DNA of 64,000 nucleotides from contig CAWJGT010000023.1 of assembly GCA_963842525.1 (NCBI GenBank), positions 128,001 through 192,000 of the forward strand, given 5' to 3'. The position numbers were made by a program, and so were the translations under genes. This document shows positions 1-64,000 of this stretch, in pieces. Each line of letters starts with the position of its first letter. Within the stretch, counting starts at the first letter, position 1. The notes beneath the pieces are model-generated. The model made no database searches. It was not told the DNA's origin and saw nothing but the letters and a program-made list of their open reading frames with translations. The DNA is from an uncultured Holophagales bacterium (GTDB taxonomy: Bacteria > Acidobacteriota > Thermoanaerobaculia > Multivoradales > UBA5704).

Positions 1-2011
1 AGTGAACATCACGTACGCCAAGCCGTCCGCCGAAACCGGTAACCCCAAGGCGCTGTCGGGACAGCGAGCGAACGCCGCCAGATCCAGGTCCACCACCTGC
101 CGGTGGCCGCTCAGGGCTGCCGCCACGGCCCCGTGCGACACCAGAACCTCCACCTCCGTCGCCATCCGCTTCAGCCGCTCCAGCGGGTACGACGGATCGA
201 GCGGCAGATACGCCCCGCCGGCCTTGAGAACGCCCAGCAGCACCGCCACCAGCTCAGCGCTCTTCTCCAGCAGTACGCCCACCTGCGATTCGTGCCCCAC
301 TCCGAGATCCCGCAGATGGTGAGCGATCCGGTTCGAACCAGCGGTCCAGCTCGCCGTAGCTCAGCGCTCCTCCGCCCCACACCAGCGCCACCGCCTCCGG
401 CCTCGCCGCCGCTTGCACCGCGAACAGCTCGTGGATCACGACGGCGAGAGCCTCGGGAGCTCTCGCCGCCCTGGCTGACACCGACTCATGAACCGGCTGG
501 ATCCTGTTCACACCGACCGCTGTGTCGTTCCATTCCACCGCGAGCTGGTGGACCTCCTGCGACGACAGCAGGGGCAGGCCGCCGATGGGACAGTCCGGCT
601 CCGCCACAGCAGCCTCCAGCAAGCGCCGGAAGTGCGTTGCCATCCGCGCCAGAGTGGCGGGATGGAACAGCGCTGTCCGGTATCGGAACCGGCCGCGCAT
701 CCCATCGGAAGTTTCGGTGAGCTCGAGGGTCAGCTCGAACTGGGCAGCGCTGCCGCCGATCTCCAGCGGCGTCATCGCGACGGCGCCTGCGCGCCGGGCC
801 GGTAGAGCATTCTGGAGCAGGAGCATCACCTGGAACAGAGGGCTGTGGCTCAGCTCGCGCTCGGGCTGCAGCTCCTCGACCAGCCGTTCGAAGGGCAGAT
901 CCTGCTGCGCGTAGGCACCCAGAGCGGTCTCCCGCACACGGCCCAGGAGATCGCTGAAGGAAGGATCCCCTGAGAGGTCCAGCCGCAACACCAGGGTATT
1001 GACGAAGAACCCAATGAGGTCCTCGATGTCCCTACGATTCCGGTTGGCCACCGGACTCCCCACAGCGAGATCGGTCCGGCCTGAGTAACGCGACAGCAGC
1101 ACCGCCAACACGGCGAGGAGAGTCATGAACAAGGTCGCCCCGTGCCGTTCGCCGAAAGTCTTCGTGCCATCGACCAGCGACGGGGAAAGAGTCCAGGCCA
1201 GAGCCGAGCCGCGGAAATCGGTCTCTATCGATCGCGGCCGGTCGAGAGGCAGATCGAACGACGGCCTGCTGCCTTCCAGCCGCTGCCGCCAGTAGGCGAT
1301 TTGAGCCTCCAGAACCTCGCCCCTGAGCCACTGGGCCTGCCAGGCGGCGAAGTCGGCGTACTGGATCGGCAACTCGGGGAGGGCGTCGGGCCGGCCCGTG
1401 GAGAAGGCATCGTAGAGGAGTGATAGCTCGCGCAGGAATACCGCGACGGACCAGCCGTCGCAGACGATGTGATGCGCGACCACCGATAATACATGGCGCT
1501 CCCTCCCTAACCGCATGAGCACCGTGCGCAGGAGGGGGCTGCGGGCCAGATCGAACGGCCTCTCCACGAGCTCGGCGGCCAGGCCGAGGGCCCGCCCCTC
1601 GCGCCCGGGCGCGGGCAAAGCCTCAAGATCGATCAGCGGCAGGCTCAGGATCAGCGAGGGCGCCACCGCCTGAACCGGCCTGCCCTCGACGTTAAGGAAA
1701 ACCGCCCTCAGGGTCTCATGGCGAGCGACGATCCGATTCAGGCTGCGAAGGAGCGCCGCGACATCGAAGGGGCCAGACAGGCCAATCGCTGCGGCTGTTG
1801 TGTAGAGCGGTACACTGGGAAGGAGCTGTTCCAGGAACCAGAGGCGCTGCTGAGCGAAGGAGAGCGGATGGTTCGTAGGATCGCTCCGGCGTACGATCTC
1901 CCTTTCCTGAAAGCCTGCCTTGCGCTTGCCGACCAGGAGGAGCTCGAGCCGAGCGCGCTCCTCAAGAGAGAGAGCCGCGACCTGATGAAGGAGCCCGCTC
2001 CTGTCGGCCAT
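1..2011 (-). CDS. NRPS (C domain + start of A domain), runs off window; apparent frameshift near 335
   Basis: LSFAQQRLWFL, HHIVCDGWS condensation motif, IGFFVNTLVLR; A-domain motifs LKAGGAYLPLDP and LAYVMFT continue in another frame to position 1; ATG at 2011. Confidence 0.9.
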
Positions 2012-2015
2012 CACT

Positions 2016-7413
<5,398 letters not shown>

Positions 7414-7430
7414 GTTGCGACCACGTCCGT

Positions 7431-9878
7431 CTATTCGGCTCGCAGGACTTCGACCGCTTCGATGCGGGTGACCCGCCAGGCCGGGATGAAGCTCGCGGCG
7501 AGAGCGACCCCCAGGAGCACCAGACAGGTCGCGGCCAGAACGAGCGGATCGGCGGCGCTCACGCCGTGGAGGAAGCGCGCCAGCACGCGGGCCAGCGCGA
7601 GGGCCGCCGGCACGCCCGCGGCCAGGCCGAGAAGCGCCAGCACCGCGCCCCGGCGCACCATCAGCCGCAGCACGTCCCGGCGCAGCGCGCCCAGGGCCAT
7701 GCGGATGCCGATCTCCCGCCGGCGCTGGGCGACCGCAAAGGAGACCACCCCGTAGATCCCGACCGCGGCCAGGACCAGCGCCAGCAGCGCGAAGAGGCTC
7801 ATGGTGAGGACCAGGAAACGGTCGCGGGCGGTCTGCCGGTCCAGCCGCTGCTCCATGGTCGCGGCATCATACACGGCGAGGTCCGGCGCGATCGCCCGCA
7901 CCTCGCGCCGCAGGGCCTGCACCAGGCCCGGGGCGGACGCGCCGGTCTGGCGGACCAGGAAGTTGAGCGTAGGCGGCGTGCGCGGCGGCGATTGCAGCAG
8001 CGCGAGATAGACATCCGGTGCGGGCCGCTCCTCGCTCCCCAGACCCTGGTGCCGGATGTCGGCGACCACCCCCACCACGGTGAGCCAGGGAGTCATGTCC
8101 GCCGGCTTGAGGCGCAGGCCGATCGGGTTCTGCCCCGGCCAGAACCGCTGCGCCACCGCCTCGCTCACGACCGCCGCCCCGGTCGACCGCTCATCCTCGC
8201 CGGGAAGGAAGTCGCGTCCGCGCAGCATGGGGATGCCGAGGGTCGCGAAATAGCCCGGGCTCACGTGGTGGTAGAGCAACACGACCGGCAGTTGCGTGGC
8301 AGGGGCGCCGCGGCTCTCCAGGACGTAGTCGTAGCCGTGCCAGTCGTCCGTGGGGATGCCGGGACCCGCCAGGGCCACGGCGCCCACGCCGGGCACGTGC
8401 GGCAGGCGCTCCAGGAGCTGGCGCGCGAGCTGCCGGACGATCCCGTCATCGGCATAGCGCTCCCCCTTGAGGTCGATCCGCAGGGTGAGGAGGTTCTCCG
8501 TCCGGAAGCCCAGGTCGGTGCTGCGCAGCCGCTGGAAACCCCGGATCGTCAGACCTGCGCCGAGCAGGAGGACCAAAGCCAGGGCCACCTCGGCGGCGAC
8601 CAGTGAGCCGAGGAACCGGCTGCGGCCCGGCCCCGCCGATCCCCGGCCGCCCTCCTGCAGGGCCGTGCCGAGGTTGACCTCCGAGGCGAGCCAGGCCGGC
8701 GCCAGGCCGAACCCCAGGGCGCAAAGCAGAGACACTGCGAGAATGACGGCGATCACCGGCAGGCCGACCCCGAGCTCGATGAAGCTGCGGAAGTCGACGG
8801 CGCTTGCGGCGACCAGGAGGCCCGTGGACCAGTGGGCGAAGAGCAGGCCCAGGACACCCCCGGCCAGGGCGAGGATCGCGCTCTCGCTCAGGAGCTGCCG
8901 GATCAGCCGGCGCCGGTGGGCTCCCAGCACCGCGCGCAGCGAGATCTCGCGCTGGCGCACCGCGGCCCGGGCGAGGAGCAGCCCCGCGACATTGGTGCAG
9001 GCGATCAGGAGGACGAAGAGGGCGCCCCCCAGCAGCGTGAGCAGGGCGAAGCGCAGGTTGCCGAACCAGGCCTCGCGCACCGGTTTGAGGCGCACGCCGA
9101 TCCCCAGGTTGGCGCGCGGGTTCTGCTGCGCCAGCTCGGCGGTGATGCCGTCCATCTCGGCCTGCGCCTGCTCGATCGAGACCCCGGGCCGCAGGCGCCC
9201 CGCTGCCGCGAGCCAGCGGATGCCACGCCGCTTCAGATAGTCGGGCGAGATGACGCTCGCCGCCGAGGCCACCGGAAGCCAGATCTCCGCCTTGTCCGTC
9301 AGCCCCTGGAAACCGGGCGGCAGGACTCCCACGACCTCGAACCGCTGTCCGTTGAGCAGGAGGGAGGAGCCCACGAAAGACCGCTCCCGGCCGGCGAGGC
9401 GCTGCCAGAGGCCGTGGCTCACGAGCGCGACCGGCAGGGCTCCCGCGACATCATCGTCCTCGACGATCAGCCGCCCTGCGGCGGCCTTGAGCCCCAGCAG
9501 GCGGAAGTACTCCGCCGAGACCATCTCGCCCAGGAGGTGCTCGGGCCGGCCGCCCGCCAGGAGGTTGAAGGAGCGGGGCTCGCTATAGACGGCGAGGGCC
9601 GCGAAGGACTCGCTGGCCTCCTGCCAGTCCAGGAAATCGCGGTAGGAGCTCGGGACCTCGTCCACCTCGGACCCCTCGGTCAGGGTGCCCGCGAGCAGCA
9701 CGAGCCGGTCCGGCTCCGGGTACGGCAGGGCCGACAGCAACACGGCCTGCACCACGATCCAGACCGCGGTCGTGGCCCCCACGCCCAGCGCCAGGGTGAG
9801 GACCGCGACGGCCGTGAAGCCGGGGTGCCGGACCAGGGTCCGCAAGCCGAAACGGAGGTCGCGCCAGACGTTCTCCAT
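7431..9878 (-). CDS. ABC-type permease with duplicated MacB/FtsX domains (ADOP family)
   Basis: DLRFGLRTL..PGFTAVAVLTLALGVGA start, IACTNVAGLLLAR, RRREIGIRMALGA; 815 aa. Confidence 0.9.
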   Translation of the reverse strand: MENVWRDLRFGLRTLVRHPGFTAVAVLTLALGVGATTAVWIVVQAVLLSALPYPEPDRLVLLAGTLTEGSEVDEVPSSYRDFLDWQEASESFAALAVYSEPRSFNLLAGGRPEHLLGEMVSAEYFRLLGLKAAAGRLIVEDDDVAGALPVALVSHGLWQRLAGRERSFVGSSLLLNGQRFEVVGVLPPGFQGLTDKAEIWLPVASAASVISPDYLKRRGIRWLAAAGRLRPGVSIEQAQAEMDGITAELAQQNPRANLGIGVRLKPVREAWFGNLRFALLTLLGGALFVLLIACTNVAGLLLARAAVRQREISLRAVLGAHRRRLIRQLLSESAILALAGGVLGLLFAHWSTGLLVAASAVDFRSFIELGVGLPVIAVILAVSLLCALGFGLAPAWLASEVNLGTALQEGGRGSAGPGRSRFLGSLVAAEVALALVLLLGAGLTIRGFQRLRSTDLGFRTENLLTLRIDLKGERYADDGIVRQLARQLLERLPHVPGVGAVALAGPGIPTDDWHGYDYVLESRGAPATQLPVVLLYHHVSPGYFATLGIPMLRGRDFLPGEDERSTGAAVVSEAVAQRFWPGQNPIGLRLKPADMTPWLTVVGVVADIRHQGLGSEERPAPDVYLALLQSPPRTPPTLNFLVRQTGASAPGLVQALRREVRAIAPDLAVYDAATMEQRLDRQTARDRFLVLTMSLFALLALVLAAVGIYGVVSFAVAQRRREIGIRMALGALRRDVLRLMVRRGAVLALLGLAAGVPAALALARVLARFLHGVSAADPLVLAATCLVLLGVALAASFIPAWRVTRIEAVEVLRAE

Positions 9879-9921
9879 GTCCTTAATAGTGCCGAGAAGC
9901 CCCGAAATGAGCCCCGCGGCC

Positions 9922-10737
9922 CTACCTCATCAAGACTGTATACGGTTGGCCGGCGACTTTGTATGACGCGGCCCGGCTTCCGGCGAGAATCGCGGAGGTG
10001 GGATGGGCGCGGGCGCGGGTGTCCCGGGTCGGTAGCCAGACATGGTCCCGCCGCACCACGATCAGCAGACGGTGCTCGTCCCCCACCGGCACCAAAGTGG
10101 CCGACCCCGGCCGGTAGACAGGAAGCCCCAGGCGGTCGCCCAGCGAAGCGACCTCGGCGCCAACGTCGTCCACCACCAGGCCGATCTCGCTGGCATAGAG
10201 GATCTCCTCCTCCGAGAACGGTCCGGAGGTGGCGTTCCGGAGGTTGTGCCGGGCGATGAGCTCGACGATGTTGCCGGCGGGATCGTGGAAGTAGATGGAG
10301 TGGGCGTTCCAGCTCTCGAAGTGAAACACTTCGCGTCCCTCCTTGGTCATGAGCGGAACGGGGGGGACCCGCCGGCTGAGCCACTCCGTGGCCGCCGCGA
10401 GCTTGTTCTCCGGGATGTTGAACGCGAAGTGGTAGATGGGGTGGCCGTGCTCGGGTCCCGCCTGGAGGAAGGTGAGGTGGGTCCCGCCTGCCTGGATCGT
10501 GATCCGGCCGGCGGTCTCCTCCACGACAGGCAGATGGAGCGTCCGAGCATAGAAGTCGCGTTGCCGGTCGAGCTGGCGGGCCAACAGCTCGAGCTCCAGG
10601 ATGCCCCGGGCGCCCCCGGGGCCGGCGGATATCGAGGGTTTCACAAGCTCTCCCAGCACAAGCCCCGGCAGCGCGGCGCCCAGGAGCCGGCATAGCTCAC
10701 GGCGACTAAGATCCCGGAAGCCATCGACTCTCTGCAT
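9922..10737 (-). CDS. VOC/glyoxalase-family protein with probable Tat signal
   Basis: SRRELCRLLG twin-arginine motif; YHFAFNIP, SIYFHDPAGNIVELIAR. Confidence 0.8.
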   Translation of the reverse strand: MQRVDGFRDLSRRELCRLLGAALPGLVLGELVKPSISAGPGGARGILELELLARQLDRQRDFYARTLHLPVVEETAGRITIQAGGTHLTFLQAGPEHGHPIYHFAFNIPENKLAAATEWLSRRVPPVPLMTKEGREVFHFESWNAHSIYFHDPAGNIVELIARHNLRNATSGPFSEEEILYASEIGLVVDDVGAEVASLGDRLGLPVYRPGSATLVPVGDEHRLLIVVRRDHVWLPTRDTRARAHPTSAILAGSRAASYKVAGQPYTVLMR

Positions 10738-10750
10738 GACCTGCCCAAGA

Positions 10751-13459
10751 TCAGGAAACCATCGGGTACGCCTTCTCCGCATCGACCCCGAGCTCGCCGA
10801 TCGCCTGCTGCGCCCGGTTGCGGTCCACTGCGCCGAAGCGGGCGAGTTGGAAGAGGGCGGCGATGGCGATGCTCTCGGCGTCGATCTCGAAGAAGCGGCG
10901 CAACGCTTCGCGGGTTTCGCTCCGGCCAAAGCCGTCGGTGCCCAGGGCGAAGAACCGGTGCGGCAGCCAGCGCGCGATCTGGTCGGGGACCAGCTTCATG
11001 TAGTCGGTCACCGCAATGATCGGCGCCTGGTCCCCCTCGAAGAGGGAGGCGACGTAGGGCTTCCGCTCCTCCTGATCGGGATGGAGCATGTTCCAGCGCT
11101 CGGTCTCCAGGGCGTCGGCGCGAAGCTGCTTGTAGCTCGTGGCGCTCCAGACGTCGGCGGCCACGCCGAAGCGCTCGGCGAGGATCTGCTGCGCTCGCAG
11201 GGCCTGGCCGAGGATCGTGCCGCTGCCCAGGAGATGGACCCGCGGGCGCTCCGCCGGGCCGTCCGGCGCCTCCTTGAACTTGTAGAGGCCCTTCAAGATC
11301 CCCTCGTCGATCTCTGCCCCGCCCGGCTTGTGCGGCATCGGATAGTTCTCGTTGTAGAGGGTGATGTAGTAGAAGATGTCCTCCCGGTCCTCGCACATCC
11401 GTTTCAGGCCGTCCTGGATGATGACCGCCAGCTCGTAGGCATAGGCCGGATCGTAGGCCCGCAGGTTCGGCACGACGGCCGCCAGCACGTGGCTGTGGCC
11501 GTCCTCATGCTGCAACCCCTCGCCGTTGAGCGTGGTGCGGCCGGCCGTGGCACCGAGCAGGAAGCCGCGGACGCGCTGGTCCGCGGCGGCCCAAATCAGG
11601 TCGCCGACGCGCTGGAAGCCGAACATCGAGTAGAAGATGAAAAACGGGATGGCGTCGATCCCATGCGTGGCATAGGAGGTCCCGGCGGCGATGAACGAGG
11701 CCATTGAGCCGGCCTCGGTGATCCCCTCCTCCAGGATCTGGCCCTCCTTGGCCTCCCGGTAGTAGAGGAGCATGGTCTTGTCCACCGGCTCGTAGAGTTG
11801 GCCGACGTGCGAGTAGATGCCGAACTGCCGGAAGAGCGACTCCATGCCGAAGGTGCGCGCCTCGTCCGGCACGATCGGCACCACCCGGGAGCCGATCTCC
11901 TTGTCCTTCATGAGCTGGGTCAGCATCTGGACGAAGACCATCGTCGTCGAAACGTCGCGGTCGACCCCTTCGGAGAAGCGCTCCCAGATCCCGGCCTGCG
12001 GCACCGGCAGCGGCTCCTTGCGCACGCGGCGGCTGGGCACGGAGCCGCCCAGGCGGCTGCGGCAGTCCTTCAGGTACTGGACCTCGGGGCTGTCCTCGCC
12101 TGGGTGGTAAAAGGCGGCTTCGGCCACCTGCTGATCGGTCAGCGGCAGCTCGAAGCGGTCGCGGAAGAAGCGCAGCTCGTCCTCGCTGAGCTTCTTCTGC
12201 TGGTGGGTGACGTTGCGTCCCTCCCCCGCCTCGCCCATGCCGTAGCCCTTGACGGTCTTGGCCAGGATCACCGTCGGCGACCCCTGGTGCTCGACGGCTG
12301 CCTTGTAGGCGGCGTTGACCTTGATCGGATCGTGGCCGCCGCGGCGCAGGCTGTGGAGCTGGTCGTCGGCATAGCCCTTGACCAGCTCGAGAAGCTCCGG
12401 GTACTTGCCGAAGAAATGCTGGCGGACATAGGAGCCGGGCTCGACCACGTACTTCTGGTACTCGCCGTCGAGGACCTCGTTCATGCGCTGGATCAGCAGA
12501 CCGGTGTTGTCCGCCTCGATGAGCGGGTCCCAGTCGCCCCCCCAGATGACCTTGAGGACGTTCCAGCCGGCGCCGCGGAAGGCGGTCTCGAGCTCCTGGA
12601 TGATCTTGCCGTTGCCGCGCACCGGGCCGTCGAGCCGTTGCAGGTTGCAGTTGATGACAAAGATCAGGTTGTCGAGCTTCTCGCGGGAGGCCAGGGTGAT
12701 GGCGCCCAAGGCCTCGGGCTCGTCGGTCTCGCCGTCGCCGAGGAAGGCCCAGATCTTGCGCCCCTGGGAATCGCGCAGGCCGCGGTCGCGCAGGTAGCGG
12801 TTGAACTTGGCCTGGTAGATGGCGCAGAGCGGCCCCAGGCCCATGGAGACCGTGGGGAACTCCCAGTAGTCGGGCATCAGCCAGGGATGGGGATACGAGG
12901 AGAGGCCGCCGGCCACGGTGAGCTCGCGCCGGAAGCCCTCCATCTGCTCGCGGCTGATCCGCCCTTCGAGGAAGGAGTAGGCGTAGATGCCGGGCGAGCC
13001 ATGGCCCTGGATGTAGACCATGTCCTGGTCGAAGCCCTGCTCGCCGCGTCCGCGGAAGAAGTGATGGAGACCGACCTGATAGAGGGTGGCCGAGGAGGCG
13101 AAGGTCGAGATGTGTCCGCCCAGGCCGGGGAACTTCTTGTTCGCCTGGACCACCAGGGCCATGGCGTTCCAGCGGACGATGCTCTTGATGCGCCGCTCGA
13201 TGGCCCGGTCGCCCGGATAGGGAGGCTGCTTGGCGGCAGGAATGCTGTTGATGTAGGGCGTATTGCCGGTGAAGGGAAGGATGACGTCCTTTTCGTAACC
13301 CTTCTCCAGCAGCTTCTTCAAGAGGAAGCAGGCCCGCTCGCGCCCCTCGGCCGCGACGACCTGCTCGAAGGCGGTCAGCCACTCCTCGGTCTCGTTCACG
13401 TCCGTATCGCGACCTCCGCCCGTGTACCAGTTGAGCGGAGCGCTGTAGTCGTTGCTCAT
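10751..13459 (-). CDS. aceE: Pyruvate dehydrogenase E1, homodimeric type
   Basis: GGHISTFAS, SSYPHPWLMP, GDGETDEPE TPP motif, NCNLQRLDGPV, GEGLQHEDG. Confidence 0.97.
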   Translation of the reverse strand: MSNDYSAPLNWYTGGGRDTDVNETEEWLTAFEQVVAAEGRERACFLLKKLLEKGYEKDVILPFTGNTPYINSIPAAKQPPYPGDRAIERRIKSIVRWNAMALVVQANKKFPGLGGHISTFASSATLYQVGLHHFFRGRGEQGFDQDMVYIQGHGSPGIYAYSFLEGRISREQMEGFRRELTVAGGLSSYPHPWLMPDYWEFPTVSMGLGPLCAIYQAKFNRYLRDRGLRDSQGRKIWAFLGDGETDEPEALGAITLASREKLDNLIFVINCNLQRLDGPVRGNGKIIQELETAFRGAGWNVLKVIWGGDWDPLIEADNTGLLIQRMNEVLDGEYQKYVVEPGSYVRQHFFGKYPELLELVKGYADDQLHSLRRGGHDPIKVNAAYKAAVEHQGSPTVILAKTVKGYGMGEAGEGRNVTHQQKKLSEDELRFFRDRFELPLTDQQVAEAAFYHPGEDSPEVQYLKDCRSRLGGSVPSRRVRKEPLPVPQAGIWERFSEGVDRDVSTTMVFVQMLTQLMKDKEIGSRVVPIVPDEARTFGMESLFRQFGIYSHVGQLYEPVDKTMLLYYREAKEGQILEEGITEAGSMASFIAAGTSYATHGIDAIPFFIFYSMFGFQRVGDLIWAAADQRVRGFLLGATAGRTTLNGEGLQHEDGHSHVLAAVVPNLRAYDPAYAYELAVIIQDGLKRMCEDREDIFYYITLYNENYPMPHKPGGAEIDEGILKGLYKFKEAPDGPAERPRVHLLGSGTILGQALRAQQILAERFGVAADVWSATSYKQLRADALETERWNMLHPDQEERKPYVASLFEGDQAPIIAVTDYMKLVPDQIARWLPHRFFALGTDGFGRSETREALRRFFEIDAESIAIAALFQLARFGAVDRNRAQQAIGELGVDAEKAYPMVS

Positions 13460-13576
13460 GGATCGACCTCCTCACGTCCGGCCGCGGCGGTGTCCCGCGG
13501 GAAGAGGATAGATTGTCACGTCTCTCCGCCCCCTGCCAATCGCATCCCGTAGAATCCGGGGCGGAGAGGGGAAGCG

Positions 13577-13967
13577 ATGCTGTTCCTGGAAATCGTCGAC
13601 AAGAAGAACGGCCACTGGATGAACGAGGTCTCCACCGTTCTCGATGAAGAGCTGCTGGACTATTTCGCCCGCTTCAACGAATACCCAGCCTTCCAGGAGC
13701 TGCGCCTCCTCGACCCTTACGACGACACCCTGCTCGGCCCGCCGAGGTGCCGGCAGCTCAAGGCGGAGATCGCGGCGATGGCGCCGCTCGTTCGAACGGC
13801 GGGAGCTCCCCGAGCCGCCGGCCTACGTAGGGCTGGAGGAGACCGGAGACATCCGGGTCGGGGACGAGCTCGGCTGGCCGGGCCTCCAGGAGTTCCTCAC
13901 CCGTCTCCACCGCCTCCTCGCCCTGGCAGAGGATCCGGAGCTGGAGCTCTGGGCGATCGGGGAGTGA
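13577..13967 (+). CDS. Hypothetical protein (two frames joined by an apparent frameshift near 13795)
   Basis: ATG after GAGGGG; protein-like N-half in 13577 frame and C-half (ERRELPEPP..LWAIGE) in 13644 frame. Confidence 0.6.
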
Positions 13968-13971
13968 CCCC

Positions 13972-15363
13972 TTACGCGCTGATGCGCACCGCCGGGTCGC
14001 CGACGACGACGTAGTTGCGTGCGTCGTTGTGGGCCGTCCAGAGTCGGACCAGCTCACGGGGATCGACTACCTTTCCATACCGCTCCCCATCCAGCATCTG
14101 GGTCACCCGCACTGCAAGCTCGGCGTAGCGCTGGTTGAAGACCTCCATGGCGCCACCGACCGGCCAGCCGTCCAGCAGGAGCCCCAGGGTGTGCTCGAAC
14201 ACGTCCACCTGCCCCTCCAGGTTCCTGCCGAGGAACGAATGGCCCCAGGCGCGGTCGATATGGCCGATCACCGCTAGGGCGCCGCCATGCGGGTGCCCCA
14301 GCAACCGGCGCGGCAGCTTGGCGACGAGGTCGTGGGGCGCGATCTGCTTCGGCGGCTCTCCCTCCGTCCGGTGGGCAAAGTCATCGAGCTTCGGCGTCCC
14401 GGCGCCATGACAGGCAAAACAGAAGGCGATCAGGCCGTCGACCCGGGCGTCGTCCCCGACGTCGTCGGCCGAGAAATAGAAGGAGGGCGGGATGGCGCCC
14501 TGCCAAGCTTTGGGCCCGGGCCAATCCTGGCAGAGCAGGGCGCCCTGGTGCTCGAGCTGCCGCGGATCGTCCAGGCGAAAACCCATCCCGTGGCTGGCGG
14601 TGAAGAGCAGGGCCGGCGCATCGTTCCGCAGCATCTCGCCCAGGCGGGCCTTGGTCGCCTCTCCGGCCAGATGGGTCTGGACCTGCCAACCGTCCGCATC
14701 GGCCCCACCATCGGCCAAACGCTCCGCGAGCGGGGTCACCAGGTAGTCCGCGCTCAGCGGGGTCGCTCCGTCGTCCGCGTTGCGGGTCGCGAAGAACGCG
14801 ACCTCGCGGCTGCGGGCCATGCCGTCGGTCTCCGCCCGGACCACCGTCTGGGCATAGCGGGCATACTCCTCGACCGTGTCGAAACAGATGCGCCCAACAG
14901 CGCGCTGGACGTCGAGCTGGATCTGGAACGGATACGGGATCTCTTCCGGTCCGTCGGCGATCAGCAGGTAGTACGGCATCTGGTCGGGGTTGGCCATGCC
15001 TGTAACAACGCCATGGCGGTAGAGGAAGTTGTCCACGTCCTCGCCGGGCCGGTAGACATACTCCTGGTATCGCTGCCCGCGCTTCTTTCCCGCCTCCTGC
15101 CGCCGGTGCGCCAGGAGGGGGGCCAGGGCTTCGCGGATCTGGGGATCGGCGCCGTGCGGGAAGATGACGCCCCAACCGCTTGCCGCCAGGCTCTTGGGGT
15201 CCAGCCCAGGGATCACGCCCCGCGGCATCGGCCCGGCCCGGCGGCGCCGCAGGACACCAAGGATCTCGGTCTGGGTCATCGGCGGCAGCAGGTACTCTCC
15301 TGTCGAGCCGTCGATGCCGTTGAAAACGCAGACCTCCTCGGGTGCGGCTCCGTTCGTGCTCAT
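13972..15363 (-). CDS. Clan CD (C25/gingipain- or caspase-like) cysteine peptidase-like protein
   Basis: LLFTASHG and FACHG His/Cys dyad motifs, AVGRI and C-terminal YVVVGDPA typical of C25-like folds. Confidence 0.65.
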   Translation of the reverse strand: MSTNGAAPEEVCVFNGIDGSTGEYLLPPMTQTEILGVLRRRRAGPMPRGVIPGLDPKSLAASGWGVIFPHGADPQIREALAPLLAHRRQEAGKKRGQRYQEYVYRPGEDVDNFLYRHGVVTGMANPDQMPYYLLIADGPEEIPYPFQIQLDVQRAVGRICFDTVEEYARYAQTVVRAETDGMARSREVAFFATRNADDGATPLSADYLVTPLAERLADGGADADGWQVQTHLAGEATKARLGEMLRNDAPALLFTASHGMGFRLDDPRQLEHQGALLCQDWPGPKAWQGAIPPSFYFSADDVGDDARVDGLIAFCFACHGAGTPKLDDFAHRTEGEPPKQIAPHDLVAKLPRRLLGHPHGGALAVIGHIDRAWGHSFLGRNLEGQVDVFEHTLGLLLDGWPVGGAMEVFNQRYAELAVRVTQMLDGERYGKVVDPRELVRLWTAHNDARNYVVVGDPAVRISA

Positions 15364-15377
15364 GAGTCTCCTCTCGT

Positions 15378-15746
15378 TCAGCTCCGGGCAGGCAGCGAGT
15401 AGCTCACTCCGAGGGGTCCGCTGATGCGCCATGCGGACTCCCCGGAGGCGGACGGGTTGGGTGATCTCTCGAAGGTGATCTCGAGGTGGACCACCTGGCC
15501 GCGCACCTCGGGAGGTACGTCCTCGCCGTCCAAGAAGGTGTAATTCCACCAGATCCACCGCTCGTCGCCGACCAGGACGCTCTGCCGGGTGTCGGGCTCG
15601 CCCAGCAGGGCCGCGACCTCCGCCGCGCTCTTGCCGGCGACCAGCTCCCGGATCTGGTCGAACGACCGGTCCGAGCGGGCCGACGTCTTGTCGCAGGCGA
15701 ACGCCAGGACAAGCAGCCCCAGCGCGGCGCAGATCAGTTTCTTCAT
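15378..15746 (-). CDS. Lipoprotein, SmpA/OmlA(BamE)-like
   Basis: Lipobox LAFAC; GKSAAEVAALLGEP..WIW pattern. Confidence 0.7.
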   Translation of the reverse strand: MKKLICAALGLLVLAFACDKTSARSDRSFDQIRELVAGKSAAEVAALLGEPDTRQSVLVGDERWIWWNYTFLDGEDVPPEVRGQVVHLEITFERSPNPSASGESAWRISGPLGVSYSLPARS

Positions 15747-15758
15747 CGACTCTGCTCC

Positions 15759-15926
15759 TCAGCTTTCTTCATCGCCACCGGGGAACGAAGGCGGCTCCAC
15801 GATGGGCGGCGGCGGAGTGGTCGGCTCGGTGGAGGGAGGCGTCGGTGGCTCCCAGTCCCGGTCCCGGGGATCGATTTCAGTATCCGGATTCGTGCCATAG
15901 GTCTGCGGCTGTGGTTGCTGGGCCAT
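15759..15926 (-). CDS. 55-aa Pro/acidic-rich small protein (not in ORF track)
   Basis: Read manually: MAQQPQPQTYGTNPDTEIDPRDRDWEPPTPPSTEPTTPPPPIVEPPSFPGGDEES*, preceded by GAAAGGAG RBS; fills the gap between co-oriented genes. Confidence 0.7.
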   Translation of the reverse strand: MAQQPQPQTYGTNPDTEIDPRDRDWEPPTPPSTEPTTPPPPIVEPPSFPGGDEES

Positions 15927-15993
15927 GACGATCTCCTTTCTGAGGAATGTCGTCGACGTTCTCTCGGGAAGACACCCTTAGAGGACAGGATGT

Positions 15994-18727
15994 TTAGGAA
16001 CGAAAGCCTCGCCAGTCGCCCTGAAGCACGAACCCGGACCAGTAGTAGGGATCCTCCCAGCGCTTTTCGCGCCACATCGAGAGCTGAGCCTGGCGGAGGG
16101 CCGCCGGAGGGGGCAGCCCCTTCAGCAGCATGCCTTGATAGAAGCGCTCCATGAGCACGGAGGTCGCGCGATCGTCCACTTTCCAGAGACTGACCAGGAC
16201 CCGGTCCGCGCCGGCCGCAAGAAAGCTCCGGGTCAGCCCCAGCAGCCCTTCGCCGCGGACCGGCCGGCCGAGTGCGGTCTGGCAGGCACTCAGCACCACC
16301 AGGTCCGCTGGAAAATTGAGTTTCTCGATCGTGGCAGGCTGTAGACGGCCATCGAGAGGACGGCCCGCGGCGTCGAAACGCGACAGCACGAGGCCTGACA
16401 TTTCCGGGTGCTGCTCGTCCACCAGCGCGTGCGTGGCGAAGTGGAGGATTCGGTACCGAGCGAGCAGTCCGCTCATGACCAGCTCCCGGCTCGCCTTGAA
16501 ACCGACGGCCGGCAGGGCTCGCTCCGCCGGCACGAGGCGCAGGATGGCTTCGGCCTCACGGCCGGCGAACCAGAGCCGCGGCAGCCCGCCGCCCGGAAGC
16601 GGCTCGGGAGAGGAGGACGCCACCGCGCGGCTCCGGGCCTCGCCTTGCAGACGGGGATCGTCCGGCTGGAAGACGGCATCGCCAAGGAGGGCCAGCAGCC
16701 CTGGCGGTGGAGCACGCCCGGCGTTGCGCCGCTGAAGGGCGTCCAGAGCCGAGGCCGAAGGGAGGACGACGACTTCGTGCCGCAGCAGGAGGGGGTCCAC
16801 GCCGGGAGGCTCCGGAAGAGCGCCAAACGGAACATAGAGGAGCGCCTCATGCGGGATGATGAGCAGCCGCCGGGTCCCCAGGCGGCCGGCCACTGGCCCC
16901 AGGAGCAGGTTGCCGAGGCGCCGCAGCCGGATCTGCGCTGCCACCCGGCTGGTGGCCTGGCGGCTGCGGGAGAGGAGCCGGTGGACCTGCCGGGCCTCGG
17001 CTTCGAGGCGCGCCTGGCCGGGCAGCTCAAAGCTGGCCATGGACATCCCGTCGAGCACCCAGAGGAAACTCTTGGGCTCGGCCAGGTGGTACTCGAGGAC
17101 GATCGTGTCCTGCCCCTGGATTTGCCGCTGGATTTCGGGCAGCGACAGGGGGACCGCCGGGGCGCCCGCGCCGGCGATCGTATCCAGCAGATTGCGCGCC
17201 CGCGCCCGCTCGCTCACCGCCAGCGCGAGGGCGTCATAGTCTCCGGCAGGGCGACGCCGGTGCTCCTCCATCAGGAGGTCGACCAGGAAGTCGTAATAAC
17301 CTTTCCATTGTGAAAAGTACGAGAGCTGGAGGTCACGAGCCGTGATCCCGCCGCGCAGCGACTCGATGATGCCGAGCGCGGCCTCGATTCGCGCCCGCGC
17401 GGTGATCGGGCTGCCTCTCTGCCGTTCGGACCGGGCCGTGCCGTAGAGAGATGCGGCCTCGAGATCCTGATCGCCGAGGGTTCGGGACAGGGACAGGGCA
17501 CGCCGATAGCACTCGAGCGCCTCCCGGATCTGCCCGCGCTCGGAGTAGATCCACCCGAGGTTGTTCCAGACCGTGGCTTCACTCGCCCTATCCCGCAGCT
17601 CCTGGAAGAGGCTCAGGGCCGCCCGATGGTGGCCGAGGGCCGTTGCGTGCTCCAGGAGGTGATAGTGAAGCTTTCCAAGGCTCGTCAGGGTCACGGCCCG
17701 GCCGGCCCGGTCGCCGGCCCTGCGTTGCAGCACCGAGGCGACCGAGAGTAGCAGCAGGGCACGCCGCGTCTCTCCTGCGCCGGCATAGGCGTTGGCGACC
17801 TGCGTCAGGGTCTCCGCCTTGTGGCGGTGGTCAGCGGCAAGGAGCGTCAGAGCTTTCTGGAGGTGGACAGACGAGGTAACCGGTTCGCGCAAGGCAGCAT
17901 AGACGGCACCGATCCCTGTGAGGGCGAACGCTTGGCCGGTCGTGTCCGCTCGTACGAGCCCTCGCAGGCCCCGGCTCGCCCAGCTTTTCCTGCGCCCTGC
18001 CAATATCGTTGAGAGCGATCGCCCGGCTCTTGGGGTCCCCGAGGCGCTGGGATAACGACAGCATCTCCTGGCTGGCGGCGAAGGCCTGCCGGAAGTCACG
18101 CAACTCCAGAAGGATGCTGGCCTTTTGATGCAGAGCACCGGCTTGGCGTCCAGGCTCGCCGGCCTGCTCCCAGAGCGTCGCTGCCTCACCATAGCTGAGA
18201 TTTGCGCTCCTGAGCTCGCCGCGATTCTTCAGCACCCGGGCGCGGCCAAGGGCTTGGATTGCCTGGACCCGGATCCGGTCCTGGGAGCTCGGCCGGCGGA
18301 GCGCCGCAATGCTCGCTGCATATCGGCCGGAGAGGCTCGGCCAGGGGAGCACCTCGGCTCGGTAGGAGCCCGGCCGCTCCGCGATCCAGAAGAGGTCCTC
18401 CGGACCCTGGTCCCCGTTCGGGCTGTCGGCCTCCAGGAGCCGCCCCCCCGCCGGACCGAGCAGCCGGACCACGATGTCCACACCGCGCTGGTCCACGACG
18501 AAATGCAGGTACTGGCCGGCTTCGAGGTGCAGCCGGTAGACATGGACGGTCCCCTGCGCCAACTCGCGTTCGACGGCGCGGCCCGGTCCGAAAGCGAAGC
18601 CCTCGACCCGAGGAGGCGCCGGGGAGGGGACGGCTGCGAAAGCTGCGCACCCTACCGCCAGAGCGCCCGCGGAGAGCAGGAGGACCCTGCGCGACCGAGA
18701 CATGACCGCGGCTTCGTACAGCAACAT
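15994..18727 (-). CDS. Secreted PPC-TPR-CHAT protease (frameshift near 17955)
   Basis: Signal peptide, VDQRGVDIVV..DSPNG domain, TPR repeats, CHAT motifs LHFATHA, VVLSACQT, SLWKVDD, PYYWSGF. Confidence 0.88.
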
Positions 18728-18759
18728 GCCGCGGATATTTTATCTCTTCCGGAGGGGCC

Positions 18760-19572
18760 TCACTGATACAGCAGACGCATCGCGTACTCCTCGACCACCT
18801 TCGCCCCTCCTCCGCCATCGTGGAAAAGGAGGATCCGGTACTCGCCGGCCTTCAGGAATTGGCGCGACAACCCGATGACGAACGTGCCCTCGTCCGTCCT
18901 GGCCAGCCCGCTTCCCGACCAGACCTCTCCTCCGTCGCGAGTCCGGATCTCGAGGCGGTACCCAGTCTCCATCGGCTCCACGAGAGGCGTCAGGACCAGG
19001 AGAAAGGACCGCACGCCGGGGGGTACCACGAAGCTCGACGCCGGCTGATCTCCGCGCGTGGCTTCGGCGAGATGAAGATACGCGATCGGCAGGTTGAGCT
19101 GCGGCTCCTGCAGCCATCCGACCTCCCGTTGCAGAGAGGTCACCCAGAAGGAAAGCCCCACCGAACAGGCGAAAAAGCCGGTCGCGAGGGCGTAGGCCAT
19201 GGGCGCGGAGGGAAATCTCCCGACCAGCCTCGCGACGAAGGAGCGCCATCTGCCCGCGTGCGTTTCGGCGGCCAGACGGGCGCGCAGGGACTCCCACGAC
19301 GCGGCGACCCAACTGTCCGAGAGCCCCGGCACCTCCTGGTCCGCGGCGTCCGGCGCGGTGAAGGTCTTGTAGTCCAGGAGCAGCTCCGGGCAGTCGCGGC
19401 ACTCGAGGAAGTGCTCCTGGATGCGGTCGTCCTGCTCGGGCGTCAGCTCGTCCGCGTCATAGGCGGTCAGCGCCTCGGGCGTCGGATGCTCGGCCAGCGC
19501 CTCCTGGACCGGCGCTCGCCGGCGGCCGAAGCGCCGGAGCCAGCGGACCGGAGATGCATCCTGCCCACTCAC
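18760..19572 (-). CDS. zf-HC2 anti-sigma-like membrane protein
   Basis: HPTPEALTAY..EHFLECRDC (HxxxCxxC), single TM, extracytoplasmic beta domain; GTG start inferred. Confidence 0.75.
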   Translation of the reverse strand: MSGQDASPVRWLRRFGRRRAPVQEALAEHPTPEALTAYDADELTPEQDDRIQEHFLECRDCPELLLDYKTFTAPDAADQEVPGLSDSWVAASWESLRARLAAETHAGRWRSFVARLVGRFPSAPMAYALATGFFACSVGLSFWVTSLQREVGWLQEPQLNLPIAYLHLAEATRGDQPASSFVVPPGVRSFLLVLTPLVEPMETGYRLEIRTRDGGEVWSGSGLARTDEGTFVIGLSRQFLKAGEYRILLFHDGGGGAKVVEEYAMRLLYQ

Positions 19573-19799
19573 GCCGTTCCTCCGTCGTGCCCTCCCCCTC
19601 TCCCGGTCGCCCGTGCGAGCCAATGCCGCGCCTGGTCCAGATAGAGGCGGACGGTCTCGACCGGAATCTTCATCAACATGGCAATCTCCTCCTCGTCGAA
19701 GCCCTGACCGACGCGCAGCACCCAGCACCGGCGTACCTCATTCGGCAGATCCTCAAGGCCGCGCGACGCCCCCTGTGAATCGAAACGACGAAAATCCAC
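19569..19799 (-). CDS. Stand-alone ECF sigma region-4-like HTH protein
   Basis: LEDLPNEVRRCWVLRVGQGFDEEEIAMLMKIPVETVRLYLDQAR matches sigma70 r4.2 pattern; no room for region 2. Confidence 0.65.
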   Translation of the reverse strand: MDFRRFDSQGASRGLEDLPNEVRRCWVLRVGQGFDEEEIAMLMKIPVETVRLYLDQARHWLARATGRGGGHDGGTA

Positions 19800-19853
19800 T
19801 ATCCCTATAGACCCTGAATCAGGGGTCCAGGGTGAGGCGGCGCCCCGGCGGCG

Positions 19854-20915
19854 TCAGAGCGAGGCGATCACGGGCGCGCCCAGCAGCTCCTGGCCGAGGG
19901 CGGCGAACTCCTCGTCGAACCGCTGTTCCAGGGCCGTTTTCTCGGGCGCGGGCAGGAAGGACTGGCGCAGGGCGGCCAGGGAGAGGCCGGCCAGCTCGGC
20001 GGCGGTGTAGCCGAAGGCGCGGTGCAGGCGGAGGTACTCGTCCACCAGGGTGGTGTTGAAGAAAGGCGGATCATCGGTGTTGACCGAGACGCGGCAGCCG
20101 CCGCGATAGAGCCGGTCGAAAGGATGACTCGCGAGGTCAGGAGCGACGCCCAGGCGGACGTTCGAGGTCGGGCAGACCTCCAGCGGGATGCCCCGGTCGC
20201 GCAGCTCGGCGACGAGCGACGGATCCTCGACCGCCCGCACGCCGTGGCCGATCCGTTCGGCCTCGCAGACCTCCAGGACAGAGCGGATCGACGCCGGGCC
20301 GGCATGCTCTCCTGCGTGGGCCACCCGGTGGAGCCCCGCACGGCCCGCGGCGGCGAAATGCTCCCGGAAGGGCTCGCTCGGGAAGCGCGACTCGCTGCCC
20401 GAGAGGCCCAGCGCCACCACGCCCCGGTCGCGGCCGGCGAGCGCCCATTCGAGGGTCTGGTCGGCGGGTCCCGGGCCGATGTTGCGGACGATGTCGGGGA
20501 TCCAGCGCACGGTGGTGCCGAAGATCCGCTCGGCCTGCCGCACCGCCTCGTCCAACGCGGACAGGATCTCTTCGCCGTTCCCGCCGTTCGCCAGGTGGGT
20601 GGAGATGGTGAAGTGCACTTCGCTATAAACGACGTTCTGGCGCGCCTGCTCGGCCAGGAAGTCGCTCGCCAGCAGCCGGAAGTCCTCCGGCCGGCGCAAG
20701 GCCCGGGAGCAGGTGAGGTAGACCTCGACGAAATGCTCGAAGTCGCGGAAGCGGAACCACTCCCGCAGCCCCGCCTCGGTGTCCTCCGGCAGGGCGGGCA
20801 GCTCGACGCCGTTGCGGCGCGCCAGCTCCAGCAGCACGGCCGGACGCATGGCCCCCTCCAGGTGGACATGGAGCTCCACCTTCGGCATGCGGAGCAGGAA
20901 GAGCTCGAGGCTCAT
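19854..20915 (-). CDS. add: Adenosine deaminase
   Basis: PKVELHVHLEG, HAGE, RIGHG, EVCPTSN, NTDDP. Confidence 0.92.
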   Translation of the reverse strand: MSLELFLLRMPKVELHVHLEGAMRPAVLLELARRNGVELPALPEDTEAGLREWFRFRDFEHFVEVYLTCSRALRRPEDFRLLASDFLAEQARQNVVYSEVHFTISTHLANGGNGEEILSALDEAVRQAERIFGTTVRWIPDIVRNIGPGPADQTLEWALAGRDRGVVALGLSGSESRFPSEPFREHFAAAGRAGLHRVAHAGEHAGPASIRSVLEVCEAERIGHGVRAVEDPSLVAELRDRGIPLEVCPTSNVRLGVAPDLASHPFDRLYRGGCRVSVNTDDPPFFNTTLVDEYLRLHRAFGYTAAELAGLSLAALRQSFLPAPEKTALEQRFDEEFAALGQELLGAPVIASL

Positions 20916-21433
20916 GCGGGGACCGGGGTGACCGGATCGAGCGGAGCGGGGGCACGGAGGCGGTCGTGCAGCCGGGCGAGAACCGGCTCCGGGACCAGGC
21001 CGGTCAGGTCTCCACCAAAGGAGAAGACCTCCTTGACCAGCCGGCTCGAGAGATAGATGTAGTCCTCTCGCGGCATCAGGAAGGCCGTCTCGGTCCGCGG
21101 GTTGAGACGCCGGTTCATCAGCGCCATCTGGAACTCGTACTCGAAGTCCGAGACGGCGCGCAGGCCGCGGATGACCGTGCGCGCCCCGATGCGGTCCATG
21201 TAGTGGACGAGAAGGCCGGAGAAGCTCTCCACCCGGCACTCGGGACGGTCGCGCAGCAGGTCGCGGATGGTCTCGACCCGCTCCTCGACGCTGAACAGCG
21301 GCTTTTTGGCCTCGTTGAACAGCACGGCCACGACCACCTCGTCGAAGATCGGCCGGCAACGGTCGATGATGTCCAGGTGGCCGTTGTGAATCGGGTCGAA
21401 GGACCCCGGATAGACGGCGATCCGCTTGGTCAT
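20912..21433 (-). CDS. coaD: Pantetheine-phosphate adenylyltransferase
   Basis: YPGSFDPIHNGH, RGLRAVSDFEYE, LSSRLVKE. Confidence 0.97.
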   Translation of the reverse strand: MTKRIAVYPGSFDPIHNGHLDIIDRCRPIFDEVVVAVLFNEAKKPLFSVEERVETIRDLLRDRPECRVESFSGLLVHYMDRIGARTVIRGLRAVSDFEYEFQMALMNRRLNPRTETAFLMPREDYIYLSSRLVKEVFSFGGDLTGLVPEPVLARLHDRLRAPAPLDPVTPVPA

Positions 21434-23607
21434 CGGTTCTTGGAGAGGTCGAAGGTGATCACGTTGTAGGCGGCGTCGGTGACCCGCAGGAGGAGCAGGG
21501 CGCCGTTCTTTCCGGGTTCGAGGAGCAACGTCTCGGTCCGCCCGTCGAGCAGACCATCCACCGCCTCGACCGGCTTCCACTCCTCGGCGTCGAGGCTGTA
21601 GACCGCCTCGCGCAACGGGCTCGCCGAGTCGCGGACGGTGACGCGCAACTGGTCGCTGTCCTTCTCGACCTTGCCCAGGACGGGGGAGGTATGGTCGACC
21701 ACGACCGGATCGCTCACCTGCTCGGCCTGCAGAGCGTCCTCCCGGTCGTTGGAAGGCTGGTCCGAGGCGACCAGGCGGAAGCGGTAGACCCCGTCCGGGA
21801 GGACGGTGGCGTCGAAGCTGTAGTAGTCGTCCTTGAGGTCGCCGGCCATCTTGAGCCAGGGCCCGGTGGATTCCGCCGGACGGAAGGAGAGCGCGTAGGC
21901 GAGCTGGTCGCCGTTGGGGTCGGCAGCGCTCCAGCGCAGGGTCCGGAAACCCTTCTTCCACAGCGGCTTGGTGCGCCCGCCGTCGTCCTCCGCGGGGCCG
22001 CCTACGGAGGTGAAGATCCCCTCGCGGTTCGGATGCGCGGGCTCGAAGACCTGGCTCGACGGGTTGAAATTGGCGGGCACCAGGACCTGCCCCGCGTCGA
22101 GCGCCGCCAGCAGGGCGATCCTGGGTTTCAGGTTCTCCTGCCGGTAGGAGAGCTCGGTGCCGTAGATGCGGGGCGACTTGTCGCCGTCGGCGCGGAGCTC
22201 GGTCCGCCACTGGACGTAGCGGCCGAGCGGCACGCCGTCGAGCGGGACTTCCTGGTTTTCCCCGTCACGCCAGTCGGTCCATGGCGACCAGGTGCGGTCC
22301 GGCTCGGAGCTGATGCCGCTGCGGAACGAGAAGCGCGTGTTCCCCCGTCCCGAGGCACCAGGCTCGTCGCCGCGCCAGCGGAAGGTGCCGAAGCGGGCCA
22401 CCTGGCCGGCGTCGAGCGCCGCGCTGGTGTAGGTGCCGGTCTTCTCGATCCCTTCCGTGATGCGGAAGAAGGCGGCTGCGTTGGTGGTGGCGAAGGCCGG
22501 GCCGGACGCGCCGGGCAGCAGGGCCACCACCTGCCGCTCGTCCACGTCCTTCTCCAGGAGCATCTGGGCGTCGCGGTAGCTGTAGAGCTTGCCCTCGAGG
22601 CCGGTGGCCACCCAGAGGCGGTCGTTGGCCCAGAGCAGGTCGTAGGCGGTCTCCTCCGGGAAGGTCCACAGGCTCTCGACGACGCCGGCCGGCGACACGC
22701 TCAGGATTTCGCTGCGCGGGCCCGCGGCCCCCTGGCGGGTGCCCGTGGCCGCAGTGGCAGGCGTCTCCTCGACCACGGTCACCGTCACGGTGGGCTCGCC
22801 GGGCTTTGCCGCGGCGGCGTCCTTGGACAGATCGACCAGGCTCGCCTCGGAGGCGGCCACGGCGGCGTAGAAGCTGCCGTCCGCAGCGACGGCGAGCGCC
22901 ACGACCTCAGGCGACGCGGCATCGTAGAGGGTGCGCACCTGGCGGTCGCGGCCGAGCCGCAGGATCAGCCCCTCGCCGGCCGTGCCGATCAACACGTCGC
23001 CGCCGGGCAGAACCTCCAGCGACCGCAGATGCGTGTCGTCGCTGTCGTAGAGGGTCTCTCCTTTTCCGCCGGCAGCGACCCGGAAGAGCTTGCCCTGGGT
23101 GCCGGTGGCGACCAGCAGGGCGCCGTCCGCGGCCCGGGCGAGGCTCCAGATGTAGGTTTCGCCAGGATCGAAATAGACCTCCCCCGTCTTGCCGCGGGGA
23201 ATCCGGTAGACCTTGCCGCGCGGCGATGTGGCGGCGTACACGGTGCCGTCCGGATCGGCCAGGACGGCGAAGACCTCCGGCTCGGGAGCGGCGAACAGCT
23301 CGGTGACCTTCCCCTTGCGGTCGATCTGGAGCACCTTGCCCGCATTGCCGGTCCCGACGACCCAGCCGTCGGGGTGAACCGCGGTGGAGAGCAGGAAAGG
23401 CTCCACGAGCGAAGCCACCTTCTCGGCCCGCGGGGCGAGCCCCATCCGGCCGAGCGCGTCGATGCTCACACCTTCGAGCGTACCGGCGAGGAAGCCGGCC
23501 TGGCTCTGCGTCTGGAAGATCTTGACCTGGGTGGCGAGCGCCGGCCGCGCTCCTCCCAGGGACACTGCAAGCAACACGGCCGGCAGCACGACGCTCCGCA
23601 ACCTCAT
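21430..23607 (-). CDS. Secreted beta-propeller/Ig-like protein
   Basis: Signal peptide MRLRSVVLP..ALA; repeated ATGxxGKLYR blades; C-terminal PDGVYRFRLVASD. Confidence 0.75.
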   Translation of the reverse strand: MRLRSVVLPAVLLAVSLGGARPALATQVKIFQTQSQAGFLAGTLEGVSIDALGRMGLAPRAEKVASLVEPFLLSTAVHPDGWVVGTGNAGKVLQIDRKGKVTELFAAPEPEVFAVLADPDGTVYAATSPRGKVYRIPRGKTGEVYFDPGETYIWSLARAADGALLVATGTQGKLFRVAAGGKGETLYDSDDTHLRSLEVLPGGDVLIGTAGEGLILRLGRDRQVRTLYDAASPEVVALAVAADGSFYAAVAASEASLVDLSKDAAAAKPGEPTVTVTVVEETPATAATGTRQGAAGPRSEILSVSPAGVVESLWTFPEETAYDLLWANDRLWVATGLEGKLYSYRDAQMLLEKDVDERQVVALLPGASGPAFATTNAAAFFRITEGIEKTGTYTSAALDAGQVARFGTFRWRGDEPGASGRGNTRFSFRSGISSEPDRTWSPWTDWRDGENQEVPLDGVPLGRYVQWRTELRADGDKSPRIYGTELSYRQENLKPRIALLAALDAGQVLVPANFNPSSQVFEPAHPNREGIFTSVGGPAEDDGGRTKPLWKKGFRTLRWSAADPNGDQLAYALSFRPAESTGPWLKMAGDLKDDYYSFDATVLPDGVYRFRLVASDQPSNDREDALQAEQVSDPVVVDHTSPVLGKVEKDSDQLRVTVRDSASPLREAVYSLDAEEWKPVEAVDGLLDGRTETLLLEPGKNGALLLLRVTDAAYNVITFDLSKNR

Positions 23608-25517
23608 CGCCCCCCCTTGCCTCCATTCGTCTGCGCGGCGGCGTCCTTCGCCGTCCCGCCCCCTGTCTTGCCCTCGCCGCTTTCGCCGCTTTCGCCAGAC
23701 ACCGGCTCCAGCCGCCGCACCTCCAGGTCGACCCGCACCATGCCGTCCACAGGGACGTCCATCTCCTGGCGGATCTGCTGGGCGACGGTCGAGCGCAACG
23801 CCGTTGCGCTCCCCGAAGCCGCCGCGTTCCACAGCGAGCGGATCGAGGCCGGCAGGCGCGGCATCACCTCGCCCGCCACCGACAGGCCGGGGCCGCCATA
23901 AACGCCCAGCACCATCAGGTCGCGCCGGGAGTGCAGCGAGCGGATCAGCTCCAGGGCCTGCGGGAAGCTCACCGGCTCCGCCGGCTCGAGAGCCAGGCGG
24001 GCGGCGTCGACGCTCGATCCGTCGCCCACGATGAGCGAGTAGCGGCCGGCCGGCAGGTCCTCCGGCAAGTCGACCACCAGCGAGCGGCGGAAGCGTTCGC
24101 CACGCCACGCCACCAGGTCGAGGTTCAGGTCGACGCTCTCGCCCGGATAGACGACGGTGCGCCCGGCGTTGGCTCCGACCAGGGTGGCGGAGCGCGGCTC
24201 GACCGACTGCTTGACGTCGACCTCGATACTGTCGAACACGACCCTCTCGAAGGGGTTCTGGACCAGGTAGGCGGCGAAGACGAGCACGAACGCCGCCGCC
24301 TGAGTGGCTGCTCCGTCGCCGTCGAAGCTCTGCTTGATCTCGAGCTCGCCGTAGCGGGCGAGCCGGAAGCGGGCTGTCAGGTCGAGCGCCGGCTGGCCCC
24401 CCGTGTAGGCGGCCGACTCGATGCCGGCGAGCACGCTGCTGCCGACGAGCATGGGCGTGAAGAGGGGGAGGTCCGCCACGCGCACGTGGTACTCGCGCGG
24501 CTTCTCCCCGGCTCCCCCGGCGATGCGCACCACCATCGGCGTCATGACCGCCGATTCGCCGATCCGTCCGTGGATGCCCACCTGGCGGTCCTGCTCGAAG
24601 GCGCCGATGATCTCCCCGATGTTGGAGATCTTGAACGAGGAGTACTGGTTCGAGAGGAGCATCACCGTCTCGGCCTTGGCCATCGGGATCCGCATCGGGC
24701 CCAGCCCCCCCAGAAAGGGGTGGCCGAAGGCGAGGACGTGATCGCCATAGCGGTCCGTGACGGTGCCGGTCGCGGCCATCAGGAAGTCGCCGTCGACGAG
24801 CACCGCGGCCACGGCGCCGCCGAGCGGGAGGTCCTTGTCGGTCGAGGGAGCCGCCCTGCCCGCAGAGGAGACGTTGCCCAGCGCGCGCCGCAGCACCCCC
24901 TGCGACATGTCGCCGAAGCCCACGGTCGTCCACTGGAGGCTCGCCTGGGCGCCCAAAGCGACCTTCGGCTGCAGCCGCGCAAGCTCTCGCTCCAGGAGGT
25001 CCTTGGGGATCCGCCCGGCCTGGAGGTCGGCCAGGCCGACCGGCGGCAGCGGCGTGACCGCGGGCATGCCCTTGAAGGTCGAGAGCTGTCGCATCGACTC
25101 GATGGGCGTGATGCCGGCGATCGCCTCGTGCGAGAACGGCCAACTGAAGGCCACCGCGCCGGCCAGGCGGCCATCGAGGAACACCGGGCTGCCGCTCATG
25201 CCGTTGGCAACGCCGCTGCGTTCGAGGTCGTGGCCGGTCAGGCGGGCCAGGATGTAATTGGTGTCCGGCGTGACCTTCCGCATCACCCCGATGACCTCGA
25301 CCTCGAAGCGCTCCGGCTGGGTGCCCGAGAAGACGGACAGGCCGTAACCCTTCTGCCCTGCCTGGACCTCGTCGATGCCGATGGTCGGCAGGGTGCCGAC
25401 CTCGCCCAGCGCAGGCACGGCGGACGGCGGAATTTCGTTCGACGCCTTCAACTCTCCGGCCGCCAACGGTGCGGCCAGGAGCGCCAGGAGCATGGTCGTC
25501 ATCCATTGCTGTTTCAT
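23604..25517 (-). CDS. SpoIVB peptidase S55-domain protein
   Basis: GVANGMSGSPVFLDGRLAGAV, AFGHPF; signal peptide. Confidence 0.85.
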   Translation of the reverse strand: MKQQWMTTMLLALLAAPLAAGELKASNEIPPSAVPALGEVGTLPTIGIDEVQAGQKGYGLSVFSGTQPERFEVEVIGVMRKVTPDTNYILARLTGHDLERSGVANGMSGSPVFLDGRLAGAVAFSWPFSHEAIAGITPIESMRQLSTFKGMPAVTPLPPVGLADLQAGRIPKDLLERELARLQPKVALGAQASLQWTTVGFGDMSQGVLRRALGNVSSAGRAAPSTDKDLPLGGAVAAVLVDGDFLMAATGTVTDRYGDHVLAFGHPFLGGLGPMRIPMAKAETVMLLSNQYSSFKISNIGEIIGAFEQDRQVGIHGRIGESAVMTPMVVRIAGGAGEKPREYHVRVADLPLFTPMLVGSSVLAGIESAAYTGGQPALDLTARFRLARYGELEIKQSFDGDGAATQAAAFVLVFAAYLVQNPFERVVFDSIEVDVKQSVEPRSATLVGANAGRTVVYPGESVDLNLDLVAWRGERFRRSLVVDLPEDLPAGRYSLIVGDGSSVDAARLALEPAEPVSFPQALELIRSLHSRRDLMVLGVYGGPGLSVAGEVMPRLPASIRSLWNAAASGSATALRSTVAQQIRQEMDVPVDGMVRVDLEVRRLEPVSGESGESGEGKTGGGTAKDAAAQTNGGKGGR

Positions 25518-25533
25518 ACTCGTTCTCCGTGGG

Positions 25534-26154
25534 CTACCGGCGCCGCCACAGATCGAGCTGTGCACGCAGCCGTTCGACAGGGAAACTCCCTGATCGTAGA
25601 ACCACCGGACCCGGCTCCTCTATTGCCACCAGCGTCGACGGCGGACCGCCGGGCAGGACTCCGCCGTCCACCACCACCGCATTCTCGCCTGCCAGAAGCG
25701 CGGCAGCCTCCTCTGGATCGAGGACCGGCGCGCCGCCGCTCCGGTTGGCGCTGGTGGCGGTCAGGCCGTGCCCGAGCTCTGCAAGCAACCGCCGCAGGCC
25801 GTCGTGCCGGGGGATGCGGACCGCGAGGGTCGGCTCCCCGGCGGCGGCCGGCACCGGCCGCGCGAGCGGCAGGAGCACGGTGAGGGGCCCTGGCCAACAC
25901 GCCGAAAGAGGCTCCAGTATAGGGAGGTCGGGATCGATTCCCAAATCCGCGAGCTGCGCGAGATCCGCGACCACCACGGGGAGCGCCTTGCCCCGTTCCC
26001 GCTCCTTGATCCTGTAGATCGTCTCAACCCCGATCGGGTTCCATGGATCGGCGCCGAGGCCGTAGCTCGACTCGGTGGGAATGGCGAGCACACCGCCGCG
26101 GGTGAGGACCGCGCGCAAGGGGGCGACGGGGTCGCCGGGACGAAAGATCCTCAC
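25534..26154 (-). CDS. tsaC: L-threonylcarbamoyladenylate synthase (Sua5/TsaC/YrdC)
   Basis: PTESSYGL, IKER..KAL, WPGPLT, TSANRSG. Confidence 0.9.
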   Translation of the reverse strand: MRIFRPGDPVAPLRAVLTRGGVLAIPTESSYGLGADPWNPIGVETIYRIKERERGKALPVVVADLAQLADLGIDPDLPILEPLSACWPGPLTVLLPLARPVPAAAGEPTLAVRIPRHDGLRRLLAELGHGLTATSANRSGGAPVLDPEEAAALLAGENAVVVDGGVLPGGPPSTLVAIEEPGPVVLRSGSFPVERLRAQLDLWRRR

Positions 26155-26160
26155 CCCCTG

Positions 26161-26202
26161 TCCCCCTCTCCCATCGCCCCCCCACCGACCGGGAGAGGGG
26201 GG
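26161..26202. repeat. REP-like intergenic hairpin (CCCCCTCTCCC...GGGAGAGGGGG); related copy at ~39031-39090
   Basis: Inverted repeat arms seen directly; similar arms CCTCTCCC...GGGAGAGG recur near 39050-39088. Confidence 0.6.
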
Positions 26203-26360
26203 ATCACCCGATTAGTGATCTCAGCGGTGTTCATGTGATCTCATTGCGGCCTTCCTCGGGGGGAAGAGGTTCCATGTGTTGCCATTTTGGACCAATTCTC
26301 GCCAGAAAGCGTTGAGCTGTGTGACCCGTGTGTGACCCAAGTTATGCTATACTTACGCCC

Positions 26361-27665
26361 ATGAGCTACAACATCAAATTTGAGGATCGCACCCTGCGCG
26401 GTCTCCGCGTTCCCGATGGCAAGGACAGGCAGGAATGGAGTGACACGGTGGTCCCGGGGCTTCGCTTCCGCAAGAGCGATAGGGGGCATGGCTCCTTCTC
26501 CGTCGTCTACAGGGTCAAGGGTCAGGACAAGCAGGACCGCAGGACCATCGGACCCTTTCCCAGGCTCTCGATCGCTCAGGCCCGGGAGGAGGCTCGACAG
26601 GATCTTAACGCCGCCAGCTCGGGACGGGACCCGAAGAAGCTCCGGATGGCTCCTCCCGAGGCTCCCGAGGAGCGCCCCATTACCTTCGCGGAGCTCTTCG
26701 AGCTCTACATGGAGCGCCACGCTCGCGACCATCTCGCGACTTGGTACGACGTCCAGCGGCGGGTCCGCAAGGATGTGATTCCCGTCATCGGCCAGATGCC
26801 CGCTGGCGAGGTGCGCAAGCGCCATCTCCATCTGGTCATCGACCGGCTCGTCACCGGGGGGCACGCCGTCAGCGCTCGCGGCCTGCTGTTTGTGATCTCG
26901 GCTGTCTTCACCTGGGCCGAGGGGCGCGAGCTCGTCGAGTACAACCCGGTCCGGCGCTTCCCCTACCCCAAGCCGGCCGTGCCTCCGGAACGCAGGAGTC
27001 TTTCCGACGACCAGCTCCGGGCGCTGTGGTTTGCCCTCCTGGAGATCGCCGACCAGCCGGTGCCCGAAAAACAGGAGGAGCTGCACAACGGCCAGTTCAC
27101 TACGACCCGGGATCTGTTCGCTTTGGTGGTGCTGACGCGGCTCCTGCTGGGCCAGCGCACCACCGAAACCGTCGGCATGCGCCGCCAGGATCTGGAGGCT
27201 CAGTGGTGGAACCTGCCTGGCTACATCGGGCGGCGGCGGTACACGAAGACGGGACGGGATCACCGGGTGCCGCTGCTGCCGCTGTGGAGCGAGTATGTGC
27301 TGCCGCGCGTCGAGAGGTTGAGTGCCGGGCGGCCGTATGTCTTCCCCAGCGATCGGCTGCAGGACCAGCACCTCCACGCCGAGAGCATTACGTCGTTCTG
27401 TTCCCGAGTGTCGGCCAAGGTGGGCTTCCCCTTCGTGGCTCGCAACCTGCGGACGACGTTCCTGACTTCCATGGCTCGGCTTGGTGTGCCGCAGGAGGTC
27501 CGGCGGCGTCTGGTCAACCACACTGATGGGACCATCGAAACGATTCACTACAACCTTTATGACTACGACGCCGAAAAGTGGGCGGCCGGGCTGCGTTGGG
27601 ATGCCCATCTTCGGGGCATCTTTTTCGGCGAGACGGCTCAGGTAGCGCCCTCTCAGGCCGCCTAG
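26361..27665 (+). CDS. int: Tyrosine integrase with N-terminal arm-binding domain (P4-like)
   Basis: DTVVPGLRFR..TIGPFPRLSIAQAREEA arm domain; GQRTTE, KTGRDHRVPL, RNLRTT, LVNH, HYN catalytic residues; TGcTATACT just upstream of ATG. Confidence 0.9.
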   Translation: MSYNIKFEDRTLRGLRVPDGKDRQEWSDTVVPGLRFRKSDRGHGSFSVVYRVKGQDKQDRRTIGPFPRLSIAQAREEARQDLNAASSGRDPKKLRMAPPEAPEERPITFAELFELYMERHARDHLATWYDVQRRVRKDVIPVIGQMPAGEVRKRHLHLVIDRLVTGGHAVSARGLLFVISAVFTWAEGRELVEYNPVRRFPYPKPAVPPERRSLSDDQLRALWFALLEIADQPVPEKQEELHNGQFTTTRDLFALVVLTRLLLGQRTTETVGMRRQDLEAQWWNLPGYIGRRRYTKTGRDHRVPLLPLWSEYVLPRVERLSAGRPYVFPSDRLQDQHLHAESITSFCSRVSAKVGFPFVARNLRTTFLTSMARLGVPQEVRRRLVNHTDGTIETIHYNLYDYDAEKWAAGLRWDAHLRGIFFGETAQVAPSQAA

Positions 27666-27704
27666 GTGGCTAAAACCGGCTGCCTGCTTCCGGTTTTTCA
27701 GCGG

Positions 27705-27732
27705 AAAACCGGCTGCGGGCAGCCGGTTTTTT
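27705..27732. terminator. Probable bidirectional intrinsic terminator between int and alpA
   Basis: AAAACCGGCTGC-GG-GCAGCCGGTTTTTT perfect inverted repeat between convergent genes. Confidence 0.7.
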
Positions 27733-27984
27733 CTAGGCGGCCCAGTCGCGCCGGCCTTCTTGCCATTCGCGGAGCTTGTCCACGCGAAAGGCTTCCCTGC
27801 CTGGGCTTAGCGTCTCCGGAGCGGGGAATCGGCCGACCGCGATTTCCCGCCGCAATGTGGACCGGGACAGGCTTGACCAGTTGATCACCTCGGGCCAGGT
27901 CATGAACCGGGGGAGCACCTCACGGACGTTGGACAATGTGTGGCGGCTCGGCAAGGGCTGATGCGGTCTGCGGTCGTTTTTCAT
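27733..27984 (-). CDS. AlpA-family excisionase/regulator
   Basis: MTWPEVINWSSLSRSTLRREIAVGRFPAPETLSPGREAFRVDKLREW AlpA pattern. Confidence 0.85.
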   Translation of the reverse strand: MKNDRRPHQPLPSRHTLSNVREVLPRFMTWPEVINWSSLSRSTLRREIAVGRFPAPETLSPGREAFRVDKLREWQEGRRDWAA

Positions 27985-28024
27985 TGGTTTTCTCTATTGG
28001 GACCCTGAATGCTACGTTCCGCAC

Positions 28025-28121
28025 AGTGTATGTGTAGAGCGGCATCGATGTCAAGGGAAAGGGCAGGAATTCCGGGTTTTCCGAGAGGGGATTGCTTATG
28101 CGGCTAGCGACACCGTATCAT
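28025..28121. promoter_or_regulatory. Divergent sigma70-type promoters for alpA (-) and XRE repressor (+)
   Basis: Minus: TTGACA(28054-28049)-18nt-TACACT(28030-28025); plus: TTGCTT(28092-28097)-18nt-TATCAT(28116-28121), ATG 6 nt later. Confidence 0.65.
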
Positions 28122-28127
28122 GTTGGT

Positions 28128-28508
28128 ATGGCTGCTAAAGATCCCTTTGAAGGACTTGGACAAGCGCTCGCCCGACTCCGGGAGTGGCGCGGCTTCGCGA
28201 CGCAGACGGATGCGGCAGAGGCCCTTGGCTTCGACAAGGGTCAGTTGTCGCGCTGGGAGAGTGAGAAACCTCGGCCCACTCTCGAGAACCTCGGCCGCCT
28301 GCTTGCGGCCTACGGAGTCGGCCTGGCGGACCTGGTGGCTCTCTTGGAGGAGGTCCGCCGGCCGAAGCGGAAGACACTGGATCGATTGGCCTATGACGCC
28401 GAGATGGCCCGGTTGAGCGAGTTGCTTCGGCAGATGGAGGAGAACCAGGCCGAAGCAAAGAGCCGATTGAAGACGCTCGAGGGGCTGTTGTATGAGAGCA
28501 AGGGATAG
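28128..28508 (+). CDS. XRE-family HTH repressor with coiled-coil tail
   Basis: LARLREWRGFATQTDAAEALGFDKGQLSRWESEKPRPTLENL. Confidence 0.88.
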   Translation: MAAKDPFEGLGQALARLREWRGFATQTDAAEALGFDKGQLSRWESEKPRPTLENLGRLLAAYGVGLADLVALLEEVRRPKRKTLDRLAYDAEMARLSELLRQMEENQAEAKSRLKTLEGLLYESKG

Positions 28509-28519
28509 CCTGCCGGGCC

Positions 28520-28751
28520 GAAAGGGTGCACTCCGCTGCACCCTTTTCCGAGAAAGGGTGCAATGGGCTGCGCCCTTTTCTGCCGAAAGGGCGCAATGGG
28601 CTGCGCCCTTTTCCCGAGAAAACGCGCGCTTGGCCGCACCTTTTCCGCGAGAAACGCGCGGCGGGCCGCGCTTTTTTCCGCGAGAAAACGCGCAGTGGGC
28701 CGCGCCTTTTTCCACGAGAAACGCGCGGCTTATAGGTTGAATGTCGGACAG
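28520..28751. repeat. Tandem array of ~7 imperfect palindromes (~32-bp period) ending in a 22-bp conserved box
   Basis: Units such as GAAAGGGTGCA-N6-TGCACCCTTTTC; TTATAGGTTGAATGTCGGACAG at 28730-28751. Confidence 0.8.
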
Positions 28752-28969
28752 GGCCAGGCCCTATCTCTACCTGGAAAAGAGCTGGGCGGCTGGGACGGAC
28801 ATGGAGGGTCTTCGGGCGGAGCTTCTATGTGGACCACCGGTGTCAAGCGTCTCAGGGTTGTTCGTCCTCCCCTCCTTTTTGGGTGGTTTCGCCGAGGGCT
28901 TCTGCATCGCGTTGGGGCGTTTGGTCTCCCTTTCAGTTTCTGGCGCTTGCCGGTGTGCCAGGACCTGGT

Positions 28970-29130
28970 CGTCCTTTCCAGCTTCTATCCGTGCTGACCT
29001 CACCTTTGGGTCAGGCACCAAATGCAGCATGCGCTGCGAGCGACTCAGGCAAGCTTTAGGAGCGGCCCCATCTGAGGAAAACGGTTCGGAAGCCCGAACC
29101 AAGCTCCGCCCCGGGCACGCTCCACCAGTC
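28970..29130 (-). ncRNA. Putative bridge RNA/seekRNA (target- and donor-binding loops); ends approximate
   Basis: Minus strand has GGGCGGAGCT (29111-29102) and CTCAG (29076-29072) around hairpin GGTTCGG/CCGAACC, matching the insertion site; ATAGAAG (28988-28982) is complementary to donor junction CTTCTAT. Confidence 0.75.
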
Positions 29131-29182
29131 TTTCTCGGAGACCTCCCCTCTTGTCCCTCCTTACCTGGAATTCTGTTCCAGA

Positions 29183-30310
29183 CTACTTGGTCTTCAGCTC
29201 AGCACCATCAGGAATCACTCCGTAGTCCAGATAGCGCCACAGCGCGATCAGCAGCTTGCGGGCCAGGGCCACGATCCCCACCCGCCGAGAACGGCGACTC
29301 CCAGGGCCATAGCGCTCCCGAAACCACAAGCTCAGGCGGCTCTGCGGTTGGAAGCGCAACCATCCCCAAGCGATCTCGATCGCCATCACCCGGATCCGGC
29401 GATTCCCCGCCTTGCTGATCCCCTGTTCGATGTTGACCGTGTCACCACTCTGATAAGGCATCGGCGCCAGACCCGCCAAACCGGCCACCTCTCGACGGTT
29501 GCGGAACTGCCGCCAACCGAAGAATTCCACCACGAACAGCCAACCACTGCTGTCCCCAATCCCCTTGAGCTTTTGCAGCCGCTGCACCTTTTCCGTCGCT
29601 TCCACTGTGGCCTTCTGGCGAAATCGTTCGACCGCTGCAATCTGACTCTCCAGAAGAGCCAGCCGCTCGCCCTCTCGCCTCAGACGCTCCCGCAAGCTCG
29701 AAAGCAGCCTCTCGCCGTTCCACTGCGTCGCCTGATCCAACTGCTGCAGGAAGCCCTTGCCGACCTTCACTCCCCGAGCCCCCACGCTGGCCAGCAGGCC
29801 CTTGATCCGATTCGTGTGGGCCGTCCGCTCCTGCTTCAGCGACTCAAGCTCCCGGGCCAGGTGACGCTCATCCTCCTGCTCGGGCGTCGGCGCGTGCGCC
29901 ACCCCGAACACCTTCTTCTCCCCGCGCTCGTAACGGATCAACAATGACAGCAACTTCTCCACGTCCACCCCATCCGTCTTGGCCCGCCGATGCCGCCGAT
30001 TCACCTCGATGCTCGAGGAGTCCATGACGACGTTTTCCACTCCTTCCGACAGCAGGAACCGATGCAACCAGAACCCATCCCGCCCGGCCTCGTAGCAACT
30101 CACCACCCGAGCCGACTCCGGCACGCCGAGGCGATGCTTGGCCCGAGCGATCTCCAGCATCAGCCCGTTCAGATCGCCGGCCGCAACCGTCCGCTGACTC
30201 GCCTTGCGTCCAGCCTCCACACCAAACCCCAGCCTCCACTCGCTGGCGCCGAGCTCCAGGGCCATGTGCAACACCGCCTCCGTTCGCGTAGACTCGGTCG
30301 TCTGGTTCAT
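29183..30310 (-). CDS. IS110-family DEDD recombinase/transposase
   Basis: ALELG, CYEAG, KTDGVD, GLAPMPYQSG, ISKAGNRRIR, VALARKL; AAAGGAG RBS. Confidence 0.95.
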   Translation of the reverse strand: MNQTTESTRTEAVLHMALELGASEWRLGFGVEAGRKASQRTVAAGDLNGLMLEIARAKHRLGVPESARVVSCYEAGRDGFWLHRFLLSEGVENVVMDSSSIEVNRRHRRAKTDGVDVEKLLSLLIRYERGEKKVFGVAHAPTPEQEDERHLARELESLKQERTAHTNRIKGLLASVGARGVKVGKGFLQQLDQATQWNGERLLSSLRERLRREGERLALLESQIAAVERFRQKATVEATEKVQRLQKLKGIGDSSGWLFVVEFFGWRQFRNRREVAGLAGLAPMPYQSGDTVNIEQGISKAGNRRIRVMAIEIAWGWLRFQPQSRLSLWFRERYGPGSRRSRRVGIVALARKLLIALWRYLDYGVIPDGAELKTK

Positions 30311-30559
30311 CGGGGTTCTCCTTTCTAACCCGTTAAAGTTCCCCGAAACATACAACCGGCGACCCGCTTTTGCATCCCCCCTCGCCCTGCATAGCATCTG
30401 AGATGGACCGGCGTAGCGGTAGGGCCTCAACTGCCCGCCTGGATACTCCCAAAAAACGTGCACTCGGCTTCCCCTTTTCTTGAAAAGGTGCAATGGGCTT
30501 CACCTTTTCCTGGGGTGCTTGCAAGAGAGCGCCGGCCTCTCTAGGCTGAGCGGCTCAGA

Positions 30560-31993
30560 ATGAACGTTGATCTCTGGCCGCATCGGCTCTTCTGGATGGG
30601 GGATCCTCGGGCGGTGGCGTTTTTCAGTGTGAAAGTCCCGGTTGACGAGCTGGGACCCTGGCCCTGGGAGGAGTGGCGCCCCTGGCAGCAACGCTCGACA
30701 TCCACGAAGCTGCTCGATGGATGGTTCGGGAACAACAAGCAGCACCTCCGCCGCGACTCCTTCGCCGCTAGCAACCGCTTCTATGGCTGGCACCGCGCCC
30801 AGGAGTATGTCGTCCGCCTGGGTGCGACTTTTGTGGACATCGATTGTGGCCGCAGCGCCTTCGACCTTTCGGCCCTGGAGGCCGCGGACATTCTGGTCGG
30901 GCTCGTGGATCTCGGCTTGCTGGTGCAGCCTTCGATGTTCCAGTTCTCTGGCCGGGGCTTGTGGGCCTTCTGGCTCCTCCGCGACGAGGAAGACTCGAGC
31001 ACGACTCCTTTCGCGAACGCCCACAACCGGGAGCTGTGGACGTCGCTCCAGCAGCACACGGCCGACACGATCGCGGAGGCTTTCCCGAGCCTGAAGCTGG
31101 ACCGGCCGGCGGGCGAGCTCACCCGCGTGACTCGGCTGCATGGAAGTGTGAATCCCGCGGCTGGCCGGCGAGTGCGTTACGAGCTGCTCCCGAATGCGGC
31201 CGGCGAGCCGGTCCGCTACAGCCTGGAGGAGCTGGCCGATTTCTACGGCCTGTGGCGGCCTGGCCGTCTCCGGCCTCTCGACGAAGCCGAGGAGGACCGG
31301 CGAGATCTGGCGCTCGAAGCCCACCGCAGGCGAGAGGACGCGCGGGAGGAGGAACGCCAGCGGAAGGAGGCCGTCCAAGCAGGGGGCGGTCCGAGCCACT
31401 CGGAGCGGGGACGGCAGGGACACGTGAAGCTCTGGCGAAATCGGTTGCGCTTCCTCGATCGGGTGCGGGACGAAATCTATGGCGGTGTGATCCCCTGCGG
31501 CCACCGGTACCACATGCTCTCCGCCTATGCCTACTGCTACGCGAAGCTGATGCAGGATTTTTCGGAGCTGGCGGGCAAGGTGGCGACGATCGGCCGCAAG
31601 TACTGCGCGCAGCCGGCGGGAGACTTGATCACGGACGCCGAGCTGCGGCGGATCACGGCGCACGCCCTGGGATGGGCTCGGAGCGGGCACCAGATCACGA
31701 ATCGGAAGCTCGCGGCCTTTGCGGGCCTCGATCCGGTGGCGGACCGGGAACGGATTGAGCGGCTCGGCTTGAACCTCTCGACCGGCCCCAAAGGTCGGAA
31801 CGAGCGAACGCAGGCGCGGCGCGAGTTGGCGCGGGAGATTCTTCGGGCGGCGCTCGATCGCGGCGAAGATCCGCCAAGCGCGCGGAAGCTCGCGCAGGTT
31901 CTCACGGATCAGGGGTGCGCCACCGGGCGATCGACTGCGCATGCGCTCCTGGTGGAGCTTTCGGCGGAGCTCGGGCGCGGAGATGGCCCGTAG
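30560..31993 (+). CDS. AEP-superfamily primase-like replication protein with C-terminal HTH
   Basis: FVDID (motif I), FSGRGLWAFW (motif II, His replaced), RVTRLHGSVN (motif III), helical PriCT-like segment, PSARKLAQVL HTH. Confidence 0.7.
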   Translation: MNVDLWPHRLFWMGDPRAVAFFSVKVPVDELGPWPWEEWRPWQQRSTSTKLLDGWFGNNKQHLRRDSFAASNRFYGWHRAQEYVVRLGATFVDIDCGRSAFDLSALEAADILVGLVDLGLLVQPSMFQFSGRGLWAFWLLRDEEDSSTTPFANAHNRELWTSLQQHTADTIAEAFPSLKLDRPAGELTRVTRLHGSVNPAAGRRVRYELLPNAAGEPVRYSLEELADFYGLWRPGRLRPLDEAEEDRRDLALEAHRRREDAREEERQRKEAVQAGGGPSHSERGRQGHVKLWRNRLRFLDRVRDEIYGGVIPCGHRYHMLSAYAYCYAKLMQDFSELAGKVATIGRKYCAQPAGDLITDAELRRITAHALGWARSGHQITNRKLAAFAGLDPVADRERIERLGLNLSTGPKGRNERTQARRELAREILRAALDRGEDPPSARKLAQVLTDQGCATGRSTAHALLVELSAELGRGDGP

Positions 31994-32094
31994 ACGCGGC
32001 GTTTTTCAGTGTACGCGCTTGCGCCGAAGGGCGCGGACGGCCATATAGGGCATGATTTGGGTTCCAGGTTCGCTACCGCGACACCCTGCCCCCT

Positions 32095-32355
32095 TTATAG
32101 GTTAAATGTCGGACAGCCAGCCGGGCGCGAACCGGCACGCGACTCGGCCGGGGAAACGACTTCAGGGGAAAAAGGTGGCGCTCGGCCGCCCCCTTTTGCG
32201 CAGAAAGGTGGTGGCCGGCCGCCACCTTTTCGACCCCACGCACGTGCTCGGGCGAGCACGCGACTCGGCCGGGGGAAACGACTTCAGGGGAAAAAGGGTG
32301 CGCTCAGCCGCGCCCTTTCGGGCTGAAAGGGTGCGCTCTACCGCGCCCTTTTCGA
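32095..32355. repeat. 22-bp box plus palindrome array with duplicated ~40-bp unit
   Basis: TTATAGGTTAAATGTCGGACAG at 32095-32116; CACGCGACTCGGCCGGGGAAACGACTTCAGGGGAAAAAGG twice; AAAGGGTGCG-N-CGCGCCCTTT hairpins. Confidence 0.8.
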
Positions 32356-32357
32356 CC

Positions 32358-33653
32358 TCACGCACGCGCCCGGGCGAGGGTGGCAGCGACTTCGCGGGCC
32401 AGATCGGCGGTGGCGGTTTCGCGGCGGGCGGCTTCCTGGAAAACGAGGAGGGCGGCCAGGGCTTCGCGGGAGATGTCCAGGTCTCGGAAGACGGTCACTG
32501 TCTCGTCGGCCAGGTGGCGGACTTCGGTGGCCTCCCCCTCTTCCATGTAGGAGATCGCCAGATCCAGGGCGGCGAGGGCGGCGTCGAAGGCGTTGCCGTC
32601 GTCGAGGAACTTCTGGCGGACCTCGGCCAGGAGATCGCGGGCCCGGACTTGGTCTCCCAGGCCGGCGACGATGCGGCCCTCCACCCAATCCAGACGGACT
32701 CGGTCGAGAGCGCTTCCGTGGGCTGCGGCTACCGCCTTCAGTTCTGGCAGAAGGTCGGCCGCCTCTTGATGTCGGCCGGCCTTCGACAGGCTGTCCACCA
32801 GGTTGTGGCGAACACAGAGGACGAGACGCGGCTCCCGGGCCGGGTCTATGAGTCCGTTTGCCTTCCTCAAGGCCTCGATGGCGGCCTCAGGTTCGCCCAA
32901 CTCGATGAGCGCTCCGGCTTTCAAGATGAGACTTCGGCCGGCGAGGTGCGGATCCCGGTGCTCGGGTTGGCCCTCCAGGAAGAGGGCCACGGCCTGGTCG
33001 AGCAGCTCGAAGGCTTCGGGAAAGCGGCGCTGCGCCACGCGAAGGGAGGCCTTCAGGTCCAGGAGGACAGGCTCGTAGCCGAGGGCGTCTTCGGAATCCT
33101 CGGTTCCCGCCTCCCACCAGGAGTCCGACATCTCGAAGCACCGCTCGCCTGCGGGCAGATCGCCCTGCACTCGGCGGGCGTTGCCGAGCCCGGCCCAGGC
33201 AAGGCTTCGGAGCTGGTAGACCCAGCGCTCCTCGAATAGCTCGCTGTCCGAGATCCTGTCCGCCACGTGGACGGCGAGGTCAGCGAGGTGGAGGGCCTCC
33301 GCCGGCTGCTCCGGCGCGGTCTGGCAGCTCCTGCGGACCAGCAGCTCGCAGAGACCCCAGCTCACGAAGCGCGGGTCGGCGTGGAGGCGGGCCAGGCGGT
33401 CCTCCGGATCGAGCGGCGCGAGCTCCTGCAGGAGCCGGGGGGCCTCGGCCTTGGACCGGGCGAGGGCCGCGTCGATTGGACCAAAAACAGGAGGGAGGGC
33501 GTTGGCCTGGTGAAGCTCGAGGAGCCAGCCGCCGACCTCTCTACAGCGGGGACAGAGGTCCAGCAGGTGGAAGAGTTGCTCATTCTGCTCCGCCGTCCGA
33601 TCCGTGGCGAGCAGACGCTCCAAAGCGGCGGCGTCGAGGTGCTTGTGCTCCAT
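32358..33653 (-). CDS. TPR-like helical-repeat protein with N-terminal HxxxxCxxC motif
   Basis: MEHKHLD..HLLDLCPRC; AWAGLGNARRVQGD and further TPR-like helices; GAGGGG RBS. Confidence 0.8.
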   Translation of the reverse strand: MEHKHLDAAALERLLATDRTAEQNEQLFHLLDLCPRCREVGGWLLELHQANALPPVFGPIDAALARSKAEAPRLLQELAPLDPEDRLARLHADPRFVSWGLCELLVRRSCQTAPEQPAEALHLADLAVHVADRISDSELFEERWVYQLRSLAWAGLGNARRVQGDLPAGERCFEMSDSWWEAGTEDSEDALGYEPVLLDLKASLRVAQRRFPEAFELLDQAVALFLEGQPEHRDPHLAGRSLILKAGALIELGEPEAAIEALRKANGLIDPAREPRLVLCVRHNLVDSLSKAGRHQEAADLLPELKAVAAAHGSALDRVRLDWVEGRIVAGLGDQVRARDLLAEVRQKFLDDGNAFDAALAALDLAISYMEEGEATEVRHLADETVTVFRDLDISREALAALLVFQEAARRETATADLAREVAATLARARA

Positions 33654-33726
33654 GCGATCCCCTCCTCGGATTGTTCTCGGCGGAGAATAATAGCGTAGGT
33701 GCGGAACATCGAGAAGGCTGATGGCG

Positions 33727-33760
33727 AAAATGCGGGCCGGAAAACCGCCGCCCGGCCCGC
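33727..33760 (-). terminator. Probable terminator after the peptide gene
   Basis: GCGGGCCGG...CCGGCCCGC stem followed by ATTTT on the minus strand. Confidence 0.55.
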
Positions 33761-33768
33761 AAGCACGC

Positions 33769-34050
33769 TCAAGGACGGCCGTTGGGATCGAGGATGGAGC
33801 CGTTTTCGCTGCCGGGCTCGGAGCTCGTGCTGGCGCCGCTCGACTCAAGGGCGGAGCCGGTCTCGCTCCAGATGGCGGAGAGGAAGCTCCAGAGCTGGGC
33901 GAAGAGGCCCGGGGTTGTCTGGGAGTGCTCGGAGGTTGAGTGGATGGTGTGGCCCAGGGGCAGGGCCTTGGCGTGGGCGGGGGCGAGGAGGATAAGGGCC
34001 AGCAGGGCGAGGGTGAGGATGAACAGGGGACGGGTGGGGTGTCGGGGCAT
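33769..34050 (-). CDS. 93-aa secreted peptide ending in GSILDPNGRP
   Basis: MPRHPTRPLFILTLALLALILLAPAHA signal peptide; tail ETGSALESSG..ENGSILDPNG; GAGG RBS. Confidence 0.75.
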   Translation of the reverse strand: MPRHPTRPLFILTLALLALILLAPAHAKALPLGHTIHSTSEHSQTTPGLFAQLWSFLSAIWSETGSALESSGASTSSEPGSENGSILDPNGRP

Positions 34051-34127
34051 TTGGACCTCGTGAGGGCCGCCACGGCTGCGGCCGCCATGGCCGGAGGGGG
34101 CGAGGCCTTCAGGAGGAAGTGTGCGCT

Positions 34128-34237
34128 GCCCTACCTGGAACAGAGCTGAGATGTGGGGGACGGACACAGAGAGACTTCGGGCGGAGCTGCGAGAGGCCGG
34201 CGTGGCGGTAGGGCCGCAACTGCCCGCCTGGATGCGG
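34128..34237 (+). repeat. Repeat R2 (empty)
   Basis: GCCCTACCTGGAACAGAGCTG..GGGCGGAGCTGCG..CAACTGCCCGCCTGGATGCGG. Confidence 0.85.
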
Positions 34238-34351
34238 GGGAGTGGCCGAGGGGCGAAGGGCACCCTTGGCGGGTGAGGGGCCTCACCCAGGAGCAGATAC
34301 ACTGGGAGCTGTAGATCGACCGGCGCCGTGGCGTCGAAGAGGGTGGCATGA

Positions 34352-34527
34352 TCGGGCGGACCTGAGTGGGGGCCGGCGTGGCGGTAGGGGCCTCAACTGC
34401 CCGCCTAGAACTCCACGGAGGGCCGGAGGACACGGGAGCTTACCCCCGGGCCGGCTGCGATAGCCGCCCTCGGGAGGAAACGGGTGGCACGTATTCCGGG
34501 CGCACCTATCCCGGGCACCTATCCCGG
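34352..34527 (+). repeat. Repeat R2b (3' half plus extension shared with 41295-41440)
   Basis: GGGCGGACCTGAGTGGGGGCCGGCG..AACTCCACGGAGG..ACGGGAGCTTAC..GAGGAAACGGGTGGCAC.. Confidence 0.8.
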
Positions 34528-34775
34528 GGTGAGCGCGTGGAAACATGGAGTCCCGCGCTATCGTTCTTCGCCTCCCCCTGTCCTGCTAAACATCTGGTAT
34601 CATTGCAGTGCAGGGCAGTCTTTAGCAGGCGTTAAATTTGTCGCAGAGCCTGGAAGAAGGGCGCCGCAGAGTGCCCTCGGGTTCTGCGAAGCCTGCTGGA
34701 ATTGGGAGTACAGCATCAAGTGCGAAGAGGCTTAGGGGTAACCGGGTGCCACTCCCAGGGCCTTCGGACTGATCA

Positions 34776-35240
34776 TTGAGGAGACAATGCTTGTGCCCAG
34801 AGGACGCTGAAAAGTCTACCTCTCGAACAACTAGCGCAGGAGGTGTGGTTCTCAACCGCGAGGACCACGTTCTAGTTGTAAAGCAAAGAGATGATACTTG
34901 GTCCCTTCCCAAGGGCCATGTAGAACCAGGCGAAGATGTTCTCACCGCTGCACGCAGGGAGATTCTTGAAGAGACTGGATTACGCGAATTACTCTATATT
35001 GCGCCGTTGGGCTCGTACACTCGGCTGAAGAAATTCTCAAGCAGATACAACGGCCCAGAATTGAAAACCATCCATATGTTTCTATTTCGAACTCAAGAGG
35101 AAGAACGCCTGAGTCCGCACGACAAAGACAATCCTGAAGCGAAATGGGTCTCTAAAGAGCACGGTGGCCAAGCTTCTTTCCTACCAAGAGGACTGCGATT
35201 TCTTTCTTGGCATCGTCAGCGGAATCTAGGTACTTACTAG
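34776..35240 (+). CDS. Nudix hydrolase (Ap4A-hydrolase-like); probable indels near both ends
   Basis: SAGGVV, WSLPKGHVEPGEDVLTAARREILEETGL Nudix box; alternative frame after ~35163 gives VAKLLSYQEDCDFF. Confidence 0.85.
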   Translation: MRRQCLCPEDAEKSTSRTTSAGGVVLNREDHVLVVKQRDDTWSLPKGHVEPGEDVLTAARREILEETGLRELLYIAPLGSYTRLKKFSSRYNGPELKTIHMFLFRTQEEERLSPHDKDNPEAKWVSKEHGGQASFLPRGLRFLSWHRQRNLGTY

Positions 35241-35276
35241 ATACTTTATGCGAGACGCCGCTAGGAGAAACATTGA

Positions 35277-36248
35277 ATGAGTCGACTTATTATTGTAGGT
35301 GGTGCCTCTGGAGCTGGAAAATCATTTTTGCTACAAAACATTGCACTACTCGATCTCACTGTGGTAGTCGTTCGTAAATTGACAACAAGAAAGCCTCGGC
35401 CCTACGAAAGCGCTAGCGGACCGGTTGAAGATCTAGAACTCAGCACGCCGTTAGCGAGCGTCAAGCAATGCGACTATGTCTATCAATATGGCAAAGACTG
35501 GTACGGCGCGCGGCGGCAGGACATCAAACAGGTCCTCTTGGCGGGGAAAAACCCGATTCTCATAGTTCGAAACTGCAGGACTATACATAAGATTCTGCAC
35601 GATTTCCCAGGCGCACTGGTTGTCTATCTTCAATCTGGATTGAGCGGTGACGATCTCAAGGAAAAGCTTCTAGAACAGGGGCGTCAAGATATCGACATCG
35701 ACGAAAGGATGCGACGGAATCTGGCCGACTTTAACGAATATGTTCGTCACATCTACTTGTTTCGTCATGTCCTAATAAATTTTTTCGATGATCTTCTATT
35801 GGATCAAATGCAGGCTATCCTTCAGTATGAGATAACCGATGACGATATTTTGCCAGATTTCGTTTTTGTGTTGATGTCATTCAATCCCGATTTTACAAGT
35901 GTGTACAAAGCTATGTGCGCGGCGGGCATGCTGGTTAAAGGGCGGACCCTGCGCGTGGAGCGCATAGACGCAAAGCTCGGTGATTACAAGATAACAAATG
36001 AGGTGCTTCGCAGTATAAGAAGATCTGCACTTATTCTTTGCGAGGTCTCAGAGGAGCGACCCAATGTTTACTATGAACTTGGCTATGCCCGGGGGCTCGG
36101 AAAGACAGTAATTCCTTGCGCCAGAGCTGGAACAACTCTTCCCTTCGATGTCAAAGACTTTCGTACTATTTTCTACTCCGACCCAATCGATCTACAGGAA
36201 AAACTAGTGGCGGAGTTCATCGCCGCCTTCAACGGAAGTGAGAAATGA
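35277..36248 (+). CDS. Guanylate-kinase-like P-loop domain fused to nucleoside 2-deoxyribosyltransferase-like domain
   Basis: GGASGAGKS, TTRKPRPYE, YQYGKDWYG; C-terminal FVLMSF..RPNVYYELGYARGLGK..LPFDV. Confidence 0.8.
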   Translation: MSRLIIVGGASGAGKSFLLQNIALLDLTVVVVRKLTTRKPRPYESASGPVEDLELSTPLASVKQCDYVYQYGKDWYGARRQDIKQVLLAGKNPILIVRNCRTIHKILHDFPGALVVYLQSGLSGDDLKEKLLEQGRQDIDIDERMRRNLADFNEYVRHIYLFRHVLINFFDDLLLDQMQAILQYEITDDDILPDFVFVLMSFNPDFTSVYKAMCAAGMLVKGRTLRVERIDAKLGDYKITNEVLRSIRRSALILCEVSEERPNVYYELGYARGLGKTVIPCARAGTTLPFDVKDFRTIFYSDPIDLQEKLVAEFIAAFNGSEK

Positions 36249-37582
36249 GGAATACAGCGCAAGGCTTTAGAGATCGCTTCGCTGATGCTCAGGCGTCGAT
36301 TATTATTCTTGGCACCAACCCCCTTATTCCATTTCTTGAAAGTAGCGCGCAATTTTTCGCAGATCTTCTGACTCTTCGAACAAAGCTCAGGCTGAGCATT
36401 CTCTACGAGAGCGACAGCGAGAACTTCAGCCAGTCTTTGTGTGTCGATACTCAGCACTCGGAGAACAGATTTTCATACGAGTCACTTCGAGTTCACAGAA
36501 ATAGAATAAGCGGGACAAAGAAAGAAGGTGAAGGTGGAATTTTTTTAGAGATTGGCGAGTGTTTGAGTGACGACATGCTGAGAAAAGCGGTCCTGAGACG
36601 CGTAACCCTTCGACAGGTCAACTTGAGGCTCCCGCTCAATATCATTTCGGTCGACAGCCGACTATGGTTCTGCGTAGTTACCAATTCCATGCCCGTTATA
36701 GAAGACTATATCGAAATTAAGAAAAATGATCCATTGTATCTGGTCGTTACTGATTTTCTTGATTTTTATACTGACCAGGGAAAAGGAGGGATATATCTTT
36801 CCCAGCCGAAGGAAGAGTTAATCCAGCTTTATGACAAGGAGGCCTACCCTAGGGGTATATTCCCGAGGGCCTGCTTCTACACAACCGAATTTCAGCGTTT
36901 CTCCATCTGGGGTTTCATCTTTAACCGAAGAGGGAAACTGTTGCTGCATAAGCGCAGCATGGCTACTAAAGACGGTCGCGGTCTATGGGATAAGTCAGTC
37001 GGAGGACATGTTGACTTGCTTGATTCGTCAACCTTCATCACGGCCCAACGCGAGTTGGTAGAGGAACTTTTCTTGCCCGAGGCGGAATATTCAAAGCATG
37101 TTCGTGCGGATCTCGGAGACATCATAAACTTTGGCGATTGGAATCCCACAAAACGACCTGAACGTGTATTCAAAAATGCCTTCGCCGGCCTTGGCGCCGC
37201 AGATTGGATTCAGTTTCGCGCAACAGATGGAAAGGGAGAGCCCCTTACGGTGACACGAGTTTCTAACCGAAGAATCCATAGGGACGACGGAAGCGTCAGG
37301 ATTAAAAAAACCGTGTTTAGGAGCGATGTATATTTGTTCATAGCTCCTCCGGAATACTTGGATACTGATGAGCAGATGCGACGGTTGCTCGAAATAGCCG
37401 AACAGAAAGGCGCGGCTTCGGATCACAGGTTGATATCCGTTGGTGACTTCAGGAAGTGGATCGACGATACCGAAAAGGAGGGAAAATCAGATGAAATCTT
37501 CACTGACGACCTGTTATTCATTAATGTTAGTCACCGCAACCTGCTGGAACAATTCGCAGAATTCGTAACGTTCATGTTTTAG
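36245..37582 (+). CDS. Unknown N-terminal domain (possibly PLD-fold-like) fused to IDI-like Nudix domain
   Basis: LLLHKRSMATKDGRGLWDKSVGGHV..AQRELVEEL; start overlaps previous stop (ATGA). Confidence 0.7.
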   Translation: MRNTAQGFRDRFADAQASIIILGTNPLIPFLESSAQFFADLLTLRTKLRLSILYESDSENFSQSLCVDTQHSENRFSYESLRVHRNRISGTKKEGEGGIFLEIGECLSDDMLRKAVLRRVTLRQVNLRLPLNIISVDSRLWFCVVTNSMPVIEDYIEIKKNDPLYLVVTDFLDFYTDQGKGGIYLSQPKEELIQLYDKEAYPRGIFPRACFYTTEFQRFSIWGFIFNRRGKLLLHKRSMATKDGRGLWDKSVGGHVDLLDSSTFITAQRELVEELFLPEAEYSKHVRADLGDIINFGDWNPTKRPERVFKNAFAGLGAADWIQFRATDGKGEPLTVTRVSNRRIHRDDGSVRIKKTVFRSDVYLFIAPPEYLDTDEQMRRLLEIAEQKGAASDHRLISVGDFRKWIDDTEKEGKSDEIFTDDLLFINVSHRNLLEQFAEFVTFMF

Positions 37583-37595
37583 GTGGAGGCAAGCT

Positions 37596-38972
37596 GTGAG
37601 TGGGTGCTTGTACATCCTAACGGGCGCGTCAGGGTGTGGAAAGACGACGCTCTTAAACAGCGTCTGTTCAGGGGCTCTGCAGAAGAAGTATTCAGCAGTT
37701 AAGGCTCCGAAGTACTCGGAACGATCATCGCGCGGGCCGGATGATGATATAGAAACTGTCGAGCGAGTGGAACTCGGGGCCTTCGATCTTGCCTATGTAA
37801 TCAATGGTATCCGATATGGAATACGCATCAGAGATATAGAGGTTCAGATTGAAGCAGGGAAAAACTCATTTATAATACTGAGCGACTTCCGAATTGTCCG
37901 ACGTCTGAAGGCTATGCTCCATCACCGAGCGAAGGCTATATATATAGCGTCCAGTGTTGATACAAGAAGAATTGAAGCCATTCAAGAGGCCCGGTACGGA
38001 TTCAATCCAGACCCCAAACAGCGAAAGCGACTTCAAGTTCAGTTCTCTAGACTGGAGAGCGCTGCTCGCCTCGGTTTATGGAGAAGCGTTTTTGAATGCA
38101 TGGGAGAGCTAGCCAATGACTGGCGAGAGTTTATTCCTGAGGCCAAGTCGACGGAGATCAGAGCGCAAAAGATCCGCGCATTTCATAACAGGTACATCGA
38201 TAACCTGCATCTTTTTGATCACGTTCTGTTGAATTACAACCAAGGTCACCCAGAGGAAATGACAGAGCAGTTGGTTAATATTTTGAAGTGTTCATCCACG
38301 AGAAGGCCCCGGATAAATAGCCGACCAGTTCTGTTTGTTGTAGCCGCTTCTTCGGGTGCAGGCAAAGGCACCCTAATGGAAACACTCAATATGATAGGGA
38401 GAGATCAGGTTGCGATCGTAACCAAAATGGCTCGACGCGACCCGAAGACAAATGACAGAAGAGATGGAATGGTGGCAATTGGGAAAGACGGAGTGTTTCC
38501 TGAAGTATTTGATATGCATTGGACCTTCCATGAGCCGATGCGAAAGCCCACGAAGCGGGGGCGTCGAGAATTAGTGGAGGCCGGAGATGGACAATCCGAC
38601 AGGAGAGAAATGGAGAAATATGCAGGTACGGAGTACGCGATAGGCACAAAGGAAGTGAGAGATAATTTTGAACGCGGGGTTCAGCAGATTGTTATTTCTA
38701 ACATGAAACAGTTCCCGCGATTCCGTGAGTTGTTTGGAGAAAAAGTTGTTTTCCTTTACCTTCATCGATTGGTTAGCGCAAAGGAAATCCGACGTTTTCA
38801 ACTCGAGAATTGCGAAACAAAGGATGAAGCACTCCAGAGGATATTCGAGATTCGCGAAGTACATAAAGATTATATGAAAAAGATAGCTGAGTTCAACCAT
38901 GTCCTTTTGAATACAGCTTATAGAGAAGATCTATTTGACCAGATGTTCCAACTAATTGATTTTTACCGATAA
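37596..38972 (+). CDS. Tandem guanylate-kinase-like P-loop protein
   Basis: TGASGCGKT + KYSERSSR + YVINGIRYG + FDHVLLN; second AASSGAGKG + KMARRDPK + EYAI + FNHVLLN. Confidence 0.75.
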   Translation: MSGCLYILTGASGCGKTTLLNSVCSGALQKKYSAVKAPKYSERSSRGPDDDIETVERVELGAFDLAYVINGIRYGIRIRDIEVQIEAGKNSFIILSDFRIVRRLKAMLHHRAKAIYIASSVDTRRIEAIQEARYGFNPDPKQRKRLQVQFSRLESAARLGLWRSVFECMGELANDWREFIPEAKSTEIRAQKIRAFHNRYIDNLHLFDHVLLNYNQGHPEEMTEQLVNILKCSSTRRPRINSRPVLFVVAASSGAGKGTLMETLNMIGRDQVAIVTKMARRDPKTNDRRDGMVAIGKDGVFPEVFDMHWTFHEPMRKPTKRGRRELVEAGDGQSDRREMEKYAGTEYAIGTKEVRDNFERGVQQIVISNMKQFPRFRELFGEKVVFLYLHRLVSAKEIRRFQLENCETKDEALQRIFEIREVHKDYMKKIAEFNHVLLNTAYREDLFDQMFQLIDFYR

Positions 38973-39369
38973 CAGGAACCTTCTGAGTTTCGCGGGAGTC
39001 TTTTCTGGCATTGGAGAGCCGGCTATGCCTGGCCCCTCACCCTCGGGCCACCTCTCCCACTCGCACTCACACCCGCGCGGGAGAGGGGGCGCAAAGACCG
39101 CAAGGACGACTCCAAGGGGGCGGGTAGATGTGCGGTTGCTGCTGGATCGGCTGGTGTCGCGGACGCTGGAGGTATGACTGACGGCGCGGCCGGCGGGACA
39201 ATTCGTGCGTGCGGGCGCTGACCGCGGGGGTGGTGCGCGAGATCCTTTACTGACGGTGGGCAGAGGTGAAGGAGCCCTTGGAAGGGCGGCGGGGGGAGAA
39301 GGGTGGAAGTTGGCCGGCCGGCGGTGGAGACGGATATGGGAGGAGTTCGGTGAACTCGTGCCAAACGCA

Positions 39370-39660
39370 ACCGGGCGCTTCTCTGGCGGGGCCGCGGCCG
39401 TATCGGCGGGAGATCAAGGTGCTCTCTGTCGCCGAGGTGGGCCGGCTGCTTTGGGGTGAGGTGCCGGGGACTCTTCCGCGGGATCCGCGGGAGATGCGGG
39501 ACCGGGTGTTGCTGGGGGTCGCATATGTGGCGGGGCTTCGCCCCCACCGACCAAGACACAGGACGGACGCGGACTGTGGCAGGGACAGGCACGGACGGCG
39601 GCTCGGCTGCGGGGCTTCGGTGCGCCGTGAGGTTTGGCCTTGGCCGCTCGGCCTGGCTTT
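39370..39660 (+). pseudogene. XerC/D-like tyrosine recombinase remnant
   Basis: IKVLSVAEVGRLL..RDRVLLGVAYVAGLR resembles box I; HxxR and Tyr motifs absent; reads in frame into repeat R3. Confidence 0.6.
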
Positions 39661-39866
39661 GCCCTACCTGGAGCAGAGCTGGGATGCTGGGACGGATACG
39701 GAGGGTGCTCGGGCGGAGCTTCTATGTGGACCACCGGTGTCAAGCGTCTCAGGGTTGTTCGTCCTCCCCTCCTTTTTGGGTGGTTTCGCCGAGGGCTTCT
39801 GCATCGCGTTGGGGCGTTTGGTCTCCCTTTCAGTTTCTGGCGCTTGCCGGTGTGCCAGGACCTGGT

Positions 39867-40027
39867 CGTCCTTTCCAGCTTCTATCCGTGCTGACCTCAC
39901 CTTTGGGTCAGGCACCAAATGCAGCATGCGCTGCGAGCGACTCAGGCAAGCTTTAGGAGCGGCCCCATCTGAGGAAAACGGTTCGGAAGCCCGAACCAAG
40001 CTCCGCCCCGGGCACGCTCCACCAGTC
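39867..40027 (-). ncRNA. Putative bridge RNA/seekRNA, copy 2
   Basis: Same sequence as 28970-29130. Confidence 0.75.
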
Positions 40028-40079
40028 TTTCTCGGAGACCTCCCCTCTTGTCCCTCCTTACCTGGAATTCTGTTCCAGA

Positions 40080-41207
40080 CTACTTGGTCTTCAGCTCAGC
40101 ACCATCAGGAATCACTCCGTAGTCCAGATAGCGCCACAGCGCGATCAGCAGCTTGCGGGCCAGGGCCACGATCCCCACCCGCCGAGAACGGCGACTCCCA
40201 GGGCCATAGCGCTCCCGAAACCACAAGCTCAGGCGGCTCTGCGGTTGGAAGCGCAACCATCCCCAAGCGATCTCGATCGCCATCACCCGGATCCGGCGAT
40301 TCCCCGCCTTGCTGATCCCCTGTTCGATGTTGACCGTGTCACCACTCTGATAAGGCATCGGCGCCAGACCCGCCAAACCGGCCACCTCTCGACGGTTGCG
40401 GAACTGCCGCCAACCGAAGAATTCCACCACGAACAGCCAACCACTGCTGTCCCCAATCCCCTTGAGCTTTTGCAGCCGCTGCACCTTTTCCGTCGCTTCC
40501 ACTGTGGCCTTCTGGCGAAATCGTTCAACCGCTGCAATCTGACTCTCCAGAAGAGCCAGCCGCTCGCCCTCTCGCCTCAGACGCTCCCGCAAGCTCGAAA
40601 GCAGCCTCTCGCCGTTCCACTGCGTCGCCTGATCCAACTGCTGCAGGAAGCCCTTGCCGACCTTCACTCCCCGAGCCCCCACGCTGGCCAGCAGGCCCTT
40701 GATCCGATTCGTGTGGGCCGTCCGCTCCTGCTTCAGCGACTCAAGCTCCCGGGCCAGGTGACGCTCATCCTCCTGCTCGGGCGTCGGCGCGTGCGCCACC
40801 CCGAACACCTTCTTCTCCCCGCGCTCGTAACGGATCAACAATGACAGCAACTTCTCCACGTCCACCCCATCCGTCTTGGCCCGCCGATGCCGCCGATTCA
40901 CCTCGATGCTCGAGGAGTCCATGACGACGTTTTCCACTCCTTCCGACAGCAGGAACCGATGCAACCAGAACCCATCCCGCCCGGCCTCGTAGCAACTCAC
41001 CACCCGAGCCGACTCCGGCACGCCGAGGCGATGCTTGGCCCGAGCGATCTCCAGCATCAGCCCGTTCAGATCGCCGGCCGCAACCGTCCGCTGACTCGCC
41101 TTGCGTCCAGCCTCCACACCAAACCCCAGCCTCCACTCGCTGGCGCCGAGCTCCAGGGCCATGTGCAACACCGCCTCCGTTCGCGTAGACTCGGTCGTCT
41201 GGTTCAT
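40080..41207 (-). CDS. IS110-family DEDD recombinase/transposase
   Basis: Same protein as 29183-30310. Confidence 0.95.
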   Translation of the reverse strand: MNQTTESTRTEAVLHMALELGASEWRLGFGVEAGRKASQRTVAAGDLNGLMLEIARAKHRLGVPESARVVSCYEAGRDGFWLHRFLLSEGVENVVMDSSSIEVNRRHRRAKTDGVDVEKLLSLLIRYERGEKKVFGVAHAPTPEQEDERHLARELESLKQERTAHTNRIKGLLASVGARGVKVGKGFLQQLDQATQWNGERLLSSLRERLRREGERLALLESQIAAVERFRQKATVEATEKVQRLQKLKGIGDSSGWLFVVEFFGWRQFRNRREVAGLAGLAPMPYQSGDTVNIEQGISKAGNRRIRVMAIEIAWGWLRFQPQSRLSLWFRERYGPGSRRSRRVGIVALARKLLIALWRYLDYGVIPDGAELKTK

Positions 41208-41451
41208 CGGGGTTCTCCTTTCTAACCCGTTAAAGTTCCCCGAAACATACAACCGGCGACCCGCTTTTGCATCCCCCCTCGCCCTGCATAGCATCTGAGT
41301 GGGGGCCGGCGTAGCGATGCGGCTTCAACTGCCCGCCTGGAACTCCACGGAGGACCGGAGGCCACGGGAGCTTACGCTCGGGCCGGCAGCCCCTCCCGAG
41401 GAAACGGGTGGCACCTATTCCGGCAGCACCTATTCCGGCAGAACACGGACG

Positions 41452-41691
41452 GGCACGGCGACTCGGCCGGCCGGGAACGGCTTCAGGGGAAAAAGGGTGC
41501 GCTCTACCGCACCCTTTCGGGCTGAAAGGGGGCGCTCTACCGCACCCTTTTTCGAGGTGCCCTTGCCCCTCGGCTTGGCTTTGTCCTACCTGAAGTAGAG
41601 CTGAGATGCTGGGACGGACACGGAGGGCGCTCGGGCGGAGCTCAGGGTGGCCGGCGTGACGGCAGGGCCTCAACTGCCCGCCTGGATGCGG
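41452..41691 (+). repeat. Palindrome array followed by repeat R4 (empty)
   Basis: CGACTCGGCC..CTTCAGGGGAAAAGGGTGCGCTCTACCGCACCCTTT like 32258-32355; then CCTACCTGAAGTAGAGCTG..GGGCGGAGCTCAG..CAACTGCCCGCCTGGATGCGG. Confidence 0.85.
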
Positions 41692-41728
41692 GTCTGCCAG
41701 AGGAGGTAGGCCTCCGCCCCAGGCGAGG

Positions 41729-43783
41729 CTACTCCAGAAGGCTCTTGAGGAGGGCATCCCTTGCATCCACGTAGAACTGGATGCTCAGCTTGGCGGCCAT
41801 TTCGTCGGAGAGGTCCATGAGCTGCTTGCGCGCGGAGATGGAGACCAGGAGGGCTGAGGCCCCCTTCTCCACGGCCAACTCGGCGATGTTGACGGCGCCG
41901 TGGACTGGATCGATGGAGCCGCCGAGGTTGAGCTGGCCGACTACGATGAGTCCTCCTTTTACGTTTTTCTGGAGAAGAGCGCTGCAGAGCGCCAACAAGG
42001 CTGCCAGGCCGGTGGCGTTTCCACTTTTGGCGGTGTCGAAGGCTCGGAGCTGCACGGAGAACTCGTGAGAGCGGGGGTCACGGTCTCCCACCAGTTCCTT
42101 GGCGCGTGAGTAGAGGTTCTGCTCGGCGTACTTCACGCTCTCCCGGAAGGATGGCGGGGTGGGTGCATTCAAGATCCTGACTCCGGAGCCGGCTCCGACG
42201 GTGACGTCGATCCTGAAGAGACCGACCGGATCGTTGGCTCCGCCTGGGCTGATTGTCCAGATCTGACCCGGAGGCAGTGGATCGGGTCCGATCTCGTTCT
42301 CGCTCTGGAGCTCTGGGGTCGCCACGAACTTTTCGACGCCTTCCGTCCCGAGGTGATAGCTGAAGTGGGTGTTGCGGAACTCGGCCGAGCCGATCCGCTT
42401 TTGCTGCTCCTTGACGCGGCGCCGACACTCCAGGGCAAGTCGCACCGCCCACTCAAGGTCCTCGTCTGAGACCTGGGACTCTGGATTCGGAAAGACGAGC
42501 TTGAGCAGGCCGGTGACGGTCTTCTGAACGGCTGTGATGTCGCGGCCACTCAATGCCCCTCCCCAAAAGACGCGGTTTTGGAGAACACTTCCACGCCCTT
42601 GCATACGCACGCGGTGCCAACACTCGGAGAGGAAATCGCTCACGAGCCCGAAGTGGTTGGTGAAATGTTCCAGCGGGGAGAGCTTCGGAACGTCCCATCC
42701 GGCGAGATAGGCGTGGATCCGGTCCATGAAGGCGGTGTCGTTCCGCATCTCTGGAGGCAGGGGGCCGAGGAGGTGGCCGATCCGCTGTTGGTGCTCCACG
42801 TCCACGTCGAAGTTGCCGACCATGACGATGCCGCCGTCGGCGCGGATGCTCTCTTTTCCGCGGCTGAACTCGCCGGACTCCATGTAGCCCTTCATGATGT
42901 TGACGCCGTCCTTCTGGTCGAAGGAGACGCCGGAGACCTCGTCGAAGCAGACGACGTCGTACTGGCAGACGAGGCCCCGCTGGCCGGTCGCGTTGTTGAC
43001 GAACATCCGGGCCACCGTCGCCTTGCCGCCGGAGATGAGGTGGGCGTACGGCGAAACCTGCTGGAAGAGGTGGCTCTTGCCGGTGCCACGGGGGCCAAGC
43101 TCGACCATGTTGTAGTTGCGCTCGACGAACGGGACCATGCGCAGGAGCATTATGTCCTGCGCCCGGGGCGTGAGCGCTTCGGGCTCGAGGCCGATGCTGC
43201 GGAGCAGGAACCGCTTCCATTCCTCTGTGGAGAACAGCTCTCGGCCGCGGTAGAGTGGCTCCAAGATCTCGCGCTTGCAGAGCTGGATTTCGCGCAAGCT
43301 GACGACGCCGAATGGCCGGCCGTTCTTCTCCTGGGCGATGGCGGCGTCGTACTCGAGCTCCACCTCGGCGTAGAAGCCGCCGGTGAGCATGCGCTCGTTC
43401 TCGCTCACCAGCCGGCTGTCGATCCGCACGTCGTTGAGCTGCAGGCTCGGAAGGGTGACCAGGTAGGAATCGGTCTTGGCATCGAGCCGTGTCTGGACGA
43501 TGTCGATGATCTTGACCGATCCCTCTTCACGCGCACGGGCTTTGAACAGCTCCTCCTCGCCTGCACGGACCGTACGGTTTGAGAGCTGCCGCTCGACGAT
43601 CTGAAGACCTTCCTGGATCTCCTCTTCGTCGGTGCTGGCGCAGTAGCGGCCGAGCAGGAACTCCACGACGTAGGTCGGGACCGGATACTGGGCCTTGAAT
43701 TTGCGCACCAGGTCTTTGCGAACCACAAAGCCCTCGAAGGCCGTGGCCGCAAGCTGGTCGATGCCATCGAGCACGAAGATCAT
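41729..43783 (-). CDS. brxL: BREX Lon-like AAA+ protein BrxL
   Basis: VPTYVVEFLLGRYC, ELGPRGTGKS, FDEV, DTAFMDRIH, Lon-like C-terminal domain. Confidence 0.92.
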   Translation of the reverse strand: MIFVLDGIDQLAATAFEGFVVRKDLVRKFKAQYPVPTYVVEFLLGRYCASTDEEEIQEGLQIVERQLSNRTVRAGEEELFKARAREEGSVKIIDIVQTRLDAKTDSYLVTLPSLQLNDVRIDSRLVSENERMLTGGFYAEVELEYDAAIAQEKNGRPFGVVSLREIQLCKREILEPLYRGRELFSTEEWKRFLLRSIGLEPEALTPRAQDIMLLRMVPFVERNYNMVELGPRGTGKSHLFQQVSPYAHLISGGKATVARMFVNNATGQRGLVCQYDVVCFDEVSGVSFDQKDGVNIMKGYMESGEFSRGKESIRADGGIVMVGNFDVDVEHQQRIGHLLGPLPPEMRNDTAFMDRIHAYLAGWDVPKLSPLEHFTNHFGLVSDFLSECWHRVRMQGRGSVLQNRVFWGGALSGRDITAVQKTVTGLLKLVFPNPESQVSDEDLEWAVRLALECRRRVKEQQKRIGSAEFRNTHFSYHLGTEGVEKFVATPELQSENEIGPDPLPPGQIWTISPGGANDPVGLFRIDVTVGAGSGVRILNAPTPPSFRESVKYAEQNLYSRAKELVGDRDPRSHEFSVQLRAFDTAKSGNATGLAALLALCSALLQKNVKGGLIVVGQLNLGGSIDPVHGAVNIAELAVEKGASALLVSISARKQLMDLSDEMAAKLSIQFYVDARDALLKSLLE

Positions 43784-46170
43784 TCTTCTTCACCTACGAC
43801 AGTATTTTTCCGGGCCACGACGCGGCCCTGAGGGTCCAACAAGACCACGGTCGCCGCGGTTCCTTCGTCATCCGGATTCTCCACGACGAGGGAGCTTTCT
43901 CCTTCAGCACTGACGGGTTTGGGCTGCGCATCCTTGGCAAGGGAACTCGCCGGGTCAGCGGCTTTGGTACGTAGGTCCACCTGCCAATCAGTTCCGGAGG
44001 ACACAACCTGGATGCGGCAACGCAACCCGAGCCACCGGACAGAGACCACGGCCGGCGGCGGGCCGGCCGGCTGGGCAGCGCGCACCACGAAGCCCGGCAC
44101 GACGCACTCCTGCAAGCTTAGACTGCCGTGGGAGTATTCGATTCCCCCGCGGAAGCTGCCGATTCCAGGCGCGAGCGCGATCCGTATGTCGGGATTCCAG
44201 TGCCATGGAGCTGTCGGGAGATCGACCTTCGATCCTGGCTTGAGGATTCCGCAGCGCGTCCATTGGGTTTCTACCAGGTAATGGGGCATTTCCACTTTCG
44301 GGAGATTTCCCGGAACGAGGAGCCAACCATGGTCCGTGACCACGCGGACCTCACGCCAGCCCGCCTCAAGGAGGCACCTGATGCGGTCCACGAGGCCGGC
44401 GATTTCTTCGGAAATGCGGCCCGCGAGCTTCGCCCCCTCTTTGTGCCCTCGCCGGTCAATTTCTCCGCATTCGGTCCATGCACGGCCTGTGGGGTCGCCG
44501 GTATCGTCACCGCGCAAATCCTGAAAGCCTCGCTCGGTCAGGAGCTTGCGGAAGCGCTCGCTGGTCAGCGGCTGGCCCGTGGCGCGGACCAAGGGGCGGA
44601 ACGGATCGCCGTCGATTCCCTCTCCGGTGACGAGATCGGCCACGGGTGAGGCCGCAGGCTTGGCCGTGGGAGTGACCGGAGGCAGGGGAACCCAGCGCCA
44701 GCTCTCTTCGACGAGCAAGCCGTCTGACTCCAGGGCTGTGCGCAAGCGTTTGCCGACATCGAGGCGTAAGCCGTCCGCAAAGACGATGCAGGTTCCCGGC
44801 TCGATCGCAGCCAGCTCCCGAGGTGTCGCGCCCTGGATGTCCCGAGGGTTCTCGCGAACGAGATCCTGGAAGCGCTCGGCTCCCGCTTCAAGCCATGGAT
44901 TGTAGACAGCTTGGACCGCGGTCTTGACGGCGGCCAGATCCGCAGCACTGGCGACCCCTGCGAGAGCGTCGAGAACCGCGGCGTCAGCCCGCCAGCCCTC
45001 GGCCACGTAGGCCCTAGCCATGGCGGGCGCATCCTCGCCTCCGAGCTTCGTCCGTGTCGCACGGGCCAGAAGGGACAGAGGCTCGAGTACCCTTGCGAGC
45101 GGTGCCTGCTCCAGCTTTGCCCAGACCCATCCGCGGCGCTCACCGTGCATCGACTCGAGCTTCTCGATCTCAGTGGCGGCGGCATCCGGCGGGAGCGAGC
45201 CGAGGCGCTCCAGGGTGCTCCGCAGCTCGGCCTCGGCCCTTTCGTTGCATTGGGGCCAGCACTCGCGCTTGAAAAACAGGGAGTCCTCGTCTTTCGGTTT
45301 CGCGCGGCGCATAAGCACCGTCAAGTTCGGGTAAGCCTTCGGCGCCTCCTCGAACCGTGACCACACCAGATCCCACTTCTTGTCCCGCGTTCCCAGACTT
45401 TCCGCCGCCACCAGCTCTCCGTCTTTTTCGGGATCGAAGTGGTAACGCTCCCGGCAAGCATCGCGGAATACCTGCCACTCCTCGGTCGTCCAGCCCTGGC
45501 GCGTCGCCGCGGGCGCATTGAGCCAGCGGAGGAGCTGTTTCACGTGGTCCGGATGGAGGAGGGCGTGGAAGTCGGCCGCGTAGAGAGGGCGCACGCGCAG
45601 CTCTGCCACGGGGGTGTCGGCGAGCTTGGCGAGAGCATGAAGAATGGATTCCCGCGTGGTGGGGTCGCTTACCACGTCGAGCTCAAGCCCGCCGCGCTTG
45701 GAGCTGAGGAAGCCGGAGACGGTCCAGTCCTTCGTATTCTCCTGGGTAAACCACACTCCCCGGTATTGCAGTTCTGCCAGGGGTTGGAGCTCTCGCGGGC
45801 ATTCCTCGACTGCACGAAGCTCTTGCCGACTGACTCCCGGGAGGTACAGGATAGGAACCACTTGCTCGGGCCAGTCCGCCTCTGGAAGCGTGCGCGCGAG
45901 CATGCACTTGAGCCAGATCGCAGGTCCCGTCCGCTCACGCGGTGCATAGGTGCCGAGCGTCAGCAGTTCCGGGAGAGCTTCGCGCAGCCGGTACGCGAGT
46001 GGCTCCCACTGGCGGTCCTTATCCGTCCAGAGGATGACATCTGGCCGAGTCTGATCCTGTGCGTTGTACTCGCTGGCTCGCCGGAGCGCCCGCACCAACT
46101 CGAAGAGAACCGTGCCCTCGCGTAGGTTTGTGGGCTCGCGCTGCGGCGCCGCTGCGGTACTTTTGGCCAT
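43780..46170 (-). CDS. pglZ: BREX alkaline-phosphatase-fold protein PglZ
   Basis: FADGLRLD, LPPVTPTAK, IDRRGH, VTDHGW, YSHGSLSLQE. Confidence 0.9.
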   Translation of the reverse strand: MAKSTAAAPQREPTNLREGTVLFELVRALRRASEYNAQDQTRPDVILWTDKDRQWEPLAYRLREALPELLTLGTYAPRERTGPAIWLKCMLARTLPEADWPEQVVPILYLPGVSRQELRAVEECPRELQPLAELQYRGVWFTQENTKDWTVSGFLSSKRGGLELDVVSDPTTRESILHALAKLADTPVAELRVRPLYAADFHALLHPDHVKQLLRWLNAPAATRQGWTTEEWQVFRDACRERYHFDPEKDGELVAAESLGTRDKKWDLVWSRFEEAPKAYPNLTVLMRRAKPKDEDSLFFKRECWPQCNERAEAELRSTLERLGSLPPDAAATEIEKLESMHGERRGWVWAKLEQAPLARVLEPLSLLARATRTKLGGEDAPAMARAYVAEGWRADAAVLDALAGVASAADLAAVKTAVQAVYNPWLEAGAERFQDLVRENPRDIQGATPRELAAIEPGTCIVFADGLRLDVGKRLRTALESDGLLVEESWRWVPLPPVTPTAKPAASPVADLVTGEGIDGDPFRPLVRATGQPLTSERFRKLLTERGFQDLRGDDTGDPTGRAWTECGEIDRRGHKEGAKLAGRISEEIAGLVDRIRCLLEAGWREVRVVTDHGWLLVPGNLPKVEMPHYLVETQWTRCGILKPGSKVDLPTAPWHWNPDIRIALAPGIGSFRGGIEYSHGSLSLQECVVPGFVVRAAQPAGPPPAVVSVRWLGLRCRIQVVSSGTDWQVDLRTKAADPASSLAKDAQPKPVSAEGESSLVVENPDDEGTAATVVLLDPQGRVVARKNTVVGEEE

Positions 46171-49100
46171 CTATTTCCCTCGCGGGGCCCGCGCGGCGCG
46201 TTTCTCAGTGTTGGTGTAGTGGCAATCGTTCACCCGCTCGCCGGTGAACTCGCCGTTCTTCCAGAACCAGGGGAACTGCTCCTCGGGGCGAAGGCTCTGT
46301 GAGTCGGTGCCGCGGTCCTTGGTCCAGTTGATACGTGGGTCTTTGCGAAGCACGCCAGCTTCCACGAAGGGGCGGATGTTCGTGCGCACACCGTCATTCA
46401 GATCCGGATCCCAGCCGATGGGCTGGGAATCGAGGGGCTTCCAGCGGACGAAGATGTCGTAGGGCGGCTCACCTTCGAGAATTAGGGCAAGTTTCCTCTG
46501 GAGGGTCTCGACCGCTGCAAGGCGGTCTTCTGCGCCAGGCTCCCCGGCTTCCATCCCATGGCGTTGATGTATGATCCAGTCACCGAGTACCGTGTAGGCG
46601 AGGCGCTCAAGGAGTTTGTGGTCCAGTTTGTGATAGTTGACGAGAGCCGCGAAACCGTCGCGCCGTCCGTCCCAGATGTGCCAGATAAAGGGATTCTGAT
46701 GAAAAATTTCGCAGTGCTGCTCGAAGAATCTATCGCGTAGCCAGTTTTCGAGAGAGCTGCCTGAAAACCCTGCCTTATCAAGGAGGCTCAGGCAGCGTGG
46801 CCGGCGTCCACGCAACGTCATAAGCTTGCACGATAAGTCTATGGATTCGGTCCGCAGCAGCCTGCTCGCCACGCACGGGCGGGATGCATACAATTCCGTC
46901 AAGATCGACAAAGCTGAGTAAATCGGCACACCGCTGGGCCAGACCCCTGGCCCGGCTGCTGAGGTGCATAGTTTCATCGACCTCCGCAGGCCAGCGGTAG
47001 CCTAACAGACGCGCCAGCACCACCTGCAATGGCGCACTAGAGGCCTCCGGGCGGCCATGAAACAGCCACTGCGTCGGATCGTCGCTCTCTGGTTCAGGCA
47101 ACCCGCCGGGATATTTCTCGGCGGCCATTTTTTGCCAGTGACTAAGGTCAAAAGGGACCTTACTAACTGTGGCATTGTTCACCTTAACGGACTGCTCTAG
47201 GTCCTTAAGAAAACCCTTGAAGAGAGGAGAGCAGATGAATGCCCATAAAGCTGGAAGATGAGCCTCGTTCTTTGGCACTACGGCGGTCACGTTGCTGTCA
47301 AAAATTTCACCAAAGTACCTGGCGGCCGTGACGCCGCCCATGAGCTTTACGACCACTCCCTGTCTGCCCCATGCGGATCGCCCTTGTAATCTTGCGAAAG
47401 GCGACTCACCTTGCTCAAAGTCTACTGCATAAGAGGCTCCATCGACTAGTCGAGTAGCCCTTGGTGCGCCATGCAGCAATCGCCATCGCGTACCAACACT
47501 TTGCACTTCCCACCAGTTCCGCCGTAGTCGACCGTCATCTCCTGTCTTTATGCCTTGCGGCGCCAAAGCATAAAAGGCAAGAGGAGAATGAGGAGACAGT
47601 GACTTCATGCCGATTCGCGCGTCGGGATTCGTAAGTTGCTCTTTCTGTTCAAATAATAGCGTGATGTCCTCGGTACCAGAACGAAGGGCAGCCTCCTTGT
47701 AGGCATGCTTCTTTGACGCGGAAGCATCCAAGCCGAACGCGACATGTTTAAGGTGAGCAGCTGAGTTAGTGATAACCACTAATGCGGTAGTTGCGGCCCA
47801 GAAATTCATGCGTCGGAACGCATTAGCACCAAGTCGAACGATGACATCCAGTTGCGATTCGCGGAGTAGGCGACTACGAGTGTCAACGTATGCAGGAAGG
47901 AAGAGCCAGTTTTGCGGGGTGACTAGTGCTGCTGAGCCGCCTCTGTCGCAGAGATCCAGGCAGCGAAGTACGAAACCGGTGGCTAGATCGGCCTTACTTT
48001 TACCATAATGTTTCTCAACATGAATCTTAAGCGCGTCGTCCTGCTTGCCCCGGCCGAGGTAGGGAACGTTAGTGATGACCAACGTGTGCGACTGAGCCAA
48101 GATCGCCCCGGCGCTTGCCAATCCCTGCGCTACGATTCCGACCTCAATGGCCTGCGCGTCACTTCTCACCTCCTCGCGAGCAAGCGCGTGTTCTACCAAT
48201 GGCCGCAGCTCGTCAAAGGGTACTTCTTGGAGAACTCTCTGCTCCAACTCTCGCCGCGGATCGATTAGACTTCCAAGGATGGGAGAATCCTTAAACAAAT
48301 GGTAGAGACGCCGGATACCCTGCCGCAGGCGTTCGTCCTTACCTGCCAACTTGAGCCACTCCTCTTCCTTCGCTCCAACCGAAAGTCCTGAGCACGCAAT
48401 ATGGAGCTTAGGCAGAGGTCGATAGCCACCGGCCTCAGGGTAGGTCCAAGCTGAGAGAGCCAAGTTGAAAGCTGCGATCTGCGTGCACCGCTCGTCGATC
48501 TCCAAGCCGAAGAGGTTTTCGCGCACTACCGCCTCACACGCCTGCCGGGCCGATAGCTCCTCCTCGATCCTTCGGAGGGACACGAGAATACGGAAAGCTT
48601 CCACAAGAAAGTGCCCCGAACCGCAGCAGGGGTCGAGCACCGCAATGTCGGCAGCCCGGTCGGGCCACCCATTGAAGGTGCCCGCCGTCGGGCGCCATGG
48701 ACTGCGCTCCTCCGGGCGTATAAATCGTAGATAGCTCCACTCGTAACCGGGAAGCGCACATGCAGCCCGAAGCTCCACTTCGCTCGTTGCCGTGACAGCC
48801 AGATCCGGCTTCTGGGCCAACACCTTTCCCGCCCACCAGGCACCCAAGGTGTTGTGGAGCAGGAACTGCACCATGTACGGCTCGGTAAAGAGCTGCGTAA
48901 CCGCCGGAAGCTCGTCGGCACCAATCTTGTGGCCACTCTTGTTGACTTCCTTCTTCCGTTTTGATTGCCAGAACTGGTAGACCCAGCCCAGGCCGTCGTC
49001 GGCTGTGAAGACCTCGCTCGGAAGCCCGGCGAGAAACCTCTCCAATGGTTGCTGATGCTCAGGCGCCAGACGCACAGAGAGGACGGGATCGTCCGGCCGG

Positions 49101-49533
49101 AAAATCGCGGGCAGCATCCGGGCCGCGAAACGAGCGGCCAAAGTCCATCCGTTCTCCACGCCAGCCTCGGCCGCGAGCTCCTCGCATTCAGCGAGCGTCA
49201 CGGGCACTTCGTGATCGGGGTGGATGAGGAGTTGATTCTCGGCCAAGAAGCGGGCAAAGAGCATCCGGTGCCAGTGTTCGTAGGCACATTCTGAAACCAG
49301 GTGCCCGATCTCCTGTTCGCCGTTCGCCTTGCGGGAGTCACCGAGTTGGCGCGCATGGGCTCGGAGATGGGTCCGGAGCTCTCGATCTCCGCCGGAGTCA
49401 TGGTGGCGAACGGCTCGGCAAGCCCGACGGCCAAGCGCTGGAGCGACGCGCGGGCGCCCTCTTCTGCCTCGTCACGGGCCTTAACCACCGTGTTTTCGAG
49501 CCGGCTTCTGAGTGATTCCGGAAGTGATGACAT
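46171..49533 (-). CDS. pglX: BREX adenine methyltransferase PglX (apparent frameshifts near 49385 and 46795)
   Basis: PAVTQLFTE, DPCCGSGHF (motif I), NVPY (motif IV), PFIWHIWDG, PDLNDGVRTNI. Confidence 0.88.
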
Positions 49534-49549
49534 CAAGCCTGTCCTCTTG

Positions 49550-52500
49550 TCAAACGATCACGGGACCATCGCCGAGCTTTTCGCGGACCGTTGCCTCTGC
49601 CCTCTTGAGCCAGTCCTTGAGCTCCTCACCGTTATGAATCGTTGCCGTGGGAAGCGTGACGCGGACGGCTTTCGGCTCGAGCAGCCGGGCTGCCTCTTCG
49701 AGAGCCCTCGCGAACCGCAGCAGGAGTGCGTCGCGGCGGGTACCCCAGGATTCGAGCGAGATCTCCGCGAGGGAAGCCAACAGCTCCTCCTCAGTACCGA
49801 CACGGATCTCCGGAACTCCGGCCACCTCCTGCCGATTCAGGATGTCTGCCTGCTGCTCCGCTGAGAGACGCTGCCAAGTGTCAGTGGCGGCGAGACGGTC
49901 CTTCTCCTGTCCATAGAGGATTGTATAGGCCTCTCTCTCCTTCTGCAGCGCTTCGCGGAGAGCCTGGACAAGCCTGCCGATGAGCGGTGTTACCGGATCG
50001 GGCTCATTCAACAGTGCCCGGTTCTTCCGCAGAGCATCCACCTGAGGAGCCACTTCGGCAGCGACCGGAAGCGCTCGCGCGTGCATCGCGAGCCTTTCGA
50101 GCACCTGCCAGCGCGGGTGGCGTTTCACGATCAGATCCACCCGGCCGCTCCACTCGGCGTTCCAGGCCGAGAGCTCGTCGCGGGCATCGAACAGGGCAAC
50201 GAGCTGTTCATTGCCCGCAAGTGCGGCGAACTCGTCGAGCCGCGGCGGGTTTGGAACTGAAGGTAGGGGCGCATCCCCGCCGGCGCGCTTGGCCAAGTCT
50301 TTCAGAGCCCGAAGGTAATCGCGGGCCGCAGCTACCTCGTCGTCAGCGGCGGCCTGGATCCCCGCCTCCTGGAAGAGCCTTCGCAAGGCGATTTTCTGGG
50401 GAGCCGTGACCGTGGCGCTTTCACGCCGGAAATCGGCCACGCCCAGATTTTTCTGATCGAGATGCTTATGGTTGAGGGCCCTGGCATCCTGTGCGGCACG
50501 CAGGTGGCTGGTGGCGACCAGGAGGATCAGTGCGCCGTCGATCGCATCCTGGGGCCAGCCATAGGGCGGAGCCTCGAAGTGCTTGCGGATCTCCCGGCCC
50601 CTCTTGCCTCCGGCGACGAAGCCGAGAAGGGCGTGGCAGACCCGGTGCTTCTCGGAATCGCCTGTAAACTCCACAACTGTAAGAGCATCGGCGGCTCCCT
50701 TCTGTGCTCTCTCGATCACCTTGCCCCAGTTCGCATGGTCCGCATGATTGAAGAGAGGGTAGAGGCGCAGCAGGGCATCGGCAGCGGCGTCCTTCACCTT
50801 CTCGGCGAGACTTGAACCGGACTGCTCGCTACCACCAGCGAGAATCACGCGAGCGCCCGCGAGGACCTCCCCGAGGAGCTCGTCGCGTTGCTGCTCGGCG
50901 ATGCGCTGCCGCGTCGCCATACCCTGGCGCGCCTCGTGACCTTCGTTTGTGCCCGGCTTGCCCTTGGCGGCCAGAGTCTCGTCCGCGGCTTTGGCGTTCG
51001 CCAGATGCTTCTTGAGCTCACCGGTCCCATGCTCGGGGAGATACATGATCACGAGAGGGCTCTCGGGACCTGCGGCACGCGCATCGGCGAGGACTGATCT
51101 CTCGTCGTCGGTCCAGCCGTCTCGCACCCAGACAGGCACTTCGGGAACGCCTGTGGGGGGTGCGTCCGGCCCGAAGTGGGGCTGGATCTTGCGTTGGATC
51201 TTGCTCTTGCCATGGACGAGCCTCACACCCTTGAGCGCTTCGGCCACGCGTTCCCGCAGGCGGTCTGCCCGCTCGATGGCGAGCCCGGCGTTGTCGTTCT
51301 GGATGCGGGAGAGGCGGTCGCGGTATTCGCTTTCCCAGGCGGCGCTCTCCCGAGTCTGTATCCGATACTCCTCGCCCACCTGGATCAGCGCCCCCGCCTC
51401 GACCAACTCTTCCAGGAGTGGGGGGATACGGATCTTCCGCAGCTCGTGGCTCCCCTTCTCCAGATCCTCGACAAGGAGATCCGCCAGCATGTCGGGCGTG
51501 GCGCGGAGGCCTGAGTCGGCGCCGGCTTCGGGCCGGAGCTTCCCGATCAGGAAGCAGAGAGCACACAGGCGCGATTTGAGGCGTCCGGACTCGCTGCCGT
51601 CGTCGAGGCGCTCGATCACCTCCTGGATCTCGCGGAGCAATGCTCCCGACTGGACCATCTGCGTCTTGTTCTGGTGGTAGAGAAAGTCCGCCGGAACGAC
51701 GTTCATCAGGTCTTTATCCGCAGTGGCGATCACGGCCTCATAGACGTTGATAAGCTGGTTGCGGAAGCTCGGCCTTGGTCCCGGTGGGATCGATAGCCCG
51801 GAGGGCCAGCTCCCAGAAGCGGCGGCGCGTTGGGAGGAGAGGGTAGTCGGCCACGAGAACCTCGTCATCCTCCGGACGCGGAGCGAGCCGGGTACCGGGA
51901 AGGTGGCGGGAGATCTCACCGCTGGACTCGGTCAGTCGCTGGCGAAGGATCGTTTCCTTGTCGGGCTTCTTGGCCAGCACGATCTTGCGAACGACAGTAT
52001 CCACGTCCCTATCGGAAAGCTCGATCGAAATCCTGAAGCGGGCCTGGAGCTTCTGGAGCTGGGGTGTGCCCGTAATGGCGGTCTGGCCGGTGCCGACGAA
52101 GAGAATGCGGGCGCCGAAGCGCTTCGAGCAGGCTTCCGCGACCTCCTGTACGCGATAGGCCCGTTCGGTGCTGGTCTCGCCGATGTACTGCTGCACCTCG
52201 TCGAGGACAATCAGCGTGGCCGGAAGCTTGCCTCCGGCACCGAGCGCCTCCTCTATGGCGCTGGTCATGTCTGCGTCGGAGATGTCGTTCGGCCGTTGAA
52301 ACTGCGCGGTGATCTGACCGAGGACCGCCTCTTCGCTCGGGGCAAACGTTGGGTGCACGGCGAGGAGAGCCTTGGCGAGGACCGGGGAGACGTAGAGGTC
52401 CTTGAGCTCGCGGTCGAAGGCGCGGCCTTCCGCCTCGATCGCTTTCTGCACGGCGCCGAGGAATCCGTTCCTCTTGAGGAAGAGGACGAACCGGGCGGCG

Positions 52501-53009
52501 GCGTAGTCTTCCGGCAGGCCGGCCGAGCGGAAGATGAGCCCGAGGAGAGCGAGGCGCACGCTGCCTCCGGCCCCGGCCCCCAACTTGCCGCCGGCGGCAT
52601 GGAGGCCGCCGAGCCGCTTGCCCTGGGTGGACAGCTCCCGGAGCTGGGCATGGATGTCGTCGGGAAGATGATAGGCGAGGCCACGGGCGGTGGCGCCGTC
52701 CTGGAACCGATAGTCCGTCCACAGGAAGCGCAGCATCTTCACGAGGTGGGACTTGCCGCTCCCGTAGAAGCCGCTCACCCAGACCGCCGGCTGCTCCTCC
52801 CGGTCGAGGCTCGCGAGGTAGGTCGAGAGGATGCGTTCGAGGCCCTGGGCGTACTGCCCCTCGCACACGAAGGTTTGGAGCTCATGGCGAAGGGTGCGGA
52901 TCTCCTGCTCCGAGCCCGGCTCCGCGACCTCGACGACGCCGTTGTTGACGAGCCGGTTCTCAAGCGGATCCTTGAGGAAGACATCCCGGTTCTTGATGTG
53001 CTGCGTCAT
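49550..53009 (-). CDS. brxC: BREX P-loop ATPase BrxC (apparent frameshift near 51765)
   Basis: WVSGFYGSGKSH, LDEVQQYI, YPLLP, PPYGWPQDAIDG. Confidence 0.9.
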
Positions 53010-53561
53010 GCGCTCTCCAAGCCGCCGGCCGCCGTGATGGGCACCGCATGGTAGTTCCAGCCATCTCGAGCGTCGAGAAGGCGATAGGTGTTGTCCTGGT
53101 ACTCGCCGGGGAAGAAAACGAGGAGGCGGCCCGGAATGGAATTCTGGACCATCTCCATCAGCCTCGCCACCTTCATGAATCCGAAGAGCGCGGCCACGCC
53201 TGTCACGGCGACGACTGTGCAGCTCGTCCGTCTCCTCCAGGACCCGCAGGACCTCGCCGGCCACGGCCGCCTCGAAGTCGGGATGAGGGATCAGGAGCTT
53301 CTGGGGAGACTTGAAGTAGGCCTCGCGGTATTCCTGCTGGGCCATCCAGCGGGCAAAGGCGCCGATCAGGTCGCAGGATCGCCAGCCGTGGCCAGCCTCT
53401 TTCGTGGCGATCTCGAAGCTGGTCAGGTGCAGGCGGAGCCGGCGCTCGTCGGCGGGGTCGTAGACGGCGAACCAGACGCGCTGCTGTCCTGGCAGCGACC
53501 GGTCCCAGGGGAGGGAGACGTACCGGGTGTAGCTCGCGCGCAGTGCTTCAAGTCGATTCAC
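53006..53561 (-). CDS. brxB: BREX BrxB (DUF1788-like; apparent frameshift near 53222)
   Basis: VYDPADERRLR; GRLLVFFPGEY..YRLLDARDGWNY; position between brxA and brxC. Confidence 0.8.
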
Positions 53562-54363
53562 GAAGGACTACCTCTTCCTCGGGGGTCAGAAGTCTCGGGA
53601 ATCCTACATCGACAACCGACCCGACGCGACGCAAGTCGATCCTCCCGCGCTGGGAGGCCGCGGCGGCCAACTCGTACAGCGTCTCGGTCGGCACATCCAG
53701 GAGAGCCGTCCAGAAGGTCGAGAAGAGGAGCTGGCCGCGCGCTCCGGCGAGCCGGCCGAGGACGAGAGCATAGACCGCCGCCTCCGGGGAGAGGACGGGA
53801 TGGGCACGCTTGCGGATCTTGCCCTGGGTCAGGTAGCCGGACTGCGTCCAGGAGGAGAGGAGATTTCTGCCGATCGACTGAAGAGTCTTGGGGCTGAAGC
53901 GATCCGGGGCCGCCTGTGCCATCGCCTGGGCGAAGTCACCGGAGCTGACGGGCGAGCCGATCGGGGTCTGCAGGACGACTGCGGCGCTGGTCCGCAGGAG
54001 GGGGTCGCGGGCACACGCACAGAGGACCGCCAGGAGCGGCCGACCGGCTGAATCGACCTCCCAGATTTGGCGAAAGCACCGAAAGACCGTCAGGCGCGGA
54101 TCGAGGCCGTAGAGCTCGCGCAGCTTCTTCCAGGACCAGAGGCGTGTGGAGGCGGTTCCTTTGCCCAGGGCATTCTCTTCGAGAATGGCGGCGCGGTAGG
54201 CGTCGCTCGACGCGCCGGCCGGGGTCGCAGCGAGGAGCTGCTCCAGGTCGGCCAGCATGATGCTGCGGCTGGCATGGGTGCCCCGCTCCCCGGAGCGGAA
54301 GCCGAAGCGGGCCGGGAGGTCGGCGGGGAGGACGTTGTACTGAAGAGGTGCGATTCTCGCCAT
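53548..54363 (-). CDS. brxA: BrxA-like protein
   Basis: First gene of the operon; ILEENALGKGTASTR..LRELYGLD, RNLLSSWTQSG. Confidence 0.65.
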   Translation of the reverse strand: MARIAPLQYNVLPADLPARFGFRSGERGTHASRSIMLADLEQLLAATPAGASSDAYRAAILEENALGKGTASTRLWSWKKLRELYGLDPRLTVFRCFRQIWEVDSAGRPLLAVLCACARDPLLRTSAAVVLQTPIGSPVSSGDFAQAMAQAAPDRFSPKTLQSIGRNLLSSWTQSGYLTQGKIRKRAHPVLSPEAAVYALVLGRLAGARGQLLFSTFWTALLDVPTETLYELAAAASQRGRIDLRRVGSVVDVGFPRLLTPEEEVVLREST

Positions 54364-54443
54364 CTTGGGTTCCGGACGGCGGGAAGTCTATGGGGTGAGA
54401 AGGGTGGGGGCAAGGGAGGCTTCAGCGGTCTGGTCCTCGCTGA

Positions 54444-55010
54444 TTAAGGTAGAGCTACGCCACCCGCGGGAGTTTGCGCGGACCGAGAGACGAGGCCTTT
54501 CACCAGCAGATCCGCCTGGACCCAGGGCATAGGTGCCCCGTTCTGAAGGAAGCGCAGGCGAATCACGTCCAGGCGGGGAGGCCAGGGTTGGAGGCTCAGC
54601 TCCTCACAGAGGCTCACGAGATCTGCGAGTGGGCCGCGCACACTGAAAAGCACCGGGTTTTCGAGTGCCGCCTCCGTGGCGACTCCTGGGGTGGGTTGCA
54701 GCCGCCGGATCTCGAGGTCGTGAGCCGCGGCGAGGCGCTGCAATCTACTCAGCAAAACGGCCTTTCCCGTAGGCTCCGCGCTCGCGGCAAGAGCTTCTTC
54801 GAGCAGGCGAGCCTCCTCGCGGAACCTGGGAAGTTGCTGCTCGGCTGCTCTACCCTCCTGGATCTTGGTCTGCAACTCGGCGAGCGTTGCTTCCCTGCTC
54901 TGGATGTCGTCCCGGACGGAGGCCGATAGGAGCCAGTGTCCCGCGAAGCCCGTGATCACAGCCGCAGCCAGGAAGGCAGGAAGCCTGGACAGTACATGGG
55001 TGATCTTCAT
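54444..55010 (-). CDS. PilO-like protein
   Basis: N-terminal TM, coiled coil KIQEGRAAEQQLPRFREE, ferredoxin-like tail. Confidence 0.6.
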   Translation of the reverse strand: MKITHVLSRLPAFLAAAVITGFAGHWLLSASVRDDIQSREATLAELQTKIQEGRAAEQQLPRFREEARLLEEALAASAEPTGKAVLLSRLQRLAAAHDLEIRRLQPTPGVATEAALENPVLFSVRGPLADLVSLCEELSLQPWPPRLDVIRLRFLQNGAPMPWVQADLLVKGLVSRSAQTPAGGVALP

Positions 55011-55576
55011 TGGGCGTCCTCGCTGCCAGGAATTGGGGCCTGGATCTCGAAAACGCCCTCGAAAGCAGCCGCTCCCGGCTCATCGGAGAGTGTGCCGCGC
55101 ACTCCAGTCGCTTGCGCAATTTCCTGGAGCAGAGCGAGAACCGCGGCGCGATCACCAGTAGCCCGGAGACTCATCTCGTCGCCTTCGATGGACAGGCGAT
55201 CGAGACCGGCATTGTGCGCAGTGGCTCCCGACAGTTGCCTCAGCACGAGAAGGACCGTTGCCTCTCGCCTCTCGGAAGTCCTCTTGAAACTTGCGTGATC
55301 AACGAAGTTTTCAAGTTCGATTTTGTGGGCTTTATAGTTTTCGATCTCCTCAATCACGGAGCCCAGAGCCTCGACCTCAGCTTGGGCTGAGGCGATCCAC
55401 TCTATCTGGGCCTCGCGATCCGACCGCAGGACCCGGCCATCGTAGTACACAATGACCAACACGCCGACGACTGCACCGTAGAGAGCCGCACGTGCTTGTG
55501 GATGGAGTTGCTGGTGACGCGCCCAGAGCCAGGAGGCGGCCCGGCGAGAGCCCTGAATCATCTCCTTGAACGCCAT
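55007..55576 (-). CDS. PilN-like protein
   Basis: TM, coiled coil (IEEIENYKAHKIELE), LDRLSIEGDEMSLRA. Confidence 0.55.
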   Translation of the reverse strand: MAFKEMIQGSRRAASWLWARHQQLHPQARAALYGAVVGVLVIVYYDGRVLRSDREAQIEWIASAQAEVEALGSVIEEIENYKAHKIELENFVDHASFKRTSERREATVLLVLRQLSGATAHNAGLDRLSIEGDEMSLRATGDRAAVLALLQEIAQATGVRGTLSDEPGAAAFEGVFEIQAPIPGSEDAQ

Positions 55577-55681
55577 ACTTCCCCTCATGCTAGCATTTCT
55601 TGAAAGCTCCTGGATTAGCCGACGCCCGGTGAAGCCGGTGCTGGTCACGGTGGCGAGGTCTGGACTGTCCTGATTGGAGAG

Positions 55682-57058
55682 ATGTCCGTGTCGATCTACG
55701 AAGTGGCGAAGTCGGAGCCCTCCTTGGACTGGGAGGACCTCCTGCTTTGCGTCCAGGAGCGACGCGTCATTCCGATTGTCGGTCGAGAGCTTCTCATTTC
55801 GGATACCGATGCCGAGGGACGCAAGCTCCTGCTCGATCATCGGCTCGCCGTCCGGCTTGCAGCCTTGCTGGATCTGCGCGATGGAAGCCTCCCCCCGGAT
55901 GCCGACCTCAATGAGGTCGCGATGGTCTATCTGCAGCAGGGGGGGCAGCGCCGGAGGATCTACTCGAAGCTCAAAGGCCTGCTGGACGCGGAGTCGCCTG
56001 CGGTCCCGGAGCCGCTGCGCAAGCTGGCGGCGATTGACGATTTCCGGTTGTTCCTCAGCACCACGTTCAACTCGCTGCTCGCCACCGCCCTGGACGAGAT
56101 TCGCTTCGGTGGCGCACCTCGCACGGAGCGGGCCGCGTTTTCGCCTCACCTGCAGATTCAGGATCTCCCTTGCGAAGCGCAGCAGCTCGAGGCGCCGCTG
56201 GTCTACCAGCTCTTCGGCACCGCGACTGCGGCGAGCGACTACGCGGTAACCGACGAAGACGTTCTGGAGTTCCTACACACTCTGCAGTCCGAGACGCGCC
56301 GGCCACAGCTTCTTTTCGACAAGCTCAGGACCCATCACCTGCTCTTCATAGGCTGTGGGTTTCCAGATTGGCTGGCCCGTTTCTTCGTGCGTACCGTGAG
56401 CAACCAGAGACTCTTGAATCCACGCGAAACTTCAGAAATTTTAGCTGATAGCCGTCTGCGAGAGGACCCTCCATTGGCGCGCTTTCTTCGGCTCTACAAC
56501 GCCGAGACGTTCGCGGAAGGTCCGGTGGACTTCGTCGATGAGCTCCACGAACGATGGACGCGGAGTCGTTCCCTCGCTTCGCAACCCGTAAGGCCTGTGC
56601 CTAGTCACGCACCAGCCGAGGCGATCTTCCTCAGCTACGCCAGCGAAGATCTCGCTTGCGCCGAGCGCCTCCAGAGGGCCTTCGAGGTGGCGGGATTGGA
56701 CATCTGGTTCAACCGCAGCCACCTTGAGTCCGGCGACGCCTGGGATCTCCGCATCAAAGCCAACATCCGCCGCTGTTGCCTGTTCATCCCCTTGCTGTCG
56801 CGCAGCGCCCAGAGGAGGCGTGAGGGCTACTTCCGCAAGGAGTGGCGTTGGGCCATCGAACGGGCCGAAGGTGTTGATGACGATGTGCCCTTCATCGTAC
56901 CGGTGATCCGGGACGAAATTACCCCCGGGGCACCTGGAATACCCGAGTACTTCTGGACGCGACAGTTCCACCGCCTGAAAGAGGATGAGCCGGAGGCGGA
57001 ACTGGTTCAGCGCGTCCGGGAAATCGTCCGCGAGCTGCGGGTGCGGGAGGCCGGATGA
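55682..57058 (+). CDS. SIR2-like + TIR fusion protein
   Basis: IPIVG, LSTTFN, VYQLFG, LFIGCGFPDW (SIR2_2-like, degenerate); IFLSYASED..YFRKEW (TIR). Confidence 0.8.
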   Translation: MSVSIYEVAKSEPSLDWEDLLLCVQERRVIPIVGRELLISDTDAEGRKLLLDHRLAVRLAALLDLRDGSLPPDADLNEVAMVYLQQGGQRRRIYSKLKGLLDAESPAVPEPLRKLAAIDDFRLFLSTTFNSLLATALDEIRFGGAPRTERAAFSPHLQIQDLPCEAQQLEAPLVYQLFGTATAASDYAVTDEDVLEFLHTLQSETRRPQLLFDKLRTHHLLFIGCGFPDWLARFFVRTVSNQRLLNPRETSEILADSRLREDPPLARFLRLYNAETFAEGPVDFVDELHERWTRSRSLASQPVRPVPSHAPAEAIFLSYASEDLACAERLQRAFEVAGLDIWFNRSHLESGDAWDLRIKANIRRCCLFIPLLSRSAQRRREGYFRKEWRWAIERAEGVDDDVPFIVPVIRDEITPGAPGIPEYFWTRQFHRLKEDEPEAELVQRVREIVRELRVREAG

Positions 57059-60000
57059 TCGCGGGGGCTAAAGAGGCGGCCGAACCGACAGTCGCTGCTG
57101 ATTCTCAGAACCCTTATTTAGGGCTACGACCCTACGATGAGTGGGATGCCCCCTGGTTCCATGGCCGTGAGCGGGAGGCGGGCGAGCTCCTGCGGCTGGT
57201 TCGCCGCGAGCCACTGACCGTGCTGTTCGGTAAATCGGGATTGGGAAAGACCTCGTTACTCCAGGCGGGACTTTTCCCCCTTTTGCGGCGCAGCGAGTAT
57301 CTGCCCGTTCTGGTCCGCCTCGACCAGGGCGCGACCAGCCCGGAGCTTCCGGCCCAAGTCGCAGCACTCCTCCGAGAGGCGGCTGATGAGGCCAGCCTCG
57401 AGGTAGAGGAACCCGGAGCGGGAGCCACTCTTTGGGAGCACTTTCACCGCCTGCGCGTCTGGAGCCCGCGCAATCGCCTCATTACACCGGTGCTCGTCTT
57501 TGATCAGTTCGAAGAAGTTTTCACCCTCGGCCGAGGGGACCGCCGGGTCGCCGCTTTTCTCGAGGAACTCGCGGATCTGGTAGAGAACCAGATCCCCAGG
57601 GTCGTTCGGAGGCTGCTCGAAGAATCGGGCGAAACACTGCCCTTCTCGTACAACCAAACGCGATGGAGAGTCGTGCTGAGCCTGCGGGAGGACTTTCTGC
57701 CCCAGCTCGAAGACTTGCGGCCGGCCCTCCCGTCCCTTGCTCGCAATCGCTTCCGCCTGCGAGGCCTCTCCGGCCAAGCCGCACTGGAAGCTGTGCTTGG
57801 GCCGGCCATTGGCCTGATCCAGCCCGATGTCGCCGCAGCCGTCGTGCAATTTGTCGCAGCGGCACGGGTCGACGCGGCCGCCAAGGCAGTAGGCAACGCC
57901 GCGCCGGAAGTTGAGCCCTCCCTCCTCGACCTGGTCTGCCACGAGCTCAACCAACGCCGGATCGAGCGCCAGCTTCCGGAGATCACAGCGGACCTCCTAG
58001 CGGAGCAGAAACAAGAGATCCTTTGGGATTTCTACCAGCGCAACGTAGCCGACCTCCGACCCGACGTCCGGGTGTTCATCGAAGAACGCCTGCTCACCGC
58101 CTCGGGATACCGCAGCACAGTGGCAGTCGAGGACGCCCTGCGCTTTCCGGCGGTGGATCGAGAGGTCCTGGAACGCCTGATCGGGAGGCGCCTCCTCCGT
58201 ATCGAGGAGCGGCTCGGCATTCCTCATGTCGAGCTGGTCCACGATGTCCTCACCGAGGTAGTTCTGCAGAGCCGCCAACGCAGGCGACAGCGCGAGGCCC
58301 AGCGCCGCCGCTTCCGGAAAGCGGTGTTCGTGGCGGGCCTCTTTGCCCTGCTTGCAGTGACCTTTGGGGGTGTAGCTTTGATGTCCCTGAGGTCGCGGGA
58401 TGAGGCCAGGGCGCAACGGCGAGAGGTCGAGCGGCGACTGGCCGAGCTCTACGAAGAGCAGGGACGCCAGGAGCCTCTCCCGCGGAGATTGGCAGCGCGC
58501 TCTCCTCTATCTCGGCCAAGCGTACAGGACTGGGCCGGTGAGCGCGTCCCTGCGGATCCTTCTCGGCCAAGCCACGCAGCCCCTGGACCGCCGTCTCACC
58601 TCGCTGGAAGGACACCAGGATGAGGTGTGGGACATCCAACCCTCCCCGGATGGGAAGCAGGCGGTCACGGCAAGCCGTGACGGCACAGCGCGGATTTGGG
58701 ATCACACCAAAGGCCGTCAATTGGCCGTTCTGGCCGGCCACTCGGCAGCTGTAGTATCCGCTCGCTACAGCCCCGACGGCCGACAGATTCTTACCGCCAG
58801 CCGCGATGGCACGGCCGCACTTTGGACCGCTGCCAACGGGCACCTCATCGCCCGTCTCGCCGGGCACAAAGGGGCTGTCTGGACGGCGGAATTCAGCCCG
58901 GACGGGAACTGGATTGCCACCGGCAGCCGCGACGGTACAGCCCGCCTCTGGGATCGGCGAGGGCAGGAGAGGTTCAACCTGACCGGCCACGAGGGGCCGG
59001 TCTCCTGTGTCCTCTTTGCGCCCGATCAGCGGTTCGTCGCCACCGCCTCGTGGGACGGCACAGCGCGGCTCTGGGAGATGTCGACCGGCCGGCCTGTCGC
59101 CACTTTACGTTCGAGCGGGAAACCCCTTCTAAGCCTGGCGCTGAGCCCCGACGGGCAAAAGCTTGCCTCAGTTGCCTCCGACGGCCGGGTGGACCTTTGG
59201 GACCTTCCTATGGGAGCGGTCGTGGCAGTCCTCCGCACGAGCAGCGAGCTCCTGGTTTCGGCTGAGTTCAGCCCCGACGGGACGCGAATCGCTACCGCGA
59301 CCACGACCGGCCGGGCCTTGCTCTGGTCGGTGCCGGAAGGGGAGCTGTTGCGGACCTATGGAGTGGCCGGCCCTGCAGAGCCAGAGAGCGGCGACCTTGC
59401 GACCCGGATGCGTGGCGGTCCCTTCGACCTCGACGAGTCTCTGCTCGCCGGGTCCGTGGATCCAGTCAGCGGCGATCTGCCTGGCGGGGCAAGCTCCATC
59501 TGGACCGCTACCTCCGCCAGATTCTCGGCCGACGGCGACAGCATCCTCATCGGTGGGTCGGACGGGGCCCTGCGGTTCTGGGACCTGGGCAGGCGGCGCT
59601 TCTCCACCGCCGTTGGGCCCGAGGATGACGAGGCCCTGGTCAGCGCCACGGCAACCGCCTCCGACCGCGTGATCACCGAGAGCGCCGGCGGCACGGTTCG
59701 GCTCTGGGATCTTGCTTCGCGCCGGCCCATCGCTGCTTTTGAAGCCGGTGCCTTCTATCCCTCCAGCGGCGATCGGCTCCTGCTCCCCTGGTCCAGTGGC
59801 GGGCAGCTCGTCGAAACCCGCCGAGGTGCAGTGGACTCCGCGCTGCCCACCGGTCTCCTTCGCTACGCCACGTTCGACCCTTCTGGGAAACGATTGTTGA
59901 CCCTTTCCAGCGATTTCCGGGTGCAGCTCTGGGACGCGTCTCAGGGAAGCTCCGTGGCAAGCCTTGGAGAGACTACGCACGGGAGCACCACGGCCCTCAA

Positions 60001-61957
60001 CCAGCGAGTCCAGTTCAGTCCCGATGGACGCCGGGTGGCGACAGTAGGTCCATCGGGAGTCCGTCTGTGGGACGCCGGAACCGGAGGGCAGATCACTGAG
60101 TTTCCGGGTGCCCGCGCAGTGGCTTTCAGCCCAGACGGCCGTCGCCTGCTGATGGAAGGCACGCCTGGCGAAATTTGGAATACTGAAAGCAGCTCCAGTG
60201 GCCCTCTCGCCGCAGCTCCGCCGGTAGCTGGGGACACAGTCCAGCTTGGAATTGCAGGAGAGATTGCCTATCAGGTACGGAGCGCACCCGGAGTCGATCC
60301 CTCGGTTCTCCTCTGGAGCACTCTAGACGGCCGCTGGTTGGGCGTTCTCCCTGGTAAAGCTCTCCAAGGAGCCTGGCTCATGGCGCAGGAGCCCACCGGC
60401 GCCAGGATGGTCGTAAGCGGCGATAATGCCTCATATATCTGGGATCTGCGGACGAAGACGCTCCAGAGGACACTTCCTTTCCGACTCGCGGACATCTCCT
60501 TTCATCCCAGACGTGCTCTTGCCGCCGCAAGGTCGATCGAAGGCAGTGTCTGGCTTCTCGACCTGGAAAGGGGGACAGACTTCCTCGTGGGAACTGCTGA
60601 AACATCACCCGGCACTTCCGCGAGCGGTCTCGCTGGGATCGCTTCGTCAGCAGCAGCCTGGTTTGCCTCGGCCCGATTCAGTCCCGATGGCAAGAGTCTC
60701 TTAACCGCCGGTCCGTCCGGCGCCACGGCCATCTGGGACGTTGAGAGCGGGCGTCTGATCCAGGCGCTTGCAGGGCATGCGGGACCGGTCTGGAGCGCCC
60801 GTTTCGCCAACTCCGGCGATGTGGTGCTCACCGCGGGGGCGGATCAGGCGGCAACGGTCTGGAATGTCAAAACAGCTCACAGCACGGTTCGCCTCCGACT
60901 GGCGGGCCCCCTGGTAGCTGCGGACATCACCAACGACGGCAAGCGTGTCGCAGTGGCGAACGGCAGCGGGGTCGCCGCCTTGTTCGACCTGAAGAGGCCT
61001 CGGCGCGCCGTGCGGCTTTGGGGCTCGCCAGGCCTGCGCTCGGTCCGATTCCGATCTGATGGAGAACTCCTGGCAGGAGGCGGCGAGGACGGGCGCGTCC
61101 GCCTCTGGAGCGCCCTGCGCGGAGGGCGGCCTCGGGCGACTCTGGCCGATCCCCTACGGATGGCACGCAACGGCATTTCTCAGGCGATCGTCGGCCTGGA
61201 CTTCGATGCTGACGGACGACGCATCGTGACCGTTGGAGAGGATCGGGTCTCCCGCATCTGGGATCTCGACGCTTACTCCGTGGTGGGTCGATTCTCCAAC
61301 CGATTCTATGCCCTCCAGGCGGCAGCCCTGGCACCCGGCGCCGAACAGGTCGCCATCGGCGGGGACAGCACGGCTCAGATCTGGAACGTCGGCCGGCCTC
61401 GCCCGTTCACGTCATTGGCGTTGGAGCCACACTCATCGATCTCCGCGATCCTGTTCAGTCGCGATGGATCACAGATCCTGACCGCCGGCCGGCCCCCCAC
61501 GGTTGAGCTCTGGGATACAGAACGCGGTGAGGCAGTAGCGAGCCTCGAAGGCCATGTCGGCACCGTCTGCTGCGCTGACTTCGACCGAGACGGCGATCTG
61601 GCACTCACCGCAGGCGCGGACGGTATGATGAACGTCTGGGACCCCCGACGGGGCAAACGGCTCGCTACCCTCGAGATGCGGGCCTCCAATGCCATTCGTG
61701 CCCGCCTAGCTCCCGATGGGTCCCGCGCGACGGTGGTGTTCGCCGATGGCGTGGTGAGACTCTTCGACATCCCCTTGGAACAAAGGAGCCGCGAGGAAAT
61801 CGACCTCCTCCTGCGCTGCTATGTCCCCCTACGCCTGATCGATGACCGCGTGGCTTCCGCCGCACCGGATCCGTCAGCCTGTCGGCAGGTCTTCACAGTC
61901 GAGCGTCTGGGCCGGAAGCCGGGGTCGTCTCGACCTGGAGAAAGGGTATCACCATGA
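57055..61957 (+). CDS. STAND (nSTAND1-like) NTPase - TM - WD40 repeat protein (apparent frameshift near 58475)
   Basis: NPYLGLRPY, GKSGLGKTSLLQAG, FDQFEEVFT, LSLREDF, ELVHD; many GH..SPDG..TASRDGTARIWD repeats. Confidence 0.88.
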
Positions 61958-64000
61958 AACAGAAGGTAGGCGTGAGCCTCCTCGTCGCATTGGCGCTGGC
62001 AATGAGGCTTTTGGCCATAACGCCCGCGGAGCGAGCCAGGGGGGTGTGGGGGGATTTAGAAGACGCAACGATTTCACTGATGTCGCAAGAGGAGGCACTC
62101 AAGGCTGCAAAGAGCCTGGAATCGCAGTGGCAGAAGGATGCTGCTCTTCACATGGCGGTAATAGAAGCCAGGCTCGGCGATCTCTATCTAGCGGCAGAGG
62201 ACTTTCGACAGGCGGCGTCGTTCTACTCCGAGGCTGCTCGACATGGAAGTACTGTCGAGAGTCACCGCGGAGCACTTCAGGGAGGGAGCCTTTACTTCCA
62301 TGAGATCTATCGGTCTGAGAGATATTCTTCGAGCTTCCCCGTTGAGACTAATTATCTGCTCCGGATCGATCCGGCAACTGGACAGGTGCGGGAGAGGTAT
62401 TTCCTACCAGGCGTGCCGGTGGCCTACCAGGTACGTGGCGAGTGGGGCGCGATTGAGTACCGGATCCCATCGGTGAGTGGCGAGGAGCATCTCGCAAAAA
62501 TCCGGTTAAAAAGGGGACGGCTCGACCTCCCCATCAGCACTATCGGGATGACGGAGGATATGTATCAGGCATTTCGATCAATGGAGGGCGGCTGGGCTTT
62601 GGCCGTCAACTTTCTTTACAAAAAGGACGAGACGGGGAAGGATCGGGAGAGCCGGCGCTTCACCGCGCGTCAAGACCCCTACGCGGATGCCCCGTCCCGA
62701 GCTGCGGACCTGGAACGCGCACTGCGCGCCCAGATTGCTCGAGACCCGACGCAACCCTGGCATTTTTTCTTTCTAGGACAAGCCTTATCTGTTCAAGGGC
62801 GGCATGACGAAGCAGCAGCTAGCTGGGAAAGGATCTTCTCAGGAGGCTTTCCGGAAACCCCATACTGGGAATTCGGCTGGATGGCACGACTTTTCGAGCG
62901 CTATGACCAGAACTCTTGGGCTGACCGAGCCTTTCGAGAATCCCTTGAACGGCGCCGTAAGCTACCACAGCCGGTCGTCTTCGATCATTTTAGTACTTTG
63001 CACGCTCCATTCCGCTATACAGCGACAGTTGAGCCTTCTCCAACCAGGTCCGCCCCCGACCGGGCCTACATCTGGTGGCTGAGAACTCGGGAAATCGTAG
63101 GATTTTCAGACCGTGGACGATTTTCGAGCTCACGCTTGGGCCGACTACTTCGGAAGTCATGGAGATGCGGAGAAAGAGAAGAGAGAGCTGGCTTACCTGG
63201 CGGACATCAACCGAATTCGCGGAGCTCCTATCTTTGTTATTACCGATCTGGCATGGGATGACTACGGCGGATGGCTCCTGCTCGCGAGCCTCGCTGGAGC
63301 ATGTCTCGTTCTCGCCAACTGGCTGCGCCATGTATCACGGAGTCATCTTCTGCCGCTCGGCCACCGTCTACAGGAGTTGGGGAGATCCGAGCCCCTCACG
63401 TCGATCCTACTGGTTGCGGCGCTCGCCACTTCAATGGTGGGTATTGTCTTCGAAAGTCTCTGGCTGTTGGAAGTGAGTATCGCGATGGGCTCGCTGTGTC
63501 TGGCTCATTTCGGCTGGCGTGCTTGGCGCCGGAAGCCAATATTCCGGCATATTTTCAAGCCCGGGTCGCGACCTCTAGCTTCCTTAAACAGGATCAAATG
63601 GGGGGGGCATGGTATCGTGGTCATCGGGTTGATCGGCCTGATCATCGGGACCTTTCTCCATGGGACAGCAATCAGCTACTTAAACCGACAGGACGCCCTC
63701 TATTCAGGGTCCAGTGGAAGTCACCACCAAAGCGAAAGCGGCGAGGTGCGGTTTGCCGAAGCCGTCTCAAGCCATCTTTCTGGAGACCTTGAGCGAGCCA
63801 AGAATATCTATCTCTCACTGCCATCGGATCCACGCGCCCGAAGTAATCTGAAAGCGTTGGAGCAAGGCCGACTACCCTTGAGCTTGAGCAATCAACAAGA
63901 ACTCTATCGAGTCAACTTCAGCTCCCTGCTACTCGAGGCAAGCCGGCAAACCCTACGACCTTGGAAAATCTGGTCGAGTTGGGCTAGCATTGGCTTCTAT
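61954..64000 (+). CDS. Secreted/membrane TPR-containing protein, broken by frameshifts after ~63120 and probably running off the window
   Basis: Signal peptide; DPTQPWHFFFLGQALSVQGRHDEAAASW TPR; overlaps previous stop (ATGA); 3' extent uncertain. Confidence 0.5.

What the first reader, a model, noticed from the sequence alone, without database searches (positions are those of the whole stretch)
28824..30399. IS110/IS1111 element with a readable bridge RNA that explains which repeats are occupied
Seen: both insertions reconstitute GGGCGGAG-CT-GAG. The 3' non-coding region, read on the transposase strand, forms a stem (GGAGCG..GCCC / GGGC..CGCTCC, 29059-29123) enclosing GGGCGGAGCT, an inner hairpin, and CTCAG (reverse complement of CTGAG). 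A second loop carries CTGCATTT (imperfect) and ATAGAAG against the donor junction TAGCAT-CT-TCTAT. The three empty repeats each mismatch a guide (CT-GCG at 34187, GGAC-CT at 34362, CT-CAG at 41641). Known: IS110 bridge/seekRNAs guide recombination at a short core. Inference: a natural specificity test and a candidate new programmable recombinase, with Glu in the first DEDD position (ALELG).
Basis: partly seen in the sequence, partly recalled or inferred. Interest (0 to 1): 0.8.

Follow-up and report, generated by a model that had tools for sequence, protein, structure and literature searches.

The report
Bridge-RNA guided insertion sequence, two copies
Two identical copies of a jumping gene of the IS110 family carry, behind the transposase gene, a folded guide RNA whose loops spell out the exact site where each copy sits; this is a clear natural example of a mechanism described in 2024, not a new kind of system.

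Summary
Two 1576-bp copies (28824-30399, 39721-41296; one synonymous difference) sit in GGGCGGAG-CT-GAG. An empty paralogue elsewhere in the genome fixes the boundaries. The 375-aa ORF is an IS110-family RNA-guided transposase by NCBIfam, and its predicted fold matches IS621 and ISCro4.

The 3' non-coding region (about 29128 to 28940, minus strand) has a two-loop bridge/seekRNA layout. The target loop carries GGGCGGAGCU and CUCAG. The donor loop carries GCAUUU and AUAGAAG, which fit the element ends.

The decisive evidence is covariation. Two sibling IS families in the same genome keep the RNA scaffold and donor loop but carry other target guides, and they sit in exactly those other targets. 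Across about 60 homologues from several phyla, guides track flanks (0 of 5000 permutations) and stems show compensatory changes.

"Explains which repeats are occupied" is only partly supported. The three empty repeats in the window each have one mismatch, but three perfectly matching repeats elsewhere are also empty.

Glu at the first catalytic position is conserved in this clade.

Verdict: a real element of a known mechanism, and a new member from a poorly described clade. No RNA or activity was shown directly.

The parts
28824..30399 (-). IS copy 1 (1576 bp). The transposase and the RNA are read on the minus strand. The interval includes one copy of the CT core, at 30398-30399.
   Evidence: Boundaries are fixed by the empty paralogue C27:63707-63849.
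39721..41296 (-). IS copy 2 (1576 bp), differing from copy 1 by one synonymous base.
29183..30310 (-). Transposase/recombinase gene of copy 1 (375 aa plus stop). Putative catalytic residues are E19, E74, D113, D116 and S288. The copy 2 gene is at 40080-41207.
   Evidence: Pfam PF02371 at 1.1e-16, with PF01548 weak. NCBIfam NF033542 at 179.6 bits against a cut-off of 140. Fold matches ISCro4 and IS621 at E about 1e-11. Residue conservation.
28940..29128 (-). Conserved core of the bridge/seekRNA of copy 1 (about 189 nt), closed by CUGGU/GCCAG. The copy 2 equivalent is 39837-40025. The true RNA ends are not known.
   Evidence: Fold. Alignment of 65 homologous regions. Pair counts.
29059..29123 (-). 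Target-binding loop module: basal stems GGAGCG/CGCUCC and GCCC/GGGC enclosing two guides and a hairpin.
29102..29111 (-). 5' target guide GGGCGGAGCU. It equals the left target plus the CT core on the + strand, so it pairs with the bottom strand, like the LTG of IS621.
   Evidence: I15. The siblings carry GCCCAGGGCU and GCGCCAGGCU and sit in those targets.
29083..29100 (-). Hairpin between the two target guides (GGUUCGG-GCUU-CCGAACC).
   Evidence: helix 3: 6 of 7 pairs change on both sides.
29072..29076 (-). 3' target guide CUCAG. It is the reverse complement of CT-GAG, so it pairs with the top strand, like the RTG of IS621.
   Evidence: families A and B carry CUCAG and sit before GAG; family C carries UAAAG and sits before TTA. 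for the wider clade.
28945..29054 (-). Donor-binding loop module, closed by GCUUGCC/GGCAAGC.
   Evidence: helix 4: 7 of 7 pairs change on both sides.
29020..29025 (-). 5' donor guide GCAUUU against the donor left half GCAT-CT: 6 pairs if U.G is allowed at the first core base.
   Evidence: Read. The variable position covaries with the element's 5' end in 35 of 44 homologues.
28991..29018 (-). Hairpin between the two donor guides.
   Evidence: helix 6: many CG<->UA and GC<->AU exchanges.
28982..28988 (-). 3' donor guide AUAGAAG, the reverse complement of CT-TCTAT (core plus donor right half).
   Evidence: It is invariant in the 65 aligned homologues, whose ends all read ...CATAGA-AG. Those 65 were chosen by a search that required this word, so the invariance holds by construction.
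28841..28846 (-). TTGACA on the RNA-sense strand, 17 nt from the core. It is the inferred -35 of a promoter completed only in the circular junction, where the -10-like hexamer GATGCT is the second core base plus the first 5 nt of the other end.
   Evidence: Read. TTGACA lies 16-18 nt from the core in 53 of 61 distinct homologous ends. No sigma-70-like promoter is found in the linear element.
28814..28823 (+). Left target half plus CT core at copy 1. Copy 2: 39711-39720.
30398..30402 (+). CT core plus right target half GAG at copy 1. Copy 2: 41295-41299.
34179..34191 (+). Empty repeat, GGGCGGAG-CT-GCG (one mismatch to the 3' guide).
34354..34366 (+). Empty repeat, GGGCGGAC-CT-GAG (one mismatch to the 5' guide, next to the core).
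41633..41645 (+). Empty repeat, GGGCGGAG-CT-CAG (one mismatch to the 3' guide, next to the core).

Best explanation
This is an autonomous insertion sequence of the IS110 family that chooses its insertion site with its own non-coding RNA.

The element encodes a 375-aa recombinase with a RuvC-like domain, a coiled coil and a Tnp domain. Its putative catalytic residues are E19, E74, D113, D116 and S288. Downstream of the gene lies a bridge/seekRNA of about 190 nt with two internal-loop modules.

In the target module, GGGCGGAGCU pairs with the bottom strand of the left target plus the CT core, and CUCAG pairs with the top strand of the core plus GAG. In the donor module, GCAUUU and AUAGAAG pair in the same way with the joined element ends, ...GCAT-CT-TCTAT....

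By analogy with IS621 and ISEc11, I infer the following. The element excises as a circle. The joined ends create a promoter from TTGACA, an 18-nt spacer and GATGCT. That promoter transcribes the transposase gene and, by read-through, the RNA. A recombinase tetramer holding one RNA then exchanges strands at the CT core between the circle junction and a GGGCGGAG-CT-GAG site. This inserts the element without target duplication.

Shown here: the anatomy, the guide/target and guide/donor complementarity, covariation of both with their DNA partners, conservation of the stems, family membership of the protein, and precise insertion relative to an empty site.

Inferred: transcription and processing of the RNA, the circle, the junction promoter, and the catalytic role of the named residues.
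For: 1. Precise insertion. Both copies sit in the same 13-bp site, and an empty paralogue has a single CT.

2. Sibling families in the same genome. Family B has 5 full copies and 1 truncated copy, and its transposase is 94.7% identical. Family C has 4 copies at 77.8% identity.
- Both have the same ends, CATAGCAT-CT-TCTATGTGG, and the same donor-loop guides.
- Their target guides are GCCCAGGGCU/CUCAG (B) and GCGCCAGGCU/UAAAG (C).
- They lie in GCCCAGGG-CT-GAG (B) and GCGCCAGG-CT-TTA (C).
- Between A and B the scaffold around the guide is identical (17 of 17 and 15 of 15 positions), while 4 of 8 non-core guide positions differ.

3. Homologues elsewhere. I examined 83 sequences: the window, families B and C, and 80 loci from other genomes. 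Of these, 69 have the RNA motifs.
- Longest exact match of the 5'-guide region to its own flank: mean 6.29, against 4.20 for non-cognate pairs (62 distinct elements; 0 of 5000 permutations reach it).
- 3' guide against the 5' flank: 3.98 of 6 identities, against 1.78 (42 elements; 0 of 5000).
- The three bases next to the core are all matched in 25 of 42 cognate pairs, against 162 of 1722 non-cognate pairs.

4. Donor guide. The variable base of the 5' end (AT-N-CTATG) is Watson-Crick to the matching RNA base in 35 of 44 elements, and all four pair types occur.

5. Structure. On a plain MAFFT alignment of 65 regions, 78.3% of cells pair, against 29-49% when the partners are slid. 31 of 42 pairs change on both sides. 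The covariation score is 0.247, against 0.047-0.140 for slid partners. 0 of 500 shuffles reach it on four measures and 1 of 500 on the fifth.

6. Protein.
- NCBIfam 'IS110 family RNA-guided transposase' scores 179.6 bits against a cut-off of 140.
- The AF2 model has pLDDT 83.7. Its best structural matches are the ISCro4 and IS621 recombinases over 362-364 columns, E 3e-11 to 2e-9.
- KTDxxD aligns to IS621's D102/D105 motif.
- S288-G289 lies in G-L-x-P-x-x-x-x-S-G.

7. Geometry matches the literature.
- In IS621 the 5' guide pairs with the bottom strand of the left target and the 3' guide with the top strand of the right target, around a CT core (PMC11208158, passages read).
- In IS1111-type elements the RNA lies 3' of tnp, and the top-strand match is 5' of the bottom-strand match when drawn in tnp orientation (PMC11187229, sections 6, 8, 9, 12, 13 read).

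8. Promoter. The linear element has no sigma-70-like promoter. TTGACA lies 16-18 nt from the core in 53 of 61 distinct ends.
Against: - No direct evidence of the RNA, of a circle or of transposition was obtained.
- The only expression data are contigs assembled from metatranscriptome libraries of three studies. They cover the RNA region of relatives (not this element) at 88-99% likeness, cannot show strand or ends, and may include DNA.
- Rfam 15 has no matching family, either at gathering threshold or at E up to 10. The RNA assignment therefore rests on my own analysis.
- The 5' donor guide is short and imperfect. It makes 6 pairs only if a U.G wobble is allowed, and 9 of 44 homologues mismatch at the covarying position.
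- The N-terminal 56-73 residues do not align to the Pfam or NCBIfam profiles. Placing E19 at the first catalytic position rests on a forced global hhalign, on the secondary-structure topology of a model and on conservation. It does not rest on residue-level superposition.
- The structure was derived from the window's own sequence, which by itself favours it over the slid controls.
- Perfect target sites remain empty: 5 for A, 13 for B and 19 for C. One B copy has 1 mismatch and one C copy has 2 mismatches to the 5' guide. A match is therefore neither sufficient nor strictly required at distal positions.
Confidence: 0.9

Rival explanations
1. The transposase protein alone recognises the repeat, by sequence or by a DNA hairpin. 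Under this reading the matches in the non-coding region are by-products, for example captured copies of the target, with no guiding role.
For: The targets lie in repeated, partly palindromic intergenic sequences. Before 2024 this was the usual explanation for REP-targeting IS110/IS1111 elements (my recollection). No RNA was detected directly here.
Against: The transposases of A and B are 94.7% identical yet their targets differ, and the differences in the RNA region are concentrated in the guide. The match is split into two segments of opposite sense around a conserved hairpin inside conserved stems, which a captured target copy would not be. Guide/flank covariation holds across about 60 elements in unrelated targets. 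The stems show compensatory changes.
Confidence: 0.03
2. The elements are inactive relics. The two copies arose by duplication of a larger segment rather than by two insertions, so the common flank says nothing about targeting.
For: The IS lies inside a multi-copy integrase-bearing element. The two copies are almost identical. The similarity of the left flanks runs on for about 57 nt outside the element (D1 and D3).
Against: Outside the repeat unit the flanks differ: the 84-nt left flanks are 68% alike and the 47-nt right flanks 72% alike. Paralogues of the copy-1 locus on C27 and C23 lack the IS precisely. The ORF is intact and identical in both copies. Families B and C each have several copies in different loci sharing only the short target.
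Confidence: 0.03
3. The conserved 3' structure is mainly a regulatory RNA, for example a terminator or stabiliser of the tnp mRNA, or an sRNA acting on host transcripts. Target selection would then be only loosely linked to it.
For: The hairpin at 29082-29101 followed by UUUU scores as terminator-like. In Pseudomonas putida the RNA downstream of the ISPpu9 transposase gene was first described as the sRNA Ssr9 (PMC12288879; abstract seen only in the listing).
Against: The U-run is not conserved: family B has UUCUC. A terminator or sRNA does not predict covariation of two loop segments with the DNA on both sides of the element, or of two others with the element's own ends.
Confidence: 0.04

Closest known systems
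IS621 (E. coli, IS110 group) bridge RNA and recombinase; also ISCro4
   Same: - Two-loop RNA, each loop with a 5' guide pairing the bottom strand of the left half plus core and a 3' guide pairing the top strand of the core plus right half.
- CT core.
- A long 5' target guide (9 nt in IS621, 10 here) and a short natural 3' target guide (4 nt in IS621, 5 here).
- Recombinase with RuvC-like, coiled-coil and Tnp domains and a Ser-Gly loop.
- Best structural match of the model.
- IS621 details come from PMC11208158 passages.
   Different: - The RNA is encoded 3' of the transposase gene, not 5'. Relative to the CT core, the gene and the RNA run in the opposite direction.
- Sequence similarity is confined to the Tnp domain (phmmer E 2.7e-5, residues 217-365).
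- 375 aa against 326 aa.
- Glu instead of Asp at the first catalytic position.
- Not tested experimentally.
IS1111-group elements with 3' seekRNA (ISEc11, ISPa11, ISKpn4; Siddiquee et al. 2024, PMC11187229)
   Same: - Long non-coding region downstream of tnp.
- The RNA segment complementary to the top strand (tnp orientation) lies 5' of the one complementary to the bottom strand.
- GL-P----SG motif.
- No internal promoter apart from one formed at the circle junction.
- Targets in repeated sequences.
- Paper sections 6, 8, 9 and 12 read.
   Different: - No subterminal inverted repeat of 7 bp or more, only CTATG/CATAG.
- The transposase is longer than the 330-350 aa given for IS1111 transposases.
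- Only 27.6% identity to IS5075 and 26.4% to IS4321, over residues 111-358.
- The paper's phylogeny and supplementary figures could not be consulted.
ISEc21 / ISMch6 'natural redirection' (PMC11187229, section 12)
   Same: Related elements differ by a few bases in the target-defining part of the RNA and sit in correspondingly altered targets.
   Different: Here three retargeted siblings coexist in one genome, each with several copies. One pair has 94.7% identical transposases and differs at 4 of 8 non-core bases of the 5' target guide, so the case is better replicated.
REP-targeting IS110-family elements (ISPpu9 and ISPpu10 of Pseudomonas putida; IS621 in E. coli REPs)
   Same: Site- and orientation-specific insertion into short repeated intergenic sequences. 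ISPpu9 also has an RNA gene downstream of tnp (PMC12288879; abstract seen in the listing).
   Different: The repeat used here belongs to a family of integrase-bearing elements rather than to a genome-wide REP. It has only about 13 members.

Membership tests
IS110 family (RNA-guided DEDD/Ser recombinases) | Tnp domain (PF02371) with a conserved Ser-Gly in G--P----SG | tested here: met
   PF02371 at 1.1e-16. GLAPMPYQSG with S288 invariant and G289 at 90% or more in A2. S is present in 63 of 70 homologues and G in 61 of 70.
IS110 family (RNA-guided DEDD/Ser recombinases) | N-terminal RuvC-like domain (PF01548) with a D-E-D-D tetrad | tested here: inconclusive
   - PF01548 scores only 22.2 bits against a cut-off of 29, over residues 74-175.
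- E74, D113 and D116 are invariant in A2, and KTDxxD aligns to IS621.
- The first position is Glu (E19; 59 of 70 E, 3 of 70 D), not Asp.
- The fold and topology fit a RuvC/RNase H domain.
- The equivalence of E19 to D11 of IS621 rests on a forced global alignment and on its position at the end of strand 1.
IS110 family (RNA-guided DEDD/Ser recombinases) | Whole-protein match to the curated family model | tested here: met
   NF033542 'IS110 family RNA-guided transposase': 8.7e-53, 179.6 bits, cut-off 140, residues 57-363.
IS110 family (RNA-guided DEDD/Ser recombinases) | Insertion at a short conserved core without target-site duplication and without terminal inverted repeats | tested here: met
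   The empty paralogue has one CT and the occupied sites have CT at both junctions. No terminal inverted repeats were found.
Bridge RNA / seekRNA | Two internal loops, each with two guides of opposite sense flanking a hairpin and complementary to the target and to the joined ends | tested here: met
   The DBL 5' guide is imperfect (6 pairs including one U.G).
Bridge RNA / seekRNA | Guides covary with target and donor DNA across orthologues | tested here: met
   0 of 5000 permutations for both target guides; 35 of 44; three sibling families.
Bridge RNA / seekRNA | The RNA is made, binds the recombinase and is required for recombination | not testable with these tools
   Only contigs from RNA libraries of relatives cover the region, with no strand or ends and with DNA not excluded.
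IS1111 group | Longer non-coding region, with the RNA, downstream of tnp | tested here: met
   359 nt lie downstream (28824-29182) and 89 nt upstream (30311-30399).
IS1111 group | Subterminal inverted repeats of 7-17 bp | tested here: not met
   No inverted pair between the two ends appears among the 25 pairs shown of the 120 found (seed 6, minimum 7). By eye only CTATG/CATAG (5 bp) is present, 1 and 3 nt from the core.
IS1111 group | Top-strand-complementary segment 5' of the bottom-strand-complementary segment (tnp orientation) | tested here: met
   GGGCGGAGCU (5') is complementary to the tnp-sense strand AGCTCCGCCC. CUCAG (3') is identical to the tnp-sense strand. The criterion comes from PMC11187229, sections 9 and 12.
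IS1111 group | Transposase clusters with IS1111 relatives (330-350 aa) | tested here: inconclusive
   The protein is 375 aa. It is 27.6% identical to IS5075 over residues 111-358, tblastn E 5e-6. No tree with named references was built.

The most novel reading that the evidence does not exclude
The element represents a widespread clade that fits neither textbook group of the IS110 family. The clade occurs in Acidobacteriota, Chloroflexota, Myxococcota, Gemmatimonadota, Planctomycetota and some Proteobacteria.

Its distinguishing features are:
- a Glu-Glu-Asp-Asp plus Ser active site;
- an N-terminal strand region that the Pfam and NCBIfam models do not cover;
- a 3' bridge RNA with IS1111-type polarity but only a 5-bp subterminal repeat;
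- in this sub-branch, a very asymmetric target code (8+2 nt against 3+2 nt).

In this one genome the clade has been retargeted at least twice by guide changes alone. That would make it a natural three-way reprogramming series and a source of recombinases orthogonal to IS621 and ISCro4.
Probability: 0.35. Interest if true: 0.5.

Novelty: new member of a known kind. Interest (0 to 1): 0.35.

Why it matters
Bridge/seekRNA recombinases are being developed as programmable tools for inserting DNA. Their rules come from a handful of elements, such as IS621, ISCro4, ISEc11 and ISEc21.

This locus adds a naturally replicated case. Three co-resident sibling elements share ends, donor loop and RNA scaffold and differ essentially in the target guides. 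Each has several insertions that match its own guides. That is the outcome a reprogramming experiment would aim for, obtained from natural variation.

The locus also points to a large environmental clade, with thousands of homologues. The clade has a conserved Glu at the first metal-binding position and a very short natural right-target guide. Both features could inform specificity and engineering.

For annotating this genome, it explains 12 IS110-family loci: 2 of family A, 5 full and 1 truncated of family B, and 4 of family C. It also explains why they sit in particular repeats. It does not reveal a new mechanism.

Tried and rejected
- Rfam 15 found nothing for the RNA. There were 0 hits at gathering threshold in the whole window. 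At E up to 10 there were only two chance hits inside the ORF.
- megablast of the element against the plasmid collection gave no match.
- RNAalifold on the MAFFT alignment recovered only 13 pairs, because the hairpins are misaligned. I then supplied a structure by hand instead of building a covariance model. No covariance model was built.
- phmmer and hmmsearch against PDB sequences aligned only the C-terminal domain and the KTDxxD motif. The first catalytic residue could therefore not be placed that way.
- Local hhalign against two canonical IS110 transposases of the same genome started only at E74. Only the forced global mode put E19 under their Asp.
- The promoter scan found no sigma-70-like site in the linear element. 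I did not scan the circle junction, because that would need a joined sequence. The junction promoter is argued from the two ends read separately.
- Sequencing runs. No run held half or more of the element's words; the best DNA holders reached 0.33-0.43 and are soil metagenomes. Of the four RNA-library runs laid, X15, X16 and X18 cover the RNA region of relatives. Parts without cover mean nothing, and no strand, ends or level can be read.
- The idea that occupancy of the repeats is decided by guide match alone was rejected as stated. Perfect sites are empty, and the small table gives p of about 0.13.
- I considered and dropped a tree to place the clade between IS110 and IS1111, because no named IS110-group reference sequences were at hand.
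- A literature search for IS110 together with 'EEDD' found 0 papers. That single search does not show that the variant is undescribed.
- Supplementary files of the papers were not consulted. The ISfinder-wide phylogeny and bridge-RNA tables in them may already include this clade.
Full report
**What is there**

The window is G000:C23:128001-192000 of a 9.95-Mb genome with 67.8% G+C in 34 contigs. Its closest relatives in the contig collection are Thermoanaerobaculia (Acidobacteriota) MAGs.

Two 1576-bp copies of one element lie at 28824-30399 and 39721-41296. They differ at a single base, 29630 G/A, which is synonymous.

Each copy is flanked by GGGCGGAG-CT on the left and by GAG after its terminal CT on the right. 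An uninterrupted paralogue of the copy-1 locus on contig C27 is 100% identical to the joined flanks over 143 nt. It reads GGGCGGAGCTGAG with one CT. The boundaries are therefore exact, and insertion duplicates nothing beyond the shared core.

The word GGGCGGAGCT occurs 7 times in the window against 0.79 expected.

**The protein**

The minus-strand ORF 29183-30310 (375 aa) matches PF02371 at 1.1e-16 and, weakly, PF01548. It also matches the curated NCBIfam model 'IS110 family RNA-guided transposase' at 179.6 bits, against a cut-off of 140.

An AlphaFold2 model built on 34 homologues has mean pLDDT 83.7. Its best matches among solved structures are the ISCro4 and IS621 recombinases over about 362-364 columns, with E about 1e-11 and TM 0.5-0.6.

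Conservation in the 34-sequence alignment:
- E74, D113, D116 and S288 are invariant.
- E19 is present in 90% or more.

In a wider set of 70 ORFs, E19 is Glu in 59 and Asp in 3.

The motif KTDxxD aligns with the D102/D105 motif of IS621. The IS621 catalytic residues D11, E60, D102, D105 and S241 are taken from PMC11208158 (passages read).

E19 closes the first beta strand of the model and E74 closes the fourth, as in RNase H-like folds. A forced global profile alignment puts E19 under the Asp of GVDLG/GIDLH in two canonical IS110 transposases of the same genome. The local alignment reaches only back to E74.

Its structural equivalence is inferred, not shown residue by residue.

**The RNA**

On the minus strand, about 60 nt after the stop codon, a region of about 189 nt (29128 to 28940) folds into two similar modules inside a closing stem CUGGU/GCCAG.

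Module 1 (29123-29059) has these parts:
- stems GGAGCG/CGCUCC and GCCC/GGGC;
- GGGCGGAGCU (29111-29102);
- a 7-bp hairpin;
- CUCAG (29076-29072).

Module 2 is closed by GCUUGCC/GGCAAGC and has these parts:
- (CU)GCAUUU (29027-29020);
- a hairpin;
- AUAGAAG (28988-28982).

Take the + strand as the top strand, so that the core reads CT. Then the first guide equals the left target plus core and pairs with the bottom strand. The second guide is the reverse complement of the core plus right target and pairs with the top strand. This is the scheme solved for IS621, where LTG pairs with the bottom strand and RTG with the top strand (PMC11208158 passages).

The donor, meaning the joined ends, reads ...CATAGCAT-CT-TCTATG.... 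AUAGAAG is the exact complement of CT-TCTAT.

In transposase orientation, the segment complementary to the top strand lies 5' of the one complementary to the bottom strand. The RNA also lies 3' of tnp. Siddiquee et al. describe both features for IS1111-type seekRNAs (PMC11187229, sections 6, 9 and 12).

**The decisive test: relatives with other guides**

The genome holds two sibling families.
- Family B has 5 full copies and 1 truncated copy. It is about 90% identical in DNA from position 116 on, and its transposase is 94.7% identical.
- Family C has 4 copies, is about 76% identical in DNA, and its transposase is 77.8% identical.

All three families share the ends CATAGCAT-CT / TCTATGTGG and the donor-module guides.

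| Family | 5' target guide | 3' target guide | Insertion site |
|---|---|---|---|
| A | GGGCGGAGCU | CUCAG | GGGCGGAG-CT-GAG |
| B | GCCCAGGGCU | CUCAG | GCCCAGGG-CT-GAGGCCG |
| C | GCGCCAGGCU | UAAAG | GCGCCAGG-CT-TTATGCC |

One B copy has one mismatch in the left half, and one C copy has two distal mismatches.

Between A and B the scaffold next to the guide is identical (17 of 17 and 15 of 15 positions). Four of the eight non-core guide bases differ.

Beyond this genome, 80 loci encoding homologues (45-88% identity) were fetched from the species-representative genome collection. With the window and families B and C, that gives 83 sequences. Of these, 69 carry the two RNA anchor motifs in the 3' non-coding region.

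For 62 distinct elements with a recognisable 3' end, I measured the longest exact match between the 5'-guide region and the reverse complement of the element's own flank. It averages 6.29 nt, against 4.20 for non-cognate pairs. None of 5000 permutations reaches that value.

For 42 elements with a recognisable 5' end, the six bases before the core in the 3' guide match the flank at 3.98 positions, against 1.78 (0 of 5000). The three bases next to the core match fully in 25 of 42.

The donor side covaries too. The variable base in the 5' end (AG-AT-N-CTATG) is Watson-Crick to the corresponding RNA base in 35 of 44 elements. The pairs are C:G 23, U:A 6, G:C 4 and A:U 2.

The stems are supported on a plain MAFFT alignment of 65 regions:
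- 78.3% of cells pair, against 29-49% with slid partners.
- 31 of 42 pairs change on both sides.
- The covariation score is 0.247, against 0.047-0.140.
- 0 of 500 shuffles reach it on four measures and 1 of 500 on the fifth.

One caveat applies: the structure was derived from the window's own sequence.

**How it most likely works**

By analogy with IS621 and ISEc11, the element excises as a circle and the joined ends are the donor.

The linear element has no sigma-70-like promoter. A perfect TTGACA lies 17 nt from the core at the 3' end (28846-28841). It is found 16-18 nt from the core in 53 of 61 distinct homologous ends.

In the junction, an 18-nt spacer would follow it, and then GATGCT. That hexamer is made of the second core base plus the first five bases of the other end. 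In the 59 loci of the clade whose 5' end was read, the hexamer is GATGCT in 29, GATACT in 18, GATCCT in 9 and GATTCT in 3.

A promoter completed only in the circle would drive tnp and, by read-through, the RNA. Siddiquee et al. concluded the same for ISEc11 (section 8). This step is inferred.

Contigs from metatranscriptome libraries of three studies cover the RNA region of relatives. In one case the contig is continuous with the 3' part of tnp. These contigs show neither strand nor ends and may contain DNA, so I count this as weak.

**Which repeats are occupied**

The A target lies in a small repeat family of about 13 sites in the genome.
- Two sites are occupied, and both are perfect.
- Three perfect sites are empty (C1:564093, C23:425786, C27:63777).
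- Eight sites carry a mismatch or an indel, and all are empty. These include the three in the window.

Two more perfect 13-mers lie in unrelated contexts and are empty. Families B and C likewise leave 13 and 19 perfect sites empty.

The pattern fits a requirement for a match, especially next to the core. But two of five against none of eight gives p of about 0.13 by hand. A match is plainly not sufficient.

**Comparison and novelty**

The mechanism is that of bridge/seekRNA-guided IS110-family recombination (Durrant et al. 2024, PMC11208160, passages read; Hiraizumi et al. 2024; Siddiquee et al. 2024). Natural redirection between relatives has been reported for ISEc21 and ISMch6.

Features that fit the IS1111 type:
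- the 3' position of the RNA;
- the order of the guides.

Features that do not fit:
- no subterminal inverted repeat of 7 bp or more was found;
- the protein is longer than the IS1111 range;
- the protein is only 27.6% identical to IS5075 over two thirds of its length.

I therefore file the element under the IS110 family with an IS1111-like layout. It belongs to a large, mostly environmental clade. One search returned 8000 of 8000 scored candidates at E of 0.001 or better, and the sources name them only as 'transposase' or 'IS110 family transposase'. Relatives on plasmids of Cupriavidus, Paraburkholderia, Sinorhizobium and others are 43-54% identical.

The element is a new member of a known kind. 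Its most distinctive features are the conserved Glu at the first catalytic position and the three-way natural retargeting within one genome.

**Limits**

- There is no experimental evidence of the RNA, the circle or activity.
- The supplementary tables of the key papers were not available, and they may already list this clade.

Noticed in passing
window 26144-34275: The IS sits inside a segment that is present in several copies in the genome, at 84-94% identity. The copies lie on C23 near 423007, and on C27, C9, C25, C4, C19 and C3.

The segment carries a tyrosine integrase (26328-27665, with Arm-DNA-bind_3, Phage_int_M and Phage_integrase domains) and a Cro/C1-type HTH gene (28092-28508). It looks like a family of integrative elements, and the IS target repeat is one of their conserved intergenic sequences.
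   Followed up: partly
window 28500-28740, 30450-30520, 41470-41560: There are runs of imperfect short direct repeats, with units such as TTTTCCGCGAGAAAACGCGC and GGGTGCGCTCTACCGCACCCTTT. They lie just beside the IS target repeats and look like iterons. Their function is unknown.
   Followed up: no
G000 C4:6269-6380 (not in the window): One member of the target repeat family reads GGGCGGAGCT-TCT-GAG. It has three extra bases at the insertion point, and these equal the first three bases of the IS end. This could be chance or the scar of an imprecise excision.
   Followed up: no
L027 (Thermoanaerobaculaceae MAG contig), about 2800-3170: A homologous element carries a tandem duplication of the donor-loop half and the 3' end, so two consecutive ...CATAGAAG ends are present. 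It looks like a partial tandem or nested insertion.
   Followed up: no
G000 C9:1835726-1836563 (L012/L018) and C12:20674-20710 (L019): A truncated family B copy ends at about position 866 of the element. Separately, an isolated 37-bp match to the IS 3' end lies near a family C target. Both may be remnants of past insertions.
   Followed up: no
G000 C1:88845, C9:1770459, C9:1079395, C9:190657, C9:241743, C9:854834, C3:1636297, C25:402579: The genome also holds at least two other IS110-family lineages with a canonical Asp at the first catalytic position (GVDLG, GIDLH) and full PF01548 matches. One of them (C9:854834) lies next to a family C copy.
   Followed up: partly
window 35277-38972: Between the two IS copies lie genes for three proteins: one like a guanylate kinase and nucleoside deoxyribosyltransferase, one with a NUDIX domain, and one P-loop NTPase of the STAND or Zeta-toxin type. 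All matches are weak. This may be a defence-type cargo of the integrative element.
   Followed up: no

Follow-up and report, generated by a model that had tools for sequence, protein, structure and literature searches.

A conserved Nudix and tandem guanylate-kinase-like gene pair with an interchangeable third component, a candidate nucleotide-based defence operon

Which function joins three guanylate-kinase-like (GK-like) domains, two Nudix domains and one NDT-like domain in a single operon beside defence genes? In the window, the whole 64-kb stretch of DNA analysed here, four tightly packed ORFs, all on the + strand, span 34776-38972 (Table 1), with 36 nt between g1 and g2, a 4-nt overlap of g2 and g3, and 13 nt between g3 and g4. 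This packing had been claimed by the first-pass annotation, as had the domain set, which profile matches recovered in full, and the AT-richness, which is borne out by a GC content of 0.46-0.48 over 35-39 kb compared to 0.63-0.69 in the flanks. The BREX genes brxL (41729-43783) and pglZ (43780-46170) lie directly downstream and a SIR2/TIR, nSTAND1 and WD40 system is found elsewhere in the window; the operon sits within a defence island, as its proximity to BREX had suggested. Fragments of 34127-34514 are repeated at 41296-41692, i.e., on both sides of the operon, and an IS110-family element occurs in two copies, at 29183-30493 and 40080-41294, as a direct repeat with an offset of 10897 nt. No Rfam family matched within 28000-42000, and terminator-like sites are not enriched in the region (4 observed for a shuffle mean of 4.9). 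The arrangement of the operon is beyond chance, since family-invariant residues are kept in all four proteins and the gene order is repeated in dozens of unrelated contigs.

Table 1. Coordinates of the operon and its features within the window
Feature	Position	Strand	Basis or remark
g1, small canonical Nudix hydrolase (154 aa)	34776-35240	+	Pfam NUDIX
g2, GK-like + NDT/DNPH1-like (323 aa)	35277-36248	+	Profiles, model fold
g2 N-terminal GK-like P-loop domain, residues 1-188	35277..35840	+	TIGR03263, PDB profile, model fold
g2 C-terminal NDT/DNPH1/MilB-like (TIR-related) domain, residues 192-323	35850..36245	+	PF05014, PDLC00733, fold
g3, N-domain + IDI-like Nudix (445 aa)	36245-37582	+	Pfam, model fold
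g3 N-terminal PLD/TrmB-like domain, residues 1-188	36245..36808	+	Model fold; possibly DUF5919-like
g3 C-terminal IDI/YfcD-like Nudix domain, residues 186-445	36800..37579	+	PF00293, model fold
g4, tandem GK-like (458 aa)	37596-38972	+	Two P-loop halves, PhnN/GK-like
g4 N-half, GK/PhnN-like P-loop kinase domain, residues 1-235	37596..38300	+	TIGR02322, 3lnc
g4 C-half, GK-like P-loop (GAGKGT type), residues 236-458	38301..38969	+	TIGR03263, NF011325
Low-GC island bearing the operon	about 34600..39000	none	Sharp right edge
Terminator-like hairpin	38980..38998	+	Directly after g4 stop; weak

Comparison of related loci revealed that the invariant core of the family is g3 with the directly following g4. 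A GK-like ORF comes directly after g3 in 53 of the 54 evaluable distinct loci, and likewise in 47/48 of a metagenome set retrieved with g3 alone as query, the gap between the two having a median of 2 nt (20 nt or less in 52/55 loci). Of the 26 loci whose two sides could both be evaluated, 18 contain the GK-NDT gene g2; for the metagenome set this number is 14/21. Co-conservation, which had been anticipated for all four genes, thus holds for g2-g3-g4 and fails for g1, whose homologue occupies the equivalent position in L003, a close relative, and nowhere else; g1 is specific to its lineage and stands outside the conserved unit. Moreover, g2-like genes occur solo in six evaluable loci, and g2 may therefore be independent of g3-g4. 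A solo g2 homologue adjoins Gabija-like genes.

Beside this core, g2 is one occupant of a slot with interchangeable third components. Sister loci carry a GK domain 40% identical to that of g2 with a dCMP deaminase (L011; PADLOC dCTPase, 1.2e-14), a GK-NDT-deaminase (L009), a GK + HD protein (PADLOC dGTPase, 7.6e-44) together with HD-CE-X (both L130), a dCTP-deaminase-like gene (L139), SEFIR-X (L127; PADLOC bSEFIR, 3.4e-67) or 2TM-X (eight proteins). Each slot protein combines a regulatory domain, in some proteins a GK-like one resembling those of g4 and in others the non-catalytic domain X, possibly akin to the g3 N-domain, with a likely toxic domain that is NDT-like, dCMP-deaminase, dGTPase-like HD, SEFIR/TIR or 2TM. 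The g3 module itself also occurs in fusions, with a STAND NTPase plus TPR, with a Ser/Thr kinase and with a CAP12/Pycsar-type TIR. Residues of catalytic type do not vary in any of the three GK-like domains or in either Nudix box of the operon.

In g2, the N-terminal domain matches TIGR03263 (6.3e-12, below that model's cut-off; PF00625 is likewise matched below the Pfam cut-off) and guanylate kinase among PDB profiles (1e-12), and its model superimposes on 2qor (Z 19.1, rmsd 2.7, 179 aligned). A TTRxxRxxE-type NMP-binding motif is retained, and G12, G14, K15, T37, R38, R41, E44 and R144 are invariant in the family alignment. The C-terminal domain carries the NVYYELGYARG motif seen in the first-pass annotation and matches Nuc_deoxyrib_tr (PF05014) at 8.5e-4, below the Pfam cut-off. 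Its best sequence match is the PDB profile of DNPH1 (1.3e-4), whose YELG Glu lines up with E267, in a motif of the NDT/DNPH1 type; PDB profiles otherwise gave NDTs, the sole TIR protein being Cap12 at E 0.065. Nevertheless, the best PADLOC match of g2 is PDLC00733, "Effector, TIR" (2.7e-12), relatives of the domain carry TIR Pfam families, and its model resembles MilB (Z 13.7), TIRAP (13.4), NDTs (13.1-13.2), Rcl (12.2) and SARM1 (12.0) alike, so that the tied fold scores (Z 12.2-13.7) do not discriminate between an NDT-type glycosidase and a TIR-type NADase. The model fold and the aligned Glu fit a predicted N-glycosidase, and this domain is the putative effector.

The first ~190 residues of g3 have no Pfam match, consistent with their initial description as unknown, which must be amended in that the model suggests a PLD/TrmB-like fold (TrmBL2 C-domain 5bpd, Z 9.4, rmsd 3.4, 129 aligned; weak PLD matches in Foldseek); the domain is a putative ligand-binding module. 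Its kinship with the X domain is a weak lead, with shared Atlas feature clusters scoring 0.85-0.86 (<0.9) and an hhalign probability of 19% (E 0.0012, 153 collinear columns). The g3 Nudix domain (PF00293, 6.2e-7, 29.9 bits for a cut-off of 21.1) is modelled close to E. coli IDI 1hx3 (Z 17.5) and 2fkb (Z 14.8) and keeps REUxEE, with E270, E273 and E274 invariant and R269 nearly so; the family alignment contains WDKSxGGH at what we take to be the site of the IDI catalytic Cys. In g4, the N-half matches TIGR02322 (2e-9, below cut-off) and the GK profile 3lnc (domain i-E 6.1e-9), with G10, G13, G15, K16, K39, R43, R46, D50 and D51 invariant. The C-half matches TIGR03263 (2.8e-8, below cut-off), NF011325 (7.7e-8) and, as a weak second stretch, 3lnc (i-E 0.027), with G256, K257, K277, R281, D287 and D290 invariant. 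The two halves are separate genes in L009, L015 and L067. As for g1 (Pfam NUDIX 1.6e-22, 80.4 bits for a cut-off of 21.1), its Nudix box is complete (G47-x5-E53-x7-R61-E62-I-L-E65-E66-T-G68-L), and its likelier start, as read from the sequence, is TTG 34791 with AGGAG upstream.

The operon is horizontally acquired and accessory. The g3 gene was found in none of the 40 relatives searched, nor in 72,556 plasmid and 50,697 phage records. Family islands are low in GC in many hosts, including the closest relative (L003; 0.45-0.50 in a 0.61-0.68 host), with which DNA homology is confined to the coding part, the upstream DNA not being conserved. In a flank scan without background control, genes for pAgo, MADS, SIR2 and type I R-M were seen in the flanks of sister loci, whose defence context is anecdotal. 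Our literature search found no description of the g3-g4 family and no experiment or phage phenotype for any of its members; the family is widespread and apparently undescribed.

As had been expected, no named system was recognized: PADLOC gave domain-level matches only (for g1, PDC-S07 at 1.3e-7), none for g3 and no model covering g4. The nearest relatives in architecture are DcdV/AvcD and the defensive dCTP deaminase, described as a P-loop kinase with a deaminase, both domains being required. Like them, g2 has an N-terminal P-loop kinase-like and a C-terminal nucleotide-degrading domain, and the sister loci with a dCMP deaminase strengthen the likeness; however, g2 has an NDT/DNPH1-like domain in place of the deaminase and lacks a match to the PADLOC dCTPase model, comes with the g3-g4 core, and no AvcI-like RNA was seen at the operon by Rfam or upstream conservation. 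The immune ATP nucleosidases (Cap17 of CBASS, DtcC of Detocs), abortive-infection effectors which cleave the N-glycosidic bond of (d)ATP, share the predicted cleavage of free nucleotides with g2 but have a PNP_UDP_1 fold instead of an NDT/TIR-type fold and a different sensor and upstream logic. DNPH1/Rcl, MilB/BlsM and nucleoside 2-deoxyribosyltransferases share fold and aligned Glu with g2, which differs in its subthreshold PF05014 score, its fusion to a GK-like domain and its tie with TIR folds. CBASS, Pycsar, Thoeris and type III CRISPR likewise join a conserved core to swappable effectors (TIR/SEFIR, 2TM, HD, nucleotide-degrading), sometimes several at one locus. Ring nucleases share a domain with the sensor of the effectors, and the degrading enzyme of the present family may similarly have a domain in common with its effector sensor. 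Unlike these messenger-based systems, g1-g4 contain no cyclase, CD-NTase, Cas10 or signal-making TIR by Pfam, the core being kinase-like plus Nudix. The retron effectors invoked initially do share the NDT/TIR-type domain, as the PDLC00733 match shows, but nothing further ties the operon to retrons, with no reverse transcriptase domain in g1-g4 and no RNA family match in 28000-42000.

Several other readings of the operon were weighed. In a messenger-free cascade, which we consider unlikely, all proteins would jointly drain the deoxynucleotide supply created by the phage: Nudix enzymes (g3, g1) would convert (d)NTP to (d)NMP, the DNPH1-like domain of g2 would split (d)NMP into base and sugar phosphate, the GK-like domains would bind, channel or reverse-phosphorylate substrates, and the dNMP surge from phage degradation of host DNA would be the gate. 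The top sequence match of the g2 C-domain to a dNMP N-hydrolase (DNPH1), its top fold match to a CMP-type N-glycosidase (MilB), the deoxynucleotide-acting dCMP deaminase, dCTP-deaminase-like and dGTPase-like HD proteins of sister loci, the retained Nudix and kinase catalytic residues and the partnerless g2-like genes all fit this scheme, which nevertheless leaves unaccounted for the replacement of g2 by 2TM, SEFIR and HD-CE proteins beside g3-g4, the X domain that these carry, and the direction of the kinase reaction. The same deoxynucleotide-acting alternatives, together with the YELG-type motif and the prevalence of DNPH1 and NDT over TIR among PDB profiles, argue against an NAD+/ADP-ribose system, an improbable reading in which g2 would work like a TIR, as NADase or as ADP-ribosyl cyclase, with products derived from ADP-ribose being phosphorylated by the GK-like domains and Nudix domains cleaving ADP-ribose derivatives, despite the tied TIR folds, the TIR-labelled PADLOC match, the TIR families of relatives, the SEFIR/TIR proteins that replace or join the module, and the link of Nudix domains to NAD+ conflict systems drawn in the literature.

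Ordinary metabolism, be it nucleotide salvage or catabolism or a nucleoside natural-product or modified-nucleotide pathway of the MilB/BlsM type with no conflict role, is suggested by the housekeeping or biosynthetic members of the GK, PhnN, Nudix, NDT and MilB families. We judge it very improbable: although the GK-like domains share the P-loop kinase family with guanylate kinase and PhnN (ribose 1,5-bisphosphokinase), they score 23-46 bits against equivalog cut-offs of 156-160 (TIGR02322, 37.4 and 23.2 bits against 156), the genome has a true gmk at another locus, and no phn, transporter or tailoring gene adjoins the operon, so that the PhnN context envisaged at first as a refutation is absent. 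Sporadic distribution in low-GC islands with defence neighbours, the replacement of g2 by 2TM, SEFIR or HD, and the fusion of STAND/TPR and TIR to g3 are equally at odds with it. A similarly slight chance is left to a selfish, toxin-antitoxin-like addiction cassette, with g2 as the toxin neutralized by g3-g4, or to the targeting of non-phage mobile elements. Flanking IS110 copies and horizontal mobility, likely toxic effector-type domains and the precedent of DcdV/AvcD, reported to be a toxin-antitoxin system, speak for it, whereas the enzyme-type invariant residues of g3-g4 would be unusual in a plain antitoxin and g3 was not found in the plasmid and phage records.

We propose, with about an even chance of being right, that the operon is a member of a family of prokaryotic conflict systems acting on free nucleotides, most likely an abortive-infection anti-phage system in which g2 destroys nucleotides under the control of g3-g4, perhaps through a phosphorylated nucleotide ligand. 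Kinases normally build nucleotides and do not deplete them; the proposal gives no account of what they would do in a system of depletion, which counts against it. The roles initially suggested, namely, that GK-like domains sense or phosphorylate a nucleotide, that the NDT-like domain cleaves nucleotides or NAD and that Nudix enzymes reset the signal, fit the comparative evidence. Upon infection, g4 would make the ligand, g3 would bind and hydrolyse it as a threshold or off switch, and effectors would sense it via a domain copied from the core, a relay from g4 to g3 and the effectors that we purely infer; g1 would be an added Nudix trimming either that ligand or the pool of nucleotides. In g2, the presumed effector of this operon, the GK-like domain would bind or phosphorylate a nucleotide and thereby control the DNPH1/MilB-like domain, which would cleave (deoxy)nucleoside phosphates at their N-glycosidic bond and so starve phage replication.

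The four genes of the candidate operon lie in one orientation and are tightly packed, with 36 nt between g1 and g2, a 4-nt overlap of g2 and g3, and 13 nt between g3 and g4. They occupy an island of low GC content (~34600-39000; 38 to 54% GC in 200-nt windows, versus 66 to 70% on both flanks), as the first-pass annotation had seen, and the right edge of this island is sharp. That annotation had listed three guanylate kinase (GK)-like domains, two Nudix domains and one nucleoside 2-deoxyribosyltransferase (NDT)-like domain, and the domain searches bear this list out: g1 encodes a Nudix protein, g2 a GK-like domain joined to an NDT/DNPH1-like domain (GK-NDT), g3 an N-terminal domain followed by a Nudix domain resembling isopentenyl-diphosphate isomerase (IDI), and g4 a tandem of GK-like domains. 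Neither the promoter scan (4 sites, shuffle mean of 4.2) nor the terminator scan (4 sites, shuffle mean of 4.9) rose above shuffled sequences, and no tRNA gene was found in 26000-56000.

Features of the operon and its neighbourhood (window coordinates)
Feature	Position	Strand	Remark
g1	34776-35240	+	154-aa ORF
g2	35277-36248	+	323-aa ORF
g3	36245-37582	+	445-aa ORF
g4	37596-38972	+	458-aa ORF
IS110-family element, first copy	28740-30444		direct orientation
IS110-family element, second copy	39637-41342		direct orientation
Host-like gene	30560-31993		high GC
Host-like gene	32358-34088		high GC
Palindromic array	28509-28714		~33-nt units
Palindromic array	30441-30512		~33-nt units
Palindromic array	32192-32355		~33-nt units
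Palindromic array	41480-41553		~33-nt units
BREX locus, stretch with possible damage	46778-53561		BrxC split over two overlapping ORFs
BrxC ORF	49550-51919		profile positions 408-1145
BrxC ORF	51738-53561		profile positions 1-409; starts with a BrxB match (residues 1-110)
SIR2_2 + TIR_2 protein	55682-57058
nSTAND1 NTPase	57055-58623
Large WD40-repeat protein	58400-61957

Gene order was compared in 80 genome loci fetched by g2 and 80 metagenome loci fetched by g3, the ORFs of which were classified by local profile searches; removal of the duplicates L007 and L107 left 62 distinct loci that have a complete g3. A GK-like ORF stands directly 3' of g3 in 53/54 loci with at least 300 nt downstream, and in 47/48 of the set fetched by g3 alone, the median gap being 2 nt and no more than 20 nt in 52/55 loci. 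In three loci (L009, L015, and L067), g4 is divided into two genes, one for each half. Of 26 loci that could be evaluated on both flanks, 18 carry a GK-NDT gene, which lies upstream of g3 in 12 and downstream of g4 in 6; in the unbiased metagenome set the count is 14/21. L003 alone has a g1 gene at the corresponding position (56% identity); in L101 a Nudix gene follows g4, and in L014 another one follows a solo g2. Based on these counts, the core consists of g3 and g4, to which g2 is often added as a third part, with g1 as an accessory; conservation thus holds for g3-g4, in part for g2, and not for g1. Six evaluable loci carry g2-like genes without g3-g4, one of them beside Gabija-like genes. 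Two loci on MAG contigs labelled Saprospiraceae and Flavobacteriaceae (L006 and L007), whose ORF coordinates, tblastn rows and jackhmmer scores are the same throughout the system, may represent one contig binned twice or a very recent transfer.

No kinase-like match of the operon proteins reaches a curated cut-off. Both P-loop halves of g4 contain variants of the NMP-binding motif and match PhnN and guanylate kinase models weakly, the latter at 33.6 bits, under the cut-off. TIGR02322 (PhnN) scores 37.4 and 23.2 bits, far under its cut-off of 156, and around the operon lie IS110 copies, a TPR protein and BREX, with no phn genes; the phosphonate context that the first-pass annotation had raised as an alternative was rejected on both grounds. 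Likewise, g2 is not the housekeeping gmk, as it remains under the cut-off of TIGR03263 (6.3e-12, about 45.5 to 46.8 bits, versus 160.45) and of PF00625 (22.8 versus 25.2 bits), and the true gmk, at 218.8 bits, is located elsewhere in the genome. In the family alignments, all three GK-like domains retain without exception the Lys of the P-loop and the Arg and Glu residues of the NMP site. In g2, which keeps the P-loop and the NMP-binding T-T-R-x-x-R-x-x-E motif, the invariant residues include G12, G14, K15, T37, R38, R41, and E44, and residues 1-188 of the g2 model (pLDDT 85.5) adopt a guanylate kinase fold (Z 19.1 to 2qor).

The C-terminal part of g2 (residues 192-323) adopts an NDT/TIR-type fold, for which structural comparison gives tied scores to MilB (Z 13.7), TIRAP (13.4), NDTs (13.1 to 13.2), and Rcl (12.2). 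This domain contains the motif NVYYELGYARG and scores 19.9 bits (E 8.5e-4) against PF05014, under the gathering score of 28.8. E267 is invariant and aligns with the YELG-motif Glu of DNPH1/Rcl, which we take to be their catalytic residue. The TIR side is represented by a PADLOC TIR-labelled effector model (2.7e-12); no Pfam TIR family matches g2 at E values up to 1, and Cap12 (E 0.065, compared with 1.3e-4 for DNPH1) is the one TIR protein to which profile searching of the PDB led. The PDB profile searches favour the glycosidase side for the putative enzyme. As for g1, it is a canonical Nudix protein (PF00293, 1.6e-22, 80.4 bits, over the Pfam cut-off) with a perfect GX5EX7REUXEEXGU box.

The core protein g3 (model pLDDT 89.9) combines two parts. 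Its first ~190 residues have no Pfam match and are followed by a Nudix domain (PF00293, 6.2e-7, 29.9 bits, over the cut-off), whose box has an invariant REUxEE, an Asp as first acidic residue, and a spacing longer by one residue; the Nudix glutamates are invariant in the family alignment. Residues 186-445 superpose on E. coli IPP isomerase with Z 17.5 over 172 aligned residues (rmsd 2.4), and on the Nudix protein 2fkb with Z 14.8. The family motif is WDKSxGGH, R-E-x-x-E-E being kept, and a Gly stands where, we presume, the TNSxCxHP-type motif of IDI has its catalytic Cys. Lacking this Cys and scoring 24.4 bits against a cut-off of 127 for NF002995, g3 was rejected as an isomerase and, from its sequence, is read as a Nudix of the hydrolase type. 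For residues 1-188, the structural matches are the TrmBL2 C-terminal domain (Z 9.4, 129 aligned) and, weakly in Foldseek, phospholipase-D folds, so that the model tentatively suggests a PLD/TrmB-like ligand-binding fold. The g3 module also exists in fused forms, joined with TPR (P0386), with a STAND NTPase plus TPR (P0387 and P0389), with a Ser/Thr protein kinase (P0390), or with a TIR domain of the CAP12/Pycsar type (P0425), all of them usual conflict-system architectures.

The third slot beside g3-g4 is swappable, as seen from the 8 evaluable loci without GK-NDT and from extra genes elsewhere. Its occupants include a GK-like domain fused to a dCMP deaminase (L011; PADLOC dCTPase model, 1.2e-14; GK domain 40% identical to that of g2), a GK-NDT-deaminase (L009), a GK-like domain fused to HD (L130; PADLOC dGTPase model, 7.6e-44), a dCTP-deaminase-like gene (L139), and a GK-Nudix (L113). 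The PADLOC dCTPase model has no match to g2 itself. Other occupants share a C-terminal domain of ~200 residues, here named X, with the motifs YWGxR and PRHFxxxxDxxxYVGSYL, which is fused to two transmembrane helices (eight proteins), to SEFIR/TIR (L127; PADLOC bSEFIR model, 3.4e-67), or to HD-CE (L130). The effectors thus fall into two classes, one with a GK-like domain like those of g4 and the other with X, and several slot-type genes coexist in L113, L120, L127, and L130. In the ESM Atlas, X is structurally close to DUF5919 models (TM 0.70 to 0.74), and the clusters nearest to the g3 N-domain by features (0.85 to 0.86) are also those nearest to X (0.92 to 0.93). A domain-limited hhalign comparison of X with the g3 N-domain aligned 153 collinear columns at a probability of only 19% (E 0.0012), full-length hhalign of X-domain proteins against g3 found nothing (probability 0.5%), and a PDB sequence search with the X-protein profile gave no match; a kinship of the two domains is thus no more than a lead.

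Three further arrangements were noticed among these loci. In the SEFIR-X protein (L127, 2172-3317), the bSEFIR match covers residues 3-266, beyond SEFIR into the start of X, and part of this layout may also exist in the validated single-gene bSEFIR. A variant system (L140, 4528-6453) has a 685-aa g3, four or five GK-like modules and, upstream, a "GT4-conflict" glycosyltransferase (PF20706, 4.6e-47). Solo GK-NDT homologues in a Sumerlaeota MAG (L004, 4414-6248) and a Methanosarcinales MAG (L022, 4983-8950) are each followed, overlapping or at close distance, by a PEP-utilising/PPDK-like enzyme; these pairs may form a two-gene association of their own.

The operon is flanked in the window by two copies of an IS110-family element and lies, as initially stated, near a BREX locus (BrxL, PglZ, PglX, BrxC, and BrxB), at a distance of 2.7 kb. 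A SIR2/TIR protein, an nSTAND1 NTPase and a WD40 protein, 16.7 kb from the operon, form a second conflict system. Between the near-identical IS110 elements, which have an offset of 10897 nt, two host-like genes are enclosed along with the operon, and the palindromic arrays around them (GAAAGGGTGCA...GCACCCTTTTC; ten copies in family D2) look like REP-type elements. With BrxC split and the PglX ORF covering only profile positions 90-913 of 1125, the adjoining BREX locus may be damaged. A flank scan covered 100/164 flanking ORFs from 35 sister loci, after 9 ORFs with the X domain, 5 belonging to the near-duplicate L104, and the shortest 50 had been set aside; as raw counts without a background set, the pAgo, SIR2-APAZ, and mad2 PADLOC models matched 3 ORFs each, and the type I MTase and REase models 2 each.

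The distribution of the family is broad and patchy. In a collection of 5.8 billion proteins, g2, g3, and g4 had 193, 206, and 117 matches, most of which bore no name or were annotated as "guanylate kinase", "NUDIX", or "hypothetical", and the g3 profile retrieved 85 cluster representatives among 1.84 billion at E values up to 1e-30. By titles and names, members belong to Acidobacteriota, Bacteroidota, Bacillota, Gammaproteobacteria, Chloroflexota, Sumerlaeota, Thorarchaeota, and Methanosarcina. A search of 40 relatives, of which 5 share the genus, 19 the family and 16 the order, found g3 in none. In many loci the system island has a higher AT content than the host, and DNA homology between L003 and the window is confined to genes. 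None of 54 candidate g3 stretches in IMG/VR viral contigs was confirmed, and g3 had no match in GenBank phages or PLSDB plasmids; for g2, the NDT-like part alone matched in phages and plasmids (35 and 61 matching records), at no place over at least 80% of the query. With no viral copies in these collections, a prophage nucleotide-metabolism module was rejected.

The first-pass annotation had found no named defence system with this domain set, and the comparison with PADLOC-DB v2.0.0 agrees. There, g3 matches none of the families, g4 has P-loop-level matches only (E 7.9e-6 or weaker, residues 5-68), g1 matches the single-gene candidate PDC-S07, and g2 a generic TIR-labelled effector, so that, at the level of profiles, PADLOC-DB v2.0.0 is without any model fitting g3 or g4. 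A retron was rejected, with no RT domain in the four ORFs and no Rfam match in 28000-42000. In the full-text literature searched, no system of Nudix, GK-like, and NDT domains was found described, an earlier mention being possible. The closest plan is that of DcdV/AvcD and the defensive dCTP deaminase, in which, as in g2, a kinase-like domain is joined to a nucleotide-degrading domain; their C-terminal domain is a zinc deaminase, whereas g2 has an NDT-like domain instead, and the relatives in L011 and L009 carry the deaminase.

Altogether, a fixed core, swappable toxic domains, a defence-island context and patchy horizontal spread are the signature of a defence system, and the swappable domains include relatives of validated nucleotide-depleting defence enzymes. 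In the published accounts on which we draw, DcdV and the defensive dCTP deaminase need both their P-loop kinase domain and their nucleotide-degrading domain, and immune ATP nucleosidases abort infection by N-glycosidic cleavage of free nucleotides. Because of this signature and these precedents, g2 is taken, by analogy, as a probable nucleotide-destroying effector and g3-g4 as its putative control module. Following domain logic, g4 would make a ligand that g3 would bind and destroy and that the effectors would read.

We tentatively entertain, as a possibility still rather doubtful, that the g3-g4 module performs immune signalling of a new kind, shared by bacteria and archaea, with a kinase-made and not a cyclase-made second messenger. 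Upon infection, the tandem NMP-kinase-like g4 would make a phosphorylated nucleotide messenger, the Nudix protein g3 with its dedicated ligand-binding domain would buffer and destroy it, and the effectors would sense it through duplicated core domains, GK-like in g2 and DUF5919-like in the 2TM, SEFIR, and HD proteins. A cascade without messenger, gated by the supply of dNMPs, appears unlikely, and a version of the system working on NAD+/ADP-ribose distinctly improbable. To plain metabolism we give very little credence, and an addiction cassette seems just as implausible.

If the g3-g4 system is anti-phage, it would bring a new core chemistry into prokaryotic immunity, that of P-loop NMP-kinase-like domains with a Nudix enzyme, and the family would link single-protein nucleotide depleters (dCTP deaminase/DcdV and dGTPase) to a multigene effector-swapping architecture. 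A DNPH1/MilB-like N-glycosidase effector would add another route to the nucleotide starvation of phages. As the family spans many bacterial phyla and archaea, one solved mechanism would, for a few hundred proteins that at present bear the names "hypothetical" or "guanylate kinase", supply an annotation.
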